Assembly (NCBI GenBank): GCA_021775005.1 | Contig: JAJFIK010000075.1 | Location: 11,086-75,085, forward strand | Length of the DNA stretch: 64,000 nucleotides | From: Rhodospirillales bacterium | GTDB taxonomy: Bacteria > Pseudomonadota > Alphaproteobacteria > JAJFIK01 | Direction of reading: 5' to 3' | In this document: positions 1-64,000 of the stretch, in pieces | How the letters are laid out: each line of letters starts with the position of its first letter | Numbering within the stretch: position 1 is the first letter of the stretch | Position numbers and translations under genes: made by a program | The notes under the pieces: model-generated | The model's input: the letters and a program-made list of their open reading frames with translations, nothing else | Told to the model about the DNA's origin: nothing | Database searches by the model: none

Positions 1-188
1 GCGGTGCATGAGCGCGATTTGCCCCGCTGGCCCGCCGAAACTAAGCAATCCAATTTTTGCCCACGTCGCTGTCGCTTCGCGATAGCTCGGCGACGCATTC
101 AGCTCTGACGCCGGAACTGCTGATTCTCCTATGTCTACGCTATCGCCCATCTGACCACCCGCCCGATTCTTCGCCCCATCTCAAGTCG

Positions 189-1178
189 CTATTTCTTGGC
201 CCGGAAGTACTGGTAGAGATCGTCAAAGATCGCCCCGCCCCGTTCAATGCGCTCATCGTCCCCATCAATATTGAAGCTTAGGCCTGTCAAAAGGTGCTCG
301 ATGCCGAGCGTTTCCTCATGGCCATATTTGGAATCTTTGAGATCAATATCATGGATAATCTCACCAATTCTCTTTAATGATGGATCATTGAGCTTCGCGC
401 GCGAGAGCAACACCTCAAATGTGCAATTGTCGCCCTCGTGGGTGACTTCTGCTTCGAACATATCGAACCGCAGTTCATTTTCTTGCGGCTCGTAGCGCTT
501 TGAGGCGGTGAACTTGAATTTGGCGTCAGCGTCGATCCAGCGTTGGATCAACCAGGCACTGGCAATGCGGTCGACATGTACGTTTTGCCTCGTCACCCAA
601 GTTTTGCCGATGAGATCGATTTCTTGTGTATCTAGCATCGCTTGTTCGTCCTTTTGAGTTTCTTGCTGGGCTAAGGCGATTTTCTCCGCGAGGGAGGTAA
701 CAACACCGCCAGCCGCCTCGCGACCGTTGGCGCCAAAAAAATCGATCTTGTCAACCTCATAAAGGCGCATCTTGAACTTGGTCATTTGACTCTTTGCGTC
801 TTCCAATAGCGCGGCATCGGTCGCCAACGTTTCTGGAAGCTCCTCGTGATAAGCTCTGACTTCATCCGCAAGCGCGCCGTAATCTTCATCACGCGCTGCA
901 TCAAACAACTGATGGAGCTGGTGATCGTCCATGCCATCAACGAAATTGGCTTCCAAAATCATCCCTTCAGCGCCGCCTGAAATGATTTCCTGAAGAATCC
1001 ATTCGAAGTCTTCCTGCGTCTGCTCATTTCTGGGTAGGACGTACACAGAGTTTTTGACCGCCACCGCGCCAATGCGCTGCAGCCGCCGCCAGATCTTCAT
1101 CCGCAACGAACCGGGCTTTTGGGGAAACTGGTAGAGCAGCGCCAACCACCGACACCCGCTGTCACCCTCACCTGCCAT
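189..1178 (-). CDS. ChrB-like protein (chromate resistance regulator domain)
   Basis: 329 aa ORF. The N-terminus WLALLYQFPQKPGSLRMKIWRRLQRIGAV...VYVLP matches my memory of the ChrB N-terminal domain signature. No chrA is visible in the window. Confidence 0.55.
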   Translation of the reverse strand: MAGEGDSGCRWLALLYQFPQKPGSLRMKIWRRLQRIGAVAVKNSVYVLPRNEQTQEDFEWILQEIISGGAEGMILEANFVDGMDDHQLHQLFDAARDEDYGALADEVRAYHEELPETLATDAALLEDAKSQMTKFKMRLYEVDKIDFFGANGREAAGGVVTSLAEKIALAQQETQKDEQAMLDTQEIDLIGKTWVTRQNVHVDRIASAWLIQRWIDADAKFKFTASKRYEPQENELRFDMFEAEVTHEGDNCTFEVLLSRAKLNDPSLKRIGEIIHDIDLKDSKYGHEETLGIEHLLTGLSFNIDGDDERIERGGAIFDDLYQYFRAKK

Positions 1179-1200
1179 CTAGCGCCTCATCAAGCCATTT

Positions 1201-1218
1201 ATGTTACATATGTAACAT
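1201..1218. promoter_or_regulatory. 18-bp perfect palindrome ATGTTACATATGTAACAT in a divergent intergenic region (candidate operator)
   Basis: Read directly: the sequence equals its reverse complement. It lies between the ChrB-like gene (-) and the OCD-like gene (+), just upstream of a TTGACT -35-like hexamer. Confidence 0.5.
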
Positions 1219-1265
1219 CTATTGACTCTGATTGAAATACCTTTATTTTTTGCGCCTCCCTAACA

Positions 1266-2270
1266 ATGGAAGTGGCCATGAAAAGCAGAAAAACCGTTAT
1301 TTTGCCTCGCGAAATGATCCGCGAAGTGATCACCTTCGGCGACTATGTGGAGGCTGTGGAGGGCGCTTTTGGGCGCTATGCCGCCGGAAAAGTGATGGTT
1401 CCGGAGGTGGTTCACATCCCCCAGGTCGGCGGCGCGTTTCACATCAAGTCAGCCGGATTTGTGGATGATCCAGCCTATGTCGCGGTGAAGGTCAACGGGA
1501 ATTTTCCGGACAATAAAGCCACAACCGGCCTGCCGACCATCCAAGGGGCCATCACGCTTTGCGATGGACGTAATGGGTTTCCCCTCGCCATTATCGATTC
1601 CATTGAAGTGACCGCCCAGCGCACCGCCGCGGCGACCGCCGTCGCCGCCAAGTATTTGGCGGACGGGTCAGCCCATACCGCCACCATTATAGGCTGCGGC
1701 GTGCAGGGCGAAATCCAACTCCAAGCCATTCTTCATGTTCTTCCCATCAAGAAGATTTTCGCCTTCGACAAGGATGCAGAACTCTGCAAGTCGTTTGCAG
1801 CGCAGATGACCAAATCTACCGGCATTTCAGTGGTGCCACTCTCGGACTTCCGAAAAGGCACACGAAGAAGCCAGGTCATTGTCACCTGCACATCCGCCCG
1901 GTCGTGGTTTCTGGGGCAAAAGGACGTTCAGCCTGGAACGTTCATTGCCGCTGTTGGCTCAGACAATGATGACAAGCAGGAACTTGATCCAAACCTTTTA
2001 GGAGCGGCAATTGTGGTCACGGATATTACAGACCAATGCGCTCACATTGGCGAGCTCCACCATGCATTGGAAGAGAATGTTTTCACCAAAGGCGATGTTT
2101 ATGCAGAGCTGGGTGAAATCGTGGTTGGTGAAAAACCCGCGCCCAAGCCCGATAACAACATCATCGTTTTTGACTCCACTGGCTCAGCAATTCAGGACGT
2201 CGCGGCCGCCGGCGTGATTTATGAACGCGCTATCGCCCAAGGCACCGGGTTCGTTATCGACTTTGCATGA
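1266..2270 (+). CDS. ornithine cyclodeaminase/mu-crystallin family protein
   Basis: 334 aa. Rossmann motif IIGCGVQGEIQLQA and overall OCD/mu-crystallin-like sequence. An alternative start is MKSRK at 1278. Confidence 0.75.
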   Translation: MEVAMKSRKTVILPREMIREVITFGDYVEAVEGAFGRYAAGKVMVPEVVHIPQVGGAFHIKSAGFVDDPAYVAVKVNGNFPDNKATTGLPTIQGAITLCDGRNGFPLAIIDSIEVTAQRTAAATAVAAKYLADGSAHTATIIGCGVQGEIQLQAILHVLPIKKIFAFDKDAELCKSFAAQMTKSTGISVVPLSDFRKGTRRSQVIVTCTSARSWFLGQKDVQPGTFIAAVGSDNDDKQELDPNLLGAAIVVTDITDQCAHIGELHHALEENVFTKGDVYAELGEIVVGEKPAPKPDNNIIVFDSTGSAIQDVAAAGVIYERAIAQGTGFVIDFA

Positions 2271-2362
2271 AACGAGGAAGACGGCCTGCCCACAAAAACA
2301 CCGCCAGCAACAAAATGTGCAAGACCAGCCCTGACGGAAGCATCAAGAGAGGACCATACGCC

Positions 2363-3739
2363 ATGACGAAGATTTTCAAAACGCGATCTGACAGAGCCAT
2401 TCCGATTTTTCTTAGCAGCCAGGACAAATGGAAAGAGATCTCAAAGACCTTACCCAAATCTGCTGCAGCTTACGCGGCGGCCGTTGGGTTCAAGGGGCAA
2501 AGCGGAAAATTAATTATGGCAGCGGGATCTTCCGGGGCGATCGAGACCGTGATCTTGGGGTTAGGTGCTGGTGATAACCCATTCATTTGCGGCACATTGG
2601 TGACGTCCCTCCCCAGCGGTACTTATGCATTTGCTGATCAGACAGAGCTAGATCCAACACTTATGGCACTTGGCATGGGATTGGATAGCTATGTCTTTGA
2701 TCAGTACCTTGATGCCGATGACAGCACTCAAAAGCCCAATTTCGTTTGGCCGAAAGGATGCGACCGCACCGAGATCACAGAAATTCTGAAGGGTGTTTTC
2801 CTCACCCGCGATCTCATCAATGTGCCTGCGAACGACATGGGGCCCAACAATCTTGCTGATGCAGCTTCAAAGCTGGGTGAGGAATTTGGTGCGAAAGTTG
2901 CGATCACTAAGGGTGAGCAACTCTTGGCCCAAAACTTCCCATTGATCCACGCGGTCGGGCGCGCCAGCACTCAAGCGCCCTGCCTGATCGATATGACTTG
3001 GGGCAAAGCGAATGCACCGAAGGTGACGATCATTGGCAAGGGCGTTTGCTACGATACCGGCGGGCTGAGCATTAAACCGACCGCTGGTATGCTGCTCATG
3101 AAAAAAGATATGGCCGGCGGCGCCAATGCCCTTGGATTAGCCTCCATGATCATGGCCAGAAAATTGAATGTGCGATTGCGCGTTATTATTCCTGCGGTGG
3201 AGAATTCGATTTCCGGTAATTCATTCCGCCCCGGTGATGTGTTGCGAAGCCGGAAGGGCCTGAGTGTGGAGATCGGCAACACCGATGCCGAGGGGCGGCT
3301 CGTGTTGGCCGATGCGCTGGCACTCGCCGACGAAGAAAGCCCCGAATTGATGATTGATATGGCCACGTTGACTGGGGCCGCCCGCGTCGCCCTGGGGGTG
3401 GAGCTGCCTGCGTTTTATTGCGATGATGACAGCTTTGTTGCAGAAGTCTCAGAGGCGGGATTGAAAGTCGCCGACCCGGTTTGGCGCATGCCCCTTTGGA
3501 AGCCATATCTAGAACAACTCTCTTCAAAGATCGCCGACGTTAGCCAGATCGCGGCTGGGCCCCTGGCGGACTCGGTTATGGCGGCGCTCTTTTTGCAGGA
3601 GTTCGTGAAGGAGACAAAAGTTTGGGCACACATCGACCTGATGTCGTGGAATGCCGCGGCAAAACCGGGCAGGCCTTTTGGCGGAGATTCCCAAACCATC
3701 CGCGCGCTCTATGACGTACTGAAACGGCGCTATACTTGA
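2363..3739 (+). CDS. pepA: leucyl aminopeptidase (peptidase M17)
   Basis: M17 signatures NVPANDMGP, GKGVCYDTGGLSIKP and NTDAEGRLVLADAL. The ORF runs from 2267, but ATG at 2363 with AGAGAGGA upstream avoids overlap with the OCD gene. Confidence 0.85.
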   Translation: MTKIFKTRSDRAIPIFLSSQDKWKEISKTLPKSAAAYAAAVGFKGQSGKLIMAAGSSGAIETVILGLGAGDNPFICGTLVTSLPSGTYAFADQTELDPTLMALGMGLDSYVFDQYLDADDSTQKPNFVWPKGCDRTEITEILKGVFLTRDLINVPANDMGPNNLADAASKLGEEFGAKVAITKGEQLLAQNFPLIHAVGRASTQAPCLIDMTWGKANAPKVTIIGKGVCYDTGGLSIKPTAGMLLMKKDMAGGANALGLASMIMARKLNVRLRVIIPAVENSISGNSFRPGDVLRSRKGLSVEIGNTDAEGRLVLADALALADEESPELMIDMATLTGAARVALGVELPAFYCDDDSFVAEVSEAGLKVADPVWRMPLWKPYLEQLSSKIADVSQIAAGPLADSVMAALFLQEFVKETKVWAHIDLMSWNAAAKPGRPFGGDSQTIRALYDVLKRRYT

Positions 3740-3902
3740 ATGGCCGCCACCTCGGCGGCGGACTCGGGGAAGTGGCGAAAACCGCTCTTCATGCCTTCCC
3801 GACGCGCCCGCGTTGCAAACTCTTGACGCCAATCTAGTCAAATTGACATTGCTTGTGTCATAATCAGCCCCAGACGCAACTAATGAGCAGGAGCTGGGGC
3901 AA

Positions 3903-5678
3903 ATGAAGCGCGTTCAACGACTTCTTATTGGAACAGGCGCATTGGCGCTACTGGGCTTATTAGTCGCCCCCATGGCAAGCGCCCAGGTTGATCGCGACAC
4001 CACCCGCCCCAACTTCCTGGTTGTTCTGATTGATGATGCCGCCTTTATGGATCTGAGCGCCTATGGCGGTGAGGCCCGCACGCCGCATATTGACGCTTTG
4101 GCGGCACGGGGGTCTTTGTTCACGAATTACCACACCTCGCCACTCTGCGCGCCAACCCGGGCCATGCTGCTTACAGGCCTGGACAATCACCTCACCGGCG
4201 TGGCCACAATCCCCGAAGTGTTGCCACCAGAACATGTGGGCCAACCGGGATACAGCATGCGGCTTGAACCTGGTGTGACGACGGTTGCCTCGCGTCTTTC
4301 GCAAGCGGGCTATCGCACCTATATGGCGGGTAAATGGCACCTGGGTCACGGCGAAGGAGACCTGCCCAGCGATCACGGCTTTGATCGCACGTTTATCTTA
4401 GATGCGTCCGGCGCAGACAACTGGGAACAGCGCGCCTATATGCCCTATTACGCAACAGCTGATTGGTTTGAAGACGGCGCGCCCGCGCGTCTGCCCGATG
4501 ATTTTTATTCTTCTGAATTTCTTGTCGATCAGATCATGGGCTATCTTGAGGACAGCGAGAGTAGCGACGATCCGTTTTTTGCCTACCTTGCGTTTCAGGC
4601 GATCCATATTCCCATCCAGGCACCGCGCGAATTTACCGAGCACTATAGGGCGCTTTATCAAATGGGCTGGGATGAGTTGCGTGTTGCGCGCTGGGAGCGG
4701 GCCCGTGCCATGGGATTCATTCCAGATGATGCCGCCCTCGGCGATATGCCCGGTGATGTGCGCCCATGGGACTCCCTAACCGATGAAGAGCGCGCGCTCT
4801 ATGCAGAAAGCATGGCCGTCAATGCCGGCATGCTGGAAGCGATGGATCACCATTTGGGCAGGCTCATTGATTACCTTGAGGCAAACGGCACGTTAGAGAA
4901 CACCATCATTATACTCGCGTCCGATAACGGGCCGGAGCCAAACCACCCGGTCGGCATGCGCGGGTTCGGGCTTTGGATGGCCATGAACGGTTATAGCCAA
5001 GACCTTGAAACACTGGGGGAGCGCGGCACCTATGCCTTCATCGGCACCGAATGGGCGCTCGCGGCGGCATCGCCGTTTAATCTCTTTAAATTCTATGCCT
5101 CCGAGGGCGGGTTGCGTGCGCCGTTCATCATAGCGGGCCCCGGTGTCAGCCAAGGAGTGCGCGTGGACACGCCTGCTTATGTCACAGACATCACCCCAAC
5201 CATGCTTGATTTTGGCGGCGTGGCCGCGCCCGCTGATCAGTTCACCGGCCGCAGCTTGCGCGCGGTGCTCGCAGGCGAGGCAGCATCGGCATATGGCGCG
5301 GACGATTCTGTTGGCATGGAAGTTTCCGGCAACGCGGCGCTTTATCGCGGGAGCTGGAAATTGGCGCGTAACTTACCGCCCTGGGGCGATGGCACCTGGC
5401 ACCTTTATGATCTATCGCTCGATCCCGGCGAGACTAATAATATTGCAGGCGATCACCCCGAGATTCTGGCAAGCCTGCGCGCTGACTATGAAAGCTATGC
5501 TACCGCCAACGGCGTTTTGGAATTGCCCGCGGGCTATGACCCCCTGGCCCAAGTGGCAACCAACACGCTGGCGCGAGTTCATGCGCGGTATATGTGGCTT
5601 TACATCACTGCGGCCGTACTGGCGCTTGCGCTTGTCGGGATCATCGGCCGCATCGGATGGCGCATTTTTGCCCGATGA
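3903..5678 (+). CDS. sulfatase (arylsulfatase family), secreted with a C-terminal TM anchor
   Basis: Signal peptide, sulfatase N-terminal motif LVVLIDDAAFMD...TPHIDALA and formylglycine motif C-A-P-T-R (SPLCAPTRAMLLTG). A C-terminal hydrophobic helix is present. Confidence 0.85.
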   Translation: MKRVQRLLIGTGALALLGLLVAPMASAQVDRDTTRPNFLVVLIDDAAFMDLSAYGGEARTPHIDALAARGSLFTNYHTSPLCAPTRAMLLTGLDNHLTGVATIPEVLPPEHVGQPGYSMRLEPGVTTVASRLSQAGYRTYMAGKWHLGHGEGDLPSDHGFDRTFILDASGADNWEQRAYMPYYATADWFEDGAPARLPDDFYSSEFLVDQIMGYLEDSESSDDPFFAYLAFQAIHIPIQAPREFTEHYRALYQMGWDELRVARWERARAMGFIPDDAALGDMPGDVRPWDSLTDEERALYAESMAVNAGMLEAMDHHLGRLIDYLEANGTLENTIIILASDNGPEPNHPVGMRGFGLWMAMNGYSQDLETLGERGTYAFIGTEWALAAASPFNLFKFYASEGGLRAPFIIAGPGVSQGVRVDTPAYVTDITPTMLDFGGVAAPADQFTGRSLRAVLAGEAASAYGADDSVGMEVSGNAALYRGSWKLARNLPPWGDGTWHLYDLSLDPGETNNIAGDHPEILASLRADYESYATANGVLELPAGYDPLAQVATNTLARVHARYMWLYITAAVLALALVGIIGRIGWRIFAR

Positions 5679-6739
5679 CTGATCGCTACATTCTCCATGG
5701 TCTGAAAATTTCCTACTTTACCGGCAAGTTGGAGAGCTATTTTCGCATCAAGGGCATTCCCTTCGACTTTGTGGAAATGGATACGGTCGACTTTCGCGCC
5801 TGCGCAGCGCACACTGGCGTATTGCAAATGCCGCAAGTGGAATGCCCGGACGGCACTTGGCTCGCTGACACAACCGCAATCATTGCAAAGTTCGAGGATC
5901 AGGGCAGCGCACCGCAATTGCGACCAGAAGCGCCTGCTGCCGCATTTATCAGCATTCTGCTTGAAGATTATTTCGATGAATGGCTGTGGCGGCCAGCGCT
6001 TTATTACCGTTGGGCGTTTCCTGAGGACGCCCAACTCATGTCCCGCCGCATAGCAAAGACCATGCTGCGGGATATGCGCGCGCCGCTCCCCTTGCGCACA
6101 CTCTTTATCCGGGCACGTCAACAACGCGAATTCCTGAAGGGTGATGGGGTCACTAGGGCGACCGCACCATTGGTGGAAGATTTATTTCTGGAAACCCTGG
6201 ATGCGCTGGAGTCCATTTTCTCAACGCGACCGTTTTTAATGGGCATGCGCCCTTGCGAAGCAGACTTCGGGCTAATGGGGCCGTTCTTCCGCCACTTCTC
6301 TATCGACCCGACACCTGCGGCGATCATGCGGGAGCGCAGCCCCCACACCCTTGCCTGGGTCGCGCGCATGTGGGCGACAACGCCAAATGATCTGGCGGCC
6401 GCCGCTCCTATCGTCGATGTGCCGGGCGACCTTGCGCCGCTGCTCAGCCATGTGCGGGCTGAGTACTTGCCTTATCTTGCCAGTAATGCCGCTGCCTGCG
6501 CGCAACATCTGAAGCAAACAGGTTTTGCGTCGCGCGGCGCTGAATGGCGTGTTCCTTCTGCGCCCTACCGCGCCTCCTGCCTTGATCGGTTGCGGCAGAG
6601 CTTTCAGGCGCTGTCACCGGCAGATCAGGACAAAGTATCGAACATGTTGGAGGGTGACGTCACCGTGCTGCGGCAGGAACCGGCCGCCCCCTTGCCGGAG
6701 CCAGATGGCAAACCTGTTGATCGTCTTTGGCGAGCCTAG
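5675..6739 (+). CDS. glutathione S-transferase-like protein (GST N-terminal thioredoxin-like fold)
   Basis: MTDRYILHGLKISYFTGKLESYFRIKGIPFDFVEM is GST-N-like. The start ATG overlaps the sulfatase stop (ATGA), which indicates translational coupling. Confidence 0.5.
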   Translation: MTDRYILHGLKISYFTGKLESYFRIKGIPFDFVEMDTVDFRACAAHTGVLQMPQVECPDGTWLADTTAIIAKFEDQGSAPQLRPEAPAAAFISILLEDYFDEWLWRPALYYRWAFPEDAQLMSRRIAKTMLRDMRAPLPLRTLFIRARQQREFLKGDGVTRATAPLVEDLFLETLDALESIFSTRPFLMGMRPCEADFGLMGPFFRHFSIDPTPAAIMRERSPHTLAWVARMWATTPNDLAAAAPIVDVPGDLAPLLSHVRAEYLPYLASNAAACAQHLKQTGFASRGAEWRVPSAPYRASCLDRLRQSFQALSPADQDKVSNMLEGDVTVLRQEPAAPLPEPDGKPVDRLWRA

Positions 6740-7344
6740 CTGAGAAGGCGAAGGGCGCCAAATTTCAGCGCGTCGATTGCTTTGGCGACGGAACATTTTT
6801 GATCTACCCGTAGATGCTCCCAAGATTCAAACGACAAAAGGGATTCCAAGGCGTGTTGGGCTTCTGCCGATTTGCCTTCAAGTTCGGGAATAGCATGAAA
6901 TAACCGCCCACGGAGAAGGCGGGCGTTGCGCGCACGCTTGGAGCGCAGAAAAGCTGATGACCATTGCCGGATGACCGTCGCCCGTTTGAACATCTTCACT
7001 TGCTCAAAGATGCGCGCACGAGTTTCCACAATTTTGTCAATCCGGCTTTTGAGCGAGCCGCTGGGGGCGATGGGTGCCACCGCTGCGAAAACACGCACGT
7101 CCAATCGTGTATCAATTTCCCGATAGAGCGCGTCCATGTCCTGGAAATGGCGAAATACCGTGCGGTGACCGACAGCCGCGCGCTGCGCAACCGCTTCGCT
7201 GGTGGGTTGAAGGTCCCCCTCCGCAATCAATTTCATAAGCGCCTCAACAATGAGCCCGCGCGTCTTTTCGCTACGTGCCCGGCGACCATCGATCGGCTCT
7301 ATCCCTTGGTCTGCGGCTGCGCGTCCCATAAATCGGTTACCCAT
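6736..7344 (-). CDS. TetR/AcrR family transcriptional regulator
   Basis: N-terminal HTH: RSEKTRGLIVEALMKLIAEGDLQPTSEAVAQRAAVGHRTVFRHFQDMDALY. Confidence 0.85.
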   Translation of the reverse strand: MGNRFMGRAAADQGIEPIDGRRARSEKTRGLIVEALMKLIAEGDLQPTSEAVAQRAAVGHRTVFRHFQDMDALYREIDTRLDVRVFAAVAPIAPSGSLKSRIDKIVETRARIFEQVKMFKRATVIRQWSSAFLRSKRARNARLLRGRLFHAIPELEGKSAEAQHALESLLSFESWEHLRVDQKCSVAKAIDALKFGALRLLS

Positions 7345-7348
7345 GTTT

Positions 7349-7365
7349 TGACACTGTGACTGTCA
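7349..7365. promoter_or_regulatory. inverted repeat TGACA-N7-TGTCA (candidate TetR operator)
   Basis: Read directly from the sequence, 5 nt upstream of the tetR start codon. It lies in the tetR-sulfatase divergent region. Confidence 0.35.
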
Positions 7366-7406
7366 TTATATACATTTACTCCAGAAATCAAACAGGCGGG
7401 CGCACG

Positions 7407-7425
7407 AATGACAATCGCAGTCATT
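7407..7425. promoter_or_regulatory. inverted repeat AATGAC-N7-GTCATT (second candidate operator)
   Basis: Perfect 6-bp arms read directly. It shares the TGAC/GTCA half-site with 7349..7365. Confidence 0.35.
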
Positions 7426-7456
7426 TGGATCATTGCCGCACTGAGGAACAACACCG

Positions 7457-9142
7457 ATGAATTTAGGTATCATGAAATGGGTAGCGGGAATCGCCGGGGC
7501 AATCGGGTTGGTTTTGATCGCCGCCTATGTGTTTCGGGTGGAACTCATCCTTCACTACATCCGCTATCAAACGGACACGCGCACACCGGTTGGTGAACAT
7601 CAAAGTGTCACATGGGGCGGCGCAGCGGCAGGCCAGCTTGAGGTGCCGCGCAGCGACGGCCCACCAAATGTTATTCTGATTGTCGCCGACGATCTGGGCT
7701 GGAATGATTTGACGTTCAATGGCGGCGGCGTTGCGGGCGGTTCTGTGCCCACACCGAACATTGATCGCATTGCCCATGAGGGCGCGATCTTCAGGAACGG
7801 CTATGCGGCCAATGGCACCTGTGCGCCCTCTCGCGCTTCGCTTATGTCGGGGCGGTATTCCACCCGCTTTGGCTTTGAGTTCACGCCCACACCGCCCGGC
7901 ATGTTGCAGAACCTGACGCGCCTTGTGCCGCGCCCCGCCGGAGAGCCCGAATTCTTCACTTACTTCGGCGACGAGGGCCGTGCCGCGGTTCCGTTTGAAG
8001 ATATGGGCATGCCCCCGTCCGAAATTACGTTGGCGGAAACCATGCGCGATGCGGGCTACTACACCGCCCATATCGGCAAATGGCATTTGGGCCGATCGCC
8101 GGGGATGATGCCCCATGAGCAAGGCTTTGACGACAGCTTGCTGATGCACTCGGGATTCTACCTGCCTGAAGACAGCCCGGATGTTGTGAATTCGCGCCAG
8201 GATTTCGATCCCATTGACCGGTTCCTATGGGCGGGGATGCAATATGCCGCCAGCTTTAACGGCAGCGACGCGTTCGAGCCCGATGGCTACATCACTGACT
8301 ACTATACCGACGAAGCTATCAACGTGATTGAACAGAACCGCCAACGCCCTTTCTTTATGTATCTTGCCCATTGGGCACCGCACACGCCATTGCAAGCCAG
8401 CCGTGAAGACTATGAGGCGCTGTCCCATATCGAAGATCACCGCTTGCGCGTTTACGCAGCGATGATCCGCGCGCTGGATCGCGGCGTGGGGGAGGTCTTG
8501 GACGCGCTGGAAGAAAACGGCATCGCGGACAATACGCTGGTCATCTTCACCTCAGACAATGGCGGCGCGGACTATGTGGGCCTGCCTGAGATCAACGAGC
8601 CCTTCCGCGGATGGAAGATCACCTTCTTTGAGGGCGGCATTCACGTGCCCTACTTTATGCGTTGGCCGGGCACTATTCCGGCGGGCACGCGGGTGAATGA
8701 CCCGGTGCATCACTTTGACATCTACGCCACTGCCGCTGATGCAGGCGGCGCGACCCTGTCGCAGGACCGGGTGGTGGACGGGGTTTCGCTCCTGCCTTAT
8801 GTGACCGGCGATGAACCCGTGACGCTGGATGCGCCCCATGATCGCCTGTTCTGGCGCGAAGGCGGCTATCAGGTCGTGATGGCGGAGGGCTGGAAATTGC
8901 AGCGGGATGCCCGCCAGCAACGAACATGGCTGTTCAACATGACCGATGATCCCACTGAGCAGTACAATGTGGCGGACGCTCACCCCGAACGCGTGGCGGC
9001 CATGCACGACATGCTGGACGCCCATAATGCGGAGCAGATGGACCCGATCTGGCCCGCGCTGGTAGAGGCCCCGATTCGCATTGATGTAACTGTGGATCAG
9101 CCATGGGAAGAGGACGACGAGTATATTTACTGGCCAAACTAG
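7457..9142 (+). CDS. sulfatase (arylsulfatase family) with an N-terminal TM/signal anchor
   Basis: NVILIVADDLGWND...PTPNIDRIA and the C-A-P-S-R formylglycine motif (GTCAPSRASLMSGR), plus other conserved sulfatase blocks. Confidence 0.85.
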   Translation: MNLGIMKWVAGIAGAIGLVLIAAYVFRVELILHYIRYQTDTRTPVGEHQSVTWGGAAAGQLEVPRSDGPPNVILIVADDLGWNDLTFNGGGVAGGSVPTPNIDRIAHEGAIFRNGYAANGTCAPSRASLMSGRYSTRFGFEFTPTPPGMLQNLTRLVPRPAGEPEFFTYFGDEGRAAVPFEDMGMPPSEITLAETMRDAGYYTAHIGKWHLGRSPGMMPHEQGFDDSLLMHSGFYLPEDSPDVVNSRQDFDPIDRFLWAGMQYAASFNGSDAFEPDGYITDYYTDEAINVIEQNRQRPFFMYLAHWAPHTPLQASREDYEALSHIEDHRLRVYAAMIRALDRGVGEVLDALEENGIADNTLVIFTSDNGGADYVGLPEINEPFRGWKITFFEGGIHVPYFMRWPGTIPAGTRVNDPVHHFDIYATAADAGGATLSQDRVVDGVSLLPYVTGDEPVTLDAPHDRLFWREGGYQVVMAEGWKLQRDARQQRTWLFNMTDDPTEQYNVADAHPERVAAMHDMLDAHNAEQMDPIWPALVEAPIRIDVTVDQPWEEDDEYIYWPN

Positions 9143-9161
9143 AATTCTGCTTTTTGGCGGA

Positions 9162-10073
9162 GTGGTTGTCGCTACCGTTGCCATTGGTGCCTGGTTCTTT
9201 CTGGGGCAACTGAACGGCGCTGGCGTGACGTCTGCGGCGGCTTGCGGCGATACGCCAGCAAACACGTTTGTCTTTGTGCCCGGCGGCGGCTTCCAGATGG
9301 GGTCCAATGACTACTATCCGGACGAAGCCCCGATCCGCGATGTGGTGATGGAGGGGTTTTGGATTCGCCGCACCGAAATCACCAATGCTGAGTTCCGCGC
9401 CTTTGTTGCCGCGACCGGCTACGTCACTGTTGCCGAGCGCGCGCCCCCCGAAGGGGTTGCGCCAGGATCGGCAGTCTTCGTTCCGGCCCAGCGCGGCGAG
9501 CCCATTCGGCCGATGAGTTGGTGGCATTGGGTGCCCGGTGCCGATTGGCGCCATCCCGAGGGGCCGGGCAGTTCAATCGACGGCAGGGACGGCTATCCCG
9601 TCACGCAAATTGCCTATGAAGATGCGCTCGCCTTTGCGGAATGGGCCGGTGAGACCCTGCCCAATGAAGCGCAATGGGAATATGCCGCCAGTGCGGGCGG
9701 CACGGTGTCCGACAGTCCCTATCGCATAGAAGACGGCGCGCCCCACCCCATCGCCAACACATGGCAAGGTTTGTTCCCGGTCCTCAACACCGGCGAGGAT
9801 GGGTTTTTGGGCACCTCTCCCGCTGGATGTTTTGAGGCCAATGCTTTTGAGCTGCATGACATGATCGGCAATGTGTGGGAGTGGACGGCAACGCCTGCGA
9901 CCGGCACTGCGCGCGGCGTCATCAAAGGCGGATCGTATCTCTGCGCACCAAATTACTGCATGCGCTATCGCCCTGCCGCCCGCGAAGCGCAAGAAACCGG
10001 CCTTGGCACGAACCACATCGGCTTCCGCACCATCCGCACTGCGCCGCCGCCGCAACCTGCACAGAGTCAATAA
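9162..10073 (+). CDS. formylglycine-generating enzyme (FGE/SUMF1 family)
   Basis: FGE-sulfatase domain motifs: RTEITNAEFRAFV, YPVTQIAYEDALAFAEWAG, HDMIGNVWEWT and GGSYLC. It lies 20 nt downstream of the sulfatase. Confidence 0.85.
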   Translation: MVVATVAIGAWFFLGQLNGAGVTSAAACGDTPANTFVFVPGGGFQMGSNDYYPDEAPIRDVVMEGFWIRRTEITNAEFRAFVAATGYVTVAERAPPEGVAPGSAVFVPAQRGEPIRPMSWWHWVPGADWRHPEGPGSSIDGRDGYPVTQIAYEDALAFAEWAGETLPNEAQWEYAASAGGTVSDSPYRIEDGAPHPIANTWQGLFPVLNTGEDGFLGTSPAGCFEANAFELHDMIGNVWEWTATPATGTARGVIKGGSYLCAPNYCMRYRPAAREAQETGLGTNHIGFRTIRTAPPPQPAQSQ

Positions 10074-10208
10074 TGACCAGTTCCGATCGCCTTGAGTTTC
10101 TGGGGGCGATACCAAGGCTGCCTATTTGAGGTAAATAAGATGATCGATCAGGATCGTGCGGCCGCCATTTAGTCGTATCACCGTGACTCGCAACTGTGAA
10201 AGATCGCC

Positions 10209-10763
10209 ATGCGTCATGCGCTTGTTCATCATCCCAGGACCCCTTGCCCCAGCGTTGGGGCGCTTGAGGTAGCGGTCGCCCGGGGGCCTGGGTGTGACCT
10301 CAAGCTGGGGTTTTTTCTCAGCGGACAGATCTCAAATCTCCGCCTTCCGCCCGCCGGGGCGATTGCGCGGGAGGATGGACTGTGGCAGCACACTTGTTTT
10401 GAAGTCTTCGTCTGCAACCCCACAACAGGGGCTTATGTTGAGTTCAACTTTGCGCCGTCGCGGCAATGGGCTGGCTATCACTTTAGTGGGTATCGGCAAG
10501 ACATGCGCCCTCTGAGCGAAATCCCCGCGCCGCAGCTGGAGATCAAGACAGGCGACAAAGGGCTCCAGCTTCACGCCGCGCTGTCACTTGAAGGTTTGGC
10601 GGAATTCGAGCAACCAACCCCGTGGCACCTCGGTCTTTCGGCTGTGATCGAAGACACTCAGGGGCGCGTGTCATATTGGGCGCTCACCCACCCGCCAGGC
10701 CGTGCGGATTTTCATTGTGCCGATTGCTTTGCTCTCGAACTTGGCGCAGAAATGAAATCATGA
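10209..10763 (+). CDS. hypothetical protein, possibly CBM9/DOMON-like
   Basis: 184 aa. The pattern CFEVFV...YVEFNFAPS resembles the family-9 carbohydrate-binding-like fold. This is a weak call from memory only. Confidence 0.4.
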   Translation: MRHALVHHPRTPCPSVGALEVAVARGPGCDLKLGFFLSGQISNLRLPPAGAIAREDGLWQHTCFEVFVCNPTTGAYVEFNFAPSRQWAGYHFSGYRQDMRPLSEIPAPQLEIKTGDKGLQLHAALSLEGLAEFEQPTPWHLGLSAVIEDTQGRVSYWALTHPPGRADFHCADCFALELGAEMKS

Positions 10764-11962
10764 AATTTGGTATCGATAGACTTCTCCATGAGCCGGGATT
10801 GCGCGGGCCCCTCATTGGCAAGCGCTTGGCGCTGCTTGCCCATCCGGCCTCTGTCACTGAGGACCTGACCCATTCGCTTGATGCCCTGGCCGCTTGTGAT
10901 GACTTAAAGCTCAGCGCTGCGTTTGGGCCCCAGCATGGCTTGCGCGGCGACAAGCAAGACAACATGGTCGAATCGCCTGACTTCAACGATTTGGCGCACA
11001 ACATCCCTGTCTTCAGTCTTTACGGCGAGGTGCGGCGACCAACAGATGAAATGATGGAGGGTTTTGACGTTCTTCTTGTCGACCTGCAGGATTTGGGCTG
11101 CCGCATATACACATTTGTCACCACACTTCTTTATGTGCTCGAAGCTGCGGCGCGGCACAACAAAGCGGTCTGGGTTCTTGATCGTCCCAATCCCGTTGGT
11201 CGCCCCATCGAGGGCCTGACGCTTGAAGCGGGATGGGAGAGTTTTGTTGGTGCGGGACCCATGCCCATGCGCCACGGCCTTACGCTTGGGGAAATGGGCG
11301 CGTGGTTCATCAAGACATTTGGGCTCGACGTGGACTATCGCGTGATCGAGATGGAAGGGTGGCAGCCGGAAACCGGGCCGGGCTTTGGCTGGCCGCTGGG
11401 CCAGCGCCCGTGGATTAACCCAAGCCCCAATGCCCCGAATCTCTCAATGGCGCGCGCTTATGGGGGAACGGTGATGCTGGAAGGCACGGAGCTTTCTGAG
11501 GGTCGCGGCACAACGCGGCCGCTTGAGCTTTTCGGCGCCCCCGACATTGATGCCCGCCGCGTGATTGCGAAAATGCGCAAGCTGGCCCCGAACTGGCTTG
11601 CGGGCGCAACCTTGCGAGACTGTTGGTTCGAACCAACATTCCATAAACATGCAGGCCAGCTTTGCAACGGTGTCCAGATTCATGTGGAAGGTCCCAGCTA
11701 TGACCATACCGCATTTAAGCCCTGGCGCCTTCAAGCGCTGGCCTTCAAGGCCATTCGGTCGCTCTACCCGGACTACCCCCTGTGGCGCGACTTTGCCTAT
11801 GAATACGAGCACGGCAAGCCCGCCATCGACGTGATCAACGGGGGCCCGCGCTTGCGCACATGGGTCGACGATGGTGCTGCTACGCCAAGTGATCTTGATG
11901 AACTGGCGGGCGCGGACGAAGCGGCTTGGAAAAGCGAGCGCCAAGAGTTTTTGATGTACTGA
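10760..11962 (+). CDS. DUF1343 family protein (NamZ-like putative exo-glycosidase)
   Basis: N-terminal MKFGIDRLL...GKRLALLAHPASV, with length and composition typical of DUF1343. ATGA overlap with the upstream ORF. Confidence 0.6.
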   Translation: MKFGIDRLLHEPGLRGPLIGKRLALLAHPASVTEDLTHSLDALAACDDLKLSAAFGPQHGLRGDKQDNMVESPDFNDLAHNIPVFSLYGEVRRPTDEMMEGFDVLLVDLQDLGCRIYTFVTTLLYVLEAAARHNKAVWVLDRPNPVGRPIEGLTLEAGWESFVGAGPMPMRHGLTLGEMGAWFIKTFGLDVDYRVIEMEGWQPETGPGFGWPLGQRPWINPSPNAPNLSMARAYGGTVMLEGTELSEGRGTTRPLELFGAPDIDARRVIAKMRKLAPNWLAGATLRDCWFEPTFHKHAGQLCNGVQIHVEGPSYDHTAFKPWRLQALAFKAIRSLYPDYPLWRDFAYEYEHGKPAIDVINGGPRLRTWVDDGAATPSDLDELAGADEAAWKSERQEFLMY

Positions 11963-12129
11963 TCACCAGCGAAGCACCGCGGAACCTCATACCACTTGCC
12001 ATCACTCAATGATTGGCTTGATGCTCAAGCGGTTCGATAAAAAAGGGTACACCGCAGCTCTCGCGGCACCTTACTCATCGGTTGGTGGAACTGTAACGCC
12101 CCTAACAAGCGATGAACAGTTACTCTGAG

Positions 12130-12687
12130 TTACTGGGCCATGCTTGCAGCGACGGCCGCCAAGCCAGACTCATAAACTCCCGTTAGGGCATCGATGACAT
12201 CTTGCTCGTGGCCTTCATTTGCATTGTAGACACTGGTCCAGGTGACTGTGGACACTCCTGATCCATCATCATCAACGCTTAACGTGCTGGTGTAATCGGT
12301 GAACGGCAGCGGGCTGGACAGGATTGTGTAAGTATAAGTGTACGCCCCATCGTCTCTGGCGGTCTGCAGTTCAACAAACGTTGCTTGACCATCTGCGGTC
12401 ACAAGCGTCCGGGTCGGCGGCGTATTCCCGTCTTCTTCACAGGTGCCGATGGCGGGGTGCCAATCTTGCACCGAGCAGAACGAGCCAATCATTGCCCACA
12501 CGGCAGATGGCGCGGCCTCAACATCGACGGTACGCGTAAAGGATTCTGACGGCCCGGGTGCGGCGCACGCGCTTAGCACAACAAAGATGCCGACGGACGC
12601 TGCTACCTTCAACGAGCCAAAACCTAATGACTGCTTCCGCGAGGATGTTTCAACTTTTCCTGACAGGATTTTTTGATTCATATTCAT
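12130..12687 (-). CDS. SRPBCC (Bet v1/polyketide cyclase-like) family lipoprotein
   Basis: Signal peptide with lipobox VVLSAC. The C-terminal 140 aa are paralogous to the neighbouring SRPBCC protein. Confidence 0.55.
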   Translation of the reverse strand: MNMNQKILSGKVETSSRKQSLGFGSLKVAASVGIFVVLSACAAPGPSESFTRTVDVEAAPSAVWAMIGSFCSVQDWHPAIGTCEEDGNTPPTRTLVTADGQATFVELQTARDDGAYTYTYTILSSPLPFTDYTSTLSVDDDGSGVSTVTWTSVYNANEGHEQDVIDALTGVYESGLAAVAASMAQ

Positions 12688-12852
12688 GCTGTGATCCCCA
12701 TGATTGTTGGGCTCCCTGATAATTTAAAGGGGCCGGTGAGTAAACATAACACATTGACAGTACCTGCAAGCAAGGCGAGTGCTCCTGAGAAAGCAACTGG
12801 TGTATTTTTTAGCATCGGGTAACCTCTTGCTCAGGATTGTACTTAGGACGGA

Positions 12853-13287
12853 CTAGTTGAATTTTTTGGCCAACAGGCCCAACAGACCCGCGTAAAGCGG
12901 GTCGCAAAAGCCTTTGACATCGCCCTTCGCACGCTCCCAATCTGATGACCACTCGACGAAACATTGTCCGGTGGCGGTAATTGGCGCGACGCGCGCTTTG
13001 CCGATATATCCCCACACCTGATCTGCAGATAGAACATCGGGTCCATCATCGATCGAATAGCTAAATGCCATTGAATCATCGTCAAAACTTTGAAGCGTTT
13101 CGGTGATGGCACCATTGACCAGACGCACGGCACCGACTTCTGTGCCGTTCTTTCCGTTCAAATTTTCAACGCTTTCTATGACGCCCTCGGCCCAGAACAT
13201 GTCATTGAAATTGCGCAACGCCGACCAAACCTGATCGGCTGATGCATTCACAATGATCGAGTTGTACGTTCCCATTTTCAACCTCAT
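12853..13287 (-). CDS. SRPBCC family protein (polyketide cyclase/dehydrase-like)
   Basis: 144 aa beginning MGTYNSIIVNASADQVWSALRNF, typical of the SRPBCC ligand-binding fold. Confidence 0.6.
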   Translation of the reverse strand: MRLKMGTYNSIIVNASADQVWSALRNFNDMFWAEGVIESVENLNGKNGTEVGAVRLVNGAITETLQSFDDDSMAFSYSIDDGPDVLSADQVWGYIGKARVAPITATGQCFVEWSSDWERAKGDVKGFCDPLYAGLLGLLAKKFN

Positions 13288-13387
13288 TTCACGGTTCCCT
13301 AGGCTTTGTCGCGTTGGGATGTGTCAAGGTTGCCTGAAATGAAGTTCCCTATGTATCGGGAGTTCTCCCTATTTTCTCAAGAAACGG

Positions 13388-14917
13388 TCAGTCCATTACA
13401 ATGCCATGCTCAAGCGCGAGCAACGCCAATGCGGGACGAGCATTTACGCCGGTTTTCCTATAGATTTTCTGGATGTGATGGTCGGCGGTTTTGGGCGAGA
13501 TGTTCAATACTTCTGCAATTTGCGCTGTCGATTCAGACATCGCCAGCCGGGCTAATACTTGAACCTCACGCCGCGTCAGATCAAATGGATAGGCCGCCAT
13601 GACGTCCTTGACCTTGTGGCCAGCCGCTTGCAAGACGGCAGTCACGGCGGCAGGTAGGAATTTTTTATCGACCGCAGCAGCCGTCATCCGTTTTGCGGCT
13701 TCTTTGGGATCCAGCGCCTTGCTTGCGGGAGTGGAATTTGTCAGCTCATCATATTCGTTTGCGACGGCCAGAATGTTGCAGGCCAAGTCCGGTAATGCCA
13801 CGCGGCGATGATAGCCACTGCCGTCCGCACGTTCCTGCACGCAAGATGCAATTCGTGACCAAGCGGCAAATGGCTCACCATGAGACAGTACATACTCTGT
13901 TTGGAACGAGTGTCTTTGCATCTCAATTCGCTCTGATACGCTGAGCTCAGCGGCCTTGTACCAAATGCGGTTCGAAATCGCACATTTTCCAATGTCATGA
14001 ACTAACGCGGCGAGCCGCAAAGTCTCCACCTGATCGTTAGGAAGTCCTGCCAATTTCGCCGCCGAAGCAGTTAGGCTCGCAACCCGGCGCGAATGGCTGC
14101 GGAAGTGGCTCGCCTTGTGGTCGGTCATATCCGCACCGACCTCAGCCAGAGTCTGCCGGCAGGTTGGCGTCATTTTGATCGGCTCGCCGGGCTCGGCGGC
14201 AATAAATGACTCGAACTCTGGCGTCCTGCTTGCGGTCGCAAAAATGTCGTCAGCATGGTCCAAAAATGCCTGCCCAAGTTCGGGGTCCAACTCCACACCC
14301 CGTTTCGCCGCTACCACTTTTTTTGCTTGCTCGGCGTCTTCCAGGCGCCTGACCAACTCGGCCATCTCAGTGATCCGCACCAGGCGCGACAGAGATGGTA
14401 CGTCGGGACCGCCAAAGGGCAGTACTTTGCCGTCCCACCTGGCATAGTAATAGGGGATGCACTCAAGCACCGCCTCGGAGACTGGTAGCCGCCGGGCCAG
14501 TAAATAGGACTGCCGGCAATGGGCCGCTGTAAAATCGGGCGCAGCGCCCGGCAGGATATCGCAAATGTGGTTGAATGCTTTGTCCCTGTCTTCGGTCGTG
14601 GCATCTTGCGCGATGTACTGGCTCAAGAACTTTTTCAAATCCTCGCGGTCGGTCCAGTCGCCTAGCATGGTGGCCACAGCGAAGCCCTGATCATCGCCAA
14701 TCGATAGCAGCCCAGTTTCGTGACTGGTGATCGTGCAGCCAATAAACCTGACGGTGGCCAGAAAATATGCATCCTTTTGGGTTTGGAGATCCAAGCCTAG
14801 CTTCTTAGCAAACTCCGCAGTTACGATGGCTGCGGTTAGACCGGAACCACTGGGCCGGCCTGTGGCCATGTCAGCGGCCAAGGCCAACACGCCCAAGCCT
14901 TCAGAAATAGTCGGCAT
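13388..14917 (-). CDS. LuxR-family transcriptional regulator with two tandem degenerate HD-GYP-like domains
   Basis: The second domain has LAALVHDIGK (HD motif) and ERADGSGYHRR (HHExxDGxGYP with GYP changed to GYH). The first domain is degenerate (LALAADMATGRP; YYARWDGKVLPFGG). The C-terminal LuxR HTH reads REVQVLARLAMSESTAQIAEVLNISPKTADHHIQKIYRK. Confidence 0.7.
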   Translation of the reverse strand: MPTISEGLGVLALAADMATGRPSGSGLTAAIVTAEFAKKLGLDLQTQKDAYFLATVRFIGCTITSHETGLLSIGDDQGFAVATMLGDWTDREDLKKFLSQYIAQDATTEDRDKAFNHICDILPGAAPDFTAAHCRQSYLLARRLPVSEAVLECIPYYYARWDGKVLPFGGPDVPSLSRLVRITEMAELVRRLEDAEQAKKVVAAKRGVELDPELGQAFLDHADDIFATASRTPEFESFIAAEPGEPIKMTPTCRQTLAEVGADMTDHKASHFRSHSRRVASLTASAAKLAGLPNDQVETLRLAALVHDIGKCAISNRIWYKAAELSVSERIEMQRHSFQTEYVLSHGEPFAAWSRIASCVQERADGSGYHRRVALPDLACNILAVANEYDELTNSTPASKALDPKEAAKRMTAAAVDKKFLPAAVTAVLQAAGHKVKDVMAAYPFDLTRREVQVLARLAMSESTAQIAEVLNISPKTADHHIQKIYRKTGVNARPALALLALEHGIVMD

Positions 14918-15155
14918 GCCTACCTCCCTTGGTCTTGTGCAAATCGACCTGTCGGCACGGCCTAACGAGGATCAAATTCATTGCAACGTCACACCCAACA
15001 GAGAATGTAAATTTAAACGGCCGCTCTATCCATACACACATTTCGGGCCGCCAGTGCCCAAAAAAATACCCCCTAGAGATCAGGCCCGCAACAAACTAGC
15101 ATTGGAGCGGGCTCAATGATCGGCAACAAGCTGAAGATCGGCCGGGGAAAGGGCG

Positions 15156-17783
15156 GTGGATGTCATAGGCGACAAACTGATTTCATTGCCTGAAGGCGCG
15201 AGCGATACCGTCCCCACCAAGTATTGGGAGCGGCTGGATGATGGGCGCGTGATGTGCACCCTGTGCCCGCGCGCATGCAAAATGAAAGACGGCCAGCGCG
15301 GCCTGTGCTTTGTCCGCAAGGCGCAAGGCGGCGAAGTTGTCATGACCAGCTATGGCCGCTCATCTGGATTTTGCATCGACCCGATTGAGAAAAAGCCCCT
15401 CAACCACTTTCTGCCCGGCACGCCGGTGCTTTCCCTTGGCACCGCGGGGTGTAACCTTGCCTGCAGCTTCTGCCAAAACTGGGATATTTCCAAAGCACGG
15501 CAGATGGACCGGGTGCAGGACCTCGCCCAACCGGAAATGATTGCAAAGGCCGCCAAGGAAACCGGCTGTCGCTCAGTTGCGTTTACCTATAACGACCCGG
15601 TTATTTTCATGGAGTACGCGATTGATATCGCACAGGCCTGCCGGGAATTGGACATCAAAACGGTAGCAGTGACCGCTGGATACATGAACGATGCGCCCCG
15701 GGCTGAGTTCTTTAAGTATATGGATGCGGCGAATGTCGATCTGAAAGCCTTTACCGAGGATTTCTATTGGCGCCAAACCAAGGGCGCGCTCAAACCCGTT
15801 CTGGATACGCTCACATACCTCAAGGAGCACACCAATGTCTGGTTCGAGGTCACCACCCTTTTGATCCCGGATGAAAATGATAGCTCGAAGGAATTACGCG
15901 CACAGTGCGAATGGATGATGAAAAATCTGGGGCCCGACGTGCCGCTGCATTTTTCAGCCTTTCATCCCGATTATCGCATGCGAGATAAATCCCGCACGCC
16001 GCCCGAAACGCTTAAACGCGCCCGCGGCATCGCCCGGGAAATCGGGTTGCGCCACGTCTATACGGGCAATATCCACGATGAAGAAGGCGGCACCACCTAT
16101 TGCCACAGTTGCGCTGAGACGCTCATCGTGCGGGATTGGCATCTCATTAAACACTGGGCGTTAAGCGATGACGGCAAATGCAAAAAATGTGACACGGCCC
16201 TGGCAGGGGTGTTTGATGGCCCGCCGGGCAAGTGGGGCCGCAAGCGTACGCCCATCCGCATCGGGCCCGCTGGCGCAATGGTGGCTCAACCTGTCAGTCC
16301 GCGCACCATGGCCGCAAAGAATGCCACAAAGGAAGAGCTCAGCCGCAGCTATCAACCGATGAAGAATACCAACTACAGTATCAAGCAGCCGCAGGTGGCC
16401 GGAAAGTTCTATCCATCAGACGCGGGGACTCTGGCCAATACTGTTGACCAGCTATTGCAGTCTGCGCCGTCTCCGCAAATGCAGCCCAAGGCCATTATCG
16501 CGCCCCATGCCGGATACCAGTATTCCGGCAAGATCGCCGCGCGGGCCTTTAACAGTCTAGGCAACCGAAAGTCCGACATTCGCCGCGTGGTTTTGTTCGG
16601 CCCGCCCCACCGCAAAGCTGTGAAGGGCATTGCAGTGCCCAGCTACCAGATCTTTGCCACACCGCTTGGCCCCGTCAGCGTCGACCGCGGCGCGATTGAG
16701 AAACTCAAAGTTCTCCCATTTGTCGCCGAGGACGATAGCCCGTTCGAAAATGAACACGGGCTGGAAGTGCATCTGCCATTCCTGCAGCGCGTATTTGAAA
16801 ATGTCGAAATCGTCCCCGCCCTTGTGGGCGGAATTTCGCCGGGGCAAGCTGCCCAGGCCCTGCGCACGGTTTGGGGCGGTGATGAAACGCTGATCCTGAT
16901 CTCATCGGACCTCAGTCACTTTCACGACTACGACAAAGCCTCGAAAACGGACAATGCGGCGGCGGCGGCGATTGAAACATTACGCTCCGGCCAGTTGGGC
17001 GAAGACCAGGCCTGCGGTCGCCACGCCGTACGCGGGCTTCTGCTCGAATCCATCCATCACAATCTGCGCGCCACCACTATCGATTTGTGCAATTCAGGCG
17101 ACACTGCAGGCAACAAGGATCGCGTGGTCGGCTATGGCGCGTTTGTGTTTGAGCCTTCTGACAAGGCCCGCCTCCCGGAGGCTTCGGCCAAGGTCCTGCT
17201 GGATGTTGCCAGGCGTGTGGTCATCAAGGGCGCTGAGATCGGCGAGATGCCGAAACTCAATGTCCGCGACATGCCGCGATTGTTAATGGCATGGCGGCCA
17301 ACTTTTACCACCATCACAAATGGCGGCAAACTGCGCGGATGCTACGGCAGCTTTGTCGCGACCCAACCCTTGATCAATGACGTGGCCAAAAGTGCATACG
17401 CGGCCGCGTTTAAGGACTCCCGTTTCAAACCGATGACAATGGCGGAGCTGGCGCGGGCGGAACTGGGCCTGTCGATCCTTTCGGTCGCCTACCGCTTCCC
17501 GGTCAAGGACGAGGATGATTTGCTTGGCCAAGTGCGCCCAGGGATAGACGGACTGATTATGCGCGATGGGGGGCAACAGGGCCTGTTCTTGCCGTCGGTC
17601 TGGGAGCAGTTGAAGACCCCCGAGGCCTTTATCAAAGGCCTTAAACGTAAAGCGGGGCGGCCTGAGAATTACTGGTCAGACTCGCTGGAAATCTATCGCT
17701 TCACGGCAGAGAAAATCAGCGCTGTTCCGATTGTAACAGAGGCATTGGCACCTGCCGCTACTGTCCCTTCGGCGACAAAGTAG
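15156..17783 (+). CDS. AmmeMemoRadiSam system tri-domain fusion: radical SAM enzyme + MEMO1-like (protein B) + AMMECR1 domain
   Basis: The N-terminal part has CX3CX2C (GCNLACSFCQNW) plus an upstream Cys cluster CTLCPRACK. The middle part has the MEMO1 signature IIAPHAGYQYSG, beginning around 16359. The C-terminal part has the AMMECR1 signature GGKLRGCYGSF. The 875-aa ORF has no internal stops. Confidence 0.8.
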   Translation: MDVIGDKLISLPEGASDTVPTKYWERLDDGRVMCTLCPRACKMKDGQRGLCFVRKAQGGEVVMTSYGRSSGFCIDPIEKKPLNHFLPGTPVLSLGTAGCNLACSFCQNWDISKARQMDRVQDLAQPEMIAKAAKETGCRSVAFTYNDPVIFMEYAIDIAQACRELDIKTVAVTAGYMNDAPRAEFFKYMDAANVDLKAFTEDFYWRQTKGALKPVLDTLTYLKEHTNVWFEVTTLLIPDENDSSKELRAQCEWMMKNLGPDVPLHFSAFHPDYRMRDKSRTPPETLKRARGIAREIGLRHVYTGNIHDEEGGTTYCHSCAETLIVRDWHLIKHWALSDDGKCKKCDTALAGVFDGPPGKWGRKRTPIRIGPAGAMVAQPVSPRTMAAKNATKEELSRSYQPMKNTNYSIKQPQVAGKFYPSDAGTLANTVDQLLQSAPSPQMQPKAIIAPHAGYQYSGKIAARAFNSLGNRKSDIRRVVLFGPPHRKAVKGIAVPSYQIFATPLGPVSVDRGAIEKLKVLPFVAEDDSPFENEHGLEVHLPFLQRVFENVEIVPALVGGISPGQAAQALRTVWGGDETLILISSDLSHFHDYDKASKTDNAAAAAIETLRSGQLGEDQACGRHAVRGLLLESIHHNLRATTIDLCNSGDTAGNKDRVVGYGAFVFEPSDKARLPEASAKVLLDVARRVVIKGAEIGEMPKLNVRDMPRLLMAWRPTFTTITNGGKLRGCYGSFVATQPLINDVAKSAYAAAFKDSRFKPMTMAELARAELGLSILSVAYRFPVKDEDDLLGQVRPGIDGLIMRDGGQQGLFLPSVWEQLKTPEAFIKGLKRKAGRPENYWSDSLEIYRFTAEKISAVPIVTEALAPAATVPSATK

Positions 17784-17791
17784 GAACCGCA

Positions 17792-18241
17792 ATGGTCGAG
17801 ATTTACGTGGACGCGGATGCCTGCCCAGTAAAGGATGAGGTTGTGCGCGTGGCGGATCGATATGATCTCCCCGTTCACATGGTCTCCAACGCCTATATGC
17901 GTTTGCCACAGGGCAAGTCAGTCAGCCAGGTCATTGTGTCTGATGGCTTCGATGCCGCAGACGATTGGATTGCCGAAAACATCAAACCCAAAGACATTGC
18001 CATCACCGCCGATGTGCCGCTTGCCGCCCGCTGCGTGGAAAACGGGGCCTTTGTCATTGGGCCCACGGGCAAGGATTTCTCAAACACATCCATTGGTATG
18101 GATTTGGCCATGCGTAATCTCAATGCGCATTTGCGGGAGACCGGCGAGATCACAGGCGGAGGCGCAGCGTTCTCAAAGAAGGATCGCTCAAACTTTCTCT
18201 CGGTCTTGGATAGAATGGTCAACAAAGCCAAGCGGGCCTAA
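17792..18241 (+). CDS. YaiI/YqgV family protein (UPF0178/DUF188)
   Basis: MVEIYVDADACPVKDEVVRVADRY matches the UPF0178 N-terminus. It lies 9 nt after the AmmeMemoRadiSam gene. Confidence 0.7.
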   Translation: MVEIYVDADACPVKDEVVRVADRYDLPVHMVSNAYMRLPQGKSVSQVIVSDGFDAADDWIAENIKPKDIAITADVPLAARCVENGAFVIGPTGKDFSNTSIGMDLAMRNLNAHLRETGEITGGGAAFSKKDRSNFLSVLDRMVNKAKRA

Positions 18242-19443
18242 TCTGGGCGGCGAGATTGCCTGGGGCGAACAAGCATCGGCCCATAGCGGATTGCAAAGAG
18301 GCCAAAAGCTCCCGCCCAGGCGACAGACGACGCCGTAATCCATGTTGAATAGAGCTCCGGGGTGAAAAGACTAGCGCCAACACGGATCAATGCGGCGGCA
18401 ATCACCAGCAGATATATGGCGGCGGTCCAGGCATCTGCTTCGCGCGCCCTTCCTGTATGGCCAAGGGTTGATCGCGTCATAATGCCAAGGGTCATGACAC
18501 CGACCGCCCCCGCCGTCAGGGCGTGTATCGCCGCGCTCTCTGGCACATGGCGGGGCCAAAGCGCCGCAGAGCCCATGAGCAGGAACGACAGGACCAACCA
18601 TGCGTAACCCACATGCAAAATCCAAACGAGCGCTTCCGCCCCCGTCTGCCAGCCTTGCCAACGCAACAGCCGCATAAAGTGAAGGGTGCCTGCGATCAAC
18701 AGCAAGACCCCTGTCCACGGCGCATCGGGAGCCAGGACCCAAGCCGCCAGCGCAAGCGCTGCCGTGCCAAGGGCCAGTTGATCAAAACGACCCGCAGGCG
18801 CGGGCAAAGCCTCCGCGCCGCGCGCCGCAAGCCAATTGCGCGTGAAACTTGGCACAACGCGGCCGCCGATCACGGCGATCAAAAGCGCCGGGACAGCCAG
18901 CGCTGCATGCTCAGTGATTTCAAAAGCCCCTGAGCCGCTCGCCGTCAGGTGAAAGCAGATGTTGGCAATGGCGAGCAGCGCGGCGAGCCCGCAAACCGGA
19001 ATATTGCGGGTGTTGCCACTTGCCAGAATTTCGCGCCAGACGAGGGCGGCAAAGACCACAAGGAAGGCGCTGTCGATAACAATAGCGATCCCATGCAGCT
19101 CCGCCGGCATCAGCATGGCAACGCGTCCTGCCAGCCAAATCCCGAACAATGCAGCGAGCCGCATCCCCGAAACTGGTAGGCGTCCGGTCCAGTTCGGCAC
19201 GGCGGTCAACAGAAACCCAACGGCAATGGCCGCGAAAAACCCGAATAGCATTTCATGAATATGCCAGATCAGCGCCGCACGGCCCCCGATCATGCCTGCG
19301 CCTATGGCATAGGCATAAGCCCACGCAACAATGCTTAGCGCGGCGAATATCGATCCACCGAGAAAAAAGGGGCGAAATCCAAAACTGAAAAACGCGGGCC
19401 CGCTATAGGTACGGCGGGAGGGATCTGCATCGGCTGCCATCAC
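18238..19443 (-). CDS. NnrS family membrane protein
   Basis: About 400 aa and polytopic. The N-terminus FFSFGFRPFFLGGSIFAALSI is typical of NnrS. Confidence 0.7.
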   Translation of the reverse strand: MMAADADPSRRTYSGPAFFSFGFRPFFLGGSIFAALSIVAWAYAYAIGAGMIGGRAALIWHIHEMLFGFFAAIAVGFLLTAVPNWTGRLPVSGMRLAALFGIWLAGRVAMLMPAELHGIAIVIDSAFLVVFAALVWREILASGNTRNIPVCGLAALLAIANICFHLTASGSGAFEITEHAALAVPALLIAVIGGRVVPSFTRNWLAARGAEALPAPAGRFDQLALGTAALALAAWVLAPDAPWTGVLLLIAGTLHFMRLLRWQGWQTGAEALVWILHVGYAWLVLSFLLMGSAALWPRHVPESAAIHALTAGAVGVMTLGIMTRSTLGHTGRAREADAWTAAIYLLVIAAALIRVGASLFTPELYSTWITASSVAWAGAFGLFAIRYGPMLVRPRQSRRPD

Positions 19444-19728
19444 GAAACCTCAGGGTCAGTTGTACGGTGGCGTGGAACGGCGACGACATCGCATCAATGG
19501 AGTTCATCATTGTACCGAGGATCCGGTTCAAGCGTTCTATTGTCTTGTGATTCTCAGCCACTTTTCGGTCGCGACAGCCCTTTCTGCAGTACGGTCTCGA
19601 TGCTGCCAGCGCGGTAAACTATCGATTCATTGAGTAGTACCTAATTTTCGTATAGTACTTTTCCGTCTCCCATTGGCAAGCCATACCATTGTGTGGGTAA
19701 AATCCCTTCAAGCCGCAAGGAGCAGAAA

Positions 19729-20403
19729 ATGGATGACTACGTTGCCCGAGCGAGGGACAAGTTCCGCAGGGAACAAGTCTCACCTCATTATTCCGGGCGC
19801 CTGCACTTTGCCCTCACCTTGATCGTAACCCTTGCCGTGATTTCAGCCTCTCTGTGGTTCCTGAAAAGCCCCACATGGCTGGAATGGCTGACCGTGCCGA
19901 TCACCTTCGCCTATGCGAACCTGTCGGAATATTTTGGTCATCGCGGGCCCATGCACCACCCAACAAAGGGGCTGGGCCTGATCTACCGCCGCCACACGAT
20001 CGAACACCATTCGTTCTTTACCGACACTGAAGATACGATCGAAACGCCCGACGATTTTAAGGCCGTGATGTTCCCGCCCATCATGCTGCTCTTTTTCTTT
20101 GGCGCTTTCGCAACACCTGTGGCCGTCCTGATCTACTTCGTCTTGGGGCAGAATGTTGCGCTACTATTCGTTTTCACGTCGACAAGCTATTTTCTCATCT
20201 ACGAGCTTCTGCACCTTTGTTATCATCTGGACAAGACCTCATGGCCCGCCCGGCTGCCCTTTCTGAGCAAACTGCGCCATCATCACACGGTTCATCACAA
20301 CCGAGACCTCATGGCGGATTACAATTTCAATATTACGTTCCCGATCTGCGATGCAATCTTTGGAACGACCTACAGCCCCGATACAGCAGGCGATGAGAGC
20401 TGA
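19729..20403 (+). CDS. fatty acid hydroxylase / sterol desaturase superfamily membrane protein
   Basis: Histidine boxes HRGPMHH, HTIEHH and HHHTVHH. AAGGAG lies 6 nt upstream of ATG 19729; the ORF extends to 19693. Confidence 0.7.
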   Translation: MDDYVARARDKFRREQVSPHYSGRLHFALTLIVTLAVISASLWFLKSPTWLEWLTVPITFAYANLSEYFGHRGPMHHPTKGLGLIYRRHTIEHHSFFTDTEDTIETPDDFKAVMFPPIMLLFFFGAFATPVAVLIYFVLGQNVALLFVFTSTSYFLIYELLHLCYHLDKTSWPARLPFLSKLRHHHTVHHNRDLMADYNFNITFPICDAIFGTTYSPDTAGDES

Positions 20404-20478
20404 TCGATTTTCGATCACCAATTGGGCATCGCGCGCCTTGAGGCAGCCAAGAGAATCGGAGTTGGCTTATGGGATAGT

Positions 20479-20561
20479 GAAGCGCTACCCAAAGCTGGAC
20501 CAGTTGGCGGTAGATTCTCCACACTGTTGAAGTGCTCCCCGAATTTGGACCACCCGGCTGG
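20479..20561. repeat. short intergenic repeat, two diverged ~33-nt units (copy 1)
   Basis: The units are GAAGCGCTACCCAAAGCTGGACCAGTTGGCGG... and GAAGTGCTCCCCGAATTTGGACCACCCGGCTGG. The same units recur at 40810..40902 in the opposite orientation and order. Confidence 0.6.
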
Positions 20562-20895
20562 AGTATTTTCCGGGGTTATAGCTCAGGGCATTTGTGTGCC
20601 ATCGGAGCGGTTTATCAGTGATACCGGCGGTGCAGCCCAAGCCCTATGCAAGTCCAATCAGCTCCAAGCGGCGGCCATGGCGCAACCATAATGCTGACAA
20701 AGGGGCGGCAAACGGCAGCTTACCGCCTTTTTCCTGGAAAACATAACGCGCGTTAACGCGGCGCGCCCTCGGGCTGCAATTCTAATTAATCTTTATCATT
20801 TATCCTGACGGCAACCGATCAATTTGCGTGGCGAATATTTTTCACTGCAACAGAATTCACTGCAGGCGCCTGAAGCGCGCCCCAAGGAGGCGAAC

Positions 20896-23800
20896 GTGCA
20901 AACAGAACCGCGCGGTACACAAAAAAAGTATTTCAGCCCGCATCTACTGTCACTGCTTTCGAATCCACTCAGCGTTTTCTGCATATTATCGACCATTGGC
21001 ACGGTCGTTCTCCTTGCTGCGGTTTATTTTGTCGACACCGAACGCAAGCATGAGGCTGAACAGCTTGCGCGTCTTGCGCTATCAACTGTTTCCAACAGCT
21101 TCGCCGCAGAAATGGGCTCCTACTACGACGATATTATGATAATGTCGCGCACGGTTTCGACTTTGGACTTCATCAGAGAGCCGTCCGTTGAGTCGCGTCG
21201 ACATGCGGAACTTTCGCTCTTTGCTCTTGCCCAATCACACGTTGATTATATGCAACTTCGCTACATTGATGCGAGCGGACAAGAACAGATACGCGTCGAT
21301 AGAACTGGTGATAGGGTTGAAGTCGTTTCCGGTTCAGACCTTCAGAACAAGTCTAGCCGCGCGTATTTTCAGCACTCAGTCAATCTTGACCGCGGCGAAA
21401 TTTTTGTTTCCGAGTTGGATCTAAACGTTGAGCAAGGGGCCGTTCAGGTGCCCTGGCATCCTACGTTACGCATCGCAACTCCCATCTTTGCCGAAAGCGG
21501 CGAGCGTACCGGCGTCGTCGTTTTGAACATTTCAACTGCGGGCATTATTGGACAGATTCAGAACCCGCTGGTGAACCCGCATGTGCAAGTTTATCTCGCC
21601 AACGACCAAGGGTATTGGATCGGCGGGCGGGCGGACGAAGAGCTGTGGGGATTCATGTTTGGGCGGGAAGCCGTCGCGCAACAAGCCTTTGAGGGTGAAG
21701 TATGGCAGGCCGCACAAAACAGTCGCAGCGGCCTGGTGTGGCAAGGTGCCTCCCTGTTTTCCCATACCTGGCTTGACCCCGTTACACCCGAAACAAACAC
21801 GCCAGATGCGGTTGAAATTTTACCGGTTGAACGTTGGTTGCGGATCGCAAAGTTTCCCAACGTGGGACAATCGATTCTCGTCACGCCGGTGGTTTGGGGT
21901 ATCTGGCTGGTCATGCTTTTCGCCTTCGCCCTGACAAGCTGGAAAGTCAAGGAGGTAAATGACCAGCGCCGTGAAGTTTTGCTGCGGGAGCGCTTCCTAC
22001 AAACACTGATCGACAGCGCACCCGACGCGGTGATCACCATTGATGAAGCCGGGAAAATCACATCTTTCAGCCGCGCGGCGGAAAATATGTTCGGCTATTC
22101 CGAGCAAGAAGTAATTGGGCAGCCGGTGTCAATGCTGATGCCCGATGCCCTGGCGCAAAATCATCAGTCCTATATTACCAAGTATCTCAGCGCCCCCAGC
22201 TTTGCGCCCTCGGCAACGCGCCAAGCGCGCGAACTCATCGCGCAGCAAAAAAGCGGCAAGCAGATGCCGATTGGCCTGAACCTCGGCGACCTTGGTAGCG
22301 GCCAGGTCGGCCGTTTTGTTGCTATTATCCGCGACATTACCGAGCAGAAACAAGCCGAAGCGGATCTGACCCTCCGGCAACGTGAAGCGGAGATTGCCAA
22401 CAAGGCCAAATCCGCATTTCTTGCCAATATGAGCCACGAATTGCGAACACCGCTTAATGCGATCATCGGTTACAGCGAGATGCTGCTTGAAGAGGCCGAG
22501 GACGAAGAACAGAACGCGTTCGCTCCCGATCTGCAGCGCATCCGGCGCGCCGGGCGGCACTTGCTGGCCCTGATCAACGACGTGCTTGATCTTTCCAAGA
22601 TCGAAGCCGGAAAACTGGAACTCACTCCGGTAGATTTCAATCTTTCCGCGCTGGTGGAAGAAATCGAGAGCACATCAAAGTTCCTCGCCGACAAAAACAA
22701 TAATGTCCTGAATATCCAACAAGACCTATGCGGCCTCGCCACAGTTCGCGCCGATGAAATGAAGGTACGGCAGATCCTGTTCAATCTGGTCAATAATGCC
22801 TGCAAGTTCACCGTTGATGGCGAAATTTCCGTGATGATCAGCGCTGATCCCGCCGCGTCCAGGCTGAATTTTTCCGTGTCCGACACGGGGATTGGCATGA
22901 GCGAAGATTACCTCAAGAAACTCTTCACCGAGTTCTCCCAGGAAGAAAACCACATGCGCAAACAATTCGAGGGGACGGGCCTCGGACTCGCGATCTGCAA
23001 GAAGTTCGTCGAAATGATGGGTGGTGAGATCGCGGTCCAATCCACGAAAGACAAAGGCACGACTTTCTCCATCTGGGTGCCGTTTGAAGAGGCATCCGAA
23101 AAAGGTTCCGGCGCTCGTTCCAAATTCACCGCTTACCCCGCTCATGCCCCGCTTTTGGAGGGGCGCGAAGAACTCTTTGACGGACTTACGGTGCTTGTGG
23201 TCGATGACGACCCGAACGCGCGCGATCTTGTGACGCGCTATCTCATGCGCGAGGGGCTTCAGGTGGCGACCGCGTCCAGCGGCCGCGAAGGCCTGGCAAT
23301 GGCTGAAAAACTCCAACCCGATGCCATCGTTCTTGATCTAATGATGGATGATATGACGGGCTTTGAGGTTCTTGGGCGGCTCAAAAGCTCTTCCGATCTA
23401 AACGCCATTCCCGTTGTCATTTGTTCAATCATGGATGAGAAGGAACATGGCATTGCACTTGGCGCCGTGGATTATATGACCAAGCCCTTCGATGGGGATC
23501 AATTGATGATCACGCTCGAAAGGCACCTATTACCTGATTCAAACGCATCGATTCTGATCATCGAGGATGATAGGGATGCGCGGGATATTATGTCCCGCCA
23601 AGTGGCAAGCCTGGGGTTTGACGTCGTTGCCGCAGAGAACGGGGTCGTCGCCTTTGAACGGCTGCAGAACATGGACATCCCCGCGCTTATTCTTCTTGAT
23701 CTGATGATGCCGGAAATGAACGGATTTTCATTCCTGAATAATTTGCGAGACATTCCCGCGTATGACGACGTTCCCGTCATCGTCGTTTCCGCAAAGGAAT

Positions 23801-23955
23801 TGAGCGAGGAGGAGCGGCAACAACTCGTCTTGGATACCGAGCAAATCATCGAGAAGGGATCGGGCGACTTGAACGACTCGCTACGCAAGCTCCGCGGGTA
23901 TCTCTTCAAGAGTCTCAAAAACACAGGAAAAAAATCCAGGAAGGACGCAGCATGA
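20896..23955 (+). CDS. hybrid sensor histidine kinase (periplasmic Cache-like sensor, PAS, HisKA/HATPase, two C-terminal REC domains)
   Basis: Two TM segments flank a periplasmic domain of about 280 aa. PAS and the H-box MSHELRTPLN are followed by HATPase G-boxes and two receivers. AAGGAGG lies 5 nt upstream of GTG 20896; the ORF extends to 20824. Confidence 0.8.
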   Translation: MQTEPRGTQKKYFSPHLLSLLSNPLSVFCILSTIGTVVLLAAVYFVDTERKHEAEQLARLALSTVSNSFAAEMGSYYDDIMIMSRTVSTLDFIREPSVESRRHAELSLFALAQSHVDYMQLRYIDASGQEQIRVDRTGDRVEVVSGSDLQNKSSRAYFQHSVNLDRGEIFVSELDLNVEQGAVQVPWHPTLRIATPIFAESGERTGVVVLNISTAGIIGQIQNPLVNPHVQVYLANDQGYWIGGRADEELWGFMFGREAVAQQAFEGEVWQAAQNSRSGLVWQGASLFSHTWLDPVTPETNTPDAVEILPVERWLRIAKFPNVGQSILVTPVVWGIWLVMLFAFALTSWKVKEVNDQRREVLLRERFLQTLIDSAPDAVITIDEAGKITSFSRAAENMFGYSEQEVIGQPVSMLMPDALAQNHQSYITKYLSAPSFAPSATRQARELIAQQKSGKQMPIGLNLGDLGSGQVGRFVAIIRDITEQKQAEADLTLRQREAEIANKAKSAFLANMSHELRTPLNAIIGYSEMLLEEAEDEEQNAFAPDLQRIRRAGRHLLALINDVLDLSKIEAGKLELTPVDFNLSALVEEIESTSKFLADKNNNVLNIQQDLCGLATVRADEMKVRQILFNLVNNACKFTVDGEISVMISADPAASRLNFSVSDTGIGMSEDYLKKLFTEFSQEENHMRKQFEGTGLGLAICKKFVEMMGGEIAVQSTKDKGTTFSIWVPFEEASEKGSGARSKFTAYPAHAPLLEGREELFDGLTVLVVDDDPNARDLVTRYLMREGLQVATASSGREGLAMAEKLQPDAIVLDLMMDDMTGFEVLGRLKSSSDLNAIPVVICSIMDEKEHGIALGAVDYMTKPFDGDQLMITLERHLLPDSNASILIIEDDRDARDIMSRQVASLGFDVVAAENGVVAFERLQNMDIPALILLDLMMPEMNGFSFLNNLRDIPAYDDVPVIVVSAKELSEEERQQLVLDTEQIIEKGSGDLNDSLRKLRGYLFKSLKNTGKKSRKDAA

Positions 23956-24341
23956 GCACCCTGTTGATCGTCGAAGACAATGAAATGAACCGGGATATGC
24001 TGACGCGGCGACTTGCGCGGCGCGGGTACGGGATTGCTCATGCGGAAAACGGGCAGGAAGCAGTTGACTACGTGAAGGGCCAATCTGTGGATTTAATTCT
24101 GATGGATGTCAGCCTGCCGGTCCTTGATGGCCTGCAGGCCACGCGGCTGATCAAGGCTGACCCTGGAACGAGCGGCATTCCCATCATTGTCATAACTGCA
24201 AATGCGACAACAGAGGATCGGACAAAGGCGTTCGAAGCCGGTTGCGACGACTACCAAACCAAGCCCGTGGATTTAGACGAGTTACTGGCAAAGTTATCAA
24301 AATACTTGCCGAGCGAACCGGGCAAGGCAGCAAATGCCTGA
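23952..24341 (+). CDS. single-domain response regulator (CheY-like receiver)
   Basis: LLIVEDNEMNRDML...DLILMDVSLPVLDG...TKP. ATGA overlap with the upstream kinase. Confidence 0.85.
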   Translation: MSTLLIVEDNEMNRDMLTRRLARRGYGIAHAENGQEAVDYVKGQSVDLILMDVSLPVLDGLQATRLIKADPGTSGIPIIVITANATTEDRTKAFEAGCDDYQTKPVDLDELLAKLSKYLPSEPGKAANA

Positions 24342-26784
24342 GGCGCTGCCCAACATACTGGTCGTTGATGATAACCCCGACAACCGCGATTTAATCTCTC
24401 GGCGCCTGCTCCGGTACGGCTACACCGTCCAAACCGTTGACGATGGGTGGGCCGCGCTTGAGGCCATAAAAAGCGGTCGATTTGACGCCGTTTTGCTGGA
24501 CGTCATGATGCCAGGTATCGATGGATTTGAAGTTCTGCGCCGCATTCGGACCACCACATCGAAGACTGACTTGCCGGTTATCATCGTCACCGCAAAGCAC
24601 GACAGTGACAGTGTCGTCACCGCCCTTGAAACGGGCGCAAACGATTACACCTCCAAGCCAATCAACTTTAAGATCCTGCGCGCGCGGCTTGAAAATCAGG
24701 TCGCCTTAAAGCGCGCCGAGGACGGGCTGAAAGCGCTAAACGAATCCTTGGAAATCACTGTTCTCAAGCGGACCACAGATCTTGTGGAGACGAACGAGAA
24801 GCTTACCGAAGTGATCCAGGAACGGACACGCGCGGCGGACGAGCTGGAGAAAAAGGAGCGACAGCTTCAGGGGTTGATCGATTGCGTGCCGGACGGTGTT
24901 ATTACCATCACCGAGGACCGCCTTATTTCAGGGTTCAGCCCGGCCGCTCAAAAAATGTTTGGCTACAACGAACAAGAGATTCTGGGTCAGCCGGTTACCG
25001 CGTTGATCGCGCCGGATGACTGCGAGGGATATGCCCAACACCTTGAACACTTTCTTTCCAAACCCCAAACGGCGCAACCCATCACCATAGCGCCGTACGA
25101 CCTGCTGGCCATGAAATCCGACGGCCGCACTCTTCCCATCGACATCAGTCTGGGTGATCTGGGCTCCGGCCGGGACAGCCGCCTTGTTTTAGTTGTCCGC
25201 GACATCACAGAACGTAAGCGCTCGGAAGCGGAACTGCGCGAGGCGCACCAGCGGACCCGGCTCCTACTTGCCTCCGTCGCCGATGGCGTTGTCGGCCTGG
25301 ATGAAGAGGGCGAAACCACCTTCATGAACAGCGCAGCGCTGGATATTCTGAAACTCAAGGTAGACGCATCCGTCGGAAAACCTTTTCGCAATTTCATTAA
25401 GCCGACCAACATCGATCATGACTCCCACGGTGATGCCGGGGCATTGATCGAAGACGCATTCCGGAGCGGTGGGCGCAGCTCCCGTCAGCGCGCCCAGTTC
25501 CTCGATTCAGGAGGCACACCCATCGACGTTGAATTCGTTGCGGCGCCCCTCAACCAAGGTAATGCTCTGGTCGGTGCCGTGATTGCCTTCAACGACGTGA
25601 CCACCCAATTGAAAACTGAGGCGCAGCTTCGCCAGGCCGTAAAGATGGAAGCGATCGGACGACTCACGGGGGGCGTTGCCCATGATTTCAACAATGTGCT
25701 GACGATCATTATTGGTAATCTTCAGCTTCTCGAACGGCGCCTGTCATCGGACGAGAACTCGCTTTCGCGCATCGAAAGAATTCTGGCCGCTGCCAACAGC
25801 GCCGGCGATCTGACTAAACGGTTGCTCGGCCTTTCGCGGCAAGAGGTTATTGAGACGAAAGCAGTGGACGTCAATGAAATTGTTACGAGAATGACGGCGC
25901 TTCTTGAACGTAGTCTCGGCCCCAACATCAAGATAGAGACGGCGCTCGCGGCCGATCTCGTTCCGGCCTTGACCGACCCAAGCGAGTTCGAAAACGCCCT
26001 TCTCAATCTCTGCGTCAACGCGCGCGACGCCATGCCGGATGGTGGTACGCTGATTATTGAGACCAAATTGAACGACCACATGGTTTCCTCCCATGAATCC
26101 GGCGATATACCGAGCGGGCAATTCATCGAGCTTGCTGTAACGGACAACGGCTGCGGCATGGACGCCGAAACGAGGGAAATGATCTTCGAGCCCTTCTTCA
26201 CCACCAAGGCACCTGGCAAGGGAACGGGCCTTGGCCTGGCCTCTACCTTCGGTTTTGTGAAGCAGTCAGGCGGTCATATGACGGTCTATAGTGAACTCGG
26301 CCAAGGCACCACCTTCCGGCTCTACTTCCCGCTCGCTGATAAGAACGCTCCTGTTGAAACCGGAAGCCTTACCCCCGTAGAGACACAATCCTCTGAGGGT
26401 TTGACCGTGCTCGTGGTCGATGATGAGCCTGGCGTGCGCGAGTTCGCCGTGGCTGCACTCCAAGAGATGGGTTGCATCACGCTGGAAGCCGCCAACGCAG
26501 AAGCTGCGCTTGAAATCTTCGCCAAACGGCCGGGCATCGATGTCGTCCTCAGTGACATCATCATGCCCGGCAGCATGGATGGCGTCGCGCTGGCACATCA
26601 TCTCCGCGCCCAGCGGAAAGATCTCGGCATCATGCTGGTATCCGGCTTCACCGAACACCGCATCAAGAACAATAACGACCTGCCGGAAGGGTGCGTCTTC
26701 CTGCCCAAGCCCTATCGCTTTGAGGATATTGCAAAGCATCTGCCGCAAGTGTCCGGAGGCGTTGCACGCGCCACCGCGCGTTGA
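24334..26784 (+). CDS. hybrid histidine kinase (REC, 2x PAS, HisKA with AHDFNN H-box, HATPase, C-terminal REC)
   Basis: N-terminal receiver, then an H-box [14 protein letters not shown] of CckA/LuxQ type, G-boxes and a C-terminal receiver. An 8-nt overlap with the upstream RR. Confidence 0.8.
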
Positions 26785-27031
26785 CGCGGGCACCGCCCTT
26801 CAAAAAAATCCAATAAGTCTTAATGCGGCTTAACCTTGACCACTTCGGTGCGCCTCGCGCACCGGAAATTATCGGCATCGGGTCGCGCCTTTCGCGACGG
26901 ACTTTAAGACCAACTTAATGGGGCACAGTTAAACTTGTAATAATTGGGACACATGGGGTGCCTTATTGACCCCAGCAGAGATTTCGCTCTTCGCTACAAT
27001 CCGAGTGCCATTTAGCGACTGACGAAATGAA

Positions 27032-28264
27032 TTGGTGGAGTTTTTTGTGGGAAACACATCGCCTTCAGCTCGTGCACTCATCTTGGATGATGAGTTCGAG
27101 ATTCGGGAGCTCCTGAATGAAGTGGTTTCTGAGGTCGGGTACGACGTGGTCGAAACCGATAGTGCGGAAGTGTTTTTTTCCCAGATCGAAGAGTTCGATC
27201 CCACCATCGTTTTCGTCGACCTGATGATGCCGGACATCGACGGTGTAGAGATTCTGCGGCAGCTCGGTGAGCGGCGCGTCAAATGCGGCATCGTCATCAT
27301 GAGCGGCGCGCATTCCAAAATCCTCTCGACCGCCAGTGACCTTGGCAAGAAGCATGGGCTTCAGATCAAGAAGTGCCTCAGCAAACCGATTGACGTGAAC
27401 AGCCTGCAAAACGATCTGCTGCAGTGGCGCGGATCGGAACTCACCCCGACAATACAAGAGATACGGTCAGGCCTGGCAAAAGGCGAATTCGAACTGCACT
27501 TGCAGCCCAAGATTCAGGTCAAACGCGCCTTTGGCTTTCCCATCGACTCCGCCGAAGGGCTGATACGTTGGCACCACCCCGCGCAGGGGACGCTTCTGCC
27601 CGCCAAATTCCTCGGCTTGATGGAGGAAAGCGGCCTGATGGGCGAGCTCACGGATTATGTGCTGAAACAGGCCATCGGAATCGCTAAAGCGCTAAAGGAA
27701 GTCAATTCCGATATTTCCCTCGCCGTCAATATTCCCGCAGAGTCGTTCGAGGAGAGCGGCTTTGTCGACAACCTGACGACCGATGTTGTCGCAGCTGGCC
27801 TTCAACCTCAGGCGTTCACGCTGGAGGTAACGGAGCGGGCACGGGTTTCGGAGAACGCGGATACGCTTGAGAATCTGACAAGGTTTCGCCTCAAAGGCTT
27901 CGGCCTTTCCATGGATGACTTTGGTACGGGATTTTCGTCCCTTGTCGATCTTCACCGCCTTCCCTTCAACGAGCTGAAGATGGATCGCGCCTTCATCGCG
28001 TTGATCGATGAAAGCAAAGAGTCCCGGGCCATCGTGAGTGCCCTCACCGGCCTTGCCAGGACTCTGGGGCTTTCTGTCTGTGCCGAGGGGGTCGAGACCT
28101 ATGGAACGCTCGAGTTTCTCGAAAATATTGATTGCCATTCCGCACAGGGGTTCTTCATATCAAAAGCGCTTCCCTTTGAAGATTTTCTCGCCTTCAAGAG
28201 ACATTGGGAAAGCCGCTGGGCTAATACCGACTTCCAACCAAATGAAATCGAAGCCACGCAATAG
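27032..28264 (+). CDS. response regulator with EAL domain (putative c-di-GMP phosphodiesterase)
   Basis: REC domain ALILDDEFEIRELL...VFVDLMMPDIDG, then EAL-type motifs ELHLQPKIQ and DDFGTGFSSL. The ORF begins with TTG at 27032. GTG at 27035 or 27050 is also a possible start. Confidence 0.75.
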   Translation: MVEFFVGNTSPSARALILDDEFEIRELLNEVVSEVGYDVVETDSAEVFFSQIEEFDPTIVFVDLMMPDIDGVEILRQLGERRVKCGIVIMSGAHSKILSTASDLGKKHGLQIKKCLSKPIDVNSLQNDLLQWRGSELTPTIQEIRSGLAKGEFELHLQPKIQVKRAFGFPIDSAEGLIRWHHPAQGTLLPAKFLGLMEESGLMGELTDYVLKQAIGIAKALKEVNSDISLAVNIPAESFEESGFVDNLTTDVVAAGLQPQAFTLEVTERARVSENADTLENLTRFRLKGFGLSMDDFGTGFSSLVDLHRLPFNELKMDRAFIALIDESKESRAIVSALTGLARTLGLSVCAEGVETYGTLEFLENIDCHSAQGFFISKALPFEDFLAFKRHWESRWANTDFQPNEIEATQ

Positions 28265-28393
28265 ATGTGCCGGCGGTAGCGGCAGTCAGAAACAAGTGAA
28301 CCTCTTAGATCCTTTGAGGCAGAAAATCTTGACGTCCTATGGGGCGGATAGTGTTTGGTAAGGGCAGGGATTACCGAAGCCTCGAAACGAGCT

Positions 28394-29095
28394 TTAGTAT
28401 TTAGTTGGATATGTCTCATCAAACGCATAGCCGGCGGAGCGCACAGTACGGATGGGATCTTTCTCGCCCGGCTCATTAAGTGCCTTGCGCAAGCGGCCCA
28501 CATGAACATCAACGGTTCGGTCTTCGACATAGATGTCTGAGCCCCAAGCTGCGTCAAGTAGTTGTTCCCGCGTAAAAACACGCCCCGGATGACCAAGGAA
28601 GTGTTCGAGCAAGCGATATTCGGTTGGGCCGAGACGAATGTTGCGCGCACCCCGCCGCACCCGATGACAGGAGCGGTCGAGTTCGATATCGCCAAAGGTA
28701 ATCAAATCCTCAGCGGCAGCCGGTCGCACGCGGCGCATGATGGCGCGGATGCGCGCCAAAAATTCCGGCATCGAAAACGGCTTGGTGATATAGTCATCCG
28801 CACCAATGTCCAGCCCCCGCACACGGTCCGCTTCTTCACTACGCGCCGTCAGCATGATGATGGGAAGGTTGGCGGTCTCAGTTCGTTGCCGCAGGCGGCG
28901 GCAAATTTCCAGACCCGAGAACTGCGGCAGCATCCAGTCCAGGACGGCGAGGTTCAGCTCTTCTTCTTCCGCCAGCAGCATGGCTTCCTCACCACCACCG
29001 GCTTGCAAGACGCGGTAGCCCTCGCTTTCCAGATTGTAGACAAGCAGCGTCATCAAATCCGTATCGTCTTCAACCACAAGCACATTGGGTTTCAT
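28394..29095 (-). CDS. phoB: phosphate regulon response regulator PhoB (OmpR family)
   Basis: REC plus winged-helix domain, positioned after phoU in the pst operon. Confidence 0.85.
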   Translation of the reverse strand: MKPNVLVVEDDTDLMTLLVYNLESEGYRVLQAGGGEEAMLLAEEEELNLAVLDWMLPQFSGLEICRRLRQRTETANLPIIMLTARSEEADRVRGLDIGADDYITKPFSMPEFLARIRAIMRRVRPAAAEDLITFGDIELDRSCHRVRRGARNIRLGPTEYRLLEHFLGHPGRVFTREQLLDAAWGSDIYVEDRTVDVHVGRLRKALNEPGEKDPIRTVRSAGYAFDETYPTKY

Positions 29096-29100
29096 GGCGG

Positions 29101-29835
29101 CTACCCGTTCTGATCTTCGGCATCAGGCGAAGGGTGCACGCCTGCGAAATCTTCAGGTGCCCCTTTGGGGCGGCTCTCAGCCAGGTACTGCCCTTCTTGA
29201 ATGAAATAAATCGTTTCGGCAATCTTGGTTGCGTGATCGCCGATGCGTTCCAAATTCTTGGCAATGAACAAAAGATGGGTACACAGACCAATCGTGCGCG
29301 GGTCTTCCATCATATAGGTCAAAAACTCCCGCAACAAAGAATTGTACAGCTCGTCAATGTCTTCATCCTGCGCCCAGACGTTCATCGCCGCGGCCACGTC
29401 GCGCGTGACATAAGCGTCGAGCACATCCTTGAGCTGGACGAGCGATTGCCGCCCCATGCGCACAAGACCTTTGGTCAGGCTAACGGGTTCCTGCCGGTTC
29501 AGCACCAGCGCACGCTTGGCGACGTTTTTGGCCAAATCACCGATGCGTTCCAGATCTGAGGCGATTTTGATCGGTCCCATGATCTCTCGTAAATCCCGGC
29601 CCATGGGTTGGCGGAGCGCCAAAGTTTGCACTGCGGCGGCATCGACCTCCTGTTGGAGAAGGTTGATCTGATCATCTTTCTCAACAGTCTTTGAAGCCAG
29701 GGCCGAATCTCTGCGTGAGATAGCACTCAAGGCGTTTGCCACTTGTTCCTCGGCAAGCCCGCCCATTTGCGCGATCTGCGCGGACAGGCTTTCCATTTCA
29801 TCATCAAGCGTTATGTGAGGCGTGTTGACCATCAA
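29101..29835 (-). CDS. phoU: phosphate signalling complex protein PhoU
   Basis: Two PhoU repeats with RIGDHATKIAE/RIGDLAKNVA motifs. Confidence 0.85.
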   Translation of the reverse strand: MMVNTPHITLDDEMESLSAQIAQMGGLAEEQVANALSAISRRDSALASKTVEKDDQINLLQQEVDAAAVQTLALRQPMGRDLREIMGPIKIASDLERIGDLAKNVAKRALVLNRQEPVSLTKGLVRMGRQSLVQLKDVLDAYVTRDVAAAMNVWAQDEDIDELYNSLLREFLTYMMEDPRTIGLCTHLLFIAKNLERIGDHATKIAETIYFIQEGQYLAESRPKGAPEDFAGVHPSPDAEDQNG

Positions 29836-29856
29836 AGGCCTCCTTCGTTGCGCACT

Positions 29857-30723
29857 CTACCCAAACCGGCCGGAGATGTAATCTTGCGTTTTTTGCTGAA
29901 GCGGATTTGAAAACACATCTGCCGTATCCCCCGCCTCGATCAACGTTCCCATATGGAAGAATGCCGTGCGCTGTGATACCCGCGCTGCCTGCTGCATGGA
30001 ATGGGTCACAATGACAATGCAATAGTTTTCTCTGAGCTCATGAATCAGCTCTTCGATGCGGCCAGTGGCAATGGGGTCGAGCGCGGAGGCGGGCTCATCC
30101 ATCAAAATCACTTCGGGGCTGACGGCGATGGCTCGGGCAATCACCAAGCGCTGTTGCTGACCACCCGAAAGACTGGTGCCTGAGTCTTGTAGCCGGTCTT
30201 TAACTTCATCCCAGAGACCGGCTTTTTGCAAGCTGATCTCAACGATCTCATCCAACGCCTCTTTGGAGAGGGCAATGCCGTGGATGCGCGGGCCATAGGC
30301 CACATTGTCGTAAACCGATTTTGGAAAGGGGTTGGGTTTTTGAAAAACCATTCCTACCTGCGCGCGCAATTGCACCGGGTCGACATTTCCTTTGTAGATG
30401 TCTGTGCCGTCGAAAAGGATATCCCCCTCCATACGCGCGCCGAGAATAGCGTCATTCATGCGGTTCATGGTGCGCAGGAAGGTTGACTTGCCGCATCCGC
30501 TGGGGCCGATGAGCGCGGTCACCGTTCTGTCCGGGATTTCCAGATCCACATCGAACAACGCCTGTTTGCTGCCGTACCACATGTTCACACCGCGTGCGCT
30601 GATCTTGATTTCGGCTATCGCCTCCGCACGACCTGCTGGCCGATCAATGAGAAGAGGGGCCACATTGGATAGCTTCCCAGATGCGGACAAGTCGAGGTTC
30701 AGGTCCGTCAACATATCTACCAC
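29857..30723 (-). CDS. pstB: phosphate ABC transporter ATP-binding protein PstB
   Basis: Walker [13 protein letters not shown] signature LSGGQQQR, Walker B ILMDEP. The start is uncertain; M48 MWYGSK is an alternative. Confidence 0.85.
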
Positions 30724-32024
30724 TTCCGTTCTAGCTTCGAGCGTATGAAGATCGCTGTAGCATTCATCATCAAAAGAAAACCCAGGAGAACAATAATTGC
30801 AGCGGCGGTGCGGCTGACAAAGCCAAGCTCGGGACTGTCAAACCACATAAAGATTTGTGTCGGCAGGGCGGTCGCCTGATCAAAAACACTGCCGGGCAAA
30901 TCAGTTGAGAACATATTCATGCCGATAAGAAGCAATGGCGCTGTCTCGCCCAGCGCAGCCGCCATGCCAATAATTGTGCCCGTAAGGATCCCCGGCATGG
31001 CCAGGGGCAGCACGTGATGCGTGACCACTTGCATCGGTGAGGCACCGATACCCATTGCTCCTTCGCGAATGGAAGGGGGCACAGCTTTTAAGGCCGCGCG
31101 GGTGGCAATGATGATTGTGGGCAGGGTCATCAAGGCAAGCACCATCCCGCCGACCAAGGGTGCTGATCGCGGCAATCCAAAAAAGTTCAGAAGAACGGCC
31201 AGTCCCAATAGACCGAAAACAATGGATGGCACGGCGGCGAGATTATTGATGTTCACCTCGATCATATACGTCAGCCAATTCTTTGGCGCGAACTCCTCAA
31301 GATAAATCGCCGTCCCGATGCCAATTGGAAACGATATGATGAGACAAACCATCAGCGCCATGGCGGAGCCTCTTAGTCCCGCGGCAAGACCCGCCATTTC
31401 TGGAAAGCGGCTATCCCCGTTCGTAAAAAGCCAGGTGTTGAACACGCGGCTGATGCGGCCCTCTGCGACGAGGCCGTCATACATCGCAATCTCATCATTG
31501 GTAATGCGGCGCATATCCTCTGGCGTATCGCGTCGCACGACGCCTTTCGCAAACTGATCAAAGGGATCGCTGAGCTGAACCGAAACACGGACACTTTGCC
31601 CCACCAAAGATGGGTCGGCGATGACTTGTTCTTCGATGGCCCCGCGCACCGCATTAAGCCCACCTCGGCTAAGGATATTGCGATAACGCTGGTCACGACG
31701 GCCTGTGGCGTCATCCGGATAAAGCGTTGCAACACCATCTTGGGCAAGACGCGTCCAATTGCTGTCTTCTAGATTTTCGAGATCAACATACTCAGTGCTA
31801 ATTGGTACATCGATTTCAGCAACGGTCTGACTGAAGGCCTTAAGGCCGATGCTCAGGATCGACCCCAGCAGCAACGCAAGCAGCCCCAAGGCAATGGCGA
31901 TGGCCACGATACCCCCCAGGCGCAATAAGGAGGCCCCCCGATGGCGGCGCTTCAAGCGGCCCTGTATCGCAGGATCATTCCAATTTGGCGCTGCCATGCC
32001 ATCCAGTGATTGGCGATCAGTCAT
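30717..32024 (-). CDS. pstA: phosphate ABC transporter permease PstA (long form)
   Basis: Polytopic permease with the EAA-like loop region. It overlaps pstB and pstC. Confidence 0.8.
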
Positions 32025-33546
32025 AGCTTTCTCGATATTTTTGAACGATGCGAAGAGCCATGACGTTCAGCATCAATGTGAACACAAACAAGAAAAGCCC
32101 CAGGCCGAAGGCTGACAGCGTCTTGGGACTGTCAAACTCGCTGTCACCGATTAGCAATGTGACAATCTGAACCGTCACGGTGGTCACGCTGTCCAACGGG
32201 TTGATTGTCAGCGATGCGAAAATACCCGCCGCCATGACCACAATCATGGTTTCGCCAATGGCGCGGCTAACGGCCAGCAGCATTCCCCCAGCAATGCCGG
32301 GAAGGGCGGCGGGCAGAACCACCTGCAATACCGTTTCCGACTTGGTCGCCCCCAATGCTGTGGCACCGTCTTTCAAGGCTTGCGGCACCGCCCCGATGGC
32401 GTCGTCCGAAAGCGACGAAACAAAGGGGATGATCATGATCCCCATCACCAACCCGGCAGCCAGGGCCGAGCCCGGCGCCGTATCAAGACCCAGCATGTTT
32501 CCAAAGACGTTGCGAATTGCGGGAGCGATCACCAGTACAGCAAAAAAGCCGTACACAATCGTGGGCACCCCCGCGAGGATTTCCAGCATGGGCTTTACAA
32601 AACCTCGCACGCGGGTGCTGGCAAACTCCGAAAGATAAATGGCGGCGGGCAGCCCCAGTACCGAGGCCACGAATATGGCAATGCCGCTGATGAGGATGGT
32701 ACCGAGAAAAACAGGAACGGCACCAAACGCCCCAAGGGATGCCACTTGATCCGAACGGATCGCGACCTGCGGCTCCCAACGTGTTCCAAACAGAAACTCT
32801 GTCACCGGGACGTGTTGGAAAAAGCGCAGCGCCTCAAAGATCAATGAGCCGATGATGCCGATAGTGGTAAAGATGGCAATGGTTGAGCACGCAATCATCA
32901 GCCCGATGATAATACGCTCAACACCTTGCCGGGCCCGAAAAGCAACAGTGATCCTTGATCGCGAATAAGAAAGGCCAAGTAGCCCGATGGCGGCGATGAC
33001 GGCAATCTTTGCAAGTTCCGCAATGTGCATCCATGCGCCATAGCGCTCTGCCGCCGCCACCATGTAGTCAGCCGGTTCGCCAAAGCGAACGCCCGCAGCC
33101 AAGTTTTTTATCTCGCTGAGGAGCAGACTGATTTGATCAGAGCTTAAGCCGTCTAAAACTTCCGATGGCAGGGCGCTGATCGAAAGCTGGTCGATGATCG
33201 GCCCCTGCAACGCGACCCACAAAAGTAAAAGAACGAACGCCGGAAGCCCGGTCCACATGGCGACATAGGCCGTATGGTGATGGACCAGAGAATGCGCGCG
33301 TTCGGTCGCGGCTGCGCGGGCGTTGCGAATACGCCAATAGCCCGCACCTGCGCCGGCAACCGCCAAACTCGCTACGGTCAGCGCAGGCCAAAAACCCAGC
33401 AGCGTCATGGCAATGCCCAGGCCGGCCGCCATAACAACAGCAATCACGGCCAAATGCAGCCCAAGCCGCGCGGCCTTATTACCTGCAGAGATCGTTGATT
33501 TTTTTGAAACTGAAGGGACCCTCTGGCCCATTTGCCCCTGCCCCAC
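32017..33546 (-). CDS. pstC: phosphate ABC transporter permease PstC (long form)
   Basis: Polytopic permease of 509 aa, positioned between pstS and pstA. Confidence 0.8.
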   Translation of the reverse strand: MGQGQMGQRVPSVSKKSTISAGNKAARLGLHLAVIAVVMAAGLGIAMTLLGFWPALTVASLAVAGAGAGYWRIRNARAAATERAHSLVHHHTAYVAMWTGLPAFVLLLLWVALQGPIIDQLSISALPSEVLDGLSSDQISLLLSEIKNLAAGVRFGEPADYMVAAAERYGAWMHIAELAKIAVIAAIGLLGLSYSRSRITVAFRARQGVERIIIGLMIACSTIAIFTTIGIIGSLIFEALRFFQHVPVTEFLFGTRWEPQVAIRSDQVASLGAFGAVPVFLGTILISGIAIFVASVLGLPAAIYLSEFASTRVRGFVKPMLEILAGVPTIVYGFFAVLVIAPAIRNVFGNMLGLDTAPGSALAAGLVMGIMIIPFVSSLSDDAIGAVPQALKDGATALGATKSETVLQVVLPAALPGIAGGMLLAVSRAIGETMIVVMAAGIFASLTINPLDSVTTVTVQIVTLLIGDSEFDSPKTLSAFGLGLFLFVFTLMLNVMALRIVQKYRESYD

Positions 33547-33593
33547 TTCAATGGGCCAATGCCCAAGTTTTCTATTCCGGGAGATACGACGAT

Positions 33594-33614
33594 TCCATGA
33601 ACCTTTGATGACAC
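33594..33614 (-). promoter_or_regulatory. Pho box-like direct repeat (TGTCATCAAAGGTTCATGGAA on the - strand) upstream of pstC
   Basis: A 21-mer identical to the element upstream of pstS. It reads TGTCAT-N5-GTTCAT with 11-bp periodicity, 48-68 nt upstream of the pstC start. Confidence 0.55.
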
Positions 33615-33639
33615 GATGCCAGGGGCCTGAAAGCGCTTC

Positions 33640-33680
33640 GGAAAAGAGATTACCGGCGAACCGTGTTGGGGTCCGCCGGT
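33640..33680 (-). terminator. possible partial terminator/attenuator hairpin after pstS
   Basis: A 7-bp stem ACCGGCG/CGCCGGT with a 15-nt loop, followed on the - strand by a T-containing stretch. The call is weak. Confidence 0.25.
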
Positions 33681-33702
33681 GACATCAATTTGTTGGTTAA
33701 GC

Positions 33703-34773
33703 CTAGTTGCTGATGTAGCGCGTCATTCCTGCGCCATTCATCGCTTCCGCATGCTCCTCGGCACGGGCCGCATCTGAGAGAGCAACAAGCCCCCGTTCCA
33801 CCAGAAAACCATCCGGGCCGAATGTGTCTTCGCTGGTGTAAAGCGCGAGATATTCTTCAAGGCCTGGCGTGACACCGCGGTGGCCGTTCTTCACATACAC
33901 AAAGAGCGGACGCGACACGGTGTAAGATCCATCGCCGATCGCCGCCTGGCTTGGCGCCACGCCTTCCACTGTCACCGCTTGCAGGGCGCTAAGATTTTCA
34001 TAGAGGAACGAATAGCCAAAGATGCCATAGGCTGTCGGGTCAGCATTGAGACGTTGAACAATCAAGTTGTCGTTCTCGCCTGCTTCGATGAACTTGCCGT
34101 CGGTACGCATACGCTGGCAAACTTCTTCCATGCGGCCTTCTTCAAGGGCTTCAACTTCTGAAAACGACTCGCAGCCTTCTTCCATCACCAGCTCAACCCA
34201 CGCATCGCGGGTGCCGGACGTGGGCGGAGGGCCAAAAACCTGGATTTCCACGTCCGGGAACGATGCGTCGATCTCACTCCACCGCTCATAGGGATTGGCG
34301 GCAATCTGGCCGTTCACGGGTACTTCGGCTGCGAGGGCCAAAAATAGTTGTGCCCGGCTGATGTCAAAGCTTTCACCTTGACGCGAAACTGAAAGCGAAA
34401 TGCCGTCCGAGCCAATTTGGAGTTCGGTAATGTCGGTAACGCCGTTGTTCTGGCAGTTATCCCATTCGGATTGTTTCATAGCGCGGGATGCGCGGGTGAT
34501 GTCCGGGTAAGCCAATCCAAGCCCGCCGCAGAAGAGGCGCATGCCCCCGCCGGTTCCCGTCGATTCAATGGAAGGTGATGAGAAACCATCCGTATAACTG
34601 AATTCTTCAGCAACAGCCTGGCTGTAGGGAAACACTGTTGAGGAACCAACACTCCACACATTATCGCGCGGGGACTGCGCCAACGCTGAAGTCGAGGAGG
34701 CGACAGTCATAACCGCCAACGCGGCGAAAGCTGTCCATTGTCGGGTTGTAGTCATGGTGAAATAATTCTCCAC
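33703..34773 (-). CDS. pstS: phosphate ABC transporter substrate-binding protein PstS
   Basis: Signal peptide plus the PstS-family periplasmic binding fold. It is the first gene of the pst operon. Confidence 0.85.
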   Translation of the reverse strand: MENYFTMTTTRQWTAFAALAVMTVASSTSALAQSPRDNVWSVGSSTVFPYSQAVAEEFSYTDGFSSPSIESTGTGGGMRLFCGGLGLAYPDITRASRAMKQSEWDNCQNNGVTDITELQIGSDGISLSVSRQGESFDISRAQLFLALAAEVPVNGQIAANPYERWSEIDASFPDVEIQVFGPPPTSGTRDAWVELVMEEGCESFSEVEALEEGRMEEVCQRMRTDGKFIEAGENDNLIVQRLNADPTAYGIFGYSFLYENLSALQAVTVEGVAPSQAAIGDGSYTVSRPLFVYVKNGHRGVTPGLEEYLALYTSEDTFGPDGFLVERGLVALSDAARAEEHAEAMNGAGMTRYISN

Positions 34774-34852
34774 ATCATTGGCCCCTGCACCTTGATTGGT
34801 CAGCCGGGCATGACGCGCTTATGGGTCAGGTTTGCTGCGGAGTTGCGACGCT

Positions 34853-34873
34853 TCCATGAACCTTTGATGACAG
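34853..34873 (-). promoter_or_regulatory. Pho box-like direct repeat upstream of pstS
   Basis: The same 21-mer, TTCCATGAACCTTTGATGACA on the + strand, 80-100 nt upstream of the pstS start. Confidence 0.55.
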
Positions 34874-34933
34874 CGATCATGTTGCTGGTTTTGTTGGGGG
34901 AATTTCAATATTTGGAGATGTCTGAGGCTGAAA

Positions 34934-36238
34934 TCAGTCCGATGATTCGGCCGAAAATACGGGAATCACTACGGAGAACGTACTGCCTTTCCCCAGCGTG
35001 CTTTGAATGGAAAATTCGCCTCGGTGCCGGGCTACTATATGTTTTACGATTGCTAAACCCAGCCCTGTTCCGCCGCTGGTACGGGATTGGTTTTCGTCAA
35101 CCCGATAAAAGCGCTCGGTCAGTCGGGGAATATGTTCGCGCGCGATTCCGGGGCCGTGATCGGTAACGTCCACGCGAATCGCTTCCTCGTCACTTTCGTC
35201 CTGAACTTTGTGTTCGAGATAAACCGATACTTCGACGCGGTTGTTGCTACCACCATATTTCACCGCATTCATAATCAGGTTCTGGAACACCTGAAACATT
35301 TGGTCACGAGAAGCCAGCATGTTCGGCAGATCTTCCTCCGTGTGGAAAGCAATGCTCACCTTGCGCTCCTCGGCAACCGGCCTGACATTGGAAATGACCT
35401 CGGTGATCACCTCGTTTGTTTGAACGGTGTCGGAAGGTGGCACATGTTCATCAAGCTCAATGCGGCTCAAGGACAAGAGATCATCCACCAGCCGGCCCAT
35501 GCGCGTGGACTGCTTTTGCATAATTTCAAGAAACTTCTCGCGCGCTTCTTCATCATCGCGCGCAGGACCTTGCAGAGTTTCTATGAATCCAGCCAAAGAC
35601 GTCAGTGGTGTTTTTAGTTCGTGGCTTACATTGGCGATGAAATCCACGCGCATCTGGTCCACTCGTCGCGCCGCGGTCAAATCATGCAAAATGATCAACA
35701 CAAAAAGCCGCAGATCATCGCCCTTGCCAATCTGCATGGGAAGGCAATGGGCATGGGAATGGCTTTCCGTGGCCCCCGGCGTTTCAAACTCGACGGTTTC
35801 CGCCTCGCCACCATCATAAATCCGGGCGACCGCATCCAGTACCGCCGGTGTCCGCATCACCGCAGAGAGGATGCGGCCCGGCGCGGCATTGGCTATCGAT
35901 TGGTGGATATCTGCGTTTGATAAAACAACACGGCCATCCCCATCGAGAACAATCAGCGGATCGGGAAACTGCAAAAGAACGGCGCCTGCAACCTCATTCA
36001 CATGCGCCGCGGATCCCTCATCTTCGTCTTGCTTTGCAGCTGAGAAAATTCTACGGCTCTTGGATACCTGCAAAACGAAGGTAAGTGCCGAGAGGCCTAC
36101 AGCGCTGATAAGCAATGGCAGAAACGGCAACGCAGCAATCCAATAAAGGCCCAGATGCGCTGCGACTATGGCCCCGATCAAGAGCCACTCCCGTTGGAAA
36201 ATCGCATCCCGAAGAATGTTTTGCTTTGACTGTGCCGC
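34934..36238 (-). CDS. phoR: phosphate regulon sensor histidine kinase PhoR
   Basis: TM region, PAS, HisKA (VSHELKTPL) and HATPase. The start was chosen at MAAQSKQNIL; the ORF extends to 36424. Confidence 0.8.
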   Translation of the reverse strand, partial: AAQSKQNILRDAIFQREWLLIGAIVAAHLGLYWIAALPFLPLLISAVGLSALTFVLQVSKSRRIFSAAKQDEDEGSAAHVNEVAGAVLLQFPDPLIVLDGDGRVVLSNADIHQSIANAAPGRILSAVMRTPAVLDAVARIYDGGEAETVEFETPGATESHSHAHCLPMQIGKGDDLRLFVLIILHDLTAARRVDQMRVDFIANVSHELKTPLTSLAGFIETLQGPARDDEEAREKFLEIMQKQSTRMGRLVDDLLSLSRIELDEHVPPSDTVQTNEVITEVISNVRPVAEERKVSIAFHTEEDLPNMLASRDQMFQVFQNLIMNAVKYGGSNNRVEVSVYLEHKVQDESDEEAIRVDVTDHGPGIAREHIPRLTERFYRVDENQSRTSGGTGLGLAIVKHIVARHRGEFSIQSTLGKGSTFSVVIPVFSAESSD

Positions 36239-36371
36239 CATGCGCGTTGCCCGATGGCCCCTTGGTTTGAACCGCGCCGAATGGTGCGCCTTCATTCCTT
36301 GATAGCGGATTTCGCGAGCAGTGGCATCCCTTTTGCGCCAAATCGTCATTGGGTACTTGCCGTCTAGCCCA

Positions 36372-36405
36372 CAAAAAAGGAGGCGACCTGATACGCAGGC
36401 CGCCC
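36372..36405 (-). terminator. rho-independent terminator after the porin gene
   Basis: On the - strand: stem GGCGGCCTG...CAGGTCGCC followed by TCCTTTTTTGTG. Confidence 0.6.
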
Positions 36406-36432
36406 CTTCGCGAGGGTCATCCAAGTAGGGGC

Positions 36433-37593
36433 TTAGAAGACCAAACTATTTTCGATAAAGACTGCGGTTCCATCGAATTCATCTCGCACGGAATAAACAC
36501 CTGGATCTAGCTCGTAATAGTCACCATCAAGGGTCGTTATGCCAAAGCCAATTTGCATCCCAGGACCGTAGGCATAGGTCACACCGGCAATCAAACTTTG
36601 CGCCTCACGATCCATGTAGACGTCATCGCCATTATCGTAGGCGCTCCACTCGCGATCACCATAAGCAACGTTGAAAGACCAGGGACCTGTCTCATACGAT
36701 ACACCCACATCAAAACTGGTGTCGTCCTGATTAGAAGCATCGTCACCCAAGGTGGTCGAATCTTTGTAAGATCCCCCTAGGGTAAAACCGCCAAAGGCAA
36801 TCTGTGCTCCCAATGTCCACTCAGAGGGATCTTCATAGCCCGGGCCTTGTTCGCCTTGGCCGTAGCCACCCGAAAGGCCAAGGGCGACATTGTTTAGATC
36901 AATCTCCCATGTTCCAGATACTTCCCAATAGTTCCGGGCATACTCGGTCGTAACGCAGCCGGAAAACCCTGTGTCGTTTTTGCATGGGTTAGGGGTATAG
37001 GAAAATCCAAGCTGTAGTCCATTCATCTCAGGCGTGAAATAAATGAGCTTGATATCATCGCTTGAAAAGTCACCAACCGTGTCGATCGGATTGCGAAATC
37101 CGATAGGCCCGAACGGATCCAGATCCGCGTCGCTATGACCGTGTTCCTTGAAGATCAACGGTGCCACAACCGCCATCTGATCCATCGCGCCATCGTTTTG
37201 ACCAAACTGAAGGCGGCCAAAGCCACCGTCGAGCTGGATGTAAACTTCATCGATGGAATCTGCGTCGCCATCAACATCAGCATCATCTTCCAGTTCCAGC
37301 TCCGCCTTGAAGGAAACCCTCAAGCCGTTATCGAGTGTGGTCGAGCCACGGAAATGAACTTCTGAATCTGAACCAAAGTTGATTTCGTTATAGTCACCGA
37401 CAAGATCGTCCGAAAAATTGTTCATCGGATCTACTAAATCAGTGAACTGTTCCGTCCCGCTCACATCCGTGTAGGAGATACCGCCCACGTGATAACCACG
37501 CACGGTCAATTGAATCGGTTCTGCCGCAGCAGCCGGAAGAGCAATGGCCGCGACGGCGACCAATGCTGTTGTCCCTAGAAGTAGGTGTTTCAT
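36433..37593 (-). CDS. outer-membrane porin (beta-barrel, C-terminal F), possibly Pho-regulated
   Basis: Signal peptide MKHLLLGTTALVAVAAIALPAAA, a Gly/Asp/Tyr-rich beta-barrel-like sequence and a terminal F. RBS GGGAAATGAGGGG. The ORF extends to 37641. Confidence 0.7.
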   Translation of the reverse strand: MKHLLLGTTALVAVAAIALPAAAAEPIQLTVRGYHVGGISYTDVSGTEQFTDLVDPMNNFSDDLVGDYNEINFGSDSEVHFRGSTTLDNGLRVSFKAELELEDDADVDGDADSIDEVYIQLDGGFGRLQFGQNDGAMDQMAVVAPLIFKEHGHSDADLDPFGPIGFRNPIDTVGDFSSDDIKLIYFTPEMNGLQLGFSYTPNPCKNDTGFSGCVTTEYARNYWEVSGTWEIDLNNVALGLSGGYGQGEQGPGYEDPSEWTLGAQIAFGGFTLGGSYKDSTTLGDDASNQDDTSFDVGVSYETGPWSFNVAYGDREWSAYDNGDDVYMDREAQSLIAGVTYAYGPGMQIGFGITTLDGDYYELDPGVYSVRDEFDGTAVFIENSLVF

Positions 37594-37703
37594 AAGCCCC
37601 TCATTTCCCTTTTTGGAATTGTATTCTGGCTGCCTCGCCAAATTTGCCCTAGGCGATGGCCTCCGTTAGCAATTCGTTAATAGGCCGTCCGCATTTCAGT
37701 TTT

Positions 37704-37720
37704 GTGACGCTTGCATGACG
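37704..37720 (-). promoter_or_regulatory. Pho-box-like direct repeat CGTCAT-N5-CGTCAC upstream of the porin gene
   Basis: 11-bp periodicity, about 110 nt upstream of the porin start. The call is weaker than for the pst boxes. Confidence 0.3.
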
Positions 37721-37904
37721 TTTGTGAAATGCAGGCGAAATTACATCTGAAGTTGCCCCTCTCACTGCCCATGGGAGATCATTGGAAGCGGGATTCCGGC
37801 GGATTCGCGGTGCAATCCCCTGAAGTGTGAAACCCGCTGACCGCCACCCTGCCGTTGAACCAAGCTGCCGAACACTTGGCAAGTGATGGCAAGTTCTGGT
37901 CCTG

Positions 37905-38303
37905 TCAGCGGCAGGCAGCGGTTCCATAAGGTGCTGTCAGACTAAAGTGAACGGGTCTCCAAAATCTAAAGTAATCTCGAGACAATGCGCCAAGTTGACG
38001 CCATTCAGCCAAGGCTGTCGCGCGAGCTGATTTGAATGCTATTCGATGATTCAGATGGCGGTCATGATTGCAATGATTGTGTACGGACGAATGGATAGAG
38101 ATAAATTTCTGAAGCGACTTGCCGCTTCGAAACTTTGCCATCGCTCGCTCTCGTCGGCGGAAGGGCTGGTGCGCATTCTCCGCCCTGTTGTTATACCACC
38201 GTCCTGTTTCCTGGGCTTTCTCGTTACCGATAATCTTCAAGGCAGCGCGGTATGATCTAAACAGGCCGATCGCAATCGTTTTTGGTTGGCCGTACCGTTT
38301 CAT
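37905..38303 (-). pseudogene. IS6-family transposase C-terminal fragment (remnant)
   Basis: RSYRAALKIIGN...WYNNRAENAHQPFRRRERAMAKFRS...FISIHSSVHNH matches the IS6 (IS26-like) C-terminal pattern NNxxExxHxxxxRR...FKS. The N-terminal ~125 aa are missing. GC is locally lower. Confidence 0.6.
37930..37960. repeat. 31-bp repeat GGTGCTGTCAGACTAAAGTGAACGGGTCTCC (copy A)
   Basis: 32/35 identity to copy B at 40090..40120 in the same orientation. It sits at the 3' end of the IS6 fragment and begins GGTGCTGT, reminiscent of the IS6 IR GGCACTGTT. Confidence 0.55.
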
Positions 38304-38361
38304 AGCTTTCTTCAGAACCTTGAGAGCTGCCCATCACGCCACTCTGTTTATGCACGGCTCT

Positions 38362-40017
38362 TCACCTGGATGGTGGCAGTGCGCGATCCACAAGCGCTCT
38401 CGTTTCGATGCCATCGGGCAATGTGCCGTAGCAATCACCGCTACTCCCCGCGAGCCGGGTAGCGATATATGCATCTGCGATGAAGCCCGGACATCCCTCC
38501 AAAAGGATTGCGGCGGCAGCGAGTTTTGCAAGATCCTCCGTCAAGCGGCGGCAGCCGGCTTCACTCGCGGCATGCAATTGTTCCTTTACGCGGATCCACA
38601 TGGCATCAAAGTCTGAATGGCTTCCACGATGTTGGGCGAGCTCCTCCATCACCAGCTCGACCGCCTCCGGCTCGCGCTCCAAGACGCGCAAAACGTCAAG
38701 GCACATGACGGTGCCGGAGCCTTCCCAGATGGCATTGACCGGCATGTCGCGATAGATGCGCGCCATAAGTCCTGATTCCACATAGCCGTTGCCGCCCCAC
38801 ACCTCGATCGCTTCATAAGCCAGATTGGGTCCGCGCTTGGTCACCCAATACTTGATGGTCGGCGTCATCAATCGGAGATAGGCCGCCTCATGTTCGGAGG
38901 ATTGCCAACACTCCTGCGCACGGCAGAGGCGCAACGAGAGGGCGGTCGCGGCTTCGGATTCCAATGCCAAATCGGCGAGGACTGCACCCATTGCAGGCTG
39001 GTCCACAAGCGTCTTTTGAAACACCCGACGCCCGCGCGCATGATTTATGGCTTGCGCCACGGCTTGACGCATCAAACCTGCGGAGCCGAGCGCGCAATCG
39101 ATGCGGGTTAGATTGGCCATCACCATAATATTCGGTATGCCGCGACCTTCCTCCCCGATCAAAACCCCATAGGCGTCCCGAAACTGAACTTCGGACGAGG
39201 CGTTGGAGCGGTTGCCCAGCTTGTCTTTCAGCCTGACAAAATGAATGTTGTTGATCTCTCCGTCAGGGCCAAAGCGCGGGACAAGAAAAACTGAAAGGCC
39301 TGATGGGGCTTGCGCAAGAACAAGAAACGCATCGCACATGGGCGCGGACATAAACCACTTGTGCCCTGTAATGCGATAAGCAGCACCTGAGCCGCCGGCA
39401 CCTTCGGGTGTCGCGCGCGTTGTGTTGGAGCGAACGTCTGTTCCCCCTTGAACCTCCGTCATCCCCATGCCAAGCGTAACACCGGCCTTTTGGACATGCG
39501 GTTTTAACTCACCATCGTAATTGCGATTGATGACCTTGGGCAGCCATGTCTGAGCAAGGGATGGTTCGAGCTTAAGAGTGGGGATGGCTGCATGCGTCAT
39601 CGTAATGGGGCAGATGTGCCCACCTTCCACCTGTGACATGAGAAATAGCTTTGCCCCGCGCGCCACATGGGAACCCGGAGCTGCGCTCGCTTCGAAGCTC
39701 TGACAATGAATGCCCGCTCTTTTGCTCACTTCCATGAGGCGGTGATAAGCGGGATGAAACTCAACCGTGTCACTGCGCTGTCCGAAGCGATCAAGACTAT
39801 GGAGTGAGGGTGTGTGTGTATTAGCCTGCCGCCCCAGCTCATACATCGCCGCCGTTCCGACCTCCGCGCCGAAAGCCGTCAGCTCCTGTTCATACGTACT
39901 TGCCCCTTCGCGGGCGACGGCGGCCTGTAGCGCGGCATCGCTCGTATAGAGGTTCACATCTTCAAAGGTGGGAGGCTGGTTGAAAACCTCGTGCGTATCG
40001 AACTCGTCGATGGGCAT
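38362..40017 (-). CDS. aidB: AidB-like acyl-CoA dehydrogenase family protein
   Basis: The N-terminus HEVFNQPPTFEDVNLYTSDAALQAAVAREGA resembles E. coli AidB. An ACAD core follows, total 551 aa. Confidence 0.7.
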   Translation of the reverse strand: MPIDEFDTHEVFNQPPTFEDVNLYTSDAALQAAVAREGASTYEQELTAFGAEVGTAAMYELGRQANTHTPSLHSLDRFGQRSDTVEFHPAYHRLMEVSKRAGIHCQSFEASAAPGSHVARGAKLFLMSQVEGGHICPITMTHAAIPTLKLEPSLAQTWLPKVINRNYDGELKPHVQKAGVTLGMGMTEVQGGTDVRSNTTRATPEGAGGSGAAYRITGHKWFMSAPMCDAFLVLAQAPSGLSVFLVPRFGPDGEINNIHFVRLKDKLGNRSNASSEVQFRDAYGVLIGEEGRGIPNIMVMANLTRIDCALGSAGLMRQAVAQAINHARGRRVFQKTLVDQPAMGAVLADLALESEAATALSLRLCRAQECWQSSEHEAAYLRLMTPTIKYWVTKRGPNLAYEAIEVWGGNGYVESGLMARIYRDMPVNAIWEGSGTVMCLDVLRVLEREPEAVELVMEELAQHRGSHSDFDAMWIRVKEQLHAASEAGCRRLTEDLAKLAAAAILLEGCPGFIADAYIATRLAGSSGDCYGTLPDGIETRALVDRALPPSR

Positions 40018-40089
40018 GGAAGGCCTCCTTGGCTTGCCGATGGCAGCAAACTGTAGCTTAGACCACCACGAGACATTCGTCCAAGCGAC

Positions 40090-40120
40090 GGTGCTGTCAG
40101 ACCAAAGCGAACCGGTCTCC
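40090..40120. repeat. 31-bp repeat (copy B) in the aidB promoter region
   Basis: GGTGCTGTCAGACCAAAGCGAACCGGTCTCC, a direct repeat of copy A. Confidence 0.55.
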
Positions 40121-40156
40121 TCTGACCATGCCTCACCACCCGTTTATGCCTTCGTC

Positions 40157-40687
40157 CTACCCTTCGTTGAAGAAGGGATCGGGGATGGCAGGGTTCCTAA
40201 GCTTTGCTGCGGCTCCAGCGCCGGAGACCGGGAGGCCTGCCGGGTCAAGGAGCCCGATCTGGACCAGAACATTCGCCTGGTCCCACATGATATGCTCATA
40301 GCTGACTTTGCCCTCGTCAATGCCAACGATCACCACAAAGACCACTTCGACAAATTTGCCGGTGGGTTTGATACCGGGAAGCATCCAATCGATCGTTGTC
40401 GTGTGGGTAAAGGAAATCACCAGTTCGTCGACGAGCTGCTCCTCGCTATAGGTGCGCGAGATCGTTTCAAATTTTACGTCAGGCGGGAAAAACTGACCGA
40501 CCAGCCGCTTTGAATAAAACGTTCGCACAGCGCCCGGCCCCTGCCCTCCCACCATTGTGGGTACATTTACGATGTGCGGGTTGGGCGACATAGTGGCCAG
40601 CGTCTTGTCGAGGTCGCCGGCGAGTTCGGCGTCCATATGGGCACCGAAGATGGCGTCGAGTTTTTCGATAAGGGCAGGGTCGGTCAT
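40157..40687 (-). CDS. SnoaL-like/NTF2-like domain protein
   Basis: About 176 aa. The start was chosen at MTDPALIEKL. The ORF extends to 40771. Confidence 0.45.
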   Translation of the reverse strand: MTDPALIEKLDAIFGAHMDAELAGDLDKTLATMSPNPHIVNVPTMVGGQGPGAVRTFYSKRLVGQFFPPDVKFETISRTYSEEQLVDELVISFTHTTTIDWMLPGIKPTGKFVEVVFVVIVGIDEGKVSYEHIMWDQANVLVQIGLLDPAGLPVSGAGAAAKLRNPAIPDPFFNEG

Positions 40688-40809
40688 TGAAAATATCCCC
40701 CTAAAATTGCAAGCACTTGTCACACGTGGTGCCCCGAGCCTAGCACCAATTCTGTACAGCGCACAGCACACACCTGCCCCTTCAGAATTAGATCTAGCGT
40801 AGTCCTGGC

Positions 40810-40902
40810 GGAGAATCTACCGCCAACTGGTCCAGCGTTGGGTAGCGCTTCAGGTTTTTGGTCGGGACACCAGCCGGGTGGTCCAAATTCGGGGAGCACT
40901 TC
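40810..40902. repeat. short intergenic repeat (copy 2; units in opposite orientation and order relative to 20479..20561)
   Basis: GGAGAATCTACCGCCAACTGGTCCAGCGTTGGGTAGCGCTTC...CCAGCCGGGTGGTCCAAATTCGGGGAGCACTTC are reverse complements of the copy-1 units. Confidence 0.6.
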
Positions 40903-40961
40903 ACTGGGTTGTTGTGCTGTGCTCGTTTGAGACAATTTGGTTCGGAGTGCATGATCACCGA

Positions 40962-42692
40962 TCAAGTTGAAGCTGCAACACTACCGGTGTTGCCCTTAAC
41001 CGAATCGTGATCGATTTTCCTGCGCCACCAATCTAGGAAAGGCTTTGGTGCCAACGGTCGACAATAATGAAAACCCTGTGTGCCGGAACATCCAAAATCA
41101 TGCAGCACTGTTGATAGGTCCGAACTCTCGATTCCCTTTACTATGACGTCCATCTCAAATGCCTTACCGAGTCCAATCAATGCCCCAACTATGGAATCGT
41201 CTGAATCGCCTTCGCGATTCCATTTATGGTTGATCTTTACACGGTCAAACGGAAGGCTTTTTTGATCCACTAAGGATATTGCGCCCATACCAAAGTTATC
41301 CAACACAAGTTTAACTCCAAGCGTTTTTAGCCGCAAAAGTTCTGCGGTCACAATATCATTGTGACCCGTAATTGTGTCTTCAGAAAACTCCAATTCCAAG
41401 CAATTCAGGTTTACGTCGGAGTCAAAGACAGAGCCTCTTATGACTTCATAAAGATCACCCTTGCGAAGTTGAACTAACGAAATATTTATCGATACAAATA
41501 TTTTTGGAAGAGACATTTCATTCCACTCTCGAATGTGTTGGCACACTTGCTGGATTAGCCACGCGCCAATGGGGTGCACGAGACCGCTGTTCTCCGCAAC
41601 TTCCAAAAATTCAACTGGAAGTATCAAACCCCTTTCCGGGTGTTCCCATCGTAGTAGCGCTTCAACACCAATTACACTTCCACTCATTGGGTCAACAACC
41701 GGTTGAAAATGGACACGCAATTCGTCAGAATTGATTGCCTTAGCCAAGTCAGAAGCCAGTTCTTTTTGCATCTGCAATTTAGCGTTCATTTCACTCTCAT
41801 GAAATTGGACGGTTCCGCGGCAAATGTCCTTTGCGCGATAGAGTGCCATGTCCGCTTGTTTCAAAAGTAGATCCGAATTCTTATCGCCATGAGAGTACAT
41901 CGAAATCCCCACGCTAGCACCTGACTGAATTGACAAACCCTGAATGTCATATGGGTCACTCAATGCAGAAATAATTTTCCCCGCGAGAACTTCAGCACCG
42001 TGCGCATTATCTAAGTTGGTCGCCAAGACTGCAAACTCGTCACCACCCAAACGGGCGACGGTGTCTGTCTCCCGAACACACTTTTTCAATCGGTTCGATA
42101 CCTCAACGAGTAACGCATCCCCGACCAAATGGCCGTGCACGTCGTTGACATTTTTGAAATGATCCAAATCCAGAAGCAAAATGGCCAATGACCGCCCAAT
42201 GCGGTCCGCCTGTGATATCCCCTCATTCAACTGAGCCGCAAAATACGACCGATTTGCTAGACCGGTTAAGACATCATGTCGAGAAAGCTTTGTGAGCCGC
42301 TCCTCGTGGAAATGTCTTTCTTTCGCATAACGAATTGCACGCTCCAATAACGGAGCGTCTAGCCTTCCTTTGACTAAGTAGTCCGCTACACCAACCTCAG
42401 ATGCCTGAAGGTCCAGTTCAAAATTCTCCATGCCCGTAAGTATAATGAAAGGTGGTTGGTTTCCGAGGCGAATGGCTTCTCTCACCAAATCAAGGCCACT
42501 TCTCTCCCCGAGATGGTGGTCAACAAGGCATACATCAAAATCAAATTGATTCAGGGCTTCTTTAGCATCGCCCCAATCACTGATCCATTTAAGTTTAAAA
42601 TTTCCACCAAAGGCGTCACTCAACAAGCTTTTTGTAAGAAGAAAATCGTCTTCGTCATCCTCAATTAACAGAATTTTGTTTGAGCCTTTCAT
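40962..42692 (-). CDS. response regulator with GGDEF and EAL domains
   Basis: REC (ILLIEDDEDD), then GGDEF (RLGGDEF) and EAL (EALLRW) motifs. Low GC. Confidence 0.8.
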   Translation of the reverse strand: MKGSNKILLIEDDEDDFLLTKSLLSDAFGGNFKLKWISDWGDAKEALNQFDFDVCLVDHHLGERSGLDLVREAIRLGNQPPFIILTGMENFELDLQASEVGVADYLVKGRLDAPLLERAIRYAKERHFHEERLTKLSRHDVLTGLANRSYFAAQLNEGISQADRIGRSLAILLLDLDHFKNVNDVHGHLVGDALLVEVSNRLKKCVRETDTVARLGGDEFAVLATNLDNAHGAEVLAGKIISALSDPYDIQGLSIQSGASVGISMYSHGDKNSDLLLKQADMALYRAKDICRGTVQFHESEMNAKLQMQKELASDLAKAINSDELRVHFQPVVDPMSGSVIGVEALLRWEHPERGLILPVEFLEVAENSGLVHPIGAWLIQQVCQHIREWNEMSLPKIFVSINISLVQLRKGDLYEVIRGSVFDSDVNLNCLELEFSEDTITGHNDIVTAELLRLKTLGVKLVLDNFGMGAISLVDQKSLPFDRVKINHKWNREGDSDDSIVGALIGLGKAFEMDVIVKGIESSDLSTVLHDFGCSGTQGFHYCRPLAPKPFLDWWRRKIDHDSVKGNTGSVAAST

Positions 42693-42708
42693 AGGTATCT
42701 CTATTCCT

Positions 42709-43155
42709 TCAACTGGGAGGCATCTCTACAACTTGCAGCCAATAATTCTTCAAAGCCTTGATTACATCAACTAACCCTTCAAATGTAACCGGTTTGGCAA
42801 TAAAGGAATTTGCCCCCAAATTGTATGTATGCAGAAGATCTTCTTCCGACTTGGAAGTAGTTAGTATCACTAAAGGAATGTGTCGGAGCGCGGGGTTTGA
42901 TTTAATTTCTGCCAATGCTTCACGACCATCCATGCGCGGCATATTGAGGTCCAGCAGGATTAATCCAGGTTGAGCGCGCTTTGGAGGTTTTGCATAGCTG
43001 CCCTGCTTGAGAAGATAATCCAACAATTCAACCCCGTCCTCAACAAACTCAATCGGATTGGCAAGTTTGGCTTCTTCAAATGCTTCCTTGATCAGGAATC
43101 GATCATCCGGATCGTCCTCAGCGATCAATATTGTCAAACCGATTTTATTCTGCAT
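42709..43155 (-). CDS. single-domain response regulator
   Basis: ILIAEDDPDDRFLI...ILLDLNMPRMDG. The start was chosen at MQNKIG. The ORF extends to 43230 and would overlap the kinase. Confidence 0.75.
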   Translation of the reverse strand: MQNKIGLTILIAEDDPDDRFLIKEAFEEAKLANPIEFVEDGVELLDYLLKQGSYAKPPKRAQPGLILLDLNMPRMDGREALAEIKSNPALRHIPLVILTTSKSEEDLLHTYNLGANSFIAKPVTFEGLVDVIKALKNYWLQVVEMPPS

Positions 43156-45463
43156 CAATTTTCTCTTGTTTTTCTGATTCGGTTTCAATTGGTAATGATA
43201 CTGTAAACGAGCTCCCCTCTCCAGACGCACTCGAAGCGAAAATCAAACCCCCATGCTGTTCAACGATCTTCTGACAAATTGCGAGCCCGATACCTGTACC
43301 TTCGTATTTTGACCTTCCATGCAGGCGTTGAAATATTCCGAAAATGCGTGTGACATATTTTTGATCAAAGCCAATACCGTTATCTACAATTGAAATATTA
43401 TAAAAACGAGTTGATCCAGAACCTTGACTCATGTCATTTTGATCAACAATTGCGCTCGATATGCACACCCTACAAGATACATCCTCGCGGCGGTATTTCA
43501 ATGCGTTGCCAATTAGATTTTGGAATAATTGCCGCATTTGAAGGGGAGCAGCTGTCACAACCGGCAATTTTTTGACTTCAACTTCCGCATTAGCTTCAAT
43601 TATTTGAAACTCAAGATCGTTTACCACCTCCCGGACTAAAACATCCAAATCGATGGTTGCGAACTCTTCGCCTTTCGTTCCGATACGAGAGTATTCTAGA
43701 AGATCATTTATCAATTTCTGCATTCGTTTGGTCGCTTGATGCATTCGTGCCAAGTAGTCCAGGCCCTCTTCGTCAAGCGCCGACTCATATTTCGTTCTCA
43801 ACCGGTCTGAGAAAGCTTGAACTTTGCGCAATGGTTCTTGAAGGTCATGGGACGCTACATATGCGAAATGCCCGAGCTCTGCATTGGATTTCTCCAATCG
43901 CAAAACAGTTTGATCAAGTTCCCTTTCCGCCGCCACCTGATCGGCAATATTGCGAACCACACCGGTGATCGTATCCTCACTACCTTGATTGATGATCAGA
44001 TCTATCTCAAAGGTGGCGCCCGTCTTGTGCAGGCCCGTCATAACTCGTCGCTTCCCGATGACTCCCGCGCCCGAACCATTGGCAAACTTTTCCATATGGG
44101 ACGTATGAGCAATTGCATACTTCTTGGGCATAAGCATTTCTACGTTCTTGCCAATGACCTCCTCTGCGGCATATCCAAAGATTGTCTCGGCGCTTGGATT
44201 GAAGCCCAATATGTTGCCTGCTTGATCTGTGGTAATGATACCGTCAGGCACCGTCTCGATTACACTGCGGAGTTTCGCCTCGCTCGCCTGAAGTTGACGT
44301 TCGCGCTCCTGTAATTGCTTTGTCGAACTTTCAAGTTTTTCGTTAGACGATCTGATCCTGGCTGTCATGTCACGGGCGATGCCACGGGCGCGCCTTTGTA
44401 GAGAGGCCTGGGAAGCCACGACATAGAAAAGAAAGATGTTGACGATTACTCCAACCACCCCAATCAGAAGAGGCAATCTTGCCGCAGCAACATCGAGGGC
44501 GCTTTGATCTGCTAGAAAGCGTACAGTCCAGTTCCTGCCTTGCAATGAAATTTGTGTTGTCGCCATATGGACATTGTCTGCCGACACAGCTGACATCTCG
44601 GTGGTCTCCCTGCTATTGAACATGAGGTTATCGGAGGTCGTGTCACCGTCGAAAACTTCAAAGCCAATTGCCCCCGGGTTGTCTCCGAGAATACCCTCCA
44701 TCAAATCGGCCATCCTGAAAGGCGCGTAAACCCATCCCCGAAATGCCGCTCGTCTTTCCTCTACAGAGCTAACTGGCATATCAGATTCATATAGTGGTAC
44801 ATAGGTCAGGAATCCCCGTTGAACATCGTCATCCGTTTCCTGGACAAGCGTAATGATTCCGGAGATTGAGGCTAGACCGGTATCACGTGCACGGGTCATC
44901 GCCGCGCGGCGCATGTCATTGGACCACATATCGTAACCGAACGCACGTTGGTTCCGCCAATCGAAGGGTTCCAAAAAAATGATAGCACTGTATTCCTCAC
45001 GCACTCCCTCTGGCCGTATTAGATAATCCGGGAACCCTTCCGCCCGGATGGCGTTTATATGTGATTGTTTGTCTTCAGGACTAACAGGGATGCTGTAGCC
45101 CAAACCCTGAATACCCGGCCATCTCGTATCAACGTCAAGACGGGCAACATACTGTTGCCATTGGTTCCTATTTACATCTCCAATGACATTCAAGAAACTG
45201 ACACCACCCCAGAGTACGTCTTCATAGACATCCATCCGTTGACGAATGGCCGACGAAATTTCATTTGCTCTTGTGTTGAATCGTAGTTCAGAGACCCTGT
45301 CGACAAGCTTGTCCGACGCCCACCAGGCAACAATTGTCAAGATTATACCGCACAACAGTACTCCCCAGGCCGTATAGGAATTGTGCACCCAATCAGAATC
45401 AGATTGTCTAAAACTCTTTTCCATCCTTAAGCCTTCGCTAGGCTGCTTTTCATATCCTGCCAA
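43145..45463 (-). CDS. sensor histidine kinase with periplasmic CHASE domain, PAS, HisKA and HATPase
   Basis: CHASE-like motifs WPGIQGLGY and EEYSAIIFLEP...AFGYDMWS. TM, PAS, H-box ASHDLQEPLRK and G-boxes follow. Confidence 0.75.
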   Translation of the reverse strand: MAGYEKQPSEGLRMEKSFRQSDSDWVHNSYTAWGVLLCGIILTIVAWWASDKLVDRVSELRFNTRANEISSAIRQRMDVYEDVLWGGVSFLNVIGDVNRNQWQQYVARLDVDTRWPGIQGLGYSIPVSPEDKQSHINAIRAEGFPDYLIRPEGVREEYSAIIFLEPFDWRNQRAFGYDMWSNDMRRAAMTRARDTGLASISGIITLVQETDDDVQRGFLTYVPLYESDMPVSSVEERRAAFRGWVYAPFRMADLMEGILGDNPGAIGFEVFDGDTTSDNLMFNSRETTEMSAVSADNVHMATTQISLQGRNWTVRFLADQSALDVAAARLPLLIGVVGVIVNIFLFYVVASQASLQRRARGIARDMTARIRSSNEKLESSTKQLQERERQLQASEAKLRSVIETVPDGIITTDQAGNILGFNPSAETIFGYAAEEVIGKNVEMLMPKKYAIAHTSHMEKFANGSGAGVIGKRRVMTGLHKTGATFEIDLIINQGSEDTITGVVRNIADQVAAERELDQTVLRLEKSNAELGHFAYVASHDLQEPLRKVQAFSDRLRTKYESALDEEGLDYLARMHQATKRMQKLINDLLEYSRIGTKGEEFATIDLDVLVREVVNDLEFQIIEANAEVEVKKLPVVTAAPLQMRQLFQNLIGNALKYRREDVSCRVCISSAIVDQNDMSQGSGSTRFYNISIVDNGIGFDQKYVTRIFGIFQRLHGRSKYEGTGIGLAICQKIVEQHGGLIFASSASGEGSSFTVSLPIETESEKQEKIDAE

Positions 45464-46075
45464 TCAAGATACGTCGCTTCAATTCCTGCATCCATATACT
45501 TGCTATTTTGCCTGGCAGCTTCCGAGTTTTTCGCCGGTATCCAGATAGCTTTTCATTCTTTGGTCATGCTCTTTATTGTCCGGTTGACCCCTCAGCATGT
45601 TAACGCGTTTGCCAACAACTTCGTCCGATGAATTGCGAATGCAAAACGGCAAGCATCAATCCCACCAAGAGAATCGCCCGTGGCTTTGTCAAATTCCTAG
45701 CAATGGTGATGTCCCAAGTGAGGTTCAAAGCATGTCGCTGTTTTCCTAATCAGCTTGACTATTTCAAGTTAACCGCGCGTTAACTCAATCTAGAAGTTCC
45801 AGGATGCAGATTTGATCAACTGGACAAAGACGTGTCCCTGCCAAAACTAGATTCCGATGTACCGTGGTGCAGTCCGCCCAAATGCGAGAGCGACATGATT
45901 GCACCTAAGAGTCTCACTTCACCCCATCGGGAGAGTTCTTGCTCATTGAGGATTTGGATCGAAACTGCAGCCATATCCACTGACCGATGATCAATATAAC
46001 CCTGAGCATCACGCACAATCATGCGGCAACACCCTAAATTGGCACACGGATAGAGTTTTGATGGGAGCAGGTGCG

Positions 46076-46438
46076 TCAGAAAACGGCAGATGCTGGCGTG
46101 CCAGCTAGCAGGAGCGCACCGCAAGCAACTTCAAAGCCAATATTGATTATGTTTTGGCGGGAAAGGGTCTGGTCAAAGGCAAAAGAAACAAAGCGTCCCA
46201 GCGCTGTGGTGAGCCAAATGATACCCGCCATGGCAAATGCCAAGGGCTCCATTGTGATAAGGGGCACTGCGCCAAGGCCAATCCAGAGCCCGCCAAAAGA
46301 CGCCCGAAATTCTGAACGCCCCTCAAGCCTCGCTGCTTCAAGGCGCACCAACTCGGCAGCTTTGTGAGGAAGCAAGAGTCCGTAAAAGCCAAGGCCGACA
46401 GTCACAACGGCTGCAATAATGTTCAGAGCATCAAACAT
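46076..46438 (-). CDS. small integral membrane protein (DUF4345-like)
   Basis: About 120 aa with 3-4 TM helices. An 8-nt overlap with the upstream DUF1365 gene. Confidence 0.4.
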   Translation of the reverse strand: MFDALNIIAAVVTVGLGFYGLLLPHKAAELVRLEAARLEGRSEFRASFGGLWIGLGAVPLITMEPLAFAMAGIIWLTTALGRFVSFAFDQTLSRQNIINIGFEVACGALLLAGTPASAVF

Positions 46439-47213
46439 GACGAATATTCCCTTTGGCCCCCTGCACTTCAGTGTCCGAACTACCGACGAACGGCACACCT
46501 TTGAGCCACAGCAGCACAGCGTTCCAGTGAATGGAAAAAAGCGTGCCAAACATGGAACTGGGCAGAAGGCCGAAGTGCGAAACGAGTTTTCGGTCCGACA
46601 GGGGTTCCAGTCGGACCCGCAATGAAGTGCTAAGAACCGTTCCTTTCTCAGTTTGATACTGGATCACCAGTTGAAAAATATCGCGCGAAACGGAGAGGCG
46701 GAAGTAATACTCGCCCTCAATGCGGTTGAATGGCGAGACGTGCATTTCCTTGCGCGCGGCAAATAGGTGGGTTTCGGCGTCAGGGTCCGTAACGAGGAAA
46801 CTGTAATGACGCCGCTCCCCAAAGGTTGAATTTACTTCAAAGATGACGCCAATCAGATCGTCCTTTGCATTGCGGCAAAGATAACAACTGATCGGGTTGA
46901 AAGCGATTCCGCAAACGCGCGGGTAAGTCACAAGCTCGACACGGGTAATGTCTGCTGCCGATCCCAATTCAAGCATCTGAGTTCGGACAAACTCACTTAT
47001 GGTTCTACTGTTGTCGTCGCCATAGTCAGAGGGGCGCAGCGAGATAAAATTCGGTCCATCCACGGAAAACAGCATCAGCTTCTGATCGAGCCGGTCGAGT
47101 TCCGTCAGATCGAGACGCACGACCGGGTAGGATACGTTGAGCACGTGCACGCGCGGCGACACACGCCGATGCATAACTTTCCCTTTCCCAATGGCACTGC
47201 GCAGTTCGCTCAT
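46431..47213 (-). CDS. DUF1365 family protein
   Basis: The start region GKVMHRRVSPRVH is typical of DUF1365. It follows the FAD oxidoreductase, as in Rhodobacter singlet-oxygen operons. Confidence 0.6.
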   Translation of the reverse strand: MSELRSAIGKGKVMHRRVSPRVHVLNVSYPVVRLDLTELDRLDQKLMLFSVDGPNFISLRPSDYGDDNSRTISEFVRTQMLELGSAADITRVELVTYPRVCGIAFNPISCYLCRNAKDDLIGVIFEVNSTFGERRHYSFLVTDPDAETHLFAARKEMHVSPFNRIEGEYYFRLSVSRDIFQLVIQYQTEKGTVLSTSLRVRLEPLSDRKLVSHFGLLPSSMFGTLFSIHWNAVLLWLKGVPFVGSSDTEVQGAKGNIRHV

Positions 47214-48610
47214 CAGTTCGCCAAATTCAATCGGGCCTGCGATGCGCCCAGAGATGACGGGTGATTGGGCCAGTAGATGCGATCCATCGCCCTTTCGCTG
47301 GCCCAGGGGCGCGCGGGTGCCCCCAAGGCTTCGGCCACAGCAAGACCCGACTGAAGGCCATCTTCGTGAAATCCGTATCCCCAATAGGCGCCGCAGAACC
47401 ATGTGTTTTGCACGCCTTGCAAGGTCCAAAGCTTACGCTGAGCTTTCATGGCGGCGGCGTCAAAGACGGGGTGGGTGTAAGTGAAGCTATTGAACACGTG
47501 CTCTGGGGCGGGCGGTGTTGAGGGGTTCAAGGTGACCAGGAGCGGCGTTTTGGTGGGTATCGATTGGAGCCGATTCATCCAATAGGTCAGACTGATGCTG
47601 CTCTCCTCCGTATCACCCTCACCGCTTAGATAATTCCAGCTCGACCATGCGTTACGGCGCTGGGGCATGAAATCTGTATCGCGGTGCAAGTAAACCATAT
47701 TCTCCTGATACCCTATAGCGCCGAGAAGGTTTTTCTCATCGCACGTGGGGCGATCCAAAAGAGCCAAAGCTTCATCGCTGTGACAGGCGAAGATGACGTG
47801 ATCAAATTCCTGTGGTGGTCGGGCCTCAAAGTGAATGATGTGTTTGTCGCCTGTCCGCTCGACAGTGACGATACGGGCATTAAGAACGGTATCACACCTC
47901 GTATCTTTAATCAGTCTACTGACATATTCGCGGCTGCCGCCAAATACTGTGCGCCATTCAGGCCGCCCACCGAAACGCATCAGGCCATGGTTTTCGAAAA
48001 ACTTGAGGAAGGACCGCGCCGGAAACTGCCGCATGGTCTCCACCGGCGATGACCAAATCGCCGCACACATGGGTAGAATATGATCGTGCCGAAATGTCCG
48101 GGAGAAACCTTTGTCATCGAGATAGTTTTCAAGGGACTTGTGCTCATCATCACCCGATAGCGCCGCCAAATCTTGTGGCCCATCGCGGTAAAGCCGCAGA
48201 AGGTCGGCAATCATGCGCCACATGCGGTGGCGAACCACATTTCGTCGCTGGGCAAAAAGGCCGCTTAAGCCCGATCCGGAATATTCAAAACTGCCGTCGC
48301 CCAAGGACGCTGCAAAACTCATGTCACTGGGGATTGTGGGGACGCCAAGGGTTTTGAAAAGCCCCGTCAAGTTGGGATAGTTCGTCTCGTTATAGACAAT
48401 GAACCCCGTATCAACAGGGAATACACCGTTCTCGCATTCCACTTCCGTGGTGTGAGAGTGGCCTCCAAGCCGGTCATTACGCTCAAACAGCGTCACATCA
48501 TAAAGAGTGCCCAAACGCCAGGCCGCCGCAAGGCCGGAGATGCCGGAGCCCACAATAGCCAGGCGCGGTCGGCGGCCTTGTGACGTGGGGAATGAGATGA
48601 CTTCGGCCAT
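47213..48610 (-). CDS. NAD(P)/FAD-dependent oxidoreductase (amine oxidase-like)
   Basis: Dinucleotide-binding motif LAIVGSGISGLAAAWRL...ERNDRLGGHSHT. AGAGGA lies 8 nt before the ATG at 48610. Confidence 0.75.
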   Translation of the reverse strand: MAEVISFPTSQGRRPRLAIVGSGISGLAAAWRLGTLYDVTLFERNDRLGGHSHTTEVECENGVFPVDTGFIVYNETNYPNLTGLFKTLGVPTIPSDMSFAASLGDGSFEYSGSGLSGLFAQRRNVVRHRMWRMIADLLRLYRDGPQDLAALSGDDEHKSLENYLDDKGFSRTFRHDHILPMCAAIWSSPVETMRQFPARSFLKFFENHGLMRFGGRPEWRTVFGGSREYVSRLIKDTRCDTVLNARIVTVERTGDKHIIHFEARPPQEFDHVIFACHSDEALALLDRPTCDEKNLLGAIGYQENMVYLHRDTDFMPQRRNAWSSWNYLSGEGDTEESSISLTYWMNRLQSIPTKTPLLVTLNPSTPPAPEHVFNSFTYTHPVFDAAAMKAQRKLWTLQGVQNTWFCGAYWGYGFHEDGLQSGLAVAEALGAPARPWASERAMDRIYWPNHPSSLGASQARLNLAN

Positions 48611-48645
48611 GTGCGGCATCCTCTTTGGGGTAACTGATGCCTCTT

Positions 48646-48672
48646 CTACGGATGCGAGCCGTCATCGGATCA
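48646..48672 (-). promoter_or_regulatory. candidate sigma-E-type promoter TGATCC-N16-CGTAG for the FAD-oxidase/DUF1365 operon
   Basis: On the - strand, TGATCCGATGACGGCTCGCATCCGTAG, about 30 nt upstream of the oxidase start. Confidence 0.5.
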
Positions 48673-48684
48673 AAAGAAAAAAGG

Positions 48685-48711
48685 TGATCCAATTGGCAAC
48701 GCCTTTCGTAT
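48685..48711 (+). promoter_or_regulatory. candidate autoregulatory sigma-E promoter TGATCC-N16-CGTAT upstream of rpoE
   Basis: TGATCCAATTGGCAACGCCTTTCGTAT. I recall this as matching the TGATCC -35 / CGTA-containing -10 of Rhodobacter RpoE promoters. Confidence 0.5.
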
Positions 48712-48788
48712 GGGTTTGTATGTACGCGCAAGACCTACATTTCACGCCGAGCCCATTTGGCGTTGCCCCCCAAGGGAAGGGAGCCTCT

Positions 48789-49373
48789 GTGCCGCCTGAA
48801 GACTCTGATGCGCAGGATCAGGACGTTGCGAGCGAGCAACGGTCTTGCGTGCAAAGGATCGCCGTTGCACGGGATCAGGCCGCATTCACGACACTTTTTG
48901 ATTATTTTGGGCCGCGGGTGAAAAGCTTTTTGATGTCGCGGAGGCTGAACCCCCAGACGGCTGACGATCTGGCCCAGGAAGTGATGCTCACCATCTGGCG
49001 CAAGGCCCATCAGTATCAACCGGACAAGGCAAGTGTATCTACCTGGGTCTATACAATCGCCCGGAACCGTATGATCGATGACCGGCGCGTGGAAGCCAAG
49101 CGCGCACGGCTCGACACGAGCGATCCCAGTCAGGAACAGCCCGCACCCCCAACACCCGAAGAAGTTCTTCAGCGGTCTTCTGACGCATTGATCGTCACAT
49201 TAGCCCTTCAAAGCCTGCCGCAATCGCAGGAAGAAATTATGCGCCTGTCGTTTATGGATGGGCAAAGCCACCATGAGATTGCCGAACGATTGGGATTGCC
49301 TTTGGGGACCGTAAAATCTCGAATTCGTCTCGCCCGACAACGACTTTCTGATTATTTTGGAGCTCGCTCATGA
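48789..49373 (+). CDS. rpoE: ECF RNA polymerase sigma factor (RpoE-like, group IV sigma-70)
   Basis: Sigma-70 region 2 (AQEVMLTIWRKAHQYQ) and region 4 (EEIMRLSFMDGQSHHEIAERLGLPLGTVKSRI). GTG 48789 was chosen because GGGAAGGGAG lies 6 nt upstream. The ORF extends to 48507. Confidence 0.75.
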   Translation: MPPEDSDAQDQDVASEQRSCVQRIAVARDQAAFTTLFDYFGPRVKSFLMSRRLNPQTADDLAQEVMLTIWRKAHQYQPDKASVSTWVYTIARNRMIDDRRVEAKRARLDTSDPSQEQPAPPTPEEVLQRSSDALIVTLALQSLPQSQEEIMRLSFMDGQSHHEIAERLGLPLGTVKSRIRLARQRLSDYFGARS

Positions 49374-50023
49374 CCCACCAAACCGCCCACACAGCGCTTG
49401 GCGAAGAATGGTTCGTGGACTATGCCGCGGGAAACCTGTCGCCAGCCTATGCCGCAGTTGCCGAGTGCTTTCTTGATCTCAATGAGGATTGCCGAGAAAC
49501 CGTCGATGAGCTTGAACGCGTTGGCGGTGCACTGCTTGATACGGCGGATGCGGGTGCGGGTCTTTCTGTTGTCGCGGCTGACTTGCTTGCGCGAGAAGAC
49601 GATGCACCGGAATCCCAAGGGCAGGAAAGCCAATGCCCTGATTACATCCCAAACTCTTTGCGCGAGAAATTTGATCTGGACCGCAATGGCGTCAAATGGA
49701 CATTCCTGGGGCCAGGCCTGCAAAAGGCGCTTTTGTGGAAGGGCAGCAATGATGATCGTCTTTGGCTTTTAAAAGCAGAACCCGGCGTTGCCATTCCCAA
49801 TCACACCCATCGCGGCGCGGAGCTTACCCTCGTGCTGAAAGGTGAATTCAGGGATGGCGAGGATGTCTATGGCGTGGGTGACGTGGAAGAGGCCGACCAT
49901 GACCTGACCCACACCATCAAAATCTCGTCGGAAGAGAGTTGCATTTGCCTTGCCGCCACCAAAGGGCGCCTGATATTTCCAGCGCCTCTTATCAAGCTGA
50001 TGCAAGTATTCCTGGACATCTGA
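49370..50023 (+). CDS. chrR: ChrR-family anti-sigma-E factor (N-terminal zinc-binding ASD, C-terminal cupin)
   Basis: ATGA overlap with rpoE. The C-terminal cupin reads LWLLKAEPGVAIPNHTHRGAELTLVLKGEFRDGEDVY. Confidence 0.75.
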   Translation: MTHQTAHTALGEEWFVDYAAGNLSPAYAAVAECFLDLNEDCRETVDELERVGGALLDTADAGAGLSVVAADLLAREDDAPESQGQESQCPDYIPNSLREKFDLDRNGVKWTFLGPGLQKALLWKGSNDDRLWLLKAEPGVAIPNHTHRGAELTLVLKGEFRDGEDVYGVGDVEEADHDLTHTIKISSEESCICLAATKGRLIFPAPLIKLMQVFLDI

Positions 50024-50544
50024 TGGCGCGAAAAGCCTTTCAAGTCGGAGATGTCATCACTGTCGATGACACGATGCAGTCGGACTATTGCTATCGGCTG
50101 GATGCTCCTATGGGGGAGATATCCAATACAGAATTTCAACCACACCTAACGCCGGTTGAAATGTTGGAAATGGGATGCTTCGAAGGCAAGTACCTGAACG
50201 ACTGCCGCAATGAATTCCCCGCTGAATGGTTCACGAAGGCAAAGCTGAGTGATACGCCCCGACCCGAGCTCAATTACTTCGGGATCAAGAGCCGCCAACC
50301 CCTGTCTCACTGGCGGGAAAAAGGCTGGATCATTGCGCCTGATCCGCGTGGCTGGTTTCAGTGGTATTGCCGGTACTACCTTGGGCGCCGCCTGCCGCAG
50401 GTGGATGCGGTACAGATCAAACGGTGGAAGGGGTTTGCGCGGCATGCCGGGCAAATTCGCGCGAACTGCGAGCCCGGCGATGTGTTTTGTAGGCCAAGGC
50501 AGCGCCAGGCCCTTCTCCAATGGGCGCATGACCCTTTGGTTTGA
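50023..50544 (+). CDS. conserved hypothetical protein, third gene of the rpoE-chrR operon
   Basis: The start ATG overlaps the chrR stop (TGATG). 173 aa, Trp/Cys-rich (GWFQWYCRYYLGRR). Family not recognised. Confidence 0.5.
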   Translation: MARKAFQVGDVITVDDTMQSDYCYRLDAPMGEISNTEFQPHLTPVEMLEMGCFEGKYLNDCRNEFPAEWFTKAKLSDTPRPELNYFGIKSRQPLSHWREKGWIIAPDPRGWFQWYCRYYLGRRLPQVDAVQIKRWKGFARHAGQIRANCEPGDVFCRPRQRQALLQWAHDPLV

Positions 50545-50584
50545 TCGAGAAATTCGGATCCCTCAAAATTTGCCCCTTCACTGG

Positions 50585-50611
50585 TGATCCAAGTCGGTGC
50601 GCCTTACGTAA
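50585..50611 (+). promoter_or_regulatory. candidate sigma-E-type promoter TGATCC-N16-CGTAA upstream of blc
   Basis: TGATCCAAGTCGGTGCGCCTTACGTAA, about 57 nt upstream of the blc ATG. Confidence 0.45.
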
Positions 50612-50667
50612 AAGAAACAACAAAGGCCACGCGCAAATTTCGTTAGCGCCCCATTTGGTGAGTTGTC

Positions 50668-51237
50668 ATGCATAGCCTTACAAGTGCCCTGGTGAAAGTT
50701 GCCCGCCTCCCCTTACTCCTGGGTCTTTTTCTTGGTGTCTCCGGATGCACCGAAGCCCCGTCTGGCATTGAGCCCGTTGCCGGTTTTGAACCGGAGCGCT
50801 ATCTCGGCCAATGGTATGAAATCGCCCGCCTTGATCATTCATTTGAGCGCGGACTTTCCAATGTCACGGCAAATTATGCGGCGCGTGACGACGGCAAAAT
50901 TGGTGTAGTCAATCGCGGCTTTGATCAAGAGACATGCATGTGGGATGAGGCCAAAGGATCTGCCCGCTTTCTCGGTTCGCGCGATGTGGGCAGCCTGGCC
51001 GTTACGTTCTTTTGGCCCTTTGCCGGGGGCTATCACATCGTTGAGCTGGACAGGGACGAATACCAATACGCATTGGTCTCTGGTCCATCTCGCGACTACC
51101 TCTGGATCCTCGCCCGCAATCCCACGTTGCCCGACGACACCGAAGCGATGCTGATTGATCGCGCGGCGAGGCTGGGGTTTCCGACGGAAGATCTGATTTT
51201 CGTGGATCACTCTGATCCTGATTGTTCGCAGTCATAA
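50668..51237 (+). CDS. blc: bacterial lipocalin Blc (outer-membrane lipoprotein)
   Basis: Lipobox LFLGVSGC and lipocalin motif ERYLGQWYEIARLD. Confidence 0.8.
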   Translation: MHSLTSALVKVARLPLLLGLFLGVSGCTEAPSGIEPVAGFEPERYLGQWYEIARLDHSFERGLSNVTANYAARDDGKIGVVNRGFDQETCMWDEAKGSARFLGSRDVGSLAVTFFWPFAGGYHIVELDRDEYQYALVSGPSRDYLWILARNPTLPDDTEAMLIDRAARLGFPTEDLIFVDHSDPDCSQS

Positions 51238-51278
51238 ATCAACACCACCACAAACCTATTCATCAAGGCATCCGCTCC

Positions 51279-52064
51279 ATGACCCGCAAACTTACTGTGC
51301 TCCCTTCAGTCTTGCTGATTGCTCAACTTGGTTTGGCCATTCCGTCCATCGCCCAGCCTCGTGAATCAGGAAACGGCAATGACCTTTCCATTTCGCTGGG
51401 GGCATTGGCTCTTTACGCGCCTTCTTACGAGGGCTCCGACGAATACGAGTTTCGCGGTTTCCCTTTGATCGATATTGAATACCGGGATCGGTTCTTTCTC
51501 GATGGCCGAAACGGCGCCGGTGTGCACCTGATCAATGAAGGTGCGGTAACGCTTTCGACTTCCATTGGCTATGCCTTTGGCCGCGATGAAGATGATTCAA
51601 GCACACTTCGCGGCATGGGTGATATTGACGGCGGGGCTCTGGCCATCGTGCAAGGCGGGCTGAAGGTGGGCATGTTCAGCGTTGACATGCGGGCACGCCA
51701 TCAATTCAGCGGTACGGGTACAGGCACATTGTTTGATCTGGGGCTAAGCACATTCCAACGCTATGACAGTGGCCTTTTCATTCGTCCAGCAGCCTCCCTG
51801 AGCTATGGAACGGATGACTACATGCAAGCCCATTTCGGCGTGACGGGGATGCAGGCGATCAGCAGCGGTTTGCCAAGTTACCTAGCCTCTTCGGGCATCA
51901 AATCTGTTGGGGCATCAGCCGTTATCGGCTATGCGCTTGACCGGAACTGGTCATTATCGGCGCGCGTTTCCTGGGATCGGTTGCTTAAGGATGCTGAAGC
52001 CAGCCCGCTTACTAACGATGCCAATCAATTCACGTTTGGCGCAGGCTTTTCTCGCAGATTTTAG
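51279..52064 (+). CDS. MipA/OmpV family outer-membrane protein
   Basis: Signal peptide, a Gly/Tyr/Asp-rich beta-barrel-like sequence and a C-terminal F (FGAGFSRRF). Confidence 0.6.
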   Translation: MTRKLTVLPSVLLIAQLGLAIPSIAQPRESGNGNDLSISLGALALYAPSYEGSDEYEFRGFPLIDIEYRDRFFLDGRNGAGVHLINEGAVTLSTSIGYAFGRDEDDSSTLRGMGDIDGGALAIVQGGLKVGMFSVDMRARHQFSGTGTGTLFDLGLSTFQRYDSGLFIRPAASLSYGTDDYMQAHFGVTGMQAISSGLPSYLASSGIKSVGASAVIGYALDRNWSLSARVSWDRLLKDAEASPLTNDANQFTFGAGFSRRF

Positions 52065-52067
52065 GGT

Positions 52068-52514
52068 TTACTTTAGTCTGACAGTACCATCTGCAAAACT
52101 AATCCCAGCCGCTGGAAATGTTCTTCTGATGCCTGCATCACGATTACACAAGAATCTAGTTATTGGTAGGGACACCGAGCCGGACGTCTTGTCGATTAGC
52201 CGATTGGTCAACTTGAGCAGGGTTGTCTTGCCGCATCTGGGGGGGGTGAGATGAACGATTGTCCCTCCATCCTCGACATTGGGCGTGATATTTCGAACGG
52301 CCCATGTCTCAGCCCCACTCGGATCAATCGCATTCATCGGATCATTACCCACATAGGCATACATGTTCATCTGATCCTCGTAGCCGATGGGGTCCGTCTG
52401 ATAGAAGCGCCCCAGGGGGCCGGAGTACATCCGCGCGCGGTAGTAATAAAGATTGGTTTCTGCGTCATAGCGCCGCCCGGTAAAGCGTAAAGAATCGCCC
52501 CCCGCATCATCCAC
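52068..52514 (-). pseudogene. orphan RHS-repeat-associated core fragment with a variable C-terminal tip
   Basis: [53 protein letters not shown] is the RHS core signature. Only 14 aa precede it and about 80 aa of lower-GC tip follow. No upstream RHS body. Confidence 0.6.
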
Positions 52515-52657
52515 CCGCCCGAAGGTGGAATAGGCAAAGGCACAAAAACCGCTTGTCAGGTGCGATTGGCGCCGCTCTTGTTTTCAAAAATCGCCGGCTT
52601 CTGGTGGAAATTGCGGATGCATGGAGACTGTGTCTCCGGTATGGACAAAAAGACTAC

Positions 52658-52675
52658 GTGGCGGAGAGACAGGGA
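52658..52675. repeat. 18-bp exact direct repeat of the tRNA-Ser 3' end (TGGCGGAGAGACAGGGAT)
   Basis: Identical to 52815..52832, which is the 3' acceptor/T-arm of tRNA-Ser. This att-like duplication lies 139 bp away. Confidence 0.6.
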
Positions 52676-52782
52676 TGTGCTCGGCTTGATAAGCCAAGCC
52701 TGCACTGCCGTTGCTAATCTCGCTGGCGCTCGAAAAGCGTCCGGTCGAACGGCGTTCAAATCCGCCCGGCCCTGCCTCATAA

Positions 52783-52812
52783 CAAAAAGCCGCCCCATGG
52801 GCGGACTTTTGT
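52783..52812. terminator. hairpin terminator downstream of tRNA-Ser (AAAAAGCCGCCCCATGGGCGGACTTTTGTT)
   Basis: Stem GCCGCCC/GGGCGG(A)C flanked by A/T runs. Bidirectional-looking. Confidence 0.55.
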
Positions 52813-52814
52813 TA

Positions 52815-52904
52815 TGGCGGAGAGACAGGGATTCGAACCCTGGGAACGCTCGCGCGCTCAACGGTTTTCGAGACCGCCCCGTTCGACCACTCCGGCATCT
52901 CTCC
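52815..52904 (-). tRNA. tRNA-Ser(CGA): tRNA-Ser (anticodon CGA), class II with a long variable arm, encoded CCA
   Basis: Hand-folded. Acceptor GGAGAGA/TCTCTCC, D-arm CCG-GAGTGGTCGAA-CGG, anticodon stem GCGGT/ACCGT with loop CTCGAAA, long variable arm, T-arm CAGGG-TTCGAAT-CCCTG, discriminator G plus CCA. Confidence 0.85.
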
Positions 52905-53009
52905 GCAGGAAGGCGTGGAGCCAAAGGGCCCGCGCCGGTGAACAGCGGCGCGGACCATAACCAGCCTCGCCCTACGGGGCAAGATGCGGGCGGGCTTGCG
53001 CGCATTATT

Positions 53010-53942
53010 CTACGAGGCGGGAGAGGCTTGCAGCCAAAGCCGTTCAGCCTCTGAATCAATGATGAAATATTGATCCGACAACAGATCACTCCCAAGAATG
53101 ATTGTTGGTGTAGTTTCCTGCCTCAGCATTTGGAATATTGAAACATCGGAGGCGGTCAACGCTTCTTCGGACCATTCCTTCGCACCCAGTGTGATCAGCC
53201 CCACCGGCAAGCTCCACGCCGCAATGGGGTCATCGGTGGCACCGCGAATAGGCTCATCTTCTGCAAGTCCTGCTGTGGTGAGATCTTCCACACCAAGGGC
53301 AGCAGCCCCGGCAGGATTAATGGTGCTGCGCCGCGCGCCGGTATCGATGACCGCATCAAAAGCCACGCCATCAATCTCAACCTGGGCCCACAAGAACAGG
53401 CCATGACGCCGCTCTGTCGAAATACCGATCCAACTGCCACCATAAGCGCTGGCAGGATCAAAGCTGCCGGCATTGCCCACAGCGGCGGCATAGATATCCA
53501 AGCGGTCTTCGCTTGCAGCAAAGCCAACTGGTTGCGCGAAAAGAACGCCAACGCCCAAAACACCGGCGATATCAGAAAAATGTTCCACATCTGGAAGTGC
53601 AATCACCGTATCAATGTCGAAGGTCCAAGTGCTGGCTTCAAGGGTACCCAAGCTCACTTGACGTGCTTCGGTAACGCCGCTGGCCCCCTGGACCATGATG
53701 CGCTCCGCACTTTCCACTTCGCTAAGGCCTGCCTCAACGGCAAAGCTGTCGAACACCATTGTGCTACCTGACGCAGAGTCAACAATGAAAGTGTAAGGCC
53801 CCTCGCCATTGACCATGAAGTCAACAAGAAAATGTCCGTCCTCGGACAATCGCGCGGGCACAGGAATGGGCGATGCCGAGACCGGTGTGCCCAGTGTCGG
53901 CAGTGCCAGAATGAAAATAAAAATTGCTAGTAGTCGTTGCAT
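53010..53942 (-). CDS. secreted pseudo-dimeric retropepsin-like (clan AA) aspartic protease
   Basis: Signal peptide. The second lobe carries VIDTGARRST (D-T-G-A). The first lobe has IVDSASGST in the homologous position. The start was chosen at MQRLLAIF; the ORF extends to 53996. Confidence 0.55.
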   Translation of the reverse strand: MQRLLAIFIFILALPTLGTPVSASPIPVPARLSEDGHFLVDFMVNGEGPYTFIVDSASGSTMVFDSFAVEAGLSEVESAERIMVQGASGVTEARQVSLGTLEASTWTFDIDTVIALPDVEHFSDIAGVLGVGVLFAQPVGFAASEDRLDIYAAAVGNAGSFDPASAYGGSWIGISTERRHGLFLWAQVEIDGVAFDAVIDTGARRSTINPAGAAALGVEDLTTAGLAEDEPIRGATDDPIAAWSLPVGLITLGAKEWSEEALTASDVSIFQMLRQETTPTIILGSDLLSDQYFIIDSEAERLWLQASPAS

Positions 53943-54021
53943 GATGGGCCTCCCTTGGTTGCTCACCATGGAGCGCCCTGAGCGGCGCAGGTTCAACTTA
54001 ACTCTGTGTCATGAACAAGAT

Positions 54022-55008
54022 TTAATCTGCGGCTGCGCTTTGTGAAGTCGTTCCTTGCTCAGCAAAGAAGTTCCCTAAAACCGAAGGGTGCCGCGCTTGC
54101 ACCCAAAGCTGCCGGCCAATGGGATCAATGACAAAATTCTGCTCCGCCAAAAAATCGGCGCCCAGGATCATGACCGGTTGATCATCTGCTTCAAACGACG
54201 CAAAAATGGGCAAATCCGCCAGCGAGATTGTGCGTGCCGCCCAGACCCGCTCGCCCAACTGCAAGGTTGAAACCGGCACAATCCAGGCTGCAACCATGTC
54301 AGGGGAAGCACTTTGAATGGGCGCGTCTTCAGTAAGCGCCACATAGGCCGGATCAATGCCCGCCGCAACAGCAGCAGCAGAGTTGATCGTTGAACGCTGC
54401 GCGCCGGTATCGATTAGGGCCGGAATTGTTACGCCATTGATGGCAACATCAATCCAGTAAAACCCTTGGCCTTCGGCAAAACCTTCACGCTCGGACATTT
54501 CAACAGCAAACCAACTTCCCTCTAGATCGGTTTCGGGATCAATCGCCTCACCGGTGCGATAAAGATGCAAACGCCCTTCGGACAAAGCAAATCCCACCGG
54601 CTGGCGGTAAAGAACGTCCGCGCCCAAAATGCCGTAGCTTGTTTCTTCAAGCGCCAGCCCGGGGCTAAAACTCAAGATATATGGCAGATCAATTTGCTCT
54701 GCGCCGATGCGAACACTGCCCAGCTCAACCACTTCGGCCGCAATGGACCCGCTGGAGGCTTGCAGCGTAATGGTACCTTCGCTCACGACCCGCTCCAGCG
54801 CCATACGGTCTGAAAGATTGTCGAATATAATTGTGCCGCTGGCGGCGCTGTCCACAATAAAGGGATAAGGCCCCTCGTCATTGACCCAGGTGTCGATAAT
54901 GAGGTGATGGTCGCTGGTGAGCCGTACCGGCACGTCAAAGGGGTCCGCGGCCAGCGCCGGAAGGCAGCCAGCTATCCCCATTGCAAGTGCGAGCAAAACG
55001 CGCGTCAT
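54022..55008 (-). CDS. secreted pseudo-dimeric retropepsin-like aspartic protease (tandem paralog)
   Basis: Paralog of the upstream gene with the same length. LIDTGAQRST in lobe 2, IVDSAASGT in lobe 1. Signal peptide MTRVLLALAMGIAGCLPALAA. Confidence 0.55.
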   Translation of the reverse strand: MTRVLLALAMGIAGCLPALAADPFDVPVRLTSDHHLIIDTWVNDEGPYPFIVDSAASGTIIFDNLSDRMALERVVSEGTITLQASSGSIAAEVVELGSVRIGAEQIDLPYILSFSPGLALEETSYGILGADVLYRQPVGFALSEGRLHLYRTGEAIDPETDLEGSWFAVEMSEREGFAEGQGFYWIDVAINGVTIPALIDTGAQRSTINSAAAVAAGIDPAYVALTEDAPIQSASPDMVAAWIVPVSTLQLGERVWAARTISLADLPIFASFEADDQPVMILGADFLAEQNFVIDPIGRQLWVQARHPSVLGNFFAEQGTTSQSAAAD

Positions 55009-55260
55009 GGCTCCCCCTGGAACGCGGTGAATCAGTGCCGGGGCAGTTTCGCGCCCTGCTGCCCCGGCGGCAAGTTAAACGTCGTCCACTATTTGTTGCT
55101 GCAATGCACCCAAAAACCCTCAAAACCCCGGAAAATCGGGCGGTTTATCAGTTGACTTGGGCCCCCGCGCCGTTATATTGCGCGCCTTCGCCGGGCTTTC
55201 GGGCTCCGCGGAGCGCTAATTATTGGCGGAAATCTGCTAAAAACAGGACGGAATAGGCCC

Positions 55261-55575
55261 ATGTTCGCGGTCATTAAGACAGGCGGCAAGCAATACACGG
55301 TCCGCAAGGACGACGTCATCGAGATTGAAAAGCTCGAAGGCGGCGCTGGCGACAAAGTATCGTTTGATGAAGTGCTGCTGGTTGGCGGCGAAGGCACCCC
55401 GAAAGTTGGGACACCTTTACTTGCTGGTGCCACAGTGGCGGGCGAGCTGGTTGACCAAACCCGCGGACCGAAGATTATTGTCTTCAAGAAAAAGCGCCGC
55501 CAGAATTACCGGCGTAAAAAAGGTCACCGCCAAGACCTGACACGCGTGAAGATTACAAATATCGCGGCAGGCTAA
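55261..55575 (+). CDS. rplU: 50S ribosomal protein L21
   Basis: [25 protein letters not shown]. Confidence 0.95.
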
Positions 55576-55609
55576 GGCCTTCCCCGCAAGCTGACGAAGG
55601 ACAAGTACG

Positions 55610-55885
55610 ATGGCACACAAAAAGGCAGGCGGTTCCTCCAGGAACGGACGCGACTCAGCGGGTCGGCGCCTCGGTGTGAAGAAGTATGGCGGAGAACACG
55701 TGATCTCCGGCAACATCATTGTGCGCCAGCGCGGCACCAAAGTTCACCCAGGCCAGAATGTGGGCCTTGGCAGAGACCACACCATTTTTGCGGTGGAAGA
55801 AGGCAACGTCCGATTCCATACCGGCAAACTTGGGCGCACCTATGTATCGGTAGATCCGATTATGGCGGCGACTCCGGCAAAATAA
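55610..55885 (+). CDS. rpmA: 50S ribosomal protein L27
   Basis: [29 protein letters not shown]. Confidence 0.95.
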
Positions 55886-55935
55886 CCAGCGGCAATATAG
55901 GATTGCCACGAAGGTGGTGATCCAAAAAGTTCCGA

Positions 55936-55971
55936 AGGGGGAGATGGATTACCATCTCTCCCTTTTTTCTT
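55936..55971 (+). terminator. rho-independent terminator after rplU-rpmA
   Basis: GGGGGAGATGG-ATTA-CCATCTCTCCC followed by TTTTTTCTT. Confidence 0.7.
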
Positions 55972-56015
55972 CCCCGCATGACCCTTACCCCCCTCCCCGG
56001 AGGGCACCGGGGTCG

Positions 56016-56606
56016 ATGGAGGCCGACATGCTTCAGACAGAGGACCTGAAGCTTGAAACGAGGCGGCTCATTTTGTGCCGCCCTAGCATTGCAGATGCTG
56101 ACGCAACCCAGCACTTGATCAACAATTGGAATGTTGTGAAGTGGCTTGGTCGCGTGCCGTATCCTTATCCGGAAACTGGCGCGCACGACTGGATTGAACG
56201 AATGTCGATTGAGGTCGCTAAAGGCACCAAATACGCCTTTGGTCTCTATCCGAAATCGCTCTCGCAAGACGGCGTCATTGGCAATGTTAGCCTTGAGATC
56301 AATCAAAATGATCAATGGGAAATCGGCTATTGGCTGGGTGAGCCCCATTGGGGCCGCGGGCTTATGAGCGAAGCGGTAACGCGCGTGGTTCAGTTTGCGT
56401 TTGAAGATGCGAACCTGCCGCGCATCACCTCCGGCCACTTTATTGGTAATGCGGGGTCGGCGCGGGTGCTGTTGCGCTGCGGCTTTGAATATACCGGCGA
56501 GGGCCGCCGCTGGTGTGAAGCCCGCAGCCATGACGTCGACGCCATGGAAATGGAACTTAGCGCTGAGAAGTGGCGCGCTTATCACCCCGCCATTGCGGCT
56601 GAGTAG
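56016..56606 (+). CDS. GNAT family N-acetyltransferase (RimJ/RimL-like)
   Basis: GNAT motifs IGYWLGEPHWGRGLMSEAV. The start was chosen downstream of the terminator. The ORF extends to 55914. Confidence 0.65.
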   Translation: MEADMLQTEDLKLETRRLILCRPSIADADATQHLINNWNVVKWLGRVPYPYPETGAHDWIERMSIEVAKGTKYAFGLYPKSLSQDGVIGNVSLEINQNDQWEIGYWLGEPHWGRGLMSEAVTRVVQFAFEDANLPRITSGHFIGNAGSARVLLRCGFEYTGEGRRWCEARSHDVDAMEMELSAEKWRAYHPAIAAE

Positions 56607-56699
56607 GAAAATGCACCGGATGCTCACGCGTCCGGTGCATTGGCCAATGGTGCCACCTAAGGTTAAACTCCTGTCCAATTGTGCAGCGGAGGAATGACC

Positions 56700-57749
56700 A
56701 TGTTTCGGCGACTTGGGTTTGCATTTTTCATCTTGCTACTAAGCATCGGATCGGTTGCTGCTCAGAAGGATGTTGAAGACCTCGGGGCGTCCTACTACTA
56801 CAACCGCGCATTGATCGAGGCCGACCACGGACAACATGACCGGGCTATCGATAATTTCACGCAAGCCATTGAGCGCAACCCAAATCGCGGCGACTTCTTC
56901 TACTACCGCGGGATATCAAACCAAGCGTTGGCAAATTATGAAGCTGTCGTGTCAGACCTGACCGAAGCTTTGCGGCTGACTCCGACGGCAAGTCCCCTAA
57001 GGCGATTTGATATGCTCGGACGCCGCGGACATGCATATATGCAGCTACGTGAATTTGACCTTGCTCATCGCAACGTCGAAGAAATGATCTCTCTCAATCC
57101 TACGACGATCGACACTATTGGCGAGGAACCAATACTTTATGGTCTTGCTTTTGACAAACAAGTTGATCAATACACAGAGTATCTCGCAGAGCGACCTGAC
57201 AGCTTCGTTATCCTTGCCTCGCGCGGTCGCTTGTACCAACAGCAAGAAGACTGGAATCGTGCAATCGTCGATTTTACCCGTGCAATCGAAATCAGGTCAG
57301 ACCATTGGAATGCCCGCTTGCAACGCGCTAAGTCAAACCAAGAATTGGGCAACTTCGAAAGCGCAATCGCTGACCTTGATGTCTTGGTTGAAAGCGCAGA
57401 CCATCCGTCGATATACCTGAATGAACGGTGCCGCGCACATGCGCGATGGGGAATCGATTTGGATCAGGCATTAGCGGACTGCACAGCCGCTATGAGGCTT
57501 GAAACCTATGCCATCTATGTTGAAAGCCGAGGCCTGGTCTACCTACTTCAAGGTAATTTTGATGCGGCAATATCCGACTACTCATTGGTGATCGATTACG
57601 ACCCGCAACTGCCGGAATCCCATTTCGGCCGAGGCATTGCCCATCTGCGCAACGGACAGACAGAGCAAGGCGAGGCAGATATCGCTCGTGCCCTCGAGCT
57701 CGACCCCGATGTTGAAGCCAAATTCGCGCCATATGGCATAACGCGCTAG
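56700..57749 (+). CDS. secreted tetratricopeptide (TPR) repeat protein
   Basis: Signal peptide MFRRLGFAFFILLLSIGSVAA, then multiple TPR-like repeats (YYRGISNQALANYEAVVSDLTEALRL and others). Confidence 0.6.
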   Translation: MFRRLGFAFFILLLSIGSVAAQKDVEDLGASYYYNRALIEADHGQHDRAIDNFTQAIERNPNRGDFFYYRGISNQALANYEAVVSDLTEALRLTPTASPLRRFDMLGRRGHAYMQLREFDLAHRNVEEMISLNPTTIDTIGEEPILYGLAFDKQVDQYTEYLAERPDSFVILASRGRLYQQQEDWNRAIVDFTRAIEIRSDHWNARLQRAKSNQELGNFESAIADLDVLVESADHPSIYLNERCRAHARWGIDLDQALADCTAAMRLETYAIYVESRGLVYLLQGNFDAAISDYSLVIDYDPQLPESHFGRGIAHLRNGQTEQGEADIARALELDPDVEAKFAPYGITR

Positions 57750-57825
57750 AAAAAGTGGTTGTGCGGGCGGGGCCATTGGCCAGGACGGATTGCTTTTTCT
57801 GCCCATTTCCTGAGATAACCCGCCC

Positions 57826-58860
57826 ATGAAATTCTTGGATCAAGCCAAAGTCTATATCCGTTCCGGCAATGGCGGCGGCGGAAGTGTCTCCTTCCGGCGG
57901 GAGAAATTTGTCCAATTCGGCGGCCCGGACGGGGGCGATGGCGGCCGCGGCGGCGACGTCTGGGTGGAAGCGGTGGATGGCCTCAACACCCTGATCGATT
58001 TCCGCTACCAGCAGCATTACAAAGGTGCCACGGGAACCCATGGCATGGGCCGCAATCGCTCCGGCCCCAATGGCGCCGATGCCATCTTGCGCGTTCCCGA
58101 AGGCACGCAGGTTTTTGACGATGACGGCGAAACTCTTATTGCTGATCTTGAGCATATTGGCGACAAGGTCCTGCTTGCGCGCGGCGGCAACGGCGGCTTT
58201 GGCAATACCCATTTTAAGGGACCCGCCAATCAGGCCCCGCGCCATGCCAATCCGGGACTGCCCGGTGAGGAGCGCACGATATTCCTGCGTCTGAAACTCA
58301 TCGCCGACACCGGGCTTGTAGGTTTGCCTAATGCTGGCAAGTCAACTTTTCTGGCGGCGGTGAGCGCGGCCAAGCCAAAGATTGCGGATTACCCCTTCAC
58401 GACACTTCATCCCGGCCTTGGCACTGTGCCTATCGACAATGATGCCATCGTCATCGCAGACATTCCCGGCCTCATCGAAGGGGCGCACGAAGGCGCCGGC
58501 CTTGGTGATCGCTTTCTGGGCCATGTGGAACGCTGCACCGTGCTGCTGCATTTGGTGGACGGCACCTCTGAAGACGTGGCCGCAGCATATCGCACGGTGC
58601 GTCATGAGCTGGATGAATATGGTCATGGCCTGCGGCGGAAGCGCGAGGTTGTGGCGCTCAACAAGGTCGATGCCTTGACACCTGACGTGATCGAAGAACG
58701 CGCCGCGGCCCTTGAAGAAGCATGCGGATCATCCGTGTACCGCCTATCGGGGGTTTCCGGCGAAGGCACCCGCGAGGTCTTACGTGTGCTCTACCGCATC
58801 ATCAGCAGCGAACGCGCAGCGAAGAAACGCCCGGAGGAAAAGGTCGAGTGGCACCCCTAA
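57826..58860 (+). CDS. obg: GTPase Obg/CgtA
   Basis: Obg fold [29 protein letters not shown]1 [10 protein letters not shown]3 DIPG, G4 NKVD. Confidence 0.95.
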
Positions 58861-58892
58861 ACACACCTTTGCCGCCGGACTTGGACGCCCTA

Positions 58893-59495
58893 ATGGGCGA
58901 GCCGATTTCAGATCATGCACGCATTGGGCTTTTGGGGGGCTCGTTCAATCCTGCCCATGAGGGCCATCTTCACATCACTCTTGAAGCGCTGGAGCGCCTG
59001 GGCCTGGACCAAGTGTGGTGGCTGGTCTCGCCACAAAACCCGCTGAAGCCCAAAGCTGAGATGGCTGAGCTTGAAGCGCGCACTGAGAGTGCCGAAAAAA
59101 TTGCCACGCATTCTGCCATCCGAGTTTCAAATCTGGAGAGCACCCTTGGCACGCGCTATACCGTGGACACGGTGGAAGCCCTTTTGAAGCTTGGGCCGCG
59201 TGTCGATTTTGTCTGGCTCATGGGCGCAGATAATTGGCAGCAACTGCCCCAATGGCATCGCTGGCAGGATCTGATGCAATTGGTTCCCGTGGCCATATTG
59301 GATCGCACGCCCCAGAAGGAGGCGACCATTTCGGAGGAGGCAGCGCGGATTTTCGCCAAATCCCAATGGACTGAGGCCAAAGCCAAGCAATTAGCGGGGG
59401 CCCCCGCGCCCGCCTGGGTCTTCCTTGAAACCCCGCGTCACCCCCAATCTGCCAGCGAAATCCGCGCAAAAGGCAAATGGCCGGTCAAGCGTTGA
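58893..59495 (+). CDS. nadD: nicotinate-nucleotide adenylyltransferase
   Basis: RIGLLGGSFNPAHEGH, the (H/T)xGH nucleotidyltransferase motif. A GTG at 58848 is also possible as the start. Confidence 0.8.
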   Translation: MGEPISDHARIGLLGGSFNPAHEGHLHITLEALERLGLDQVWWLVSPQNPLKPKAEMAELEARTESAEKIATHSAIRVSNLESTLGTRYTVDTVEALLKLGPRVDFVWLMGADNWQQLPQWHRWQDLMQLVPVAILDRTPQKEATISEEAARIFAKSQWTEAKAKQLAGAPAPAWVFLETPRHPQSASEIRAKGKWPVKR

Positions 59496-59576
59496 ACCCA
59501 GCGGCCTCCCCCCCTATGGTGCCGCCTCTCAATCACCCAAGACTGATTCAAAAAACCCGCCGGGACGCAAATTCAT

Positions 59577-60584
59577 ATGACCTTATTGCCCGAAACCAGG
59601 CAGCCACACGAAAGCGACGAGAAACATCTGCACTATTTTGCAGACTACGAGCCGTCCACGGGCGACTTCCTGACAGACACTTTGGCGGGCTTGGCGCGAT
59701 CGCCCAAATCAATCTCACCAAAATACTTCTACGATCAAAAAGGCTCGGCACTGTTTGATGAGATCTGTCGTACGCCGGAATATTATGTCACCCGCACGGA
59801 ACTGGCTTTGCTCGATAGCATCGGGCCAGAGATCGCCAGCCTTACGGGGCCGGACGCCGTTGTGGTGGAATGGGGGTCGGGTTCAAGTTGGAAAGTGCGC
59901 AAACTGCTTGATGCCTTGGATCGACCGGCGGAATACATTGCCATCGATATCAGCCGCGAGCATTTGTTGGCCGCTGCCGCCGACATTGCCAAAGATTATC
60001 GGGATGTAAAAATCGGCGCGGTTTGCGCTGACTTTCTAGAGCACATCACGCTGCCGGATAAGGCCATTTTCGGGAAGGGCCGCAAGCTCGGGTTCTTGCC
60101 GGGCTCAACCATTGGCAATTTTGCCCCCGACACGGCCGCACGCATCCTGCGCCGCATTGCCGAAGTTGTGGGGTCAGGGGGCGCACTTTTGATTGGCGCG
60201 GATCTGCAAAAAGACGAATCGCGGCTTCTTGCAGCCTATGACGACGCCGGTGGCGTGACGGCTGAGTTCAATCTCAATGTACTGGATCGCATGACAGTTG
60301 AGCTGGGGGCGAAGCTGGACCGCGACGCCTTTGCCCACGAGGTGCGCTATAACAAAGACGCCCATCGGATTGAAATGCACCTCCGGGCCAAATACGCCAC
60401 CACCATTGAAGTCAGCGGCAAATCCTTCGCCTTTGCTGAAGGCGAGACGATCCACAGCGAAAACAGTCACAAATTTACCCCGGACAGCTTTCAGGCCATC
60501 GCCGCCCAGGCCGGGTTTGAACGTCAAAAAGTGTGGACTGACGCCGATAATCTGTTTTCTTTGCATTATCTCGTGCTGCCATAG
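59577..60584 (+). CDS. EgtD-like SAM-dependent histidine N-alpha-methyltransferase family protein
   Basis: SPKYFYDQKGSALFDEICRTPEYYVTRTELALL...VEWGSGSS matches the EgtD/Methyltransf_33 N-terminal pattern. No egtB is adjacent. Confidence 0.6.
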   Translation: MTLLPETRQPHESDEKHLHYFADYEPSTGDFLTDTLAGLARSPKSISPKYFYDQKGSALFDEICRTPEYYVTRTELALLDSIGPEIASLTGPDAVVVEWGSGSSWKVRKLLDALDRPAEYIAIDISREHLLAAAADIAKDYRDVKIGAVCADFLEHITLPDKAIFGKGRKLGFLPGSTIGNFAPDTAARILRRIAEVVGSGGALLIGADLQKDESRLLAAYDDAGGVTAEFNLNVLDRMTVELGAKLDRDAFAHEVRYNKDAHRIEMHLRAKYATTIEVSGKSFAFAEGETIHSENSHKFTPDSFQAIAAQAGFERQKVWTDADNLFSLHYLVLP

Positions 60585-60742
60585 CCCGCGACGCTTTGCG
60601 GCAATGGCAGTATTGGGCATGGCCGCTAAGCCATGTTAGAATAACTAGGTCAGACCCTGTGCCGACATAGATATGCGGCCATGACCTCAAGGAGTTAAAG
60701 CTGGCACTACAGCCTAATCCCGACCAAGACGGCGACACGCCC

Positions 60743-61111
60743 TTGGCCGAAGCGGAAGTAAAAGGCCCCAGTGGGGACGAAATTCTTCCGATCATCCTCA
60801 ACTCCCTCGACGATGACCAAGCTCAAGATGTGGTGACAATCGACCTAAGCGGTAAAAGCGCCATGGCCGATGCGTTGGTCATTTGCACCGGGCGAAGTCA
60901 ACGGCATGTGGGCGCAATTGCCGATCACTTGCAACGCAAACTCAAAGAGGCGGGCGCGGGACGCGTACGCGTGGAAGGCCTGCCCCATTGCGATTGGGTG
61001 CTGCTGGATGCCGGCGACGTGGTGATACATGTGTTCCGTCCCGAAGTGCGCGACTTCTATAAGATTGAGCGCATGTGGTCTGTTGATGCGCCGACGGAAG
61101 AGCCTGTTTAG
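60743..61111 (+). CDS. rsfS: ribosomal silencing factor RsfS (Iojap)
   Basis: DVVTIDLSGKSAMADALVICTGRSQRHVGAIADHLQRKLKEAG. The start is TTG 60743. No upstream in-frame ATG, but CTG 60701 is a possible alternative. Confidence 0.75.
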   Translation: MAEAEVKGPSGDEILPIILNSLDDDQAQDVVTIDLSGKSAMADALVICTGRSQRHVGAIADHLQRKLKEAGAGRVRVEGLPHCDWVLLDAGDVVIHVFRPEVRDFYKIERMWSVDAPTEEPV

Positions 61112-61119
61112 CCCAAGCC

Positions 61120-61605
61120 ATGCAGCTCCTGATCTCAGCCGTTGGCCGCGCCAAGCCGTCGCCAGAAAAAGACCTCACTGAGATGTTTCTCACCCGCGCG
61201 CGCGGGGCGGGTGGGTCGCTGGGTTTTGGCGCCATCGACTTGCGCGAAGTGGAAGAGCGCAAACGATTGCCAAACGATCAGTTAAAAGCGCGCGAGGCAG
61301 AATTGCTGTTGGGCACCGTGCCCCCCGGCAGCGTGATTGTTGCCCTTGATGAACGCGGCCAGGACATGAGCAGCGACGCCTTTGCCCAGATGCTGGCACG
61401 CACGCGGGACAATGGCGCACCCTCTTTGTGCTTTCTCATTGGCGGGGCAAATGGCCATAGCGATACCCTCCGTGCCCAGGCCACCAAGATTCTTTCCTTT
61501 GGCAAAGCCACCTGGCCTCACATGATGGTGCGCGCCATGCTGGCTGAGCAAATCTACCGCGGGCTGAGTATTCTTTCTGGGCATCCCTACCATCGCGGTG
61601 ATTGA
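61120..61605 (+). CDS. rlmH: 23S rRNA (pseudouridine1915-N3)-methyltransferase RlmH
   Basis: SPOUT-type protein of about 160 aa in conserved position after rsfS. Motifs FLIGGANGH and IALDERGQ. Confidence 0.8.
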   Translation: MQLLISAVGRAKPSPEKDLTEMFLTRARGAGGSLGFGAIDLREVEERKRLPNDQLKAREAELLLGTVPPGSVIVALDERGQDMSSDAFAQMLARTRDNGAPSLCFLIGGANGHSDTLRAQATKILSFGKATWPHMMVRAMLAEQIYRGLSILSGHPYHRGD

Positions 61606-61684
61606 CCCCCGCCCGGACATACAACGCGTGGACGCGAGAGGCCCAACGGCCTATCTTCAAGCCCAGATATAGCCAGGAAGACAG

Positions 61685-63256
61685 ATGACATCACCCCTTG
61701 CCAAACGCCCTACGGTTCTTTGCATCCTTGATGGCTGGGGGCTGCGGGATGAAACCGAAAATAACGCTATCGCCCTCGCCACGACGCCCCATTGGGATGC
61801 CATGTGGGCGCACGCACCTCACGCGCGGATCAAAACGTCTGGCCTTAGTGTGGGGTTGCCCGACGGGCAAATGGGTAATTCCGAAGTGGGCCATATGAAC
61901 ATTGGCGCAGGCCGGGTGGTGATGCAGGACCTGCCTCGCATCGACGCCGCTATCGCAAATGGCAGTTTCGCCATAAACGAAAACCTCCAAGCTTTTATCG
62001 CCAAGGTCAAAGCTGTGAGCGGTGCGGTCCATATTATGGGGCTCCTGTCCCCCGGCGGTGTGCACTCCCATCAAGATCATATGGTCGCGGTCGCCAATGC
62101 CGCCGCTGCCGCCGGGCTTGAGGTCTGGATCCACGGCTTTCTTGATGGCCGCGATACGCCGCCCAAAAGTGCAGGAGGATTCTTGGAGAAACTGCAAGGC
62201 GACTTGATGGGCGCGCCGACGGTGCGCATAGCAACTATCTCCGGGCGATACTTTGCCATGGATCGGGACAGCAATTGGGACCGGATCGCGAAAGCCCACA
62301 CCGCAATAGTTGAAGCCGTTGGCGAAACCGCACCAAACGGCCCTGCCGCCATCGACAATGCCTATGCGCGCCATGAGACCGATGAGTTCGCAACGCCTAC
62401 GGTGATCCAGGGGTATGAAGGCATTGCGGACGGGGACGGCGTGCTGATGATCAACTTTCGCGCTGATCGGGCGCGCGAAATTTTGACCGCGGCCGCGGAC
62501 CCACACTTTGCAGAATTTGAGCGGCGGCTACCAAAGTTTTCCGCCCTTGCAGGCATGGTTGAATATTCATCCACGCTGAACTCCCACTTCCCGGCATTGT
62601 TTGCAACGGAACCTCTTTCCAACACTTTGGGCGAATGGGTGGCGGCAAACGGTCTGCATCAGTTGCGCATTGCCGAAACAGAGAAATACGCCCACGTCAC
62701 GTTTTTCCTGAACGGCGGACGCGAGGAAACTTTTGCCGGTGAGGATCGCAACTTGGTGCCAAGCCCCAAAGTCGCCACCTATGACCTGAAGCCGGAAATG
62801 TCCGCACTAGAGCTTACCGACGAATTGGTTAACGCCGTGAAAAGCGGCACCTATGATCTTATTGTGGTCAATTACGCCAATCCGGACATGGTGGGACACA
62901 CCGGCATTCTGCCCGCCGCCATCAAAGCAGCGGAGACAGTTGATACCTGCTTAGGGCGCCTTGCCGATGCAGTGACGCAGGCGGGCGGTGCCCTGATGAT
63001 TTCCGCCGACCACGGCAATTTGGAACTCATGCGCGACCCTGCCAGCAACGACCCCCACACAGCGCACACGACCCTGGAAGTGCCATTGGTGGTGTTGGGC
63101 GTTGCAGATGTAGCACTTAAGGATGGCAGCCTTTGTGATCTTGCTCCGACAGCGCTTGCGCTCATGGGGTTGCCGCAACCTGCTGAGATGACGGGCCGGT
63201 CGCTTCTGGCCGAAAGCGCGACCTCAAAAAACGAGCCCGATCGTGCTGCGCAATAG
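61685..63256 (+). CDS. gpmI: 2,3-bisphosphoglycerate-independent phosphoglycerate mutase
   Basis: iPGM motifs VLCILDGWG, NSEVGHMNIGAGR, DGRDTPP and VNYANPDMVGHTG. Confidence 0.9.
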   Translation: MTSPLAKRPTVLCILDGWGLRDETENNAIALATTPHWDAMWAHAPHARIKTSGLSVGLPDGQMGNSEVGHMNIGAGRVVMQDLPRIDAAIANGSFAINENLQAFIAKVKAVSGAVHIMGLLSPGGVHSHQDHMVAVANAAAAAGLEVWIHGFLDGRDTPPKSAGGFLEKLQGDLMGAPTVRIATISGRYFAMDRDSNWDRIAKAHTAIVEAVGETAPNGPAAIDNAYARHETDEFATPTVIQGYEGIADGDGVLMINFRADRAREILTAAADPHFAEFERRLPKFSALAGMVEYSSTLNSHFPALFATEPLSNTLGEWVAANGLHQLRIAETEKYAHVTFFLNGGREETFAGEDRNLVPSPKVATYDLKPEMSALELTDELVNAVKSGTYDLIVVNYANPDMVGHTGILPAAIKAAETVDTCLGRLADAVTQAGGALMISADHGNLELMRDPASNDPHTAHTTLEVPLVVLGVADVALKDGSLCDLAPTALALMGLPQPAEMTGRSLLAESATSKNEPDRAAQ

Positions 63257-64000
63257 AGCCGTCATTGCCCTTTCATTGGGCCTCTTTTCCGGGGCCGCGC
63301 TGGCGCAATCCGATGGCACAAGTTCAGAGCGCCTTGATGAGCTGGAGCAAGCCGTTGAGCATGGCGAGGCGCGGATCACCGAACAAGAAGCAGAGGTTAT
63401 GCACCTTCTGGCTGAGCAGGAGGCAATGCGGCGGCGCTCCATTGAAATTGTGGCTGAAGTCCAGGCCCAGGAAATCCGCTTACTGGAAATCGAAGATCGC
63501 ATTGCAGAGCTGCGTCTGGAGGAAGCCCCCATTGTTGCAGACTTGAATGCGCGCCGCGTCGCCCTTACTGATATTTTGGCTGCGCTTCAAAGTGTCGAGC
63601 GCAACAAGCCGCCTGCCCTTTTGGTGCGCCCCGACGATGCCGTGGGGGCTGCGCGCACCGCCATGTTGCTTGGAGCCGTGGTGCCGGAATTGGAAACCCA
63701 GGTCACGGGCCTGCGTCGCCAGTTGGACGCTTTGACCACCCTTCGCGATCAAATTGAAACCGAGCAGGCCTTGCTGTTCAGCACCGGCGAACAATTGGCC
63801 ATAGAACAATTTGAGCTTGATCAACTGCTCCCTGAACGCGCGGCCCTTGCCACAGCCATCGCCGCTGCTGTTGAATCCGAGCGCGCCCAGGTCGCTGAAT
63901 TTGCCGCCGCCGCCGATGATATGCGCGAGCTGATCGGACGCCTTAGCCGCCGCTTTCGTGAGGCCCGCCCCACTTTGCGACCTGATCCAGATGCGCCCCC
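63243..64000 (+). CDS. EnvC-like murein hydrolase activator / M23 peptidase, N-terminal coiled-coil part (partial, runs off the window)
   Basis: GTG start overlaps the gpmI end. Signal peptide LRNRAVIALSLGLFSGAALAQS is followed by a long heptad-rich coiled coil. This is not in the supplied ORF table because no stop precedes the window end. Confidence 0.5.
   Translation, partial: MLRNRAVIALSLGLFSGAALAQSDGTSSERLDELEQAVEHGEARITEQEAEVMHLLAEQEAMRRRSIEIVAEVQAQEIRLLEIEDRIAELRLEEAPIVADLNARRVALTDILAALQSVERNKPPALLVRPDDAVGAARTAMLLGAVVPELETQVTGLRRQLDALTTLRDQIETEQALLFSTGEQLAIEQFELDQLLPERAALATAIAAAVESERAQVAEFAAAADDMRELIGRLSRRFREARPTLRPDPDAP

Follow-up and report, generated by a model that had tools for sequence, protein, structure and literature searches.

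The aidB gene on this Rhodospirillales contig is flanked on both sides by sequences resembling parts of IS6-family insertion sequences, raising the question of whether the gene was delivered to its position by a mobile element or was already resident when such elements arrived. The initial annotation favored a decayed pseudo-compound transposon that had delivered or rearranged aidB. Here, the flanking sequences were examined within the whole 64,000-nucleotide stretch of DNA analyzed (hereafter, the window). Our analysis indicates that the locus probably reflects independent IS6 insertions that decayed around a resident aidB, leaving inert relics of a single subgroup. Nothing at the locus is able to transpose now.

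The aidB gene and its composition

The gene (38362–40017, minus strand) is an intact aidB-type acyl-CoA dehydrogenase gene encoding 551 aa and preceded by an AAGGAGG ribosome-binding site. Its product contains the AidB_N domain (PF18158, E = 2.5e-59) together with the acyl-CoA dehydrogenase domains PF02770 and PF00441, scores 568.9 bits against NCBIfam PRK11561 (NF008594; curated cutoff 545), and is full length and collinear with a homologue of 84% identity. The base composition of aidB is native-like: its GC content is 58.0% and its GC3 63%, comparable to pstC (65%) and the amine oxidase gene (62.5%). The lower local GC initially attributed to this region therefore holds for the IS fragment downstream of aidB (50.0% against 55.2% for the window, the 9th percentile) but not for aidB itself, and the real low-GC block of the window lies at 40962–46430. 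The window's own aidB has no entry in the contig index, and only a 2.7-kb Logan contig of 100% identity was retrieved.

A truncated transposase downstream of aidB

Relic A (37930–38333, minus strand) retains the 3′ half of an insertion sequence of the IS6 family, 404 bp of ~820 bp, and consists of a transposase pseudogene and a right-end repeat (IRR). Judged by homology, its coding portion is the C-terminal half of an IS6-family transposase, as the initial annotation had proposed. The ORF at 37905–38303 (minus strand) matches Pfam DDE_Tnp_IS240 (PF13610) over profile positions 53–138 of 139 (E = 3.8e-12; bit score 47, cutoff 27). It also matches NCBIfam transpos_IS6 (NF033587, E = 1.6e-10), falling under the full-length cutoff because only the C-terminal half of the protein remains. 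By tblastn, 38333–37992 corresponds to residues 117–230 of the 232-aa IS6 transposase of the alphaproteobacterial MAG OFTM99 (L014), with 74% protein identity, and by blastn 38333–37930 aligns with the same element over 404 nt at 76% nucleotide identity. There are 874 matching plasmid records, most of them annotated as IS6 family transposase. Between the aidB stop codon (38362) and the start of IS homology lies a junction of 28 nt (38334–38361, minus strand), which marks the truncation point.

Protein alignment reveals that the N-terminal half of the transposase is gone, including the region that carries the first catalytic Asp in relatives, and that the second catalytic Asp has been lost through replacement of VTD by AIG. 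The DDE triad is thus not intact, and of its three members only the Glu motif, NNRAEN, is retained. The stop codon has likewise been lost, with the reading frame continuing through the IRR to 37905. Relic A also lacks an IRL and is not a complete IS6 element; tblastn and blastn searches of the whole window detected no other transposase fragments or any intact transposase gene. The interval 37930–38333 is a transposase pseudogene, and annotation should not call a gene there.

The 31-bp right-end repeat

The IRR of relic A (37930–37960, plus strand; outer tip first, GGTGCTGTCAGACTAAAGTGAACGGGTCTCC) is 31 bp long and agrees with the IRR of intact relatives. Exactly two occurrences of this 31-mer are present in the window, the second (GGTGCTGTCAGACCAAAGCGAACCGGTCTCC) at 40090–40120 upstream of aidB. 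As initially reported, the two share the same orientation, both reading on the plus strand, and differ by three mismatches (28/31 identical); 100 shuffles gave 0 matches. The sequence GGTGCTGTCAGACyAAAG, present at relics A, B and C (the latter two described below), combines the GG tip with the cTGTt / caaa motifs of IS6 terminal repeats. The terminal repeat of IS26 is GGCACTGTTGCAAA, and the window repeats, like it, start with GG and carry the CTGTc and cAAA motifs. These features, namely the GG tip, CTGTc/cTGTt and cAAA, are those described for terminal repeats of the IS6 family (PMC7986276).

In nine other genomes or plasmids, IS6 elements terminate in the same ~30-bp sequence, which follows immediately on the 3′ end of the transposase gene. 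Intact relatives with this IRR come from Hyphobacterium, further marine alphaproteobacteria and two plasmids. When GTDB species genomes were searched with a 23-nt IRR pattern, 9 sites were recovered, 7 directly after the 3′ end of a near-full or clearly recognizable IS6 transposase and 1 after a remnant. The copies on Sulfitobacter and Mesorhizobium plasmids terminate in GGTGCTGTCAGACgAAtGCGAACCaGTCTC and GGTGCTGTCAGACCAATTCGAACCAGTCGC, respectively. Furthermore, blastn of the 43 bp of relic B against plasmids aligned only positions 1–31, which sets the conserved IRR length at 31. These comparisons identify the 31-mer, at the level of sequence, as the terminal inverted repeat of the IS6 element that left relic A, in agreement with its first description, and the alternative of an unrelated dispersed repeat is not borne out.

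A 43-bp remnant upstream of aidB

Relic B (40090–40132, minus strand) was recognized by an IRL consensus search and a weight matrix as a 43-bp IS6 "ghost" that possesses both ends but no interior. Its IRR (40090–40120) is joined to a tip of the IRL type (40132 down to 40115, GGCATGGTCAGAGGAGAC) that abuts it in the correct inverted orientation. Relic B lies 24 nt downstream of the stop codon of a SnoaL-like gene (40157–40159) and 72 nt upstream of the aidB ATG (40017), so the repeat does sit upstream of aidB, but not at the 65 nt initially given. Its orientation is that of relic A, and direct-orientation IS6 relics do flank aidB as had been claimed. With the IRL weight matrix, the tip ranks 4th among 128,000 positions, behind three IRR copies, and its 12-nt tip alone ranks 7th among 127,978. 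The IRL half provides ~12 independent bases (p ~1e-3), with a G replacing the T of the conserved cTGTc motif.

Relic B is likely the product expected of a deletion between short subterminal direct repeats, given that an ACYGGTT motif occurs inside both the IRL and the IRR of the elements L001, L002 and L006. A comparable ghost of ~54 bp, with a different junction, is found on a metagenome contig (L018). Alternatively, relic B could represent a tiny non-autonomous IS6 MITE that inserted itself upstream of aidB after mobilization in trans by a full-length copy. Such an element would retain both tips facing outward, as relic B does; MITEs of the IS6 family measuring 227 and 336 bp have been described (PMC7986276), and the short IRL–IRR element on the metagenome contig is similar. 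However, relic B is a single copy in the window without an 8-bp duplication, its IRL tip deviates at a conserved position, and no 43-bp copy was recovered from plasmids by blastn or from metagenomes with a specific pattern. The differing junction of the metagenome ghost is, moreover, what independent deletions would be expected to leave. The MITE reading consequently has only the slimmest chance of being correct.

Other roles and boundaries were also considered for the 43-mer. A hairpin or terminator function was rejected, its fold being no better than that of shuffled sequence (z = −0.14), and a scan found no outward hybrid promoter reading from the IRR toward aidB. An extension to ~62 bp through 'TTTATGCC', which matches the stop region of the transposase, was dismissed as chance, the match being absent from other relatives. 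The repeat upstream of aidB is explained as an IS scar, not a regulatory site.

Additional IS6 ends in the window

Relic C (52066–52088, minus strand) is a solo 23-nt IRR tip, GGTACTGTCAGACTAAAGTAAAC, identical to relic A at 21/23 positions and inverted relative to relics A and B. It begins one base (G at 52065) past the MipA stop codon, and its sequence provides the final codons and stop of a junk ORF. An extension through 'AAAATCT' was rejected, as these bases are C-terminal codons of MipA, whose Pfam match reaches the last profile position. Possible relic D (37898–37925, plus strand; tip GGTCCTGTCAGC) is a strongly decayed IRR-like sequence just outside relic A and in the same orientation, matching at 21/31 positions with 3 gaps. 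Its 12-nt tip ranks 6th among 127,978 positions in the matrix, its local alignment score is attained by 0.5% of 40-nt windows, and tandem partial IRRs analogous to the D/A arrangement occur in L011 and L013; these observations are no more than suggestive of a fourth IS6 relic. IRL/IRR-type ends at 27880, 17168 and 2398 were discarded, since they fall within coding sequence and match only the 7–12-nt core, and an Rfam search found only the tRNA. The stretch from 37.9 to 52.1 kb can be flagged as one hit repeatedly by a single IS6 subgroup.

The mutual inversion of relics A and C admits another explanation, namely that the relics mark IS6-driven reshuffling of the region by replicative inversion or adjacent deletion, the two being sister copies from an intramolecular event that inverted 38–52 kb, including aidB. 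Both have a T at position 19 of the IRR, a base found in 0/9 genomic copies; the match to the aidB locus in the nearest relative ends at the aidB stop codon, adjoining relic A; and the DNA next to relic C is a jumble of gene fragments. The shared base, however, is a single CpG-to-TpG change that could have arisen in parallel, and the inner flanks that would hold the diagnostic inverted 8-bp duplication are deleted. Additionally, aidB and a tRNA-Ser gene share a strand in the relative as they do here, and synteny within the clade is too poor to call inversions. We regard this rearrangement reading as distinctly unlikely. Some role for the IS in rearranging the flanks of aidB is plausible.

Evidence bearing on the origin of aidB

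The geometry of relics A and B, which lie in the same orientation 28 and 72 nt from one intact gene, is that of a pseudo-compound transposon and counts against independent insertion. The pair could accordingly be what remains of an IS6-type pseudo-compound transposon or translocatable unit carrying aidB, both copies of which later decayed. Functional compound transposons of the IS6 family always have direct copies (PMC7986276), and aidB has no conserved neighborhood among its closest homologues, as expected of a moving gene.

Target duplications do not bear this out. The flanks compared were the outer flank of relic A (TTCCATAA), the two flanks of relic B (CAAGCGAC and TCACCACC) and the outer flank of relic C (ATCTGCAA); reading of these sequences found no 8-bp target duplication for the A/B pair or any other pairing of ends. 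For the A+B unit in particular, the outer flanks TTCCATAA and TCACCACC do not match. This absence is weak evidence, because the intact IS6 relatives inspected have no obvious target duplications either and because recombination between copies often leaves IS6 elements without matching duplications.

The loci of the three closest sequenced aidB homologues (84%, 74% and 74% identity; L003, L005 and L020) were compared, and none of them contains IS6 repeat tips or transposase sequence. The neighbors of aidB differ in all four relatives seen, so that synteny cannot decide residence and offers no empty-site comparison. One feature is shared with the 84% relative, a module of 138 nt situated downstream from a tRNA-Ser gene. 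The adjacent tRNAs are different isoacceptors (CGA here, GGA in the relative), which weakens an apparent collinearity from tRNA-Ser to aidB, and a porin gene proved uninformative as a synteny marker because it belongs to a multi-copy paralogous family.

Set against cargo status are therefore the native-like composition of aidB and the absence of IS6 sequence beside it in three relatives, in addition to the missing duplication. Moreover, the IRRs of relics A and B differ at 3/31 positions and each departs from the family consensus by 1–2 changes; they are thus not necessarily sister copies. No functional IS flanks the gene, the window holds no intact transposase gene, and there is no obvious selection for tight capture of aidB. 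Because three or four IS6 relics lie within 14 kb, the shared orientation of two of them is a 1-in-2 event and thus unremarkable. Taken together, these points make the pseudo-compound reading, though formally compatible with the observations, unlikely, and the initial proposal of delivery by such a transposon is not upheld; most likely, aidB was not imported by these IS6 elements. A joint reading, in which the relic pair is a fossil pseudo-compound transposon that moved aidB, a metabolic or adaptive-response gene, and the 43-bp fusion is a minimal IS6 derivative that a transposase acting in trans could still recognize, is very unlikely to be right. If true, it would widen IS26-style gene capture to genes other than resistance genes, with an example from an environmental marine alphaproteobacterium, and would define the smallest IS6-derived element.

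A proposed model of insertion and decay

We infer that aidB was a resident gene rather than cargo and that the relics arose separately around it. The subgroup to which they belong occurs commonly in Hyphobacterium as well as in other marine alphaproteobacteria, and relics A and B sit in intergenic DNA on both sides of aidB. Under independent insertion, copies would have inserted downstream (A) and upstream (B) of aidB and, ~12 kb away, beside MipA (C). Ordinary deletions would then have eroded all copies, stopping at the borders of functional genes. In relic A the left half would have been removed to within 28 nt of the aidB stop codon, and relic B would have lost its whole interior through slippage or recombination between the ACYGGTT direct repeats inside both ends, leaving 43 bp with both tips. 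Relic C would have been reduced to a 23-nt tip. Beyond annotation, the importance of the locus is small, as it represents ordinary genome debris and not a working gene-carrying transposon.

Comparison with known IS6 systems

The relics resemble established members of the IS6 family (IS26, IS6100, IS257/IS431, IS240; PMC7986276) in deriving from elements with a single IS240/IS6-type DDE transposase, and in their clustering and tendency toward direct orientation. Their intact relatives, ~820 bp long, are likewise IS6-like, complete IS6 elements measuring about 700–890 bp. In contrast to these members, the window copies are dead fragments without a left half or target duplications and with catalytic residues lost.

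Pseudo-compound transposons of the IS26 type, such as Tn4352, share the geometry of two direct IS6-family ends or elements around one passenger. Unlike in such units, neither window copy is intact, no 8-bp duplications are present, and the passenger is a housekeeping-type acyl-CoA dehydrogenase gene of native composition; a second occurrence of the whole unit is not known. Relic B, for its part, resembles the 227- and 336-bp IS6-family MITEs (PMC7986276), and solo or ghost IS ends in general, in carrying the two IS ends with no reading frame in between, but differs in its 43-bp length, single copy, degenerate tip and lack of target duplication; it looks more like the scar of a deletion than a mobile miniature element.

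The closest kin are IS6 elements of Hyphobacterium spp., of the OFTM99 MAG, and of plasmids of Sulfitobacter sp. SK012 and Mesorhizobium mediterraneum, to which relic A shows 60–74% protein identity over the surviving half and a near-identical IRR. Those copies are complete or almost complete, with 232–235-aa reading frames, whereas the window has relics only; some kin copies likewise have partial or tandem IRR remnants next to them (L009, L011, L013). The left and right ends of this subgroup agree over only about the first 12 bases, followed by a short motif in direct, not inverted, orientation. This direct-orientation subterminal motif at both ends would offer a simple route to 40–55-bp ghosts without an interior. 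Of modest side value is the definition of an alphaproteobacterial IS6 subgroup with an unusually long conserved right end, ~30 bp compared with 14–20 bp in the IS6 family.

Identity of the 31-bp repeat

A 31-bp sequence occurs exactly twice in the 64-kb window, at 37930-37960 and 40090-40120, with both copies on the plus strand and 28/31 identical; 100 dinucleotide-preserving shuffles yielded no copy. The same-orientation recurrence with three mismatches described in the initial annotation is thus borne out, although the upstream copy lies 72 nt from the aidB ATG rather than the 65 nt given there. Its likeness to an IS6 terminal repeat also held. The right ends of ~818-bp elements on Sulfitobacter and Mesorhizobium plasmids, read from the tip (GGTGCTGTCAGACGAATGCGAACCAGTCTC in one, GGTGCTGTCAGACCAATTCGAACCAGTCGC in the other), correspond to the window's 31-mer, which carries the GG tip and the cTGTt and caaa motifs considered hallmarks of IS6 ends (PMC7986276). 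When GTDB species genomes were scanned with the 23-nt pattern GGTRCTGTCAGACYAAAGYRAAC, nine sites emerged, five in Hyphobacterium and the others in Cucumibacter, Parerythrobacter, Oceaniovalibus and an alphaproteobacterial MAG. At seven sites the pattern comes immediately after the 3' end of an IS6 transposase gene; at one it follows a remnant, and at the last no detectable transposase precedes it. Likeness among all these copies spans ~30 bases from the tip and is then lost, and blastn of a longer query against plasmids gave coverage limited to positions 1-31. Because the same end closes IS6 copies in both plasmids and GTDB genomes, the 31-mer is almost certainly the right terminal inverted repeat (IRR) of one alphaproteobacterial IS6 subgroup and not an unrelated dispersed repeat.

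The transposase fragment beside aidB

The truncated, C-terminal IS6-like transposase reported beside the 3' end of aidB was confirmed by profile and homology searches. At the minus-strand ORF 37905-38303, Pfam DDE_Tnp_IS240 (E 3.8e-12) aligns only through the last two thirds of its profile (positions 53-138 of 139), and NCBIfam transpos_IS6 (E 1.6e-10) scores short of its full-length cutoff. In tblastn against plasmids, the fragment matched 874 records, the majority labelled 'IS6 family transposase', with the best matches in Sulfitobacter and Mesorhizobium at 60% identity. The closest copy, in an alphaproteobacterial MAG, shares 74% protein and 76% DNA identity over window positions 38333-37930. 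This remnant, relic A (37930-38333), represents the right-hand 404 bp of an ~820-bp element and retains only residues 117-230 of a 232-aa transposase. The missing N-terminal half bears in relatives a WH(L/M)DE motif, taken to hold the first catalytic Asp, and the second Asp is lost through replacement of VTD by AIG. The stop codon has also been lost, so the frame runs on through the IRR. No other transposase fragment was found within the window, and the relics are, with near certainty, inert IS6-family debris. A Logan contig from SRR15505515 reproduces window 35440-38154 from an independent assembly at 100% identity; one of its ends, 38154, falls within the IS6 fragment, a position that would be compatible with the assembly of that sample having broken at repeated IS sequence.

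A 43-bp ghost and further relics

The window was searched with the left-end consensus of intact relatives, GGNNCTGTCAGAGGAAAC, which gave four sites: three IRR copies and 40132-40115 on the minus strand. When ~128,000 positions were scored with a 20-nt weight matrix derived from six left ends, the latter came 4th, at 17.0 versus 14.2 for the next background site. The 12 bases of this left tip outside the 31-mer alone rank 7th of 127,978, and a tip of this kind would occur at that position with a probability of about 1e-3. Since the tip overlaps the inner end of relic B (40090-40132) in the correct inverted orientation, relic B is more than a solo IRR: it is a 43-bp ghost, GGCATGGTCAGAGGAG-ACCGGTT-CGCTTTGGTCTGACAGCACC, whose two tips point outward and whose interior is absent. 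In intact relatives, the two ends are inverted repeats over ~12 bases only, and a direct-orientation motif lies just inside both (ACTGGTT in L001, ACTAGGTT/ACTGGTT in L002, ACCGGCTT/ACTGGTT in L006). Deletion between two such subterminal direct repeats would yield exactly the 43-mer.

Relic B is most improbable as a mobile miniature element: the 43-bp ghost was absent from the plasmid collection and, with a specific pattern, from metagenomes. A gapped pattern recovered from metagenomes one convincing ghost of ~54 bp of the same IS6 subgroup (Ga0181560_10000007, 3510-3557), whose internal IRL-IRR (left end to right end) junction differs from that of the 43-mer; such scars therefore arise occasionally and independently. 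A scan for promoter-like sites at relic B found none and its fold was no better than that of shuffles (z = -0.14), so that, judged from the sequence, no regulatory role is indicated.

Relic C (52066-52088) consists of 23 nt of IRR tip, matches relic A at 21/23 positions and lies in the opposite orientation to A and B. It begins one base past the stop codon of MipA, which is complete, since its Pfam match extends to the last profile position. On the side away from MipA, a minus-strand junk ORF (52068-52514), which joins an RHS-core tail (TIGR03696, 2.5e-22) to the Walker-A fragment of an ABC ATPase, takes its final codons and stop from relic C; this patch is gene debris adjoining a tRNA gene. 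A possible relic D (37898-37925) adjoins the outer side of A; its tip, GGTCCTGTCAGC, takes rank 6 among 127,978 positions, and its gapped alignment to the IRR (21/31) has a score matched by 0.5% of windows. In other genomes, tandem pairs of a partial and a full IRR from this IS6 subgroup occur at loci L011 (~6929-6980, 25 nt) and L013 (7687-7740, 23 nt), an arrangement suggestive of more than one insertion next to or within ends of this IS already in place. The break point at 23-25 nt recurs in partial tips, relic C likewise measuring 23 nt. A further transposase remnant of this subgroup lies at 6461-6765 of a locus in another genome, L009.

The aidB gene and its relation to the relics

The aidB gene (38362-40017, minus strand) encodes a complete 551-aa AidB-type acyl-CoA dehydrogenase with AidB_N, middle and C-terminal domains (PRK11561, 569 bits versus a cutoff of 545), collinear along its whole length with a homologue of equal size (84% identity). 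The initial annotation read the locus as a decayed IS26-type pseudo-compound transposon that delivered or rearranged aidB. Relics A and B do tightly flank this one gene in direct orientation, and functional IS6 compound transposons always carry direct copies (PMC7986276); every test beyond geometry, however, was negative or silent, and a fossil transposon carrying aidB appears unlikely. Given that three or four relics lie within 14 kb, a shared orientation of two amounts to a coin toss.

The expected 8-bp target duplications were not found: the flanks outside the A-B pair (TTCCATAA and TCACCACC) and those of B alone (CAAGCGAC and TCACCACC) do not match, nor does the outer flank of relic C (ATCTGCAA) match any other. 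This weighs little, because the intact relatives also lacked obvious duplications, as copies that recombine commonly do. The reported drop in GC applies to the IS fragment (50.0% versus 55.2% for the window) but not to aidB (58.0%), whose composition looks native, with a GC3 of 63% beside the values of pstC (65%), a SnoaL-like gene (65%) and the amine oxidase gene (62.5%). Neither IS6 tips nor transposase sequence occur at the aidB loci of its three nearest homologues (84%, 74% and 74%). Their aidB neighbours are all unlike one another and unlike the window, and neither an empty nor a conserved aidB site can thus be demonstrated. Only the aidB ORF and a ~240-nt module, comprising a tRNA-Ser gene and the 138 nt that follow it, are common to the window and the 84% relative; the isoacceptors differ (CGA in the window, GGA there), and the pairing was not counted as orthologous linkage.

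Neighbouring features

The truly atypical block is 40962-46430 (44-50% GC versus 55%), on the far side of relic B, between B and C. It encodes a response-regulator-GGDEF-EAL protein, a single-domain response regulator and a CHASE-PAS histidine kinase and is probably horizontally acquired signalling DNA. Two ~40-nt modules, TGAAGCGCTACCCAAAGCTGGACCAGTTGGCGGTAGATTCTCC and TGAAGTGCTCCCCGAATTTGGACCACCCGGCTGGAGT, form an intergenic REP/MITE-like repeat family; they recur at 20478-20564 and 40810-40903 on opposite strands, 20 kb apart, 97-98% identical and in swapped order, the second copy at the edge of the low-GC block. Also between B and C, a cluster of native composition (46431-50023) comprises a DUF1365 protein, a flavin amine oxidoreductase, an ECF sigma factor and a ChrR-type cupin anti-sigma factor, a combination we take to be an RpoE-ChrR type stress regulon.

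At tRNA-Ser(CGA) (52815-52904), an 18-nt perfect direct repeat (52659-52676 and 52815-52832, minus strand) copies the tRNA 3' end 138 nt downstream of the gene, and the intervening DNA holds a terminator-like hairpin. The ~78% identical module of the 84% relative (7480-7731) follows tRNA-Ser(GGA), and there the repeat counterpart matches that tRNA's own 3' end. The arrangement resembles an att-type scar or a small module linked to the tRNA.

Proposed history and comparison with known IS6 elements

We consider it probable that separate IS6 copies inserted independently into intergenic DNA around a resident aidB, and that deletions would then have eroded them, halting at gene borders. The relics lie 28 nt (A, from aidB), 24 nt (B) and one base (C) from the adjacent stop codon, each beside an intact gene, as fits such decay. 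A history dominated by IS-driven inversion or rearrangement seems improbable, more so than delivery of aidB by a transposon. The IS6 elements of the window are ordinary, unnamed members of a well-known family, present only as debris, whose small curiosities are the long right end of ~30 bp, the subterminal motif repeated in direct orientation, and the 43-bp ghost.

Follow-up and report, generated by a model that had tools for sequence, protein, structure and literature searches.

Among the ChrR-type (ECF11) σE systems described so far, that of Rhodobacter sphaeroides has two operons, rpoE and the RSP_1091-1087 operon, that were both found experimentally to carry RpoE-dependent promoters (PMC3818230, PMC3546557), and zinc at the ZAS of its ChrR is needed for σE inhibition (PMC6852236). 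The promoter consensus of the type, TGATCCn16CGTA, comes from ChIP-seq in Pseudomonas syringae (PMC5507510), and in Shewanella promoters of the form TGATCC/CGTAAT or CGTATT have mapped 5' ends (PMC4336711). P. syringae PSPTO_1043 and S. oneidensis RpoE2 share with the locus discussed here an identical consensus, A/T-rich after CGTA, and autoregulation; in both organisms species-specific extended targets stand beside the core lipid and photolyase genes (PMC5507510, PMC4336711), namely catalase, glyoxalase and diguanylate cyclase in P. syringae (PMC5507510) and a periplasmic glutathione peroxidase in Shewanella (PMC4336711). In Stenotrophomonas maltophilia the sigma operon is rpoEc-chrR-chrA, with the NAD(P) oxidoreductase ChrA as its third gene, and the divergent lipid-modification operon, which includes an FAD oxidoreductase, has nine genes (smlt2375-2367). 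The last of these, smlt2367, encodes a lipocalin family protein; its expression is 165-fold higher in ΔchrR and reverts in ΔchrRΔrpoEc (PMC11832516).

We compared with these systems a locus within a stretch of DNA of 64 kb from an uncultured, probably alphaproteobacterial lineage (the window; features in Table 1). A scan of both strands finds TGATCC-N16-CGTA exactly three times, the same three copies, and none elsewhere, that the original prediction had picked out by eye; its coordinates pointed to the right sites, each with a trivial shift of a single base at one of its ends. All three sites lie between genes and are oriented into them, as had been claimed. The chance expectation had been put below 0.2 occurrences, and shuffles average 0.02, with 0 out of 100 shuffles reaching three. 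Relaxing the spacer to 15-17 nt, a scan that had been proposed and that covers here the 64-kb window, adds no TGATCC/CGTA site (0.20 expected), and if up to one mismatch is allowed in the -35 element, with exact CGTA and N15-17, again just the three sites are found. With one mismatch anywhere in the motif a single extra site appears at 8463 (+), which makes four against 2.95 expected, i.e. chance level. Judged by sequence, the motif is the published promoter consensus of ChrR-type (ECF11) σE. The R. sphaeroides σE motif named in the original prediction agrees both with this consensus and with an exact site pair at the R. sphaeroides locus, and the gene calls (FAD amine oxidase, DUF1365, ECF sigma, ChrR, Lipocalin_2/Blc, MipA) hold by profile. 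In other words, inspection by eye had correctly recovered the core of an ECF11 regulon.

Table 1. Predicted promoters and genes of the locus, in window coordinates.
Feature	Position	Strand	Assignment and basis
DUF4345 gene	46076..46438	-	Small membrane protein, third gene of divergent operon; Pfam DUF4345 5.6e-11
ufaO homolog	46431..47213	-	Furan-ring-forming oxygenase (predicted); Pfam DUF1365 1.4e-57
ufaD homolog	47213..48619	-	FAD amine-oxidase-like fatty-acyl desaturase; Pfam Amino_oxidase/NAD_binding_8
P_ufaD (site 1)	48647..48672	-	σE (ECF11)-type predicted promoter; exact motif, into ufaD-ufaO-DUF4345
P_rpoE (site 2)	48685..48710	+	σE-type predicted autoregulatory promoter; exact TGATCC-N16-CGTA(TGGG)
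rpoE	48789..49373	+	ECF11-type (ChrR-partnered) sigma; Sigma70_r2 and r4_2 only
chrR	49370..50023	+	Anti-sigma, N-terminal anti-sigma domain and C-terminal cupin; TIGR02451, Cupin_7
orf173	50023..50544	+	Conserved protein; no Pfam, NCBIfam or PDB match
P_blc (site 3)	50585..50610	+	σE-type predicted promoter; exact TGATCC-N16-CGTA(AAAG), in 123-nt orf173-blc gap
blc	50668..51237	+	Outer-membrane lipoprotein lipocalin; Lipocalin_2 (PF08212) 9.9e-37
mipA	51279..52064	+	MipA/OmpV-family outer-membrane protein; Pfam MipA (PF06629) 3.6e-46, full profile

The proteins encoded by rpoE and chrR place the pair in the ECF11 type. The best PDB match of RpoE is R. sphaeroides σE (2q1z_A, 2.5e-35, the next ECF factor being at 1.5e-17), to which it is 40% identical over 163 aa. 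ChrR, whose start overlaps the rpoE stop, scores 143.1 bits against TIGR02451 (cut-off 124.5), has 2z2s_B as its best PDB match (4.5e-29, aligned over residues 14-203) and is 37% identical to R. sphaeroides ChrR. The P. syringae sigma and anti-sigma orthologs, which go with the same motif, show 35-38% identity, i.e. they are about as close as the window proteins. A conspicuous difference is found in the ZAS. With H6, H31, C35 and C38 of R. sphaeroides ChrR as reference, zinc ligands are lost in the window protein and four distinct relatives (H31→F/Y, C35→N, C38→C/R/H), and the H-x3-C-x2-C motif is missing from the window ChrR, while the four cupin ligands (H141, H143, E147 and H177 in R. sphaeroides) are all invariant in the alignment. 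This loss does not exclude membership in the ChrR family, as the TIGR02451 cut-off is passed. It does mean that σE must be inhibited here without the help of the canonical zinc site, and that the inducing signal and the control may differ from those in R. sphaeroides; we infer the link of the window σE to photo-oxidative stress by homology.

P_ufaD and P_rpoE stand back to back, which is the textbook arrangement and is already known. R. sphaeroides has the same exact sites between ufaD (RSP_1091) and rpoE, at 8814-8839 (-) and 8871-8896 (+) of its locus (L090), the latter being rpoE P1 (TGATCC..CGTAAGA); the two -35 elements are 31 nt apart there and 12 nt apart in the window. In P_ufaD, TGATCC (48672-48667) and CGTA (48650-48647) are separated by 16 nt, and the CGTA end lies 27-36 nt from the ufaD ATG, for which 48610 is more likely than 48619. 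Between the CGTA of P_rpoE and the rpoE GTG (48789) lie 78 nt. Conservation was assessed in five distinct sequences, with relatives at 69-92% ChrR identity; a scan of the genome collection with a single ChrR protein found no relative, and a metagenome scan with ChrR gave two near-identical contigs only. P_ufaD is exact in L002 and L088 and has TGATCT as its -35 element in L004; 9/10 motif columns are invariant against a background of 19% (binomial P=2e-6). For P_rpoE (window, L002, L004 and L088) the motif is invariant in 10/10 columns against 40% (P=9e-5).

The likeness to R. sphaeroides extends to the genes, since UfaD and UfaO orthologs head the divergent operon in both. The UfaD homolog is 43% identical over 428 aa to RSP_1091/UfaD, whose function has been described (PMC7380195), and the UfaO homolog is 36% identical to RSP_1090/UfaO. 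Both show reciprocal placement and are orthologs of the R. sphaeroides proteins, and furan-fatty-acid activity is predicted for them. The ufaO ATG overlaps the ufaD stop (TGATG), i.e. the two genes are translationally coupled, and the DUF4345 ATGTTTGA overlaps the ufaO stop (both starts as read from the sequence). DUF4345, which scores above the cut-off and has an identical gene order in L004, follows ufaD-ufaO in the window, whereas MFS-DUF3833-SDR follows in R. sphaeroides. The 64-kb window holds no signature of a CFA synthase (ufaM/cfaS) or a photolyase and no homologs of RSP_1087-1089; the methylase and the photolyase, missing from the window, are presumably encoded elsewhere with σE sites of their own. 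The methylase ufaM/cfaS, which is needed by UfaD/UfaO, and the photolyase (phrB) count among the core regulon genes that carry the motif, together with ufaD, ufaO, an SDR gene and RSP_1088.

It could be argued that the motif is read not by σE/ChrR but by a paralogous ECF sigma factor or by a DNA-binding protein, given that it is partly palindromic (GGATCA/TGATCC) and that inverted GATC-containing elements occur in the divergent region. A second ECF sigma gene, 33% identical, is indeed found a few kb away in related contigs, but it is not at the window locus, and site 3 has no inverted partner. Moreover, the motif equals the ECF11 consensus of three species that were studied by experiment, and it precedes the ECF11 sigma gene itself, a hallmark of ECF autoregulation. 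We therefore consider another reader of the motif very improbable and take σE to be the factor that would use the three sites.

The third site is the part for which R. sphaeroides offers no counterpart, as neither blc nor mipA is present at its locus. P_blc is separated by 40 nt from the orf173 stop, and 57 nt lie between its CGTA and the blc ATG (50668). L001, L002, L003 and L004 carry it without a mismatch, while the -35 element is TGATCT in L088/L089. Of the motif columns, 9/10 are invariant against a background of 27% (binomial P=5e-5), compared with 6/16 in the spacer and 2/20 upstream. In L004 the site is kept right after chrR, although this contig has no orf173 and its upstream flank is unrelated and unalignable. 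The TGATCT variant of the -35 element (blc in L088/L089, ufaD in L004) is a weaker match, yet it is tolerated in known regulons.

One might nevertheless suppose that sites 1 and 2 are genuine and site 3 is a relic or a coincidence, and that blc-mipA transcripts come only from P_rpoE, by read-through, or from some promoter that escaped recognition. The orf173-blc gap contains no terminator that we could find, so read-through from P_rpoE could contribute to blc; conservation is fairly high over the entire blc leader, which means that conservation of the motif could partly reflect a general constraint, and L088/L089 carry one mismatch in the -35 element. On the other hand, an exact spaced motif of 10 bases is expected only 0.02 times per window, the invariant columns are concentrated in the motif rather than in the spacer or upstream, and the site has outlived the replacement of its flank in L004. 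A scan of the same gap showed no σ70-like promoter. A non-functional P_blc thus seems to us quite improbable, and even if P_blc did not work, blc-mipA would still be σE-dependent by read-through from P_rpoE. The original prediction that blc-mipA belongs to the σE regulon is therefore supported by a footprinted upstream site that is exact in the window and kept, with the TGATCT variant in L088/L089, in every related contig. On sequence grounds, P_blc would extend a known regulon modestly and in this lineage specifically. The conserved leader matched no Rfam family, and a hairpin in it is not claimed, as just 2/13 pairs covary in 5 sequences.

Blc has a signal peptide with the lipobox VSGC, and its Cys27 is invariant in 40 homologs. 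Against the NCBIfam Blc subfamily model NF007786 it gives 5e-60 with a score of 202, under the curated cut-off of 267, so it is better called a Blc-like lipocalin than a strict equivalog of E. coli Blc. Similarly, MipA scores 31 against the 400-bit cut-off of the Vibrio OmpV equivalog model, which makes it a family member and not OmpV itself. Read from the ATG at 51279, the start as called in L003/L004, it has 261 aa and a signal-peptide-like N-terminus. Since mipA starts only 41 nt after blc and the interval has no convincing terminator, the two genes are probably co-transcribed, and the pair is present in all relatives.

As for novelty, the original prediction did not recall either protein as a reported target. 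This holds for MipA, for which we found no literature report as a ChrR/σE target, the published extended-regulon tables being outside that search. It does not hold for lipocalins. A ChrR regulon with a lipocalin has a precedent in S. maltophilia, where smlt2367 was found by experiment to be ChrR/σE-dependent (PMC11832516). The two cases differ in several respects: the S. maltophilia gene closes a long divergent operon while blc has a predicted promoter of its own, and no MipA is involved there. Smlt2367, a 'lipocalin family protein', may be of the Lipocalin_2/Blc type. Outside ChrR systems, P. aeruginosa PA5107 (Blc) is in the stimulon of AlgU/σ22, likewise an ECF sigma factor (PMC3372973), and E. 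coli blc is under stationary-phase and osmotic-stress control. These proteins, too, are outer-membrane lipoprotein lipocalins induced by envelope stress, but the sigma family and the promoter motif are others than in the window, where blc is paired with mipA and the predicted trigger is the ChrR-controlled oxidative or lipid-damage pathway.

The S. maltophilia case raises the question of whether membership of Blc in ECF11 regulons is ancestral and general across bacteria rather than a lineage-specific addition. Of 80 distant blc loci, 5 have a Blc-type lipocalin within or beside a ufaD-ufaO(-cfa) cluster, the tight cluster of L031 holding two copies, and exact σE-type sites are somewhat enriched across the 80 loci, with 4 found against about 0.34 expected at the window rate. 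Yet only one of the 80 (L049) has the exact TGATCC-N16-CGTA upstream of blc. Relaxed sites upstream of blc number 6/80 against about 1.2 expected, and rpoE/chrR lies within 8 kb of blc in none of the 80. None of the ufaD-...-blc clusters that were examined (L016, L026, L031, L032 and L035) is headed by a convincing σE-type site, and the main texts on P. syringae (PMC5507510) and Shewanella (PMC4336711) name no lipocalin, blc or MipA. RSP_1088 (186 aa), of the R. sphaeroides σE operon, was considered as a possible Blc and rejected: it is a DUF3833 protein, not Lipocalin_2, and profile comparison with Blc gives an hhalign probability of 0.3%. An ancestral membership of Blc thus appears unlikely. 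As upstream sites are rare in the distant loci, the link between σE and blc is not general and, from these comparisons, is lineage-specific. The P. syringae ortholog of the core-regulon gene RSP_1088 is annotated 'lipoprotein'.

Taken together, we are rather confident that these genes and their three promoters, P_blc included, form the regulatory core of a σE stress regulon of the ChrR (ECF11) type. In the unstressed cell, σE would be held inactive by ChrR. If the R. sphaeroides model applies, ChrR would be lost in response to a membrane-damaging oxidant (singlet oxygen or an organic hydroperoxide), and free σE would then direct RNA polymerase to the three TGATCC-N16-CGTA promoters, switching on all three units. 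P_rpoE would provide positive autoregulation together with expression of chrR and the coupled orf173, P_ufaD the desaturase and oxygenase steps of furan-fatty-acid synthesis through ufaD-ufaO-DUF4345, and P_blc the outer-membrane lipocalin Blc together with MipA, both of which may serve envelope lipid maintenance under stress.

As only one of the three targets is new, and the motif and both regulators were already known, the main value of these results is confirmatory. The new part, a dedicated and conserved predicted σE promoter for the blc-mipA pair, is modest; along with the findings in S. maltophilia and the recurring neighbourhood of blc and ufaD-ufaO, it lends weight to the idea that lipocalins of the periplasm or outer membrane are functionally part of the ChrR-controlled response to lipid damage. 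Blc has a reported lysophospholipid affinity, a part in repairing membranes has been proposed for it, and heme/porphyrin binding has been reported as possible for the E. coli protein. We speculate, very tentatively, that in this lineage the ChrR/σE response reaches beyond the inner-membrane furan-fatty-acid pathway to the outer membrane, that orf173 is part of the module, and that control operates without a ZAS. If this were true, lipids that are damaged or modified, or else tetrapyrrole photosensitisers, would be carried or sequestered by Blc, with MipA, and the module that protects lipids would have lacked, until now, its orf173 family component. A natural ChrR family without ZAS zinc ligands bears on signal sensing, and the response would then be controllable without the zinc site that was proposed as singlet-oxygen sensor.

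Finally, orf173 deserves a comment, as it is the third gene of the rpoE operon in the window, unlike in R. sphaeroides; S. maltophilia also has a third gene there, but it is ChrA. The orf173 start overlaps the end of chrR (ATGA), and because of this translational coupling it would lie on the P_rpoE transcript. It is present in L001, L002 and L088 and absent in L004. More than 8000 homologs (52-88% identity) are all unnamed, so this is a large, highly conserved family with no name or recognisable fold, linked by neighbourhood to the σE/furan-fatty-acid pathway. A role as a general σE target was rejected, since the homologs in Aliiroseovarius, Sphingopyxis and an alphaproteobacterial MAG have unrelated contexts and no motif. 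In other genomes the family recurs beside blc, and in one case it closes a ufaD-ufaO-cfa-blc cluster.

The motif TGATCC-N16-CGTA has three exact matches when both strands of the window are scanned, which confirms the original prediction of three copies and none elsewhere; the predicted coordinates were correct within one base. The chance expectation given there was conservative, since dinucleotide-preserving shuffles (n=100) give a mean of 0.02 and none of the 100 reaches three. With spacers of 15-17 nt no further copy appears in the window, a relaxed scan of the window (up to one mismatch in the -35 element, exact CGTA, N15-17) finds nothing beyond the three sites, and allowing one mismatch yields a single extra match in the window, at 8463, i.e. 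the chance level. All three copies are intergenic and each is directed into a gene unit, the distance from the end of CGTA to the gene start being 27-36 nt for ufaD, 78 nt for rpoE and 57 nt for blc.

Motif sites and genes of the locus and of compared loci. The gene map of the window is based on Pfam and NCBIfam scans, with junctions read from the sequence.
Feature	Contig	Position	Strand	Remark
Site 1 (before ufaD)	window	48647-48672	-	exact motif
Site 2 (before rpoE)	window	48685-48710	+	exact motif
Site 3 (before blc)	window	50585-50610	+	exact motif
DUF4345	window	46076-46438	-	overlaps ufaO stop
ufaO-like DUF1365	window	46431-47213	-	ATG overlaps ufaD stop
ufaD-like FAD amine oxidase	window	47213-48619	-	Pfam/NCBIfam, junction reading
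rpoE, ECF sigma	window	48789-49373	+	Pfam/NCBIfam
chrR	window	49370-50023	+	Pfam/NCBIfam; lacks ZAS ligands
orf173, unnamed 173-aa ORF	window	50023-50544	+	ATGA overlap onto chrR
blc	window	50668-51237	+	Lipocalin_2, lipobox VSGC
mipA	window	51279-52064	+	Pfam/NCBIfam, start read from junction
Site before RSP_1091	L090	8814-8839	-	exact motif
Site before rpoE	L090	8871-8896	+	exact motif, ...CGTAAGA
chrR	L001	308-958		lacks ZAS ligands
chrR	L002	2663-3313		lacks ZAS ligands
chrR	L004	9234-9884		lacks ZAS ligands
chrR	L088	5001-5651		lacks ZAS ligands
orf173 homolog	L011	7660-8154		near blc
orf173 homolog	L042	8510-8989		near blc
orf173 homolog	L029	9556-10032		near blc
orf173 homolog	L031	9457-9942		near blc
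orf173 homolog	L072	9433-9909		near blc
orf173 homolog	L006	2241-2409		near blc

The reading of these sites as σE promoters is supported: the motif is the published consensus, the regulators are of the ECF11 type (the ChrR-partnered σE class) and the sites are conserved. The ChIP-seq consensus of P. syringae PSPTO_1043 is TGATCCnnnnnnnnnnnnnnnnCGTAnnnn (PMC5507510), and the Shewanella oneidensis RpoE2 promoters, whose 5' ends were mapped, combine TGATCC with CGTAAT or CGTATT (PMC4336711). The R. sphaeroides σE locus (L090), traced to protein P0241 via a σE sequence rebuilt from a PDB alignment, carries two exact divergent back-to-back sites, the same architecture as sites 1 and 2. RpoE-dependent promoters have been reported upstream of each of the two R. 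sphaeroides operons (PMC3818230), which reportedly form the core regulon (PMC3546557); RSP_1091 and RSP_1090 are the furan-fatty-acid synthesis enzymes UfaD, a desaturase, and UfaO, which forms the furan ring in an O2-dependent step (PMC7380195). The window ChrR scores 143 bits in the curated ChrR-family model, above the cut-off of 124.5, and the best solved-structure match of both sigma and ChrR is by far the R. sphaeroides σE-ChrR complex. Identity to the R. sphaeroides proteins is 40% for σE, 37% for ChrR, 43% for UfaD and 36% for UfaO; the P. syringae orthologs, where the same motif is in use, are no closer (31-39%).

One defining feature of R. sphaeroides ChrR, the N-terminal zinc-binding anti-sigma (ZAS) motif, is lacking here: its ligands H31/C35/C38 read F(Y)/N/C(R,H) in the window and throughout the relatives. 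The metal ligands of the cupin domain, by contrast, are invariant in the same set (4/4). In R. sphaeroides, zinc bound by the N-terminal domain is required for σE inhibition (PMC6852236); this zinc site has been proposed to be singlet-oxygen-reactive.

The blc gene has only three close homologs (90, 82 and 79% identity) in a collection of 5.8 billion proteins. We compared their contigs (L001-L004) and two metagenome contigs found via ChrR (L088/L089). The gene order ufaO-ufaD <> rpoE-chrR-(orf173)-blc-mipA is present in all relatives, orf173 being missing in L004. The exact motif is found again at the corresponding positions save for single C→T changes of the sixth -35 base (blc site in L088/L089, ufaD site in L004). 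In ungapped, motif-anchored columns, with the background taken from the spacer plus 20 columns upstream and 50 downstream, the invariant motif columns number 9/10 vs. 27% background at the blc site (binomial P 5e-5), 10/10 vs. 40% at rpoE (9e-5) and 9/10 vs. 19% at ufaD (2e-6). In L004 the blc site directly follows chrR and the DNA upstream of its -35 element is unalignable with the other contigs, conservation starting at GGTGATCC; such a sequence pattern is what a functional promoter should show.

Neither a σ70-like promoter nor a terminator-like hairpin was found in the 123-nt gap between orf173 and blc, nor a convincing terminator in the 41 nt between blc and mipA; the latter two genes probably share one transcript. 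The blc 5' leader (50611-50670, +; TTCGTTRGCGCCCCA...GGTGAGTTGTCATG) exceeds the promoter spacer in conservation. Here GACAAC can pair with GTTGTC directly before the start codon, and the resulting hairpin may occlude the ribosome-binding region; 2 of 13 pairs covary among five sequences, which is weak support, and the leader matches no Rfam family.

The three sites had also been described as a compact putative regulon. The word compact is not justified; the furan-fatty-acid methylase and the photolyase were not found in the 64-kb window. Both are core regulon members elsewhere, UfaD needs the methylase, and the two genes should be sited elsewhere in the genome.

How general is the link between σE and blc? 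Among 80 distant blc loci (one genome per species, scanned with a Blc alignment), no locus carries rpoE or chrR less than 8 kb from blc, and an exact site precedes blc in only one, L049 from a Dechloromonas MAG. Relaxed sites up to 400 nt upstream occur in 6 of the 80 loci vs. about 1.2 expected. Given this scarcity, a σE promoter dedicated to blc is essentially lineage-specific. The L049 site (2437-2462, +) lies within the 3' end of htpG (587-2497, +), 134 nt upstream of blc, and the product of the convergent downstream gene (3168-3881, -) contains two ChrR-cupin-like (Cupin_7) domains. Further exact motifs are near, not upstream of, blc in L014 (8507, +), L006 (2477, +) and L068 (9839, -), giving, with L049, 4 in about 1.09 Mb vs. 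an expectation of about 0.34. No Pfam family matches those ORFs that were checked downstream of the L014 and L006 motifs.

For a lipocalin as the target of site 3, a partial precedent already exists. The last gene of S. maltophilia smlt2375-2367, a 'lipocalin family protein', shows a 165-fold increase in ΔchrR that is reversed in ΔchrRΔrpoEc (PMC11832516). Full-text searches returned only this study for ChrR with lipocalin and no relevant report for ChrR with MipA (the sole match was an unrelated Candida albicans paper); combining lipocalin with singlet oxygen and sigma factor gave nothing further. Under another ECF sigma, the Blc PA5107 belongs to the P. aeruginosa σ22 stimulon (PMC3372973). 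A similar cluster to that of S. maltophilia is found in L031, an uncultured gammaproteobacterium (2159-9957, +): the tight, same-strand order DUF2878-DUF1295-DUF6134-Lipocalin_2-ufaD-ufaO-CFA synthase-Lipocalin_2(Blc)-SDR-orf173 homolog therefore places two Blc-type lipocalins inside a furan/cyclopropane fatty-acid cluster, at whose head no σE-type site was found. Overall, ufaD/ufaO lie within 8 kb of blc in 5/80 distant loci. The 'lipoprotein' annotation of its P. syringae ortholog made RSP_1088 (186 aa, core regulon) a candidate Blc; it is a DUF3833 protein with undetectable profile similarity to Blc, and Blc is therefore outside the R. sphaeroides core operon.

Taken together, the locus combines an ECF11-type sigma/anti-sigma pair with three conserved σE-type promoters that match the consensus and are correctly placed; it also encodes orthologs of UfaD and UfaO, a lipoprotein resembling Blc and a member of the MipA family. 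Sites 1 and 2 are the textbook core of the known system, and site 3 is a well-supported, sequence-based prediction of a lineage-specific member of the extended regulon. Judging from model systems, ChrR would sequester σE until a membrane-damaging oxidant removes it; the freed σE would then boost its own synthesis and induce both furan-fatty-acid formation and the two outer-membrane proteins. A plausible role for Blc and MipA under such stress is the upkeep of envelope lipids. For E. coli Blc, lysophospholipids and possibly heme/porphyrins have been reported as ligands.

The large, highly conserved orf173 family is unnamed, with more than 8000 homologs (about 1,900 clusters at 50% identity). 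Neither Pfam nor NCBIfam has a model for it, and no related structure has been solved; a predicted model of moderate confidence gave no fold match. Identity is 67-88% among the aligned alphaproteobacterial sequences and 52-58% in more distant ones, the invariant features being a DPRGWFQWYCRY..GRR core and four cysteines. In 5-6 of the 80 distant loci a homolog (55-61% identity) is found no further than about 2 kb from blc; this is far above expectation for a single-copy gene and suggests a functional link between blc and orf173, independent of σE. At other places the homologs have unrelated surroundings that lack the motif.

The ufaD operon is followed downstream by a string of signalling genes (40962-45463, -) for a CHASE-PAS histidine kinase, a single-domain response regulator and a GGDEF-EAL response regulator. 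No σE motif was found in this string; in S. maltophilia a two-component cluster beside rpoEc-chrR belongs to the σE-dependent set. Just downstream of mipA, an ORF (52068-52514, -) combines an RHS-repeat-associated core fragment with an ABC-ATPase-like piece and is followed by tRNA-Ser (CGA; 52815-52904, -). Other genes occupy the position after mipA in the relatives, so the region is variable, possibly an integration hotspot at tRNA-Ser. Finally, two tandem paralogous 328-aa ORFs (53010-53996 and 54022-55008, both -) contain two retropepsin-like Asp_protease_2 domains each.

Follow-up and report, generated by a model that had tools for sequence, protein, structure and literature searches.

A probable integration scar at tRNA-Ser(CGA) beside a chimeric Rhs–ABC pseudogene in a Rhodospirillales bacterium

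Architecture of the locus

The locus lies in a 64-kb stretch of DNA from a Rhodospirillales bacterium, analysed as a whole and referred to here as the window, in which ARAGORN calls a single tRNA gene, an intact tRNA-Ser(CGA). On the 5′ side of this gene begins a conserved flank, of which an aspartyl protease gene is the first member; on its 3′ side, 750 bp separate it from the stop codon of an intact gene for a MipA protein, which covers positions 1–221 of 221 of the Pfam MipA model (E = 3.6e-46). Read from the tRNA towards MipA, these 750 bp hold a 138-bp spacer with a strong predicted terminator, a second copy of the last 18 nt of the tRNA, a short trailer with a hairpin, 90 bp without a detectable homologue and a 148-amino-acid open reading frame (ORF) that joins a fragment of an Rhs protein to a fragment of an ABC ATPase (Table 1). 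The 90-bp interval, with which the variable zone starts, bears no likeness to the relatives beyond the hairpin and has no phage or plasmid match.

Table 1 Features of the locus and its immediate flanks (positions are those of the window)
Feature	Position	Strand	Basis or remark
MipA gene, intact	51222-52064	+	Pfam; convergent with the debris, left limit of the debris zone
148-aa ORF	52068-52514	-	Rhs core plus ABC fragment
OpuC/ProV-type ABC ATPase fragment, about residues 13-95	52068-52316	-	In frame; NCBIfam, PDB and HMMER matches
Rhs fragment, complete terminal RHS repeat-associated core domain	52314-52532	-	TIGR03696; ends ...NAIDPSG
90 bp without detectable homologue	52533-52622	.	Between putative ancestral hairpin and Rhs fragment; start of variable zone
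Putative ancestral tRNA trailer (CGTAGTC...) with original hairpin	52623-52658	-	Matches L158 and L155
Hairpin GGAGAC-ACA-GTCTCC	52623-52637	-	
att core copy 2, putative displaced ancestral tRNA-Ser 3′ end (attR-like, P-O-B′)	52659-52676	-	Exact 18/18 match, direct orientation
138-bp putative element remnant (P′ and P arms)	52677-52814	-	Starts TAACAAAAG, with bidirectional terminator
Predicted rho-independent terminator, strong	52790-52804 (core stem); ~52780-52814 (extended A/T-tract stem)		Bidirectional; terminator scan and fold
att core copy 1, terminal 18 nt of tRNA-Ser	52815-52832	-	
tRNA-Ser(CGA), intact	52815-52904	-	ARAGORN; Rfam RF00005 tRNA, 55 bits, E = 7e-11
Aspartyl protease gene, first of conserved right flank	53010-53996	-	Pfam; synteny in L071, L152, L155-L158

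Duplication of the tRNA 3′ end

The duplicated block comprises the last two nucleotides of the T loop, the 3′ strand of the T stem, the 3′ strand of the acceptor stem, the discriminator base and CCA; on the plus strand it reads TGGCGGAGAGACAGGGAT, the reverse complement of the tRNA-Ser 3′ end, and this 18-mer has two exact copies in the window. A preliminary description of this DNA had reported that the final 18 nt of the tRNA are exactly duplicated 139 bp downstream. The duplication stands at 18 of 18 positions, but the intervening length is 138 bp, with 156 bp from start to start. Identity breaks off sharply beyond either edge of the 18-mer, and what flanks one copy bears no relation to what flanks the other. 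Allowing up to three mismatches, we found no third copy in the 64-kb window, for which shuffles of the window give a chance expectation of 0.03 further matches, and no degenerate third att copy occurs leftward of the locus, over 52 kb, or elsewhere in the window. With two copies only, the 18-mer does not behave within the window as the dispersed repeat that had been named as a possible objection. The variable arm of the tRNA carries a compensatory change relative to its orthologue in one related metagenome contig (L155).

The same tRNA in relatives

The gene for the Obg GTPase, at a distance of 5 kb, served to reach the nearest sampled relatives (Obg identity 75–86%). They comprise L071 (GCA_025450675.1), L152 (GCA_021774965.1), L153 and L154 (both GCA_054033475.1), L158 (GCA_028280665.1), L159 and the three metagenome contigs L155, L156 and L157, which encode an identical Obg protein. 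Every relative contig that reaches far enough has the tRNA-Ser gene upstream of one or more aspartyl protease genes, rplU, rpmA, a GNAT gene and obg (the conserved order being Asp protease(s)-rplU-rpmA-GNAT-...-obg), and an orthologous tRNA-Ser(CGA) stands at this locus in L071, L152, L153 and L155–L159. Contigs of relatives from six assemblies or samples keep the tRNA together with its right flank; seven contigs of relatives, drawn from five assemblies or samples, lose synteny at the tRNA 3′ end.

The DNA 3′ of the tRNA is readable in six contigs and differs among them. L071, L153 and L156 carry a large serine recombinase with DUF2924 at this position, and the elements of L071 and L156 also include ParB/N6-methyltransferase and DUF5681 genes; in L152 a reverse transcriptase comes after a DUF6538 tyrosine integrase, which lies 115 bp from the tRNA; L155 has an SMC-like ATPase and genes of no assigned function; and L158 has two large proteins without Pfam matches. 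L155, L156 and L157 diverge right after CCA despite their identical Obg, suggesting that the site varies between very close relatives, probably members of a single species. The genes on the left flank of the window (sigma/ChrR, lipocalin and MipA) are absent from the tRNA flanks of the relatives, and no Rhs gene occurs at the tRNA-Ser locus in any relative examined. In a search of genome contigs the best MipA match had 43% identity; no tRNA-Ser was close by, and in the loci found no OpuC-type ATPase adjoins MipA. The aspartyl protease has no match in metagenome contigs, and the genome, metagenome and viral contigs searched contain neither a full-length element nor an empty site for this lineage. 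These sequence comparisons support a view in which the locus at tRNA-Ser(CGA) is a lineage-wide integration hotspot. They also bear out the decayed integration hotspot of the preliminary description to the extent that integrase- and recombinase-bearing elements sit in relatives at exactly the same tRNA; the comparison of occupancy that it had proposed found such elements, but no Rhs.

A probable ancestral tRNA end at the second copy

At the second copy the window reads CCA-CGTAGTCTTTTTGTCCATACC-GGAGAC-ACA-GTCTCC. In L158 and L155 the intact tRNA ends in CCA and, 14 nt further on, GGAGAC-N3-GTCTCC with a T-run follows. The bases that follow CCA are CGCAG in L071, L155 and L157 and CGCAT in L152, and the trailer of the second copy also resembles these CGCAG/CGCAT trailers of L071, L152 and L157. 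The trailer hairpin occurs once in the window, where 0.11 occurrences would be expected with up to one mismatch; of 161 fetched loci 3 contain it, among them L155 and L158, where it occupies the orthologous position. Because the native trailer and hairpin follow the second copy in the window, and not the intact tRNA, we take the second copy and its flank to be the ancestral 3′ end of tRNA-Ser with its trailer hairpin. Likeness of this flank to the viral contigs L114, L073 and others proved on inspection to be at chance level, and a search of metagenome contigs for the empty-site/attR junction pattern returned no match.

An apparently imported trailer

The intact tRNA is followed directly by TAACAAAAG and the predicted terminator, which is symmetric and whose region folds with z = −3.7. 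This trailer is unlike those of all the relatives compared, and on that comparison the present 3′ end of tRNA-Ser together with the TAACAAAAG-terminator segment appears as an imported sequence, B-O-P′ in att terms. No integrase remnant is detectable in the 138-bp spacer (region 52515–52815 examined), and the spacer has no second copy in the window or in phage or plasmid collections. A T-arm-like hairpin had been described in the spacer: the letters GGCG-TTCAAAT-CCGCC are present on the plus strand at about 52751–52767, but the fold of the segment does not surpass that of shuffled sequence (z = −0.71), and the segment has no match to the Rfam tRNA covariance model at E ≤ 10. We also considered TTCAAATCCGCC CGGCCCT G CC, within the spacer, as a further tRNA 3′ fragment in inverted orientation and rejected it as unsupported: it has no covariance-model match, its fold is not significant and its putative acceptor end matches none of the tRNAs in the fetched loci.

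Use of the same 18-mer as an attP core

We scanned the IMG/VR viral contigs for the exact 18-mer and found it in at least 80. Among the viral matches listed, it lies inside complete tRNA-Ser genes, with four different anticodons, in 57, and in a gene fragment in 23. The ORFs adjoining internal 18-mer fragments are tyrosine integrases (PF00589) in nine cases out of ten. Five contigs (L092, L103, L122, L126 and L143) share just 18–20 nt with the tRNA, with the same T-loop boundary as in the window; an integrase adjoins the fragment in L092, L122 and L143, and the flank in L126 is identical to that in L092. Partial tRNA-Ser 3′ ends beside PF00589 integrases thus mark this core as one used for attP by integrase-bearing elements.

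The pattern of tRNA end plus TAACAAAAG matched two 41-kb viral contigs, L162 and L163, each of which has a partial tRNA-Ser 3′ end, not called as a tRNA, followed by TAACAAAAG, a GC hairpin and CTTTTGTT, with a tyrosine integrase ending 57 bp away. The likeness of the window to these contigs in the P′ arm extends over 38 nt only, terminator included, and could be partly convergent. The P-side junction pattern is absent from the viral contigs searched, and blastn of positions 52040–52830 against phages gave no match. The displaced native trailer and the viral attP cores together support the attL/attR footprint of a tRNA-integrating element that had been proposed from the repeat.

A chimeric Rhs–ABC pseudogene

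The 148-amino-acid ORF had been described as the last part of an RHS protein with the core signature, a lower GC content, an approximately 80-residue variable tip, no upstream RHS body and no space for an immunity gene. The Rhs assignment is well founded: residues 7–67 match TIGR03696 (E = 2.5e-22), and when the frame is followed from 52583, where it is open for 171 codons, the match covers positions 1–75 of 76 (E = 1.4e-23). The called GTG start at 52514 is therefore internal to the Rhs core domain, and neither a Shine–Dalgarno sequence nor another recognisable ribosome-binding site precedes it. The Rhs part is 68% identical to Rhs C-terminal fragments, and at the DNA level it is 73% identical to plasmid Rhs core genes, the sole plasmid match of a blastn search with 52040–52830. 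It has no YD-repeat shell upstream, and no other Rhs sequence occurs in the 64-kb window, so that the absence of an RHS body holds and the ORF is not continuous with one elsewhere in the window. Space for an immunity gene is likewise lacking, since the convergent MipA stop codon (52064) lies 4 bp from that of the ORF (52068). The GC content of the ORF (0.528), by contrast with the earlier statement, lies inside the normal spread of 250-bp windows (0.552 ± 0.045).

The tip proved to be something other than a toxin. Residues ~69–117 of the ORF match the first strand, Walker A and the following helix in dozens of ABC ATPase models, the best being NCBIfam proV (6e-7), with matches at model positions ~14–65, and all PDB matches are ABC nucleotide-binding domains (NBDs). 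An exhaustive HMMER search with the 83-residue tip against 1.8 billion representatives returned 54 matches; the top matches that were inspected are all N-termini of ABC ATPases, mostly of the OpuC/ProV type (best 3e-9). One of the lower matches, P0119, is a repetitive surface protein and was set aside as spurious. The resemblance to the OpuCA/OpuBA/ProV ATPases includes a gapless alignment at 42% identity between ORF residues 67–133 and residues 13–79 of an OpuC/ProV-type protein (P0106), as well as the NRLIxxTSG helix typical of this subfamily. Unlike these ATPases, however, the fragment is truncated at both ends: its homology runs out near residue 95 of the ATPase, where the MipA stop codon lies, leaving ~83 of roughly 220 NBD residues, so that a complete NBD is missing. 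Its Walker A (GxxGxGK[ST]) is degenerate, reading TPPRCGKT across a C8 homopolymer, the Q-loop, LSGGQ signature motif and Walker B are absent, and no permease or binding-protein genes lie near the ORF.

The two parts meet in frame, within 0–3 codons of the natural boundary between Rhs core and tip, which lies at DPxGL (Poole et al. 2011, PMC3150448). Such an in-frame junction at the Rhs boundary is somewhat unexpected, mildly so, for a random deletion. Of the database proteins that match the 148-amino-acid ORF, 96 in number, every one spans the Rhs part only, and none among the billions searched has the same Rhs::ABC architecture. Orphan rhs-CT/rhsI modules, described in the same study and in Koskiniemi et al. 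2014 (PMC3967940), resemble the ORF in being 5′-truncated rhs fragments that keep the core up to the DPxG(L) boundary. In contrast to them, the ORF has a fragment of a housekeeping gene in place of a toxin domain after the boundary, reads DPSGA where they read DPxGL (the L being replaced), has no immunity gene and, within the 64-kb window, lies neither downstream of a full-length rhs gene nor in a T6SS context. From its sequence we regard the ORF as a chimeric pseudogene, neither toxin nor immunity protein, that most likely has no function. A distance of 127 bp separates the second repeat from its Rhs core domain, which is thus outside the att-bounded remnant and beyond the putative ancestral hairpin. 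We found no link between the Rhs fragment and the element behind the repeat, and the Rhs::ABC debris probably stems from earlier insertions and deletions in the variable zone.

Discussion

We consider it probable that the 750 bp from the MipA stop codon to tRNA-Ser(CGA) hold the remains of past events at a tRNA integration hotspot: an integration, a deletion and debris that is older or independent. In the integration, for which the anatomy and strong comparative evidence speak, an element with a tyrosine integrase would have recombined with the 3′ end of tRNA-Ser through the 18-bp identity block from T loop to CCA. The attP of the element would have supplied, as elements of this kind usually do, a replacement tRNA 3′ end and its own terminator (TAACAAAAG-hairpin-T run), and the original 3′ end, with native trailer and hairpin, would have been displaced to the far side of the element. 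A subsequent internal deletion, not site-specific, would then have removed integrase and cargo and left 138 bp, with the tRNA intact and now ahead of an element-derived terminator. Precise excision would leave a single core, so the presence of two cores and 138 bp points to loss of the interior by ordinary deletion; as the 138 bp hold no trace of an integrase, we infer the large element and its deletion rather than see them. The sequence of the chimeric pseudogene is plain, and by its place beyond the hairpin it may be older or independent debris, in which an Rhs terminal core that had lost its shell would have become joined in frame at ...DPSG to residues ~13–95 of an ABC ATPase, a fragment with a ruined Walker A that is itself truncated at the MipA stop.

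Elements of this general kind are well known. CIMEs, familiar from the Streptococcus ICESt1/ICESt3 literature, are cis-mobilizable, att-flanked remnants without recombination genes that sit at the fda gene. As in CIMEs, attL- and attR-like sites here flank DNA without an integrase, and by analogy their use by an incoming related element is conceivable; the locus differs in being far smaller and in having a tRNA, not the fda gene, as its target. Islands in tRNA genes have ends that are marked by a regenerated tDNA and a displaced fragment, with a tyrosine integrase inside (Islander, PMC4383910). The locus shares with these islands and prophages the intact tRNA, the displaced 3′ fragment downstream in direct orientation, the identity block from T loop to CCA and an element that supplies a new 3′ end and terminator. 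It departs from them in having 138 bp between the ends, no integrase between tDNA and fragment and no cargo; because the ends are so close and the interval shows no integrase similarity, we class it as a scar or remnant and not as an island. The core of phage mv4, 17 bp long, is identical to the 3′ end of tRNA-Ser(CGA) (bioRxiv 10.1101/2023.11.06.565760), and the Int/attP/attB system of this phage matches the locus in isoacceptor, in 3′-end sublocation and in a core of nearly equal length (17 versus 18 bp); the host, however, is Lactobacillus rather than an alphaproteobacterium, the sequences are unrelated and the locus has no integrase to compare.

Two other accounts of the repeat deserve consideration. 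The 156-bp insertion might be complete as it stands, a minimal non-autonomous cassette of attP-like core and terminator, akin to a very small CIME, that was integrated in trans through an integrase from another site. This accords with the lack of any integrase trace between the cores, with cores that are still 18/18 identical and with a spacer that holds exactly the core and the strong terminator needed for a functional tRNA, but we hold it to be unlikely: decay of islands by deletion is the commoner route, no viral contig searched has the P-side junction, and neither the window nor the phage and plasmid collections contain a second copy of the spacer. Heterobivalent integrases whose attP is known, moreover, require arm sites that extend over at least ~200 bp, as with the 234 bp of mv4 (bioRxiv 10.1101/2023.11.06.565760). 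An origin of the 18-bp repeat as a chance match, or as a by-product of local duplication or slippage, has nothing beyond the shortness of the repeat to recommend it and is already effectively refuted by the expectation of 0.03 matches with three mismatches allowed, by the unrelated flanks of the two copies, by the orthologous native trailer borne by the second copy and by the occurrence of the same block as attP core in viral contigs.

The remaining alternatives concern the ORF. According to the preliminary description, the Rhs fragment and the 18-bp repeats would be remnants of one polymorphic-toxin island at tRNA-Ser, with the ORF as an orphan Rhs-CT toxin module. We judge such an island to be conceivable but improbable. 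The Rhs core domain and the second repeat are indeed separated by 127 bp, orphan rhs-CT fragments with part of the core retained are well known (PMC3150448) and the zone varies in all relatives; yet the Rhs fragment lies outside both cores and past the hairpin taken as ancestral, no third att copy exists in the 52 kb leftward, the tip is an ABC ATPase fragment rather than a toxin, an immunity ORF is lacking, the window has no full-length rhs, and relatives carry no Rhs at the locus. It is very improbable that ORF 52068–52514 encodes a small protein that functions, with a P-loop fragment of ABC origin recruited as a new Rhs C-terminal domain. A frame open for 171 codons and an in-frame junction at the DPxG boundary, the usual exchange point of Rhs tips, would fit such a protein; the loss of more than half of the roughly 220 NBD residues, with neither signature motif nor Walker B and with TPPRCGKT as Walker A, does not, nor does the absence of an Rhs shell, PAAR, VgrG, an immunity gene and a Shine–Dalgarno sequence before the GTG, nor that of any protein of the same architecture among billions. 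The same junction allows a further reading, which we regard as a long shot, that the Rhs::ABC chimera is no random deletion product but a snapshot of Rhs loci sampling new C-terminal sequence, through recombination of a core-end fragment with some arbitrary host gene, or copying onto it, in frame and exactly at the DPxG boundary; if true, it would mean that a mechanism targets this boundary, beyond homologous recombination in the core alone.

The locus is thus best described as the scar of a tyrosine-integrase element at the T-loop/3′-end sublocation of tRNA-Ser(CGA), beside a chimeric pseudogene: an ordinary feature of a known kind, the product of ordinary genome wear, by which current understanding is unchanged. 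For annotation, it means that the 148-amino-acid ORF should be labelled neither as an Rhs toxin nor as an ABC protein. The locus is also a small and tidy case in which a terminator supplied by an element has taken the place of the native terminator of a tRNA. In poorly sampled alphaproteobacteria, tRNA-Ser(CGA) beside the aspartyl protease gene and rplU-rpmA-obg is a marker by which mobile elements can be found and delimited, those at this site including large-serine-recombinase elements and a tyrosine-integrase island with a reverse transcriptase, with possible defence cargo.

The tRNA-Ser(CGA) gene and its flanks

The block TATGGTCCGCGCCGC, about 35–45 nt 5′ of tRNA-Ser(CGA), is shared, at the same position, by the window and every relative compared (the assemblies L071, L152 and L153 and the metagenome contigs L155–L157), and the sequence flanking it has diverged. 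This block is probably the −10 element of the tRNA-Ser(CGA) promoter together with a GC-rich discriminator. Within the tRNA body, comparison of the window with the corresponding region of L155 revealed a difference in the long variable arm, which reads GAGCG...CGTTC in the window versus GTGCG...CGTAC in L071, L155 and L156. The two arms thus differ by a compensatory change from A-T to T-A, as expected if the tRNA is functional. The tRNA-Ser of L157 carries a G-to-A change in the 3′ strand of the T-stem (CCCTA, not CCCTG) that would break one T-stem pair, and the end of this tRNA may be partly supplied by an element.

On the 3′ side of the gene, the terminator hairpin extends to a 31-nt imperfect inverted repeat (74%), in the outer part of which CCCTGTCTC of tRNA-Ser pairs with GAGGCAGGG downstream of the terminator. 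The repeat could compete with folding of the acceptor and T-stem in the tRNA precursor; alternatively, it could be left over from the symmetry of an att site. Farther on, in the OpuC/ProV-type ABC fragment, a G8 homopolymer (C8 on the coding strand) falls exactly on the codons of the degenerate Walker A motif (TPPRCGKT). This tract is likely prone to slippage and belongs to the decay of the fragment.

The two tandem paralogous proteins encoded between the tRNA and rplU each have a signal-like segment at the N terminus and carry a pair of retropepsin-like Asp_protease_2 domains. Two copies are present in the window and in L071, and one in the other relatives.

Coordinates of features at the tRNA-Ser(CGA) locus in the window and in relatives
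Feature	Sequence	Positions
G8 homopolymer in ABC fragment	window	52236–52243
31-nt inverted repeat	window	52765–52829
Variable arm	window	52863–52870
Variable arm, region compared	L155	7254–7261
TATGGTCCGCGCCGC block	window	52940–52960
328-aa paralogue, first copy	window	53010–53996
328-aa paralogue, second copy	window	54022–55008
Serine-recombinase element	L071	1–3212
Serine-recombinase element	L156	3114–6944
Serine-recombinase element	L153	681–3635
Integrase island	L152	1–3416
799-aa ATPase	L155	2419–4818
Sequence 3′ of tRNA	L155	7215
Sequence 3′ of tRNA	L156	6945
Sequence 3′ of tRNA	L157	302

Elements at the tRNA-Ser site in relatives

L155, L156 and L157 have an identical Obg protein, yet three different sequences follow the tRNA CCA. 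In the L155 flank we found a SMC_N/AAA_23/AAA_21 ATPase, with neighbours of unknown kind and no recombinase in the fetched part of the contig; the ATPase may be a defence gene in a variable zone. The island at tRNA-Ser in L152 (GCA_021774965.1) begins with a 573-aa protein combining DUF6538, SAM-like and tyrosine integrase domains and also encodes a reverse transcriptase (RVT_1), upstream of which lie two small ORFs, one of them HTH-like. The reverse transcriptase and small ORFs could be retron-like or other defence cargo.

Related elements lie directly 3′ of tRNA-Ser in three relatives (L071, L156 and L153), all encoding a large serine recombinase with DUF2924 and two of the three additionally DUF5681 and a ParB_N/N6_N4 methyltransferase. 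A 23-nt end, CGCAGTCCATCGAACTCGTCTCT, immediately after the CCA is common to L071 and L157, and a diverged version occurs in L156. The tRNA-Ser trailer seems to be the target of a family of serine-recombinase elements.

Follow-up and report, generated by a model that had tools for sequence, protein, structure and literature searches.

The window analysed here, a 64,000-nt stretch of a Rhodospirillales contig, contains two adjacent genes, termed A and B, located beside a serine tRNA gene:

52659..52676, minus strand: exact 18-nt repeat of the tRNA-Ser 3′ end, an att-like scar (2 matches, 0 expected)
52815..52904, minus strand: tRNA-Ser(cga) found by ARAGORN, a conserved neighbour outside the protease unit that flanks the protease genes in the loci L001, L003 and L004
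53010..53942, minus strand: gene A, predicted exported two-lobe retropepsin-like aspartic protease, 310 aa
54022..55008, minus strand: gene B, predicted exported two-lobe retropepsin-like aspartic protease, 328 aa

Gene B begins at an ATG with GGGGGAG before it. The longest open reading frame for gene A (53010..53996) has a TTG start. Since the ATG at 53942 is preceded by a GGGAGG Shine-Dalgarno sequence and its position agrees with the N-termini of homologues, a 310-aa product was assigned to gene A, and the TTG at 53996 is probably not used. The same 310-aa product is also present in a public sequence collection. Over 300 residues, A and B share 39% identity (E 4e-67), and they are thus tandem paralogues of 310 and 328 aa, as originally proposed. 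A scan of the minus strand of the rplU-B spacer for sigma-70 promoters found no site, and neither A, B nor their relatives carried a source-given name in a public cluster look-up.

Domain content was determined with the two clan AA profiles that the preliminary description had put forward as a check, Asp_protease_2 (PF13650) and gag-asp_proteas (PF13975), both of which matched. Two PF13650 stretches were found in each protein (E 1.5e-18 and 8.9e-22), with scores of 67.7 bits for A and 78.1 bits for B against a gathering cut-off of 24.3 bits, and the PF13650/PF13975 domain was also matched in 12 of 12 close relatives. The single-domain subfamily TIGR02281 (clan_AA_DTGA) was rejected as a classification, the scores of 46.4 bits for A and 53.0 bits for B falling below its cut-off of 57.95. 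The active-site and psi-loop motifs of the two lobes are located as follows:

54841..54852, minus strand: B lobe-1 active-site loop D53-S-A-A, with Ala in the place of Gly (translation; D53 invariant in alignments A1 and A2)
54616..54633, minus strand: B lobe-1 psi-loop motif GILGAD, of the hydrophobic-hydrophobic-Gly type (translation; G126 and G129 invariant)
54400..54411, minus strand: B lobe-2 active-site loop D200-T-G-A, canonical retropepsin type (translation; D200 and G202 invariant)
54154..54171, minus strand: B lobe-2 psi-loop motif MILGAD (translation; G283 and D285 invariant)
53769..53780, minus strand: A lobe-1 active-site loop D55-S-A-S (translation; D55 invariant in alignment A3)
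53547..53564, minus strand: A lobe-1 psi-loop motif GVLGVG, with Gly in place of Asp after h-h-G-x (translation)
53334..53345, minus strand: A lobe-2 active-site loop D200-T-G-A (translation, alignment)
53085..53102, minus strand: A lobe-2 psi-loop motif IILGSD (translation)

Translation thus agrees with the earlier reading of a canonical D-T-G-A in lobe 2 and a non-canonical D-S-A-(S/A) in lobe 1: the D-T/S-G-A pattern is found in lobe 2 of both proteins, and lobe 1 keeps the aspartate with Gly changed to Ala. The lobe-2 DTGA loop of B aligns with the DSGA loop of Ddi1. The psi-loop h-h-Gly motif is present in each lobe of A and B, and its glycines are invariant among relatives.

Comparison of lobe 1 with lobe 2 by plain BLASTP was insignificant (E 0.07), and profile-profile comparison was needed to reveal their homology. 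With hhalign the two lobes aligned over 123 columns at 17% identity (probability 99.1%, E 1e-18), pairing D53 with D200 and GILGAD with MILGAD. The AF2 models of the two proteins were confident (pLDDT 84.7 and 90.0, pTM 0.81 and 0.86) and have the retropepsin/pepsin β-barrel fold, with the lobes placed as in an active dimer. Their fold matches included a bacterial two-lobe structure, pepsins and tethered HIV protease. Superposition on the tethered HIV protease, together with the homology alignment, suggests that the aspartates of the two lobes face each other. The proposal of a single-chain two-lobe clan AA protease is therefore borne out by domain matches, lobe-lobe homology, models and fold matches alike, and structure prediction, which might have shown neither a pepsin nor a retropepsin fold, gave no grounds for refuting it.

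A distant two-lobe relative with a crystal structure is PDB 9IY9 (released 2025), a Bacteroides fragilis 'exported protein / putative endopeptidase'. It belongs to a different phylum (Bacteroidota), is 420 aa in length, about 100 aa longer than A and B, and shares 12-14% identity with them, with sequence significance reached in the C-lobe only. In the literature searched, which covered 9IY9, PF13650, bilobed bacterial retropepsins and aspartic proteases of B. fragilis, no paper describes 9IY9 or deals with the architecture of A and B. HIV-1 PR, Ddi1, SASPase/ASPRV1 and Rickettsia APRc are one-lobe chains that form obligate symmetric dimers, whereas A and B are predicted to be covalent pseudo-dimers of unlike lobes; APRc is further set apart by being membrane-embedded, and the viral enzymes by being cut from polyproteins. 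Pseudomonas RloA and RimB (PDB 9G59, 2PMA), retropepsin-like peptidases that are secreted or cytosolic, resemble A and B in being bacterial clan AA proteins with a DTGA motif, and RloA has a signal peptide (PMC12239564). Assignment to this type, in which single-lobe chains akin to PA0462 and Lpg0085 form a homodimer, was nevertheless rejected, as RloA and RimB have one lobe and gave low Z scores. Pepsin family A1 was likewise rejected, with no PF00026 match at E≤1. Identity to family A1 members, including shewasins and the C-terminal domain of the M. tuberculosis PE_PGRS protein Rv0977, is 11-19%. Besides being smaller than pepsins, A and B have no evident propeptide and carry Ala after DTG where pepsins have Ser/Thr; moreover, their lobes are homologous by sequence, whereas those of pepsin share motifs alone (PMC2761423).

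The unusual lobe-1 loop was investigated across the family. Both aspartates are kept in every relative aligned at those positions, in each lobe, among 175 sequences. Lobe 1 has D-S/T-A in 48 of the 175 family loops and lobe 2 never does; on a rough tree this Gly-to-Ala change arose about 13 times, in lobe 1 only. From these alignments, D-S-A in lobe 1 is a recurrent family trait with retention of the aspartate. A precedent is found in P. falciparum HAP, whose loops are FHTASS and LDSATS and which is catalytically active (PMC11313796). HAP shares a D-S-A loop with A and B, and its structures 3fns and 3fnu were among the structural matches; it differs in belonging to pepsin family A1, in having Ala in both lobes and in the replacement of the N-lobe Asp by His, whereas A and B have both Asp residues and Ala in lobe 1 only. 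In pepsin and HIV protease alike, substrate or inhibitor binds to the backbone carbonyl of the DTG Gly (PMC11313796), and a lobe-1 Gly-to-Ala change, touching the residue that provides this carbonyl, could lower activity. A and B might even be pseudo-proteases, exported binding or inhibitor proteins in which the scaffold is kept and the D-S-A lobe cripples catalysis, for which plant xylanase inhibitors, basic 7S globulin and Bla g 2 provide analogues in the pepsin fold. The lobe-1 psi-loop of A, LGVG without Asp or Asn, also counts against a protease. However, in those pepsin-fold proteins known to be inactive, a catalytic aspartate has been lost (PMC11313796), and the aligned relatives of A and B keep both; HAP is active despite its D-S-A; and the roughly 13 events confined to lobe 1 look like a tolerated asymmetric variant under constraint rather than decay. 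Loss of catalysis is accordingly considered improbable.

The N-terminal signal sequences and the C-terminal tail of B were located as follows:

54949..55008, minus strand: putative B signal peptide MTRVLLALAMGIAGCLPALA, with cleavage predicted at ALA|AD (hydrophobicity and translation)
53874..53942, minus strand: putative A signal peptide MQRLLAIFIFILALPTLGTPVSA, with cleavage predicted at VSA|SP (hydrophobicity and translation, AXA rule)
54025..54093, minus strand: 23-aa C-terminal tail of B, RHPSVLGNFFAEQGTTSQSAAAD, outside the fold (pLDDT and alignment)

In keeping with the signal peptides noted in the preliminary description, both proteins have a hydrophobic, signal-like N-terminus with an AXA site and no second hydrophobic span, suggesting that A and B are Sec-exported and would be periplasmic or extracellular. 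The mature proteins of the A/B clade are nearly lysine-free and very acidic. The paralogues may differ by location rather than chemistry, with B a lipoprotein anchored in the outer or inner membrane and A soluble in the periplasm. Consistent with such anchoring, the B signal peptide contains a lipobox-like IAGC, FAAC occupies the equivalent place in the relatives P0002 and P0003, and the C-terminal tail, of which residues 309-328 have pLDDT below 50 in the AF2 model, is kept only in B-type relatives, being missing from A and P0021. The lipobox-like Cys, however, is not kept in P0004 and the more distant relatives of alignment A2, and an AXA site lies five residues after it. A lipoprotein B is therefore rather unlikely, and cleavage by signal peptidase I is favoured for B, given that the Cys is not conserved.

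The preliminary description also noted a tRNA integration scar beside the genes and took it to suggest an accessory origin. The scar itself is real, since the tRNA 3′ end recurs as an exact 18-nt repeat where none is expected by chance, and a scrambled, degraded Rhs-core/ABC-ATPase remnant lies nearby. A and B might thus have been acquired horizontally as cargo of an element integrated at tRNA-Ser, and the small size of their close clade (about eight close relatives among 5.8 billion sequences) is in keeping with this. The geometry and conservation of the locus nevertheless argue strongly against it. The repeat and the Rhs remnant lie 3′ of tRNA-Ser and the proteases lie 5′ of it, so A and B are not between the tRNA 3′ end and the repeat, and genomic-island cargo was rejected on this basis along with conserved synteny and uniform base composition. 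Two other lineages keep the order rplU, protease(s), tRNA-Ser(cga): L001 with a protease pair (69% identity for B, 55% for A), and L003/L004 with a single copy (45% identity). The proteases have diverged more than the L21, L27 and Obg encoded beside them (71-92%), but the divergence is ordered in the same way. In L001 an island with an integrase and ParB sits 3′ of the tRNA, on the far side from the proteases, and the G+C content of A and B (0.54-0.59) is the same as that of the flanks, without a step. An origin as accessory cargo is thus largely refuted and is regarded as highly improbable; A and B are old chromosomal residents with a vertical history, not recent imports.

Family size was assessed by an exhaustive profile search covering 1.84 billion representatives clustered at 50% identity, which returned 1303 clusters at E≤1e-30; among the best 150 of these 1303 matches, almost every one is about 300 aa in length and matched end to end. 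A scan of genome contigs with a single protein as query gave no match. A scan with the closer alignment A2 as query succeeded and placed the relatives mainly in Alphaproteobacteria, with many Sphingomonas, Caulobacterales, Hyphomonadaceae and Rhodospirillaceae genomes represented. The earlier remark that such proteins are uncommon in bacteria does not hold up against these 1303 clusters, the many alphaproteobacterial genomes and the crystallised distant relative 9IY9; A and B are further members of a large, known, biochemically uncharacterised family. Neighbouring genes across 80 loci yielded no functional partner, in a clustering that is noisy because high-GC genomes give many spurious ORFs. 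Neighbours vary by clade, with rplU and tRNA-Ser here and a helicase-like and a Kup-like ORF in Sphingomonas loci, and such recurring recognisable neighbours represent lineage synteny.

Taken together, these data make it likely that A and B are Sec-exported single-chain clan AA aspartic endopeptidases with two homologous lobes and an asymmetric active site. Internal duplication and fusion of a retropepsin-like domain would have placed two lobes in one chain, and tandem duplication of a gene long resident between rplU and tRNA-Ser in this lineage of Alphaproteobacteria would have given the A/B pair. The lobes would pack in the manner of pepsin lobes or of the two chains in a retroviral protease dimer, in which case D53 of B, or D55 of A, would meet D200 at the cleft; the paired aspartates would activate a water molecule and the substrate peptide bond would be cut, in an active site made asymmetric by a canonical D-T-G-A in lobe 2 and D-S-A-A/S in lobe 1. 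Endopeptidase activity is predicted here, and no biochemical data on any family member were found in the literature searched. Ala after DTG is a retropepsin/renin signature tied to neutral-pH activity (PMC2761423; PMC12239564), and A and B may prefer neutral pH. Their most likely role would be to process or degrade proteins or peptides that are extracellular or belong to the envelope.

To our knowledge, bacterial clan AA aspartic proteases are barely characterised, with APRc, RimB/RloA, shewasins and a few others as the examples. The exported two-lobe architecture is abundant in Alphaproteobacteria and metagenomes, with no biochemical study in the literature searched. A fitting annotation for A and B would be exported two-lobe retropepsin-like aspartic endopeptidases, tandem paralogues belonging to the chromosomal backbone and not island cargo. 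More tentatively, the family could represent a separate, comparatively recent retropepsin-like duplication-fusion with a functionally asymmetric active site, and the very acidic, nearly lysine-free composition of the A/B clade could reflect a specificity towards basic substrates as well as protection from autolysis; we regard this as possible rather than probable. If true, the family would be a living analogue of the hypothesised step from a homodimeric ancestor to pepsin, and the tolerance of D-S/T-Ala in lobe 1, never in lobe 2, would mean that the two aspartate loops differ in role. The family offers a natural system for the passage from symmetric homodimer to asymmetric monomer, the classic question of pepsin origin, and would reveal whether one lobe alone can do without the 'invariant' Gly of D-T-G.

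The minus strand carries two consecutive, co-oriented paralogous protease genes, A and B:

53010..53996, minus strand: gene A ORF in its longest form, from TTG
54022..55008, minus strand: gene B, 328 aa, with an ATG preceded by GGGGGAG

Since an ATG at 53942 in A has GGGAGG ahead of it at the right distance, and the resulting N-terminus (MQRLL...) agrees with homologues and with a 310-aa product in the public collection, the lengths of 310 and 328 aa given in the preliminary description are right. Taking this ATG leaves 79 nt between A and B. Scanning that spacer for the sigma-70 consensus gave nothing resembling a promoter, so co-transcription is plausible. The products share 39% identity across 300 residues (E 4e-67).

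The earlier reading of two retropepsin-like lobes per chain was borne out by HMM searches with clan AA families: PF13650 (Asp_protease_2) and PF13975 each gave two matching stretches in both proteins (whole-protein Pfam E-values 1.5e-18 for A and 8.9e-22 for B), and the same double match was present in 12 of 12 close relatives. Translation gave the motifs as first read, D-S-A-(S/A) in the N-terminal lobe 1 (DSAA in B, DSAS in A) and DTGA in the C-terminal lobe 2 of both. The second clan-AA signature, hydrophobic-hydrophobic-Gly, translates as GILGAD and MILGAD in B and GVLGVG and IILGSD in A; alignments of relatives show no variation at either aspartate or at the key glycines. A and B belong to the clan-AA retropepsin-like superfamily (PF13650) and would work as its other members do. 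They do not belong to pepsin family A1 or the RloA/RimB family, and fall outside TIGR02281 (clan_AA_DTGA, NCBIfam) because their match is below its cut-off. One psi-loop motif departs from the usual form:

53547..53564, minus strand: psi-loop motif of A lobe 1, LGVG instead of LG-x-D

This LGVG is similar to the LGLG/LGLA of the pepsin N-lobe (PMC11313796).

Lobe 1 and lobe 2 were not significantly similar by plain BLASTP. A profile-profile comparison of 174 lobe-1 and 166 lobe-2 segments gave a probability of 99.1% (E 1e-18, 123 aligned columns), with D53 of B aligned to D200 and both hydrophobic-hydrophobic-Gly motifs in register; each chain is therefore a single retropepsin-like domain that has been duplicated and fused. 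Lobe homology is thus still detectable in A and B, whereas the lobes of pepsin have only short motifs in common (PMC2761423). Two related proteins, P0023 (544 aa) and P0026 (579 aa), have four retropepsin-like lobes and four D-T/S-G-A motifs each; these are two pseudo-dimers fused, the gene-fusion counterpart of the tandem A-B pair.

AlphaFold2 models of B (pLDDT 84.7, pTM 0.81) and A (pLDDT 90.0, pTM 0.86) are confident, with low scores confined to the signal peptides, the linker between the lobes and the C-terminal tail of B. The predicted structures match both pepsin and retropepsin folds, and Foldseek gave the same picture as the other fold comparison; the refuting outcome named in the preliminary description, a prediction lacking either fold, did not occur.

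Fold matches of the A and B models, with scores
9IY9, 'putative endopeptidase / exported protein', Bacteroides fragilis (~250 residues aligned): 22.0 / 22.8
Fungal and apicomplexan pepsins: 15-18
Rv0977, bacterial pepsin-like domain: 16.6-16.9
3ka2, tethered HIV-1 protease dimer (179-181/192 residues aligned): 14.1-14.8
One-lobe enzymes APRc, Ddi1, EIAV, HIV: 7-12

The nearest solved relative is 9IY9. Since both lobes superpose simultaneously on a catalytically competent dimer, and D53 (B) or D55 (A) and D200 are homologues of the catalytic aspartates, the two aspartates should face each other.

Of 175 aligned relatives, ~125 carry D-T/S-G in lobe 1 and 48 carry D-T/S-A there; lobe 2 has Ala in none of the 175, and Asp is kept in both lobes wherever the position aligned. 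A rough neighbour-joining tree implies ~13 changes of the Gly/Ala state. Because Ala is uniform in the 14-member clade of A, B and their orthologues, the change from Gly is older than the A/B duplication. A backbone carbonyl can be provided by alanine as by glycine. That of the D-T-G glycine in pepsin and HIV protease contributes to ligand binding (PMC11313796). A D-S-A precedent exists in the active Plasmodium falciparum histo-aspartic protease (HAP), whose D-loops are FHTASS and LDSATS (PMC11313796, table 1). Given its recurrence in the family, the retained Asp, the HAP precedent and the carbonyl still available, D-S-A is read by analogy as a tolerated, asymmetric variant and is not taken to indicate lost activity, although it may alter rate or specificity.

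At each N-terminus a short basic head precedes a hydrophobic core and an AXA site (ALA|AD in B, VSA|SP in A), and hydrophobicity analysis found no further hydrophobic span in either protein. B also carries a lipobox-like IAGC; since this Cys is kept only in the closest orthologues, cleavage by signal peptidase I is favoured, with a lipoprotein form as the less likely alternative. Cys is absent from mature A, and the sole Cys of B lies within its signal peptide, so both lack disulfides. The mature proteins are very acidic (pI ~4.05) and nearly Lys-free (1 and 0 Lys in A and B); their close clade has 0-2 Lys throughout, the family a median of 6 (pI 4.5-10), and other exported proteins of the window 3-5. 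B ends in an additional segment:

54025..54093, minus strand: B C-terminal tail, predicted disordered, consensus RRSAALGxxxxPTxExSAAxx

The tail is shared by long-form close relatives (P0002-P0008, P0019, P0020), is absent from A and the related P0021, and might be a pro-segment, self-substrate or sorting tag.

After Sec export and signal-peptide removal, each chain would fold to a pseudo-dimer with the D53/D55 and D200 dyad in its cleft and act by general acid-base hydrolysis, as all clan-AA enzymes do. Putative flaps are the hairpins at residues ~80-95 of lobe 1 (conserved Q83, G87) and ~224-245 of lobe 2 (conserved P230, A241, W242). Ala after DTG, a feature of retropepsins and renin associated with near-neutral activity (PMC12239564, PMC2761423), suggests that A and B may be active near neutral pH. 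Neighbour comparison across loci found no conserved partner gene hinting at a substrate.

The surroundings of the pair are as follows:

Local order: ECF sigma factor, ChrR-like anti-sigma factor, unknown ORF, lipocalin, MipA, Rhs remnant, tRNA-Ser(cga), A, B
Beyond B, divergent: rplU, rpmA, GNAT, TPR protein, obg
52659..52676 and 52815..52832, minus strand: exact 18-nt direct repeat (ATCCCTGTCTCTCCGCCA) of the tRNA-Ser(cga) 3' end
52068..52514, minus strand: chimeric remnant ORF, 148 aa

The tRNA integration scar of the preliminary description is real, and the repeat looks like the att-type scar of an integrated element since lost or degraded. The accessory or island origin proposed alongside it is not supported. 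The copy at 52659..52676 lies 139 nt past the tRNA 3' end, on the side away from A and B, and the G+C of A and B (0.54-0.59) equals that of the flanks. The same pair occurs between rplU and tRNA-Ser(cga) in a related locus, L001 (GCA_025450675.1; B 69%, A 55% identical), and a single homologue, 43-45% identical to A and B alike, occupies this slot in two Alphaproteobacteria MAGs, L003 and L004 (L21 71%, Obg 76% identical). From this conserved slot and the uniform G+C, the protease gene is an old resident; the tandem duplication is older than the split between the window and L001 lineages. Elsewhere tandem pairs are sporadic, as in Sphingomonas loci L015 and L018. Directly 3' of the same tRNA-Ser, L001 carries an island (10011..12987) of serine recombinase (resolvase), DUF2924, DUF5681 and ParB-methylase; the lineage therefore has an active hotspot for integration at this tRNA-Ser. 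The remnant ORF combines an Rhs-associated core domain (residues 7-67; TIGR03696, E 2.5e-22) with similarity to an ABC-transporter ATPase Walker-A region (residues ~69-117; E 6e-7) and, since no Rhs body lies upstream, probably represents a toxin tip, orphaned or decayed, beside the scar. At 48507..50023 (plus strand), 3 kb from the proteases, the ECF sigma factor gene adjoins that of the ChrR-type (Cupin_7) anti-sigma factor.

Such secreted two-lobe proteases had been described as uncommon in bacteria, a view that the search counts and taxonomic spread do not support. A word-indexed search gave only 18 relatives, 8 of them close; an exhaustive profile search of 1.84 billion cluster representatives gave 46,976 matches at E<=1e-3, 17,173 at 1e-10 and 1303 at 1e-30, the best 150 being nearly all 280-360 aa and aligned over their full length as a single stretch. 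Scanning the GTDB species genomes placed relatives in Sphingomonas (the cultured S. faeni, S. phyllosphaerae, S. endophytica and S. echinoides among them) and in Parasphingopyxis, Caulobacterales, Hyphomonadaceae, Parvularculaceae, Rhodospirillaceae and a few other phyla. The searched literature contained no paper on the two-lobe architecture and none citing 9IY9. These two-lobe proteins are common yet uncharacterised, and A and B are new members of a known, database-annotated, biochemically unexplored kind. More speculatively, the family may have repeated the pepsin-type fusion independently, in a form still traceable by sequence and with a dyad that is functionally asymmetric.
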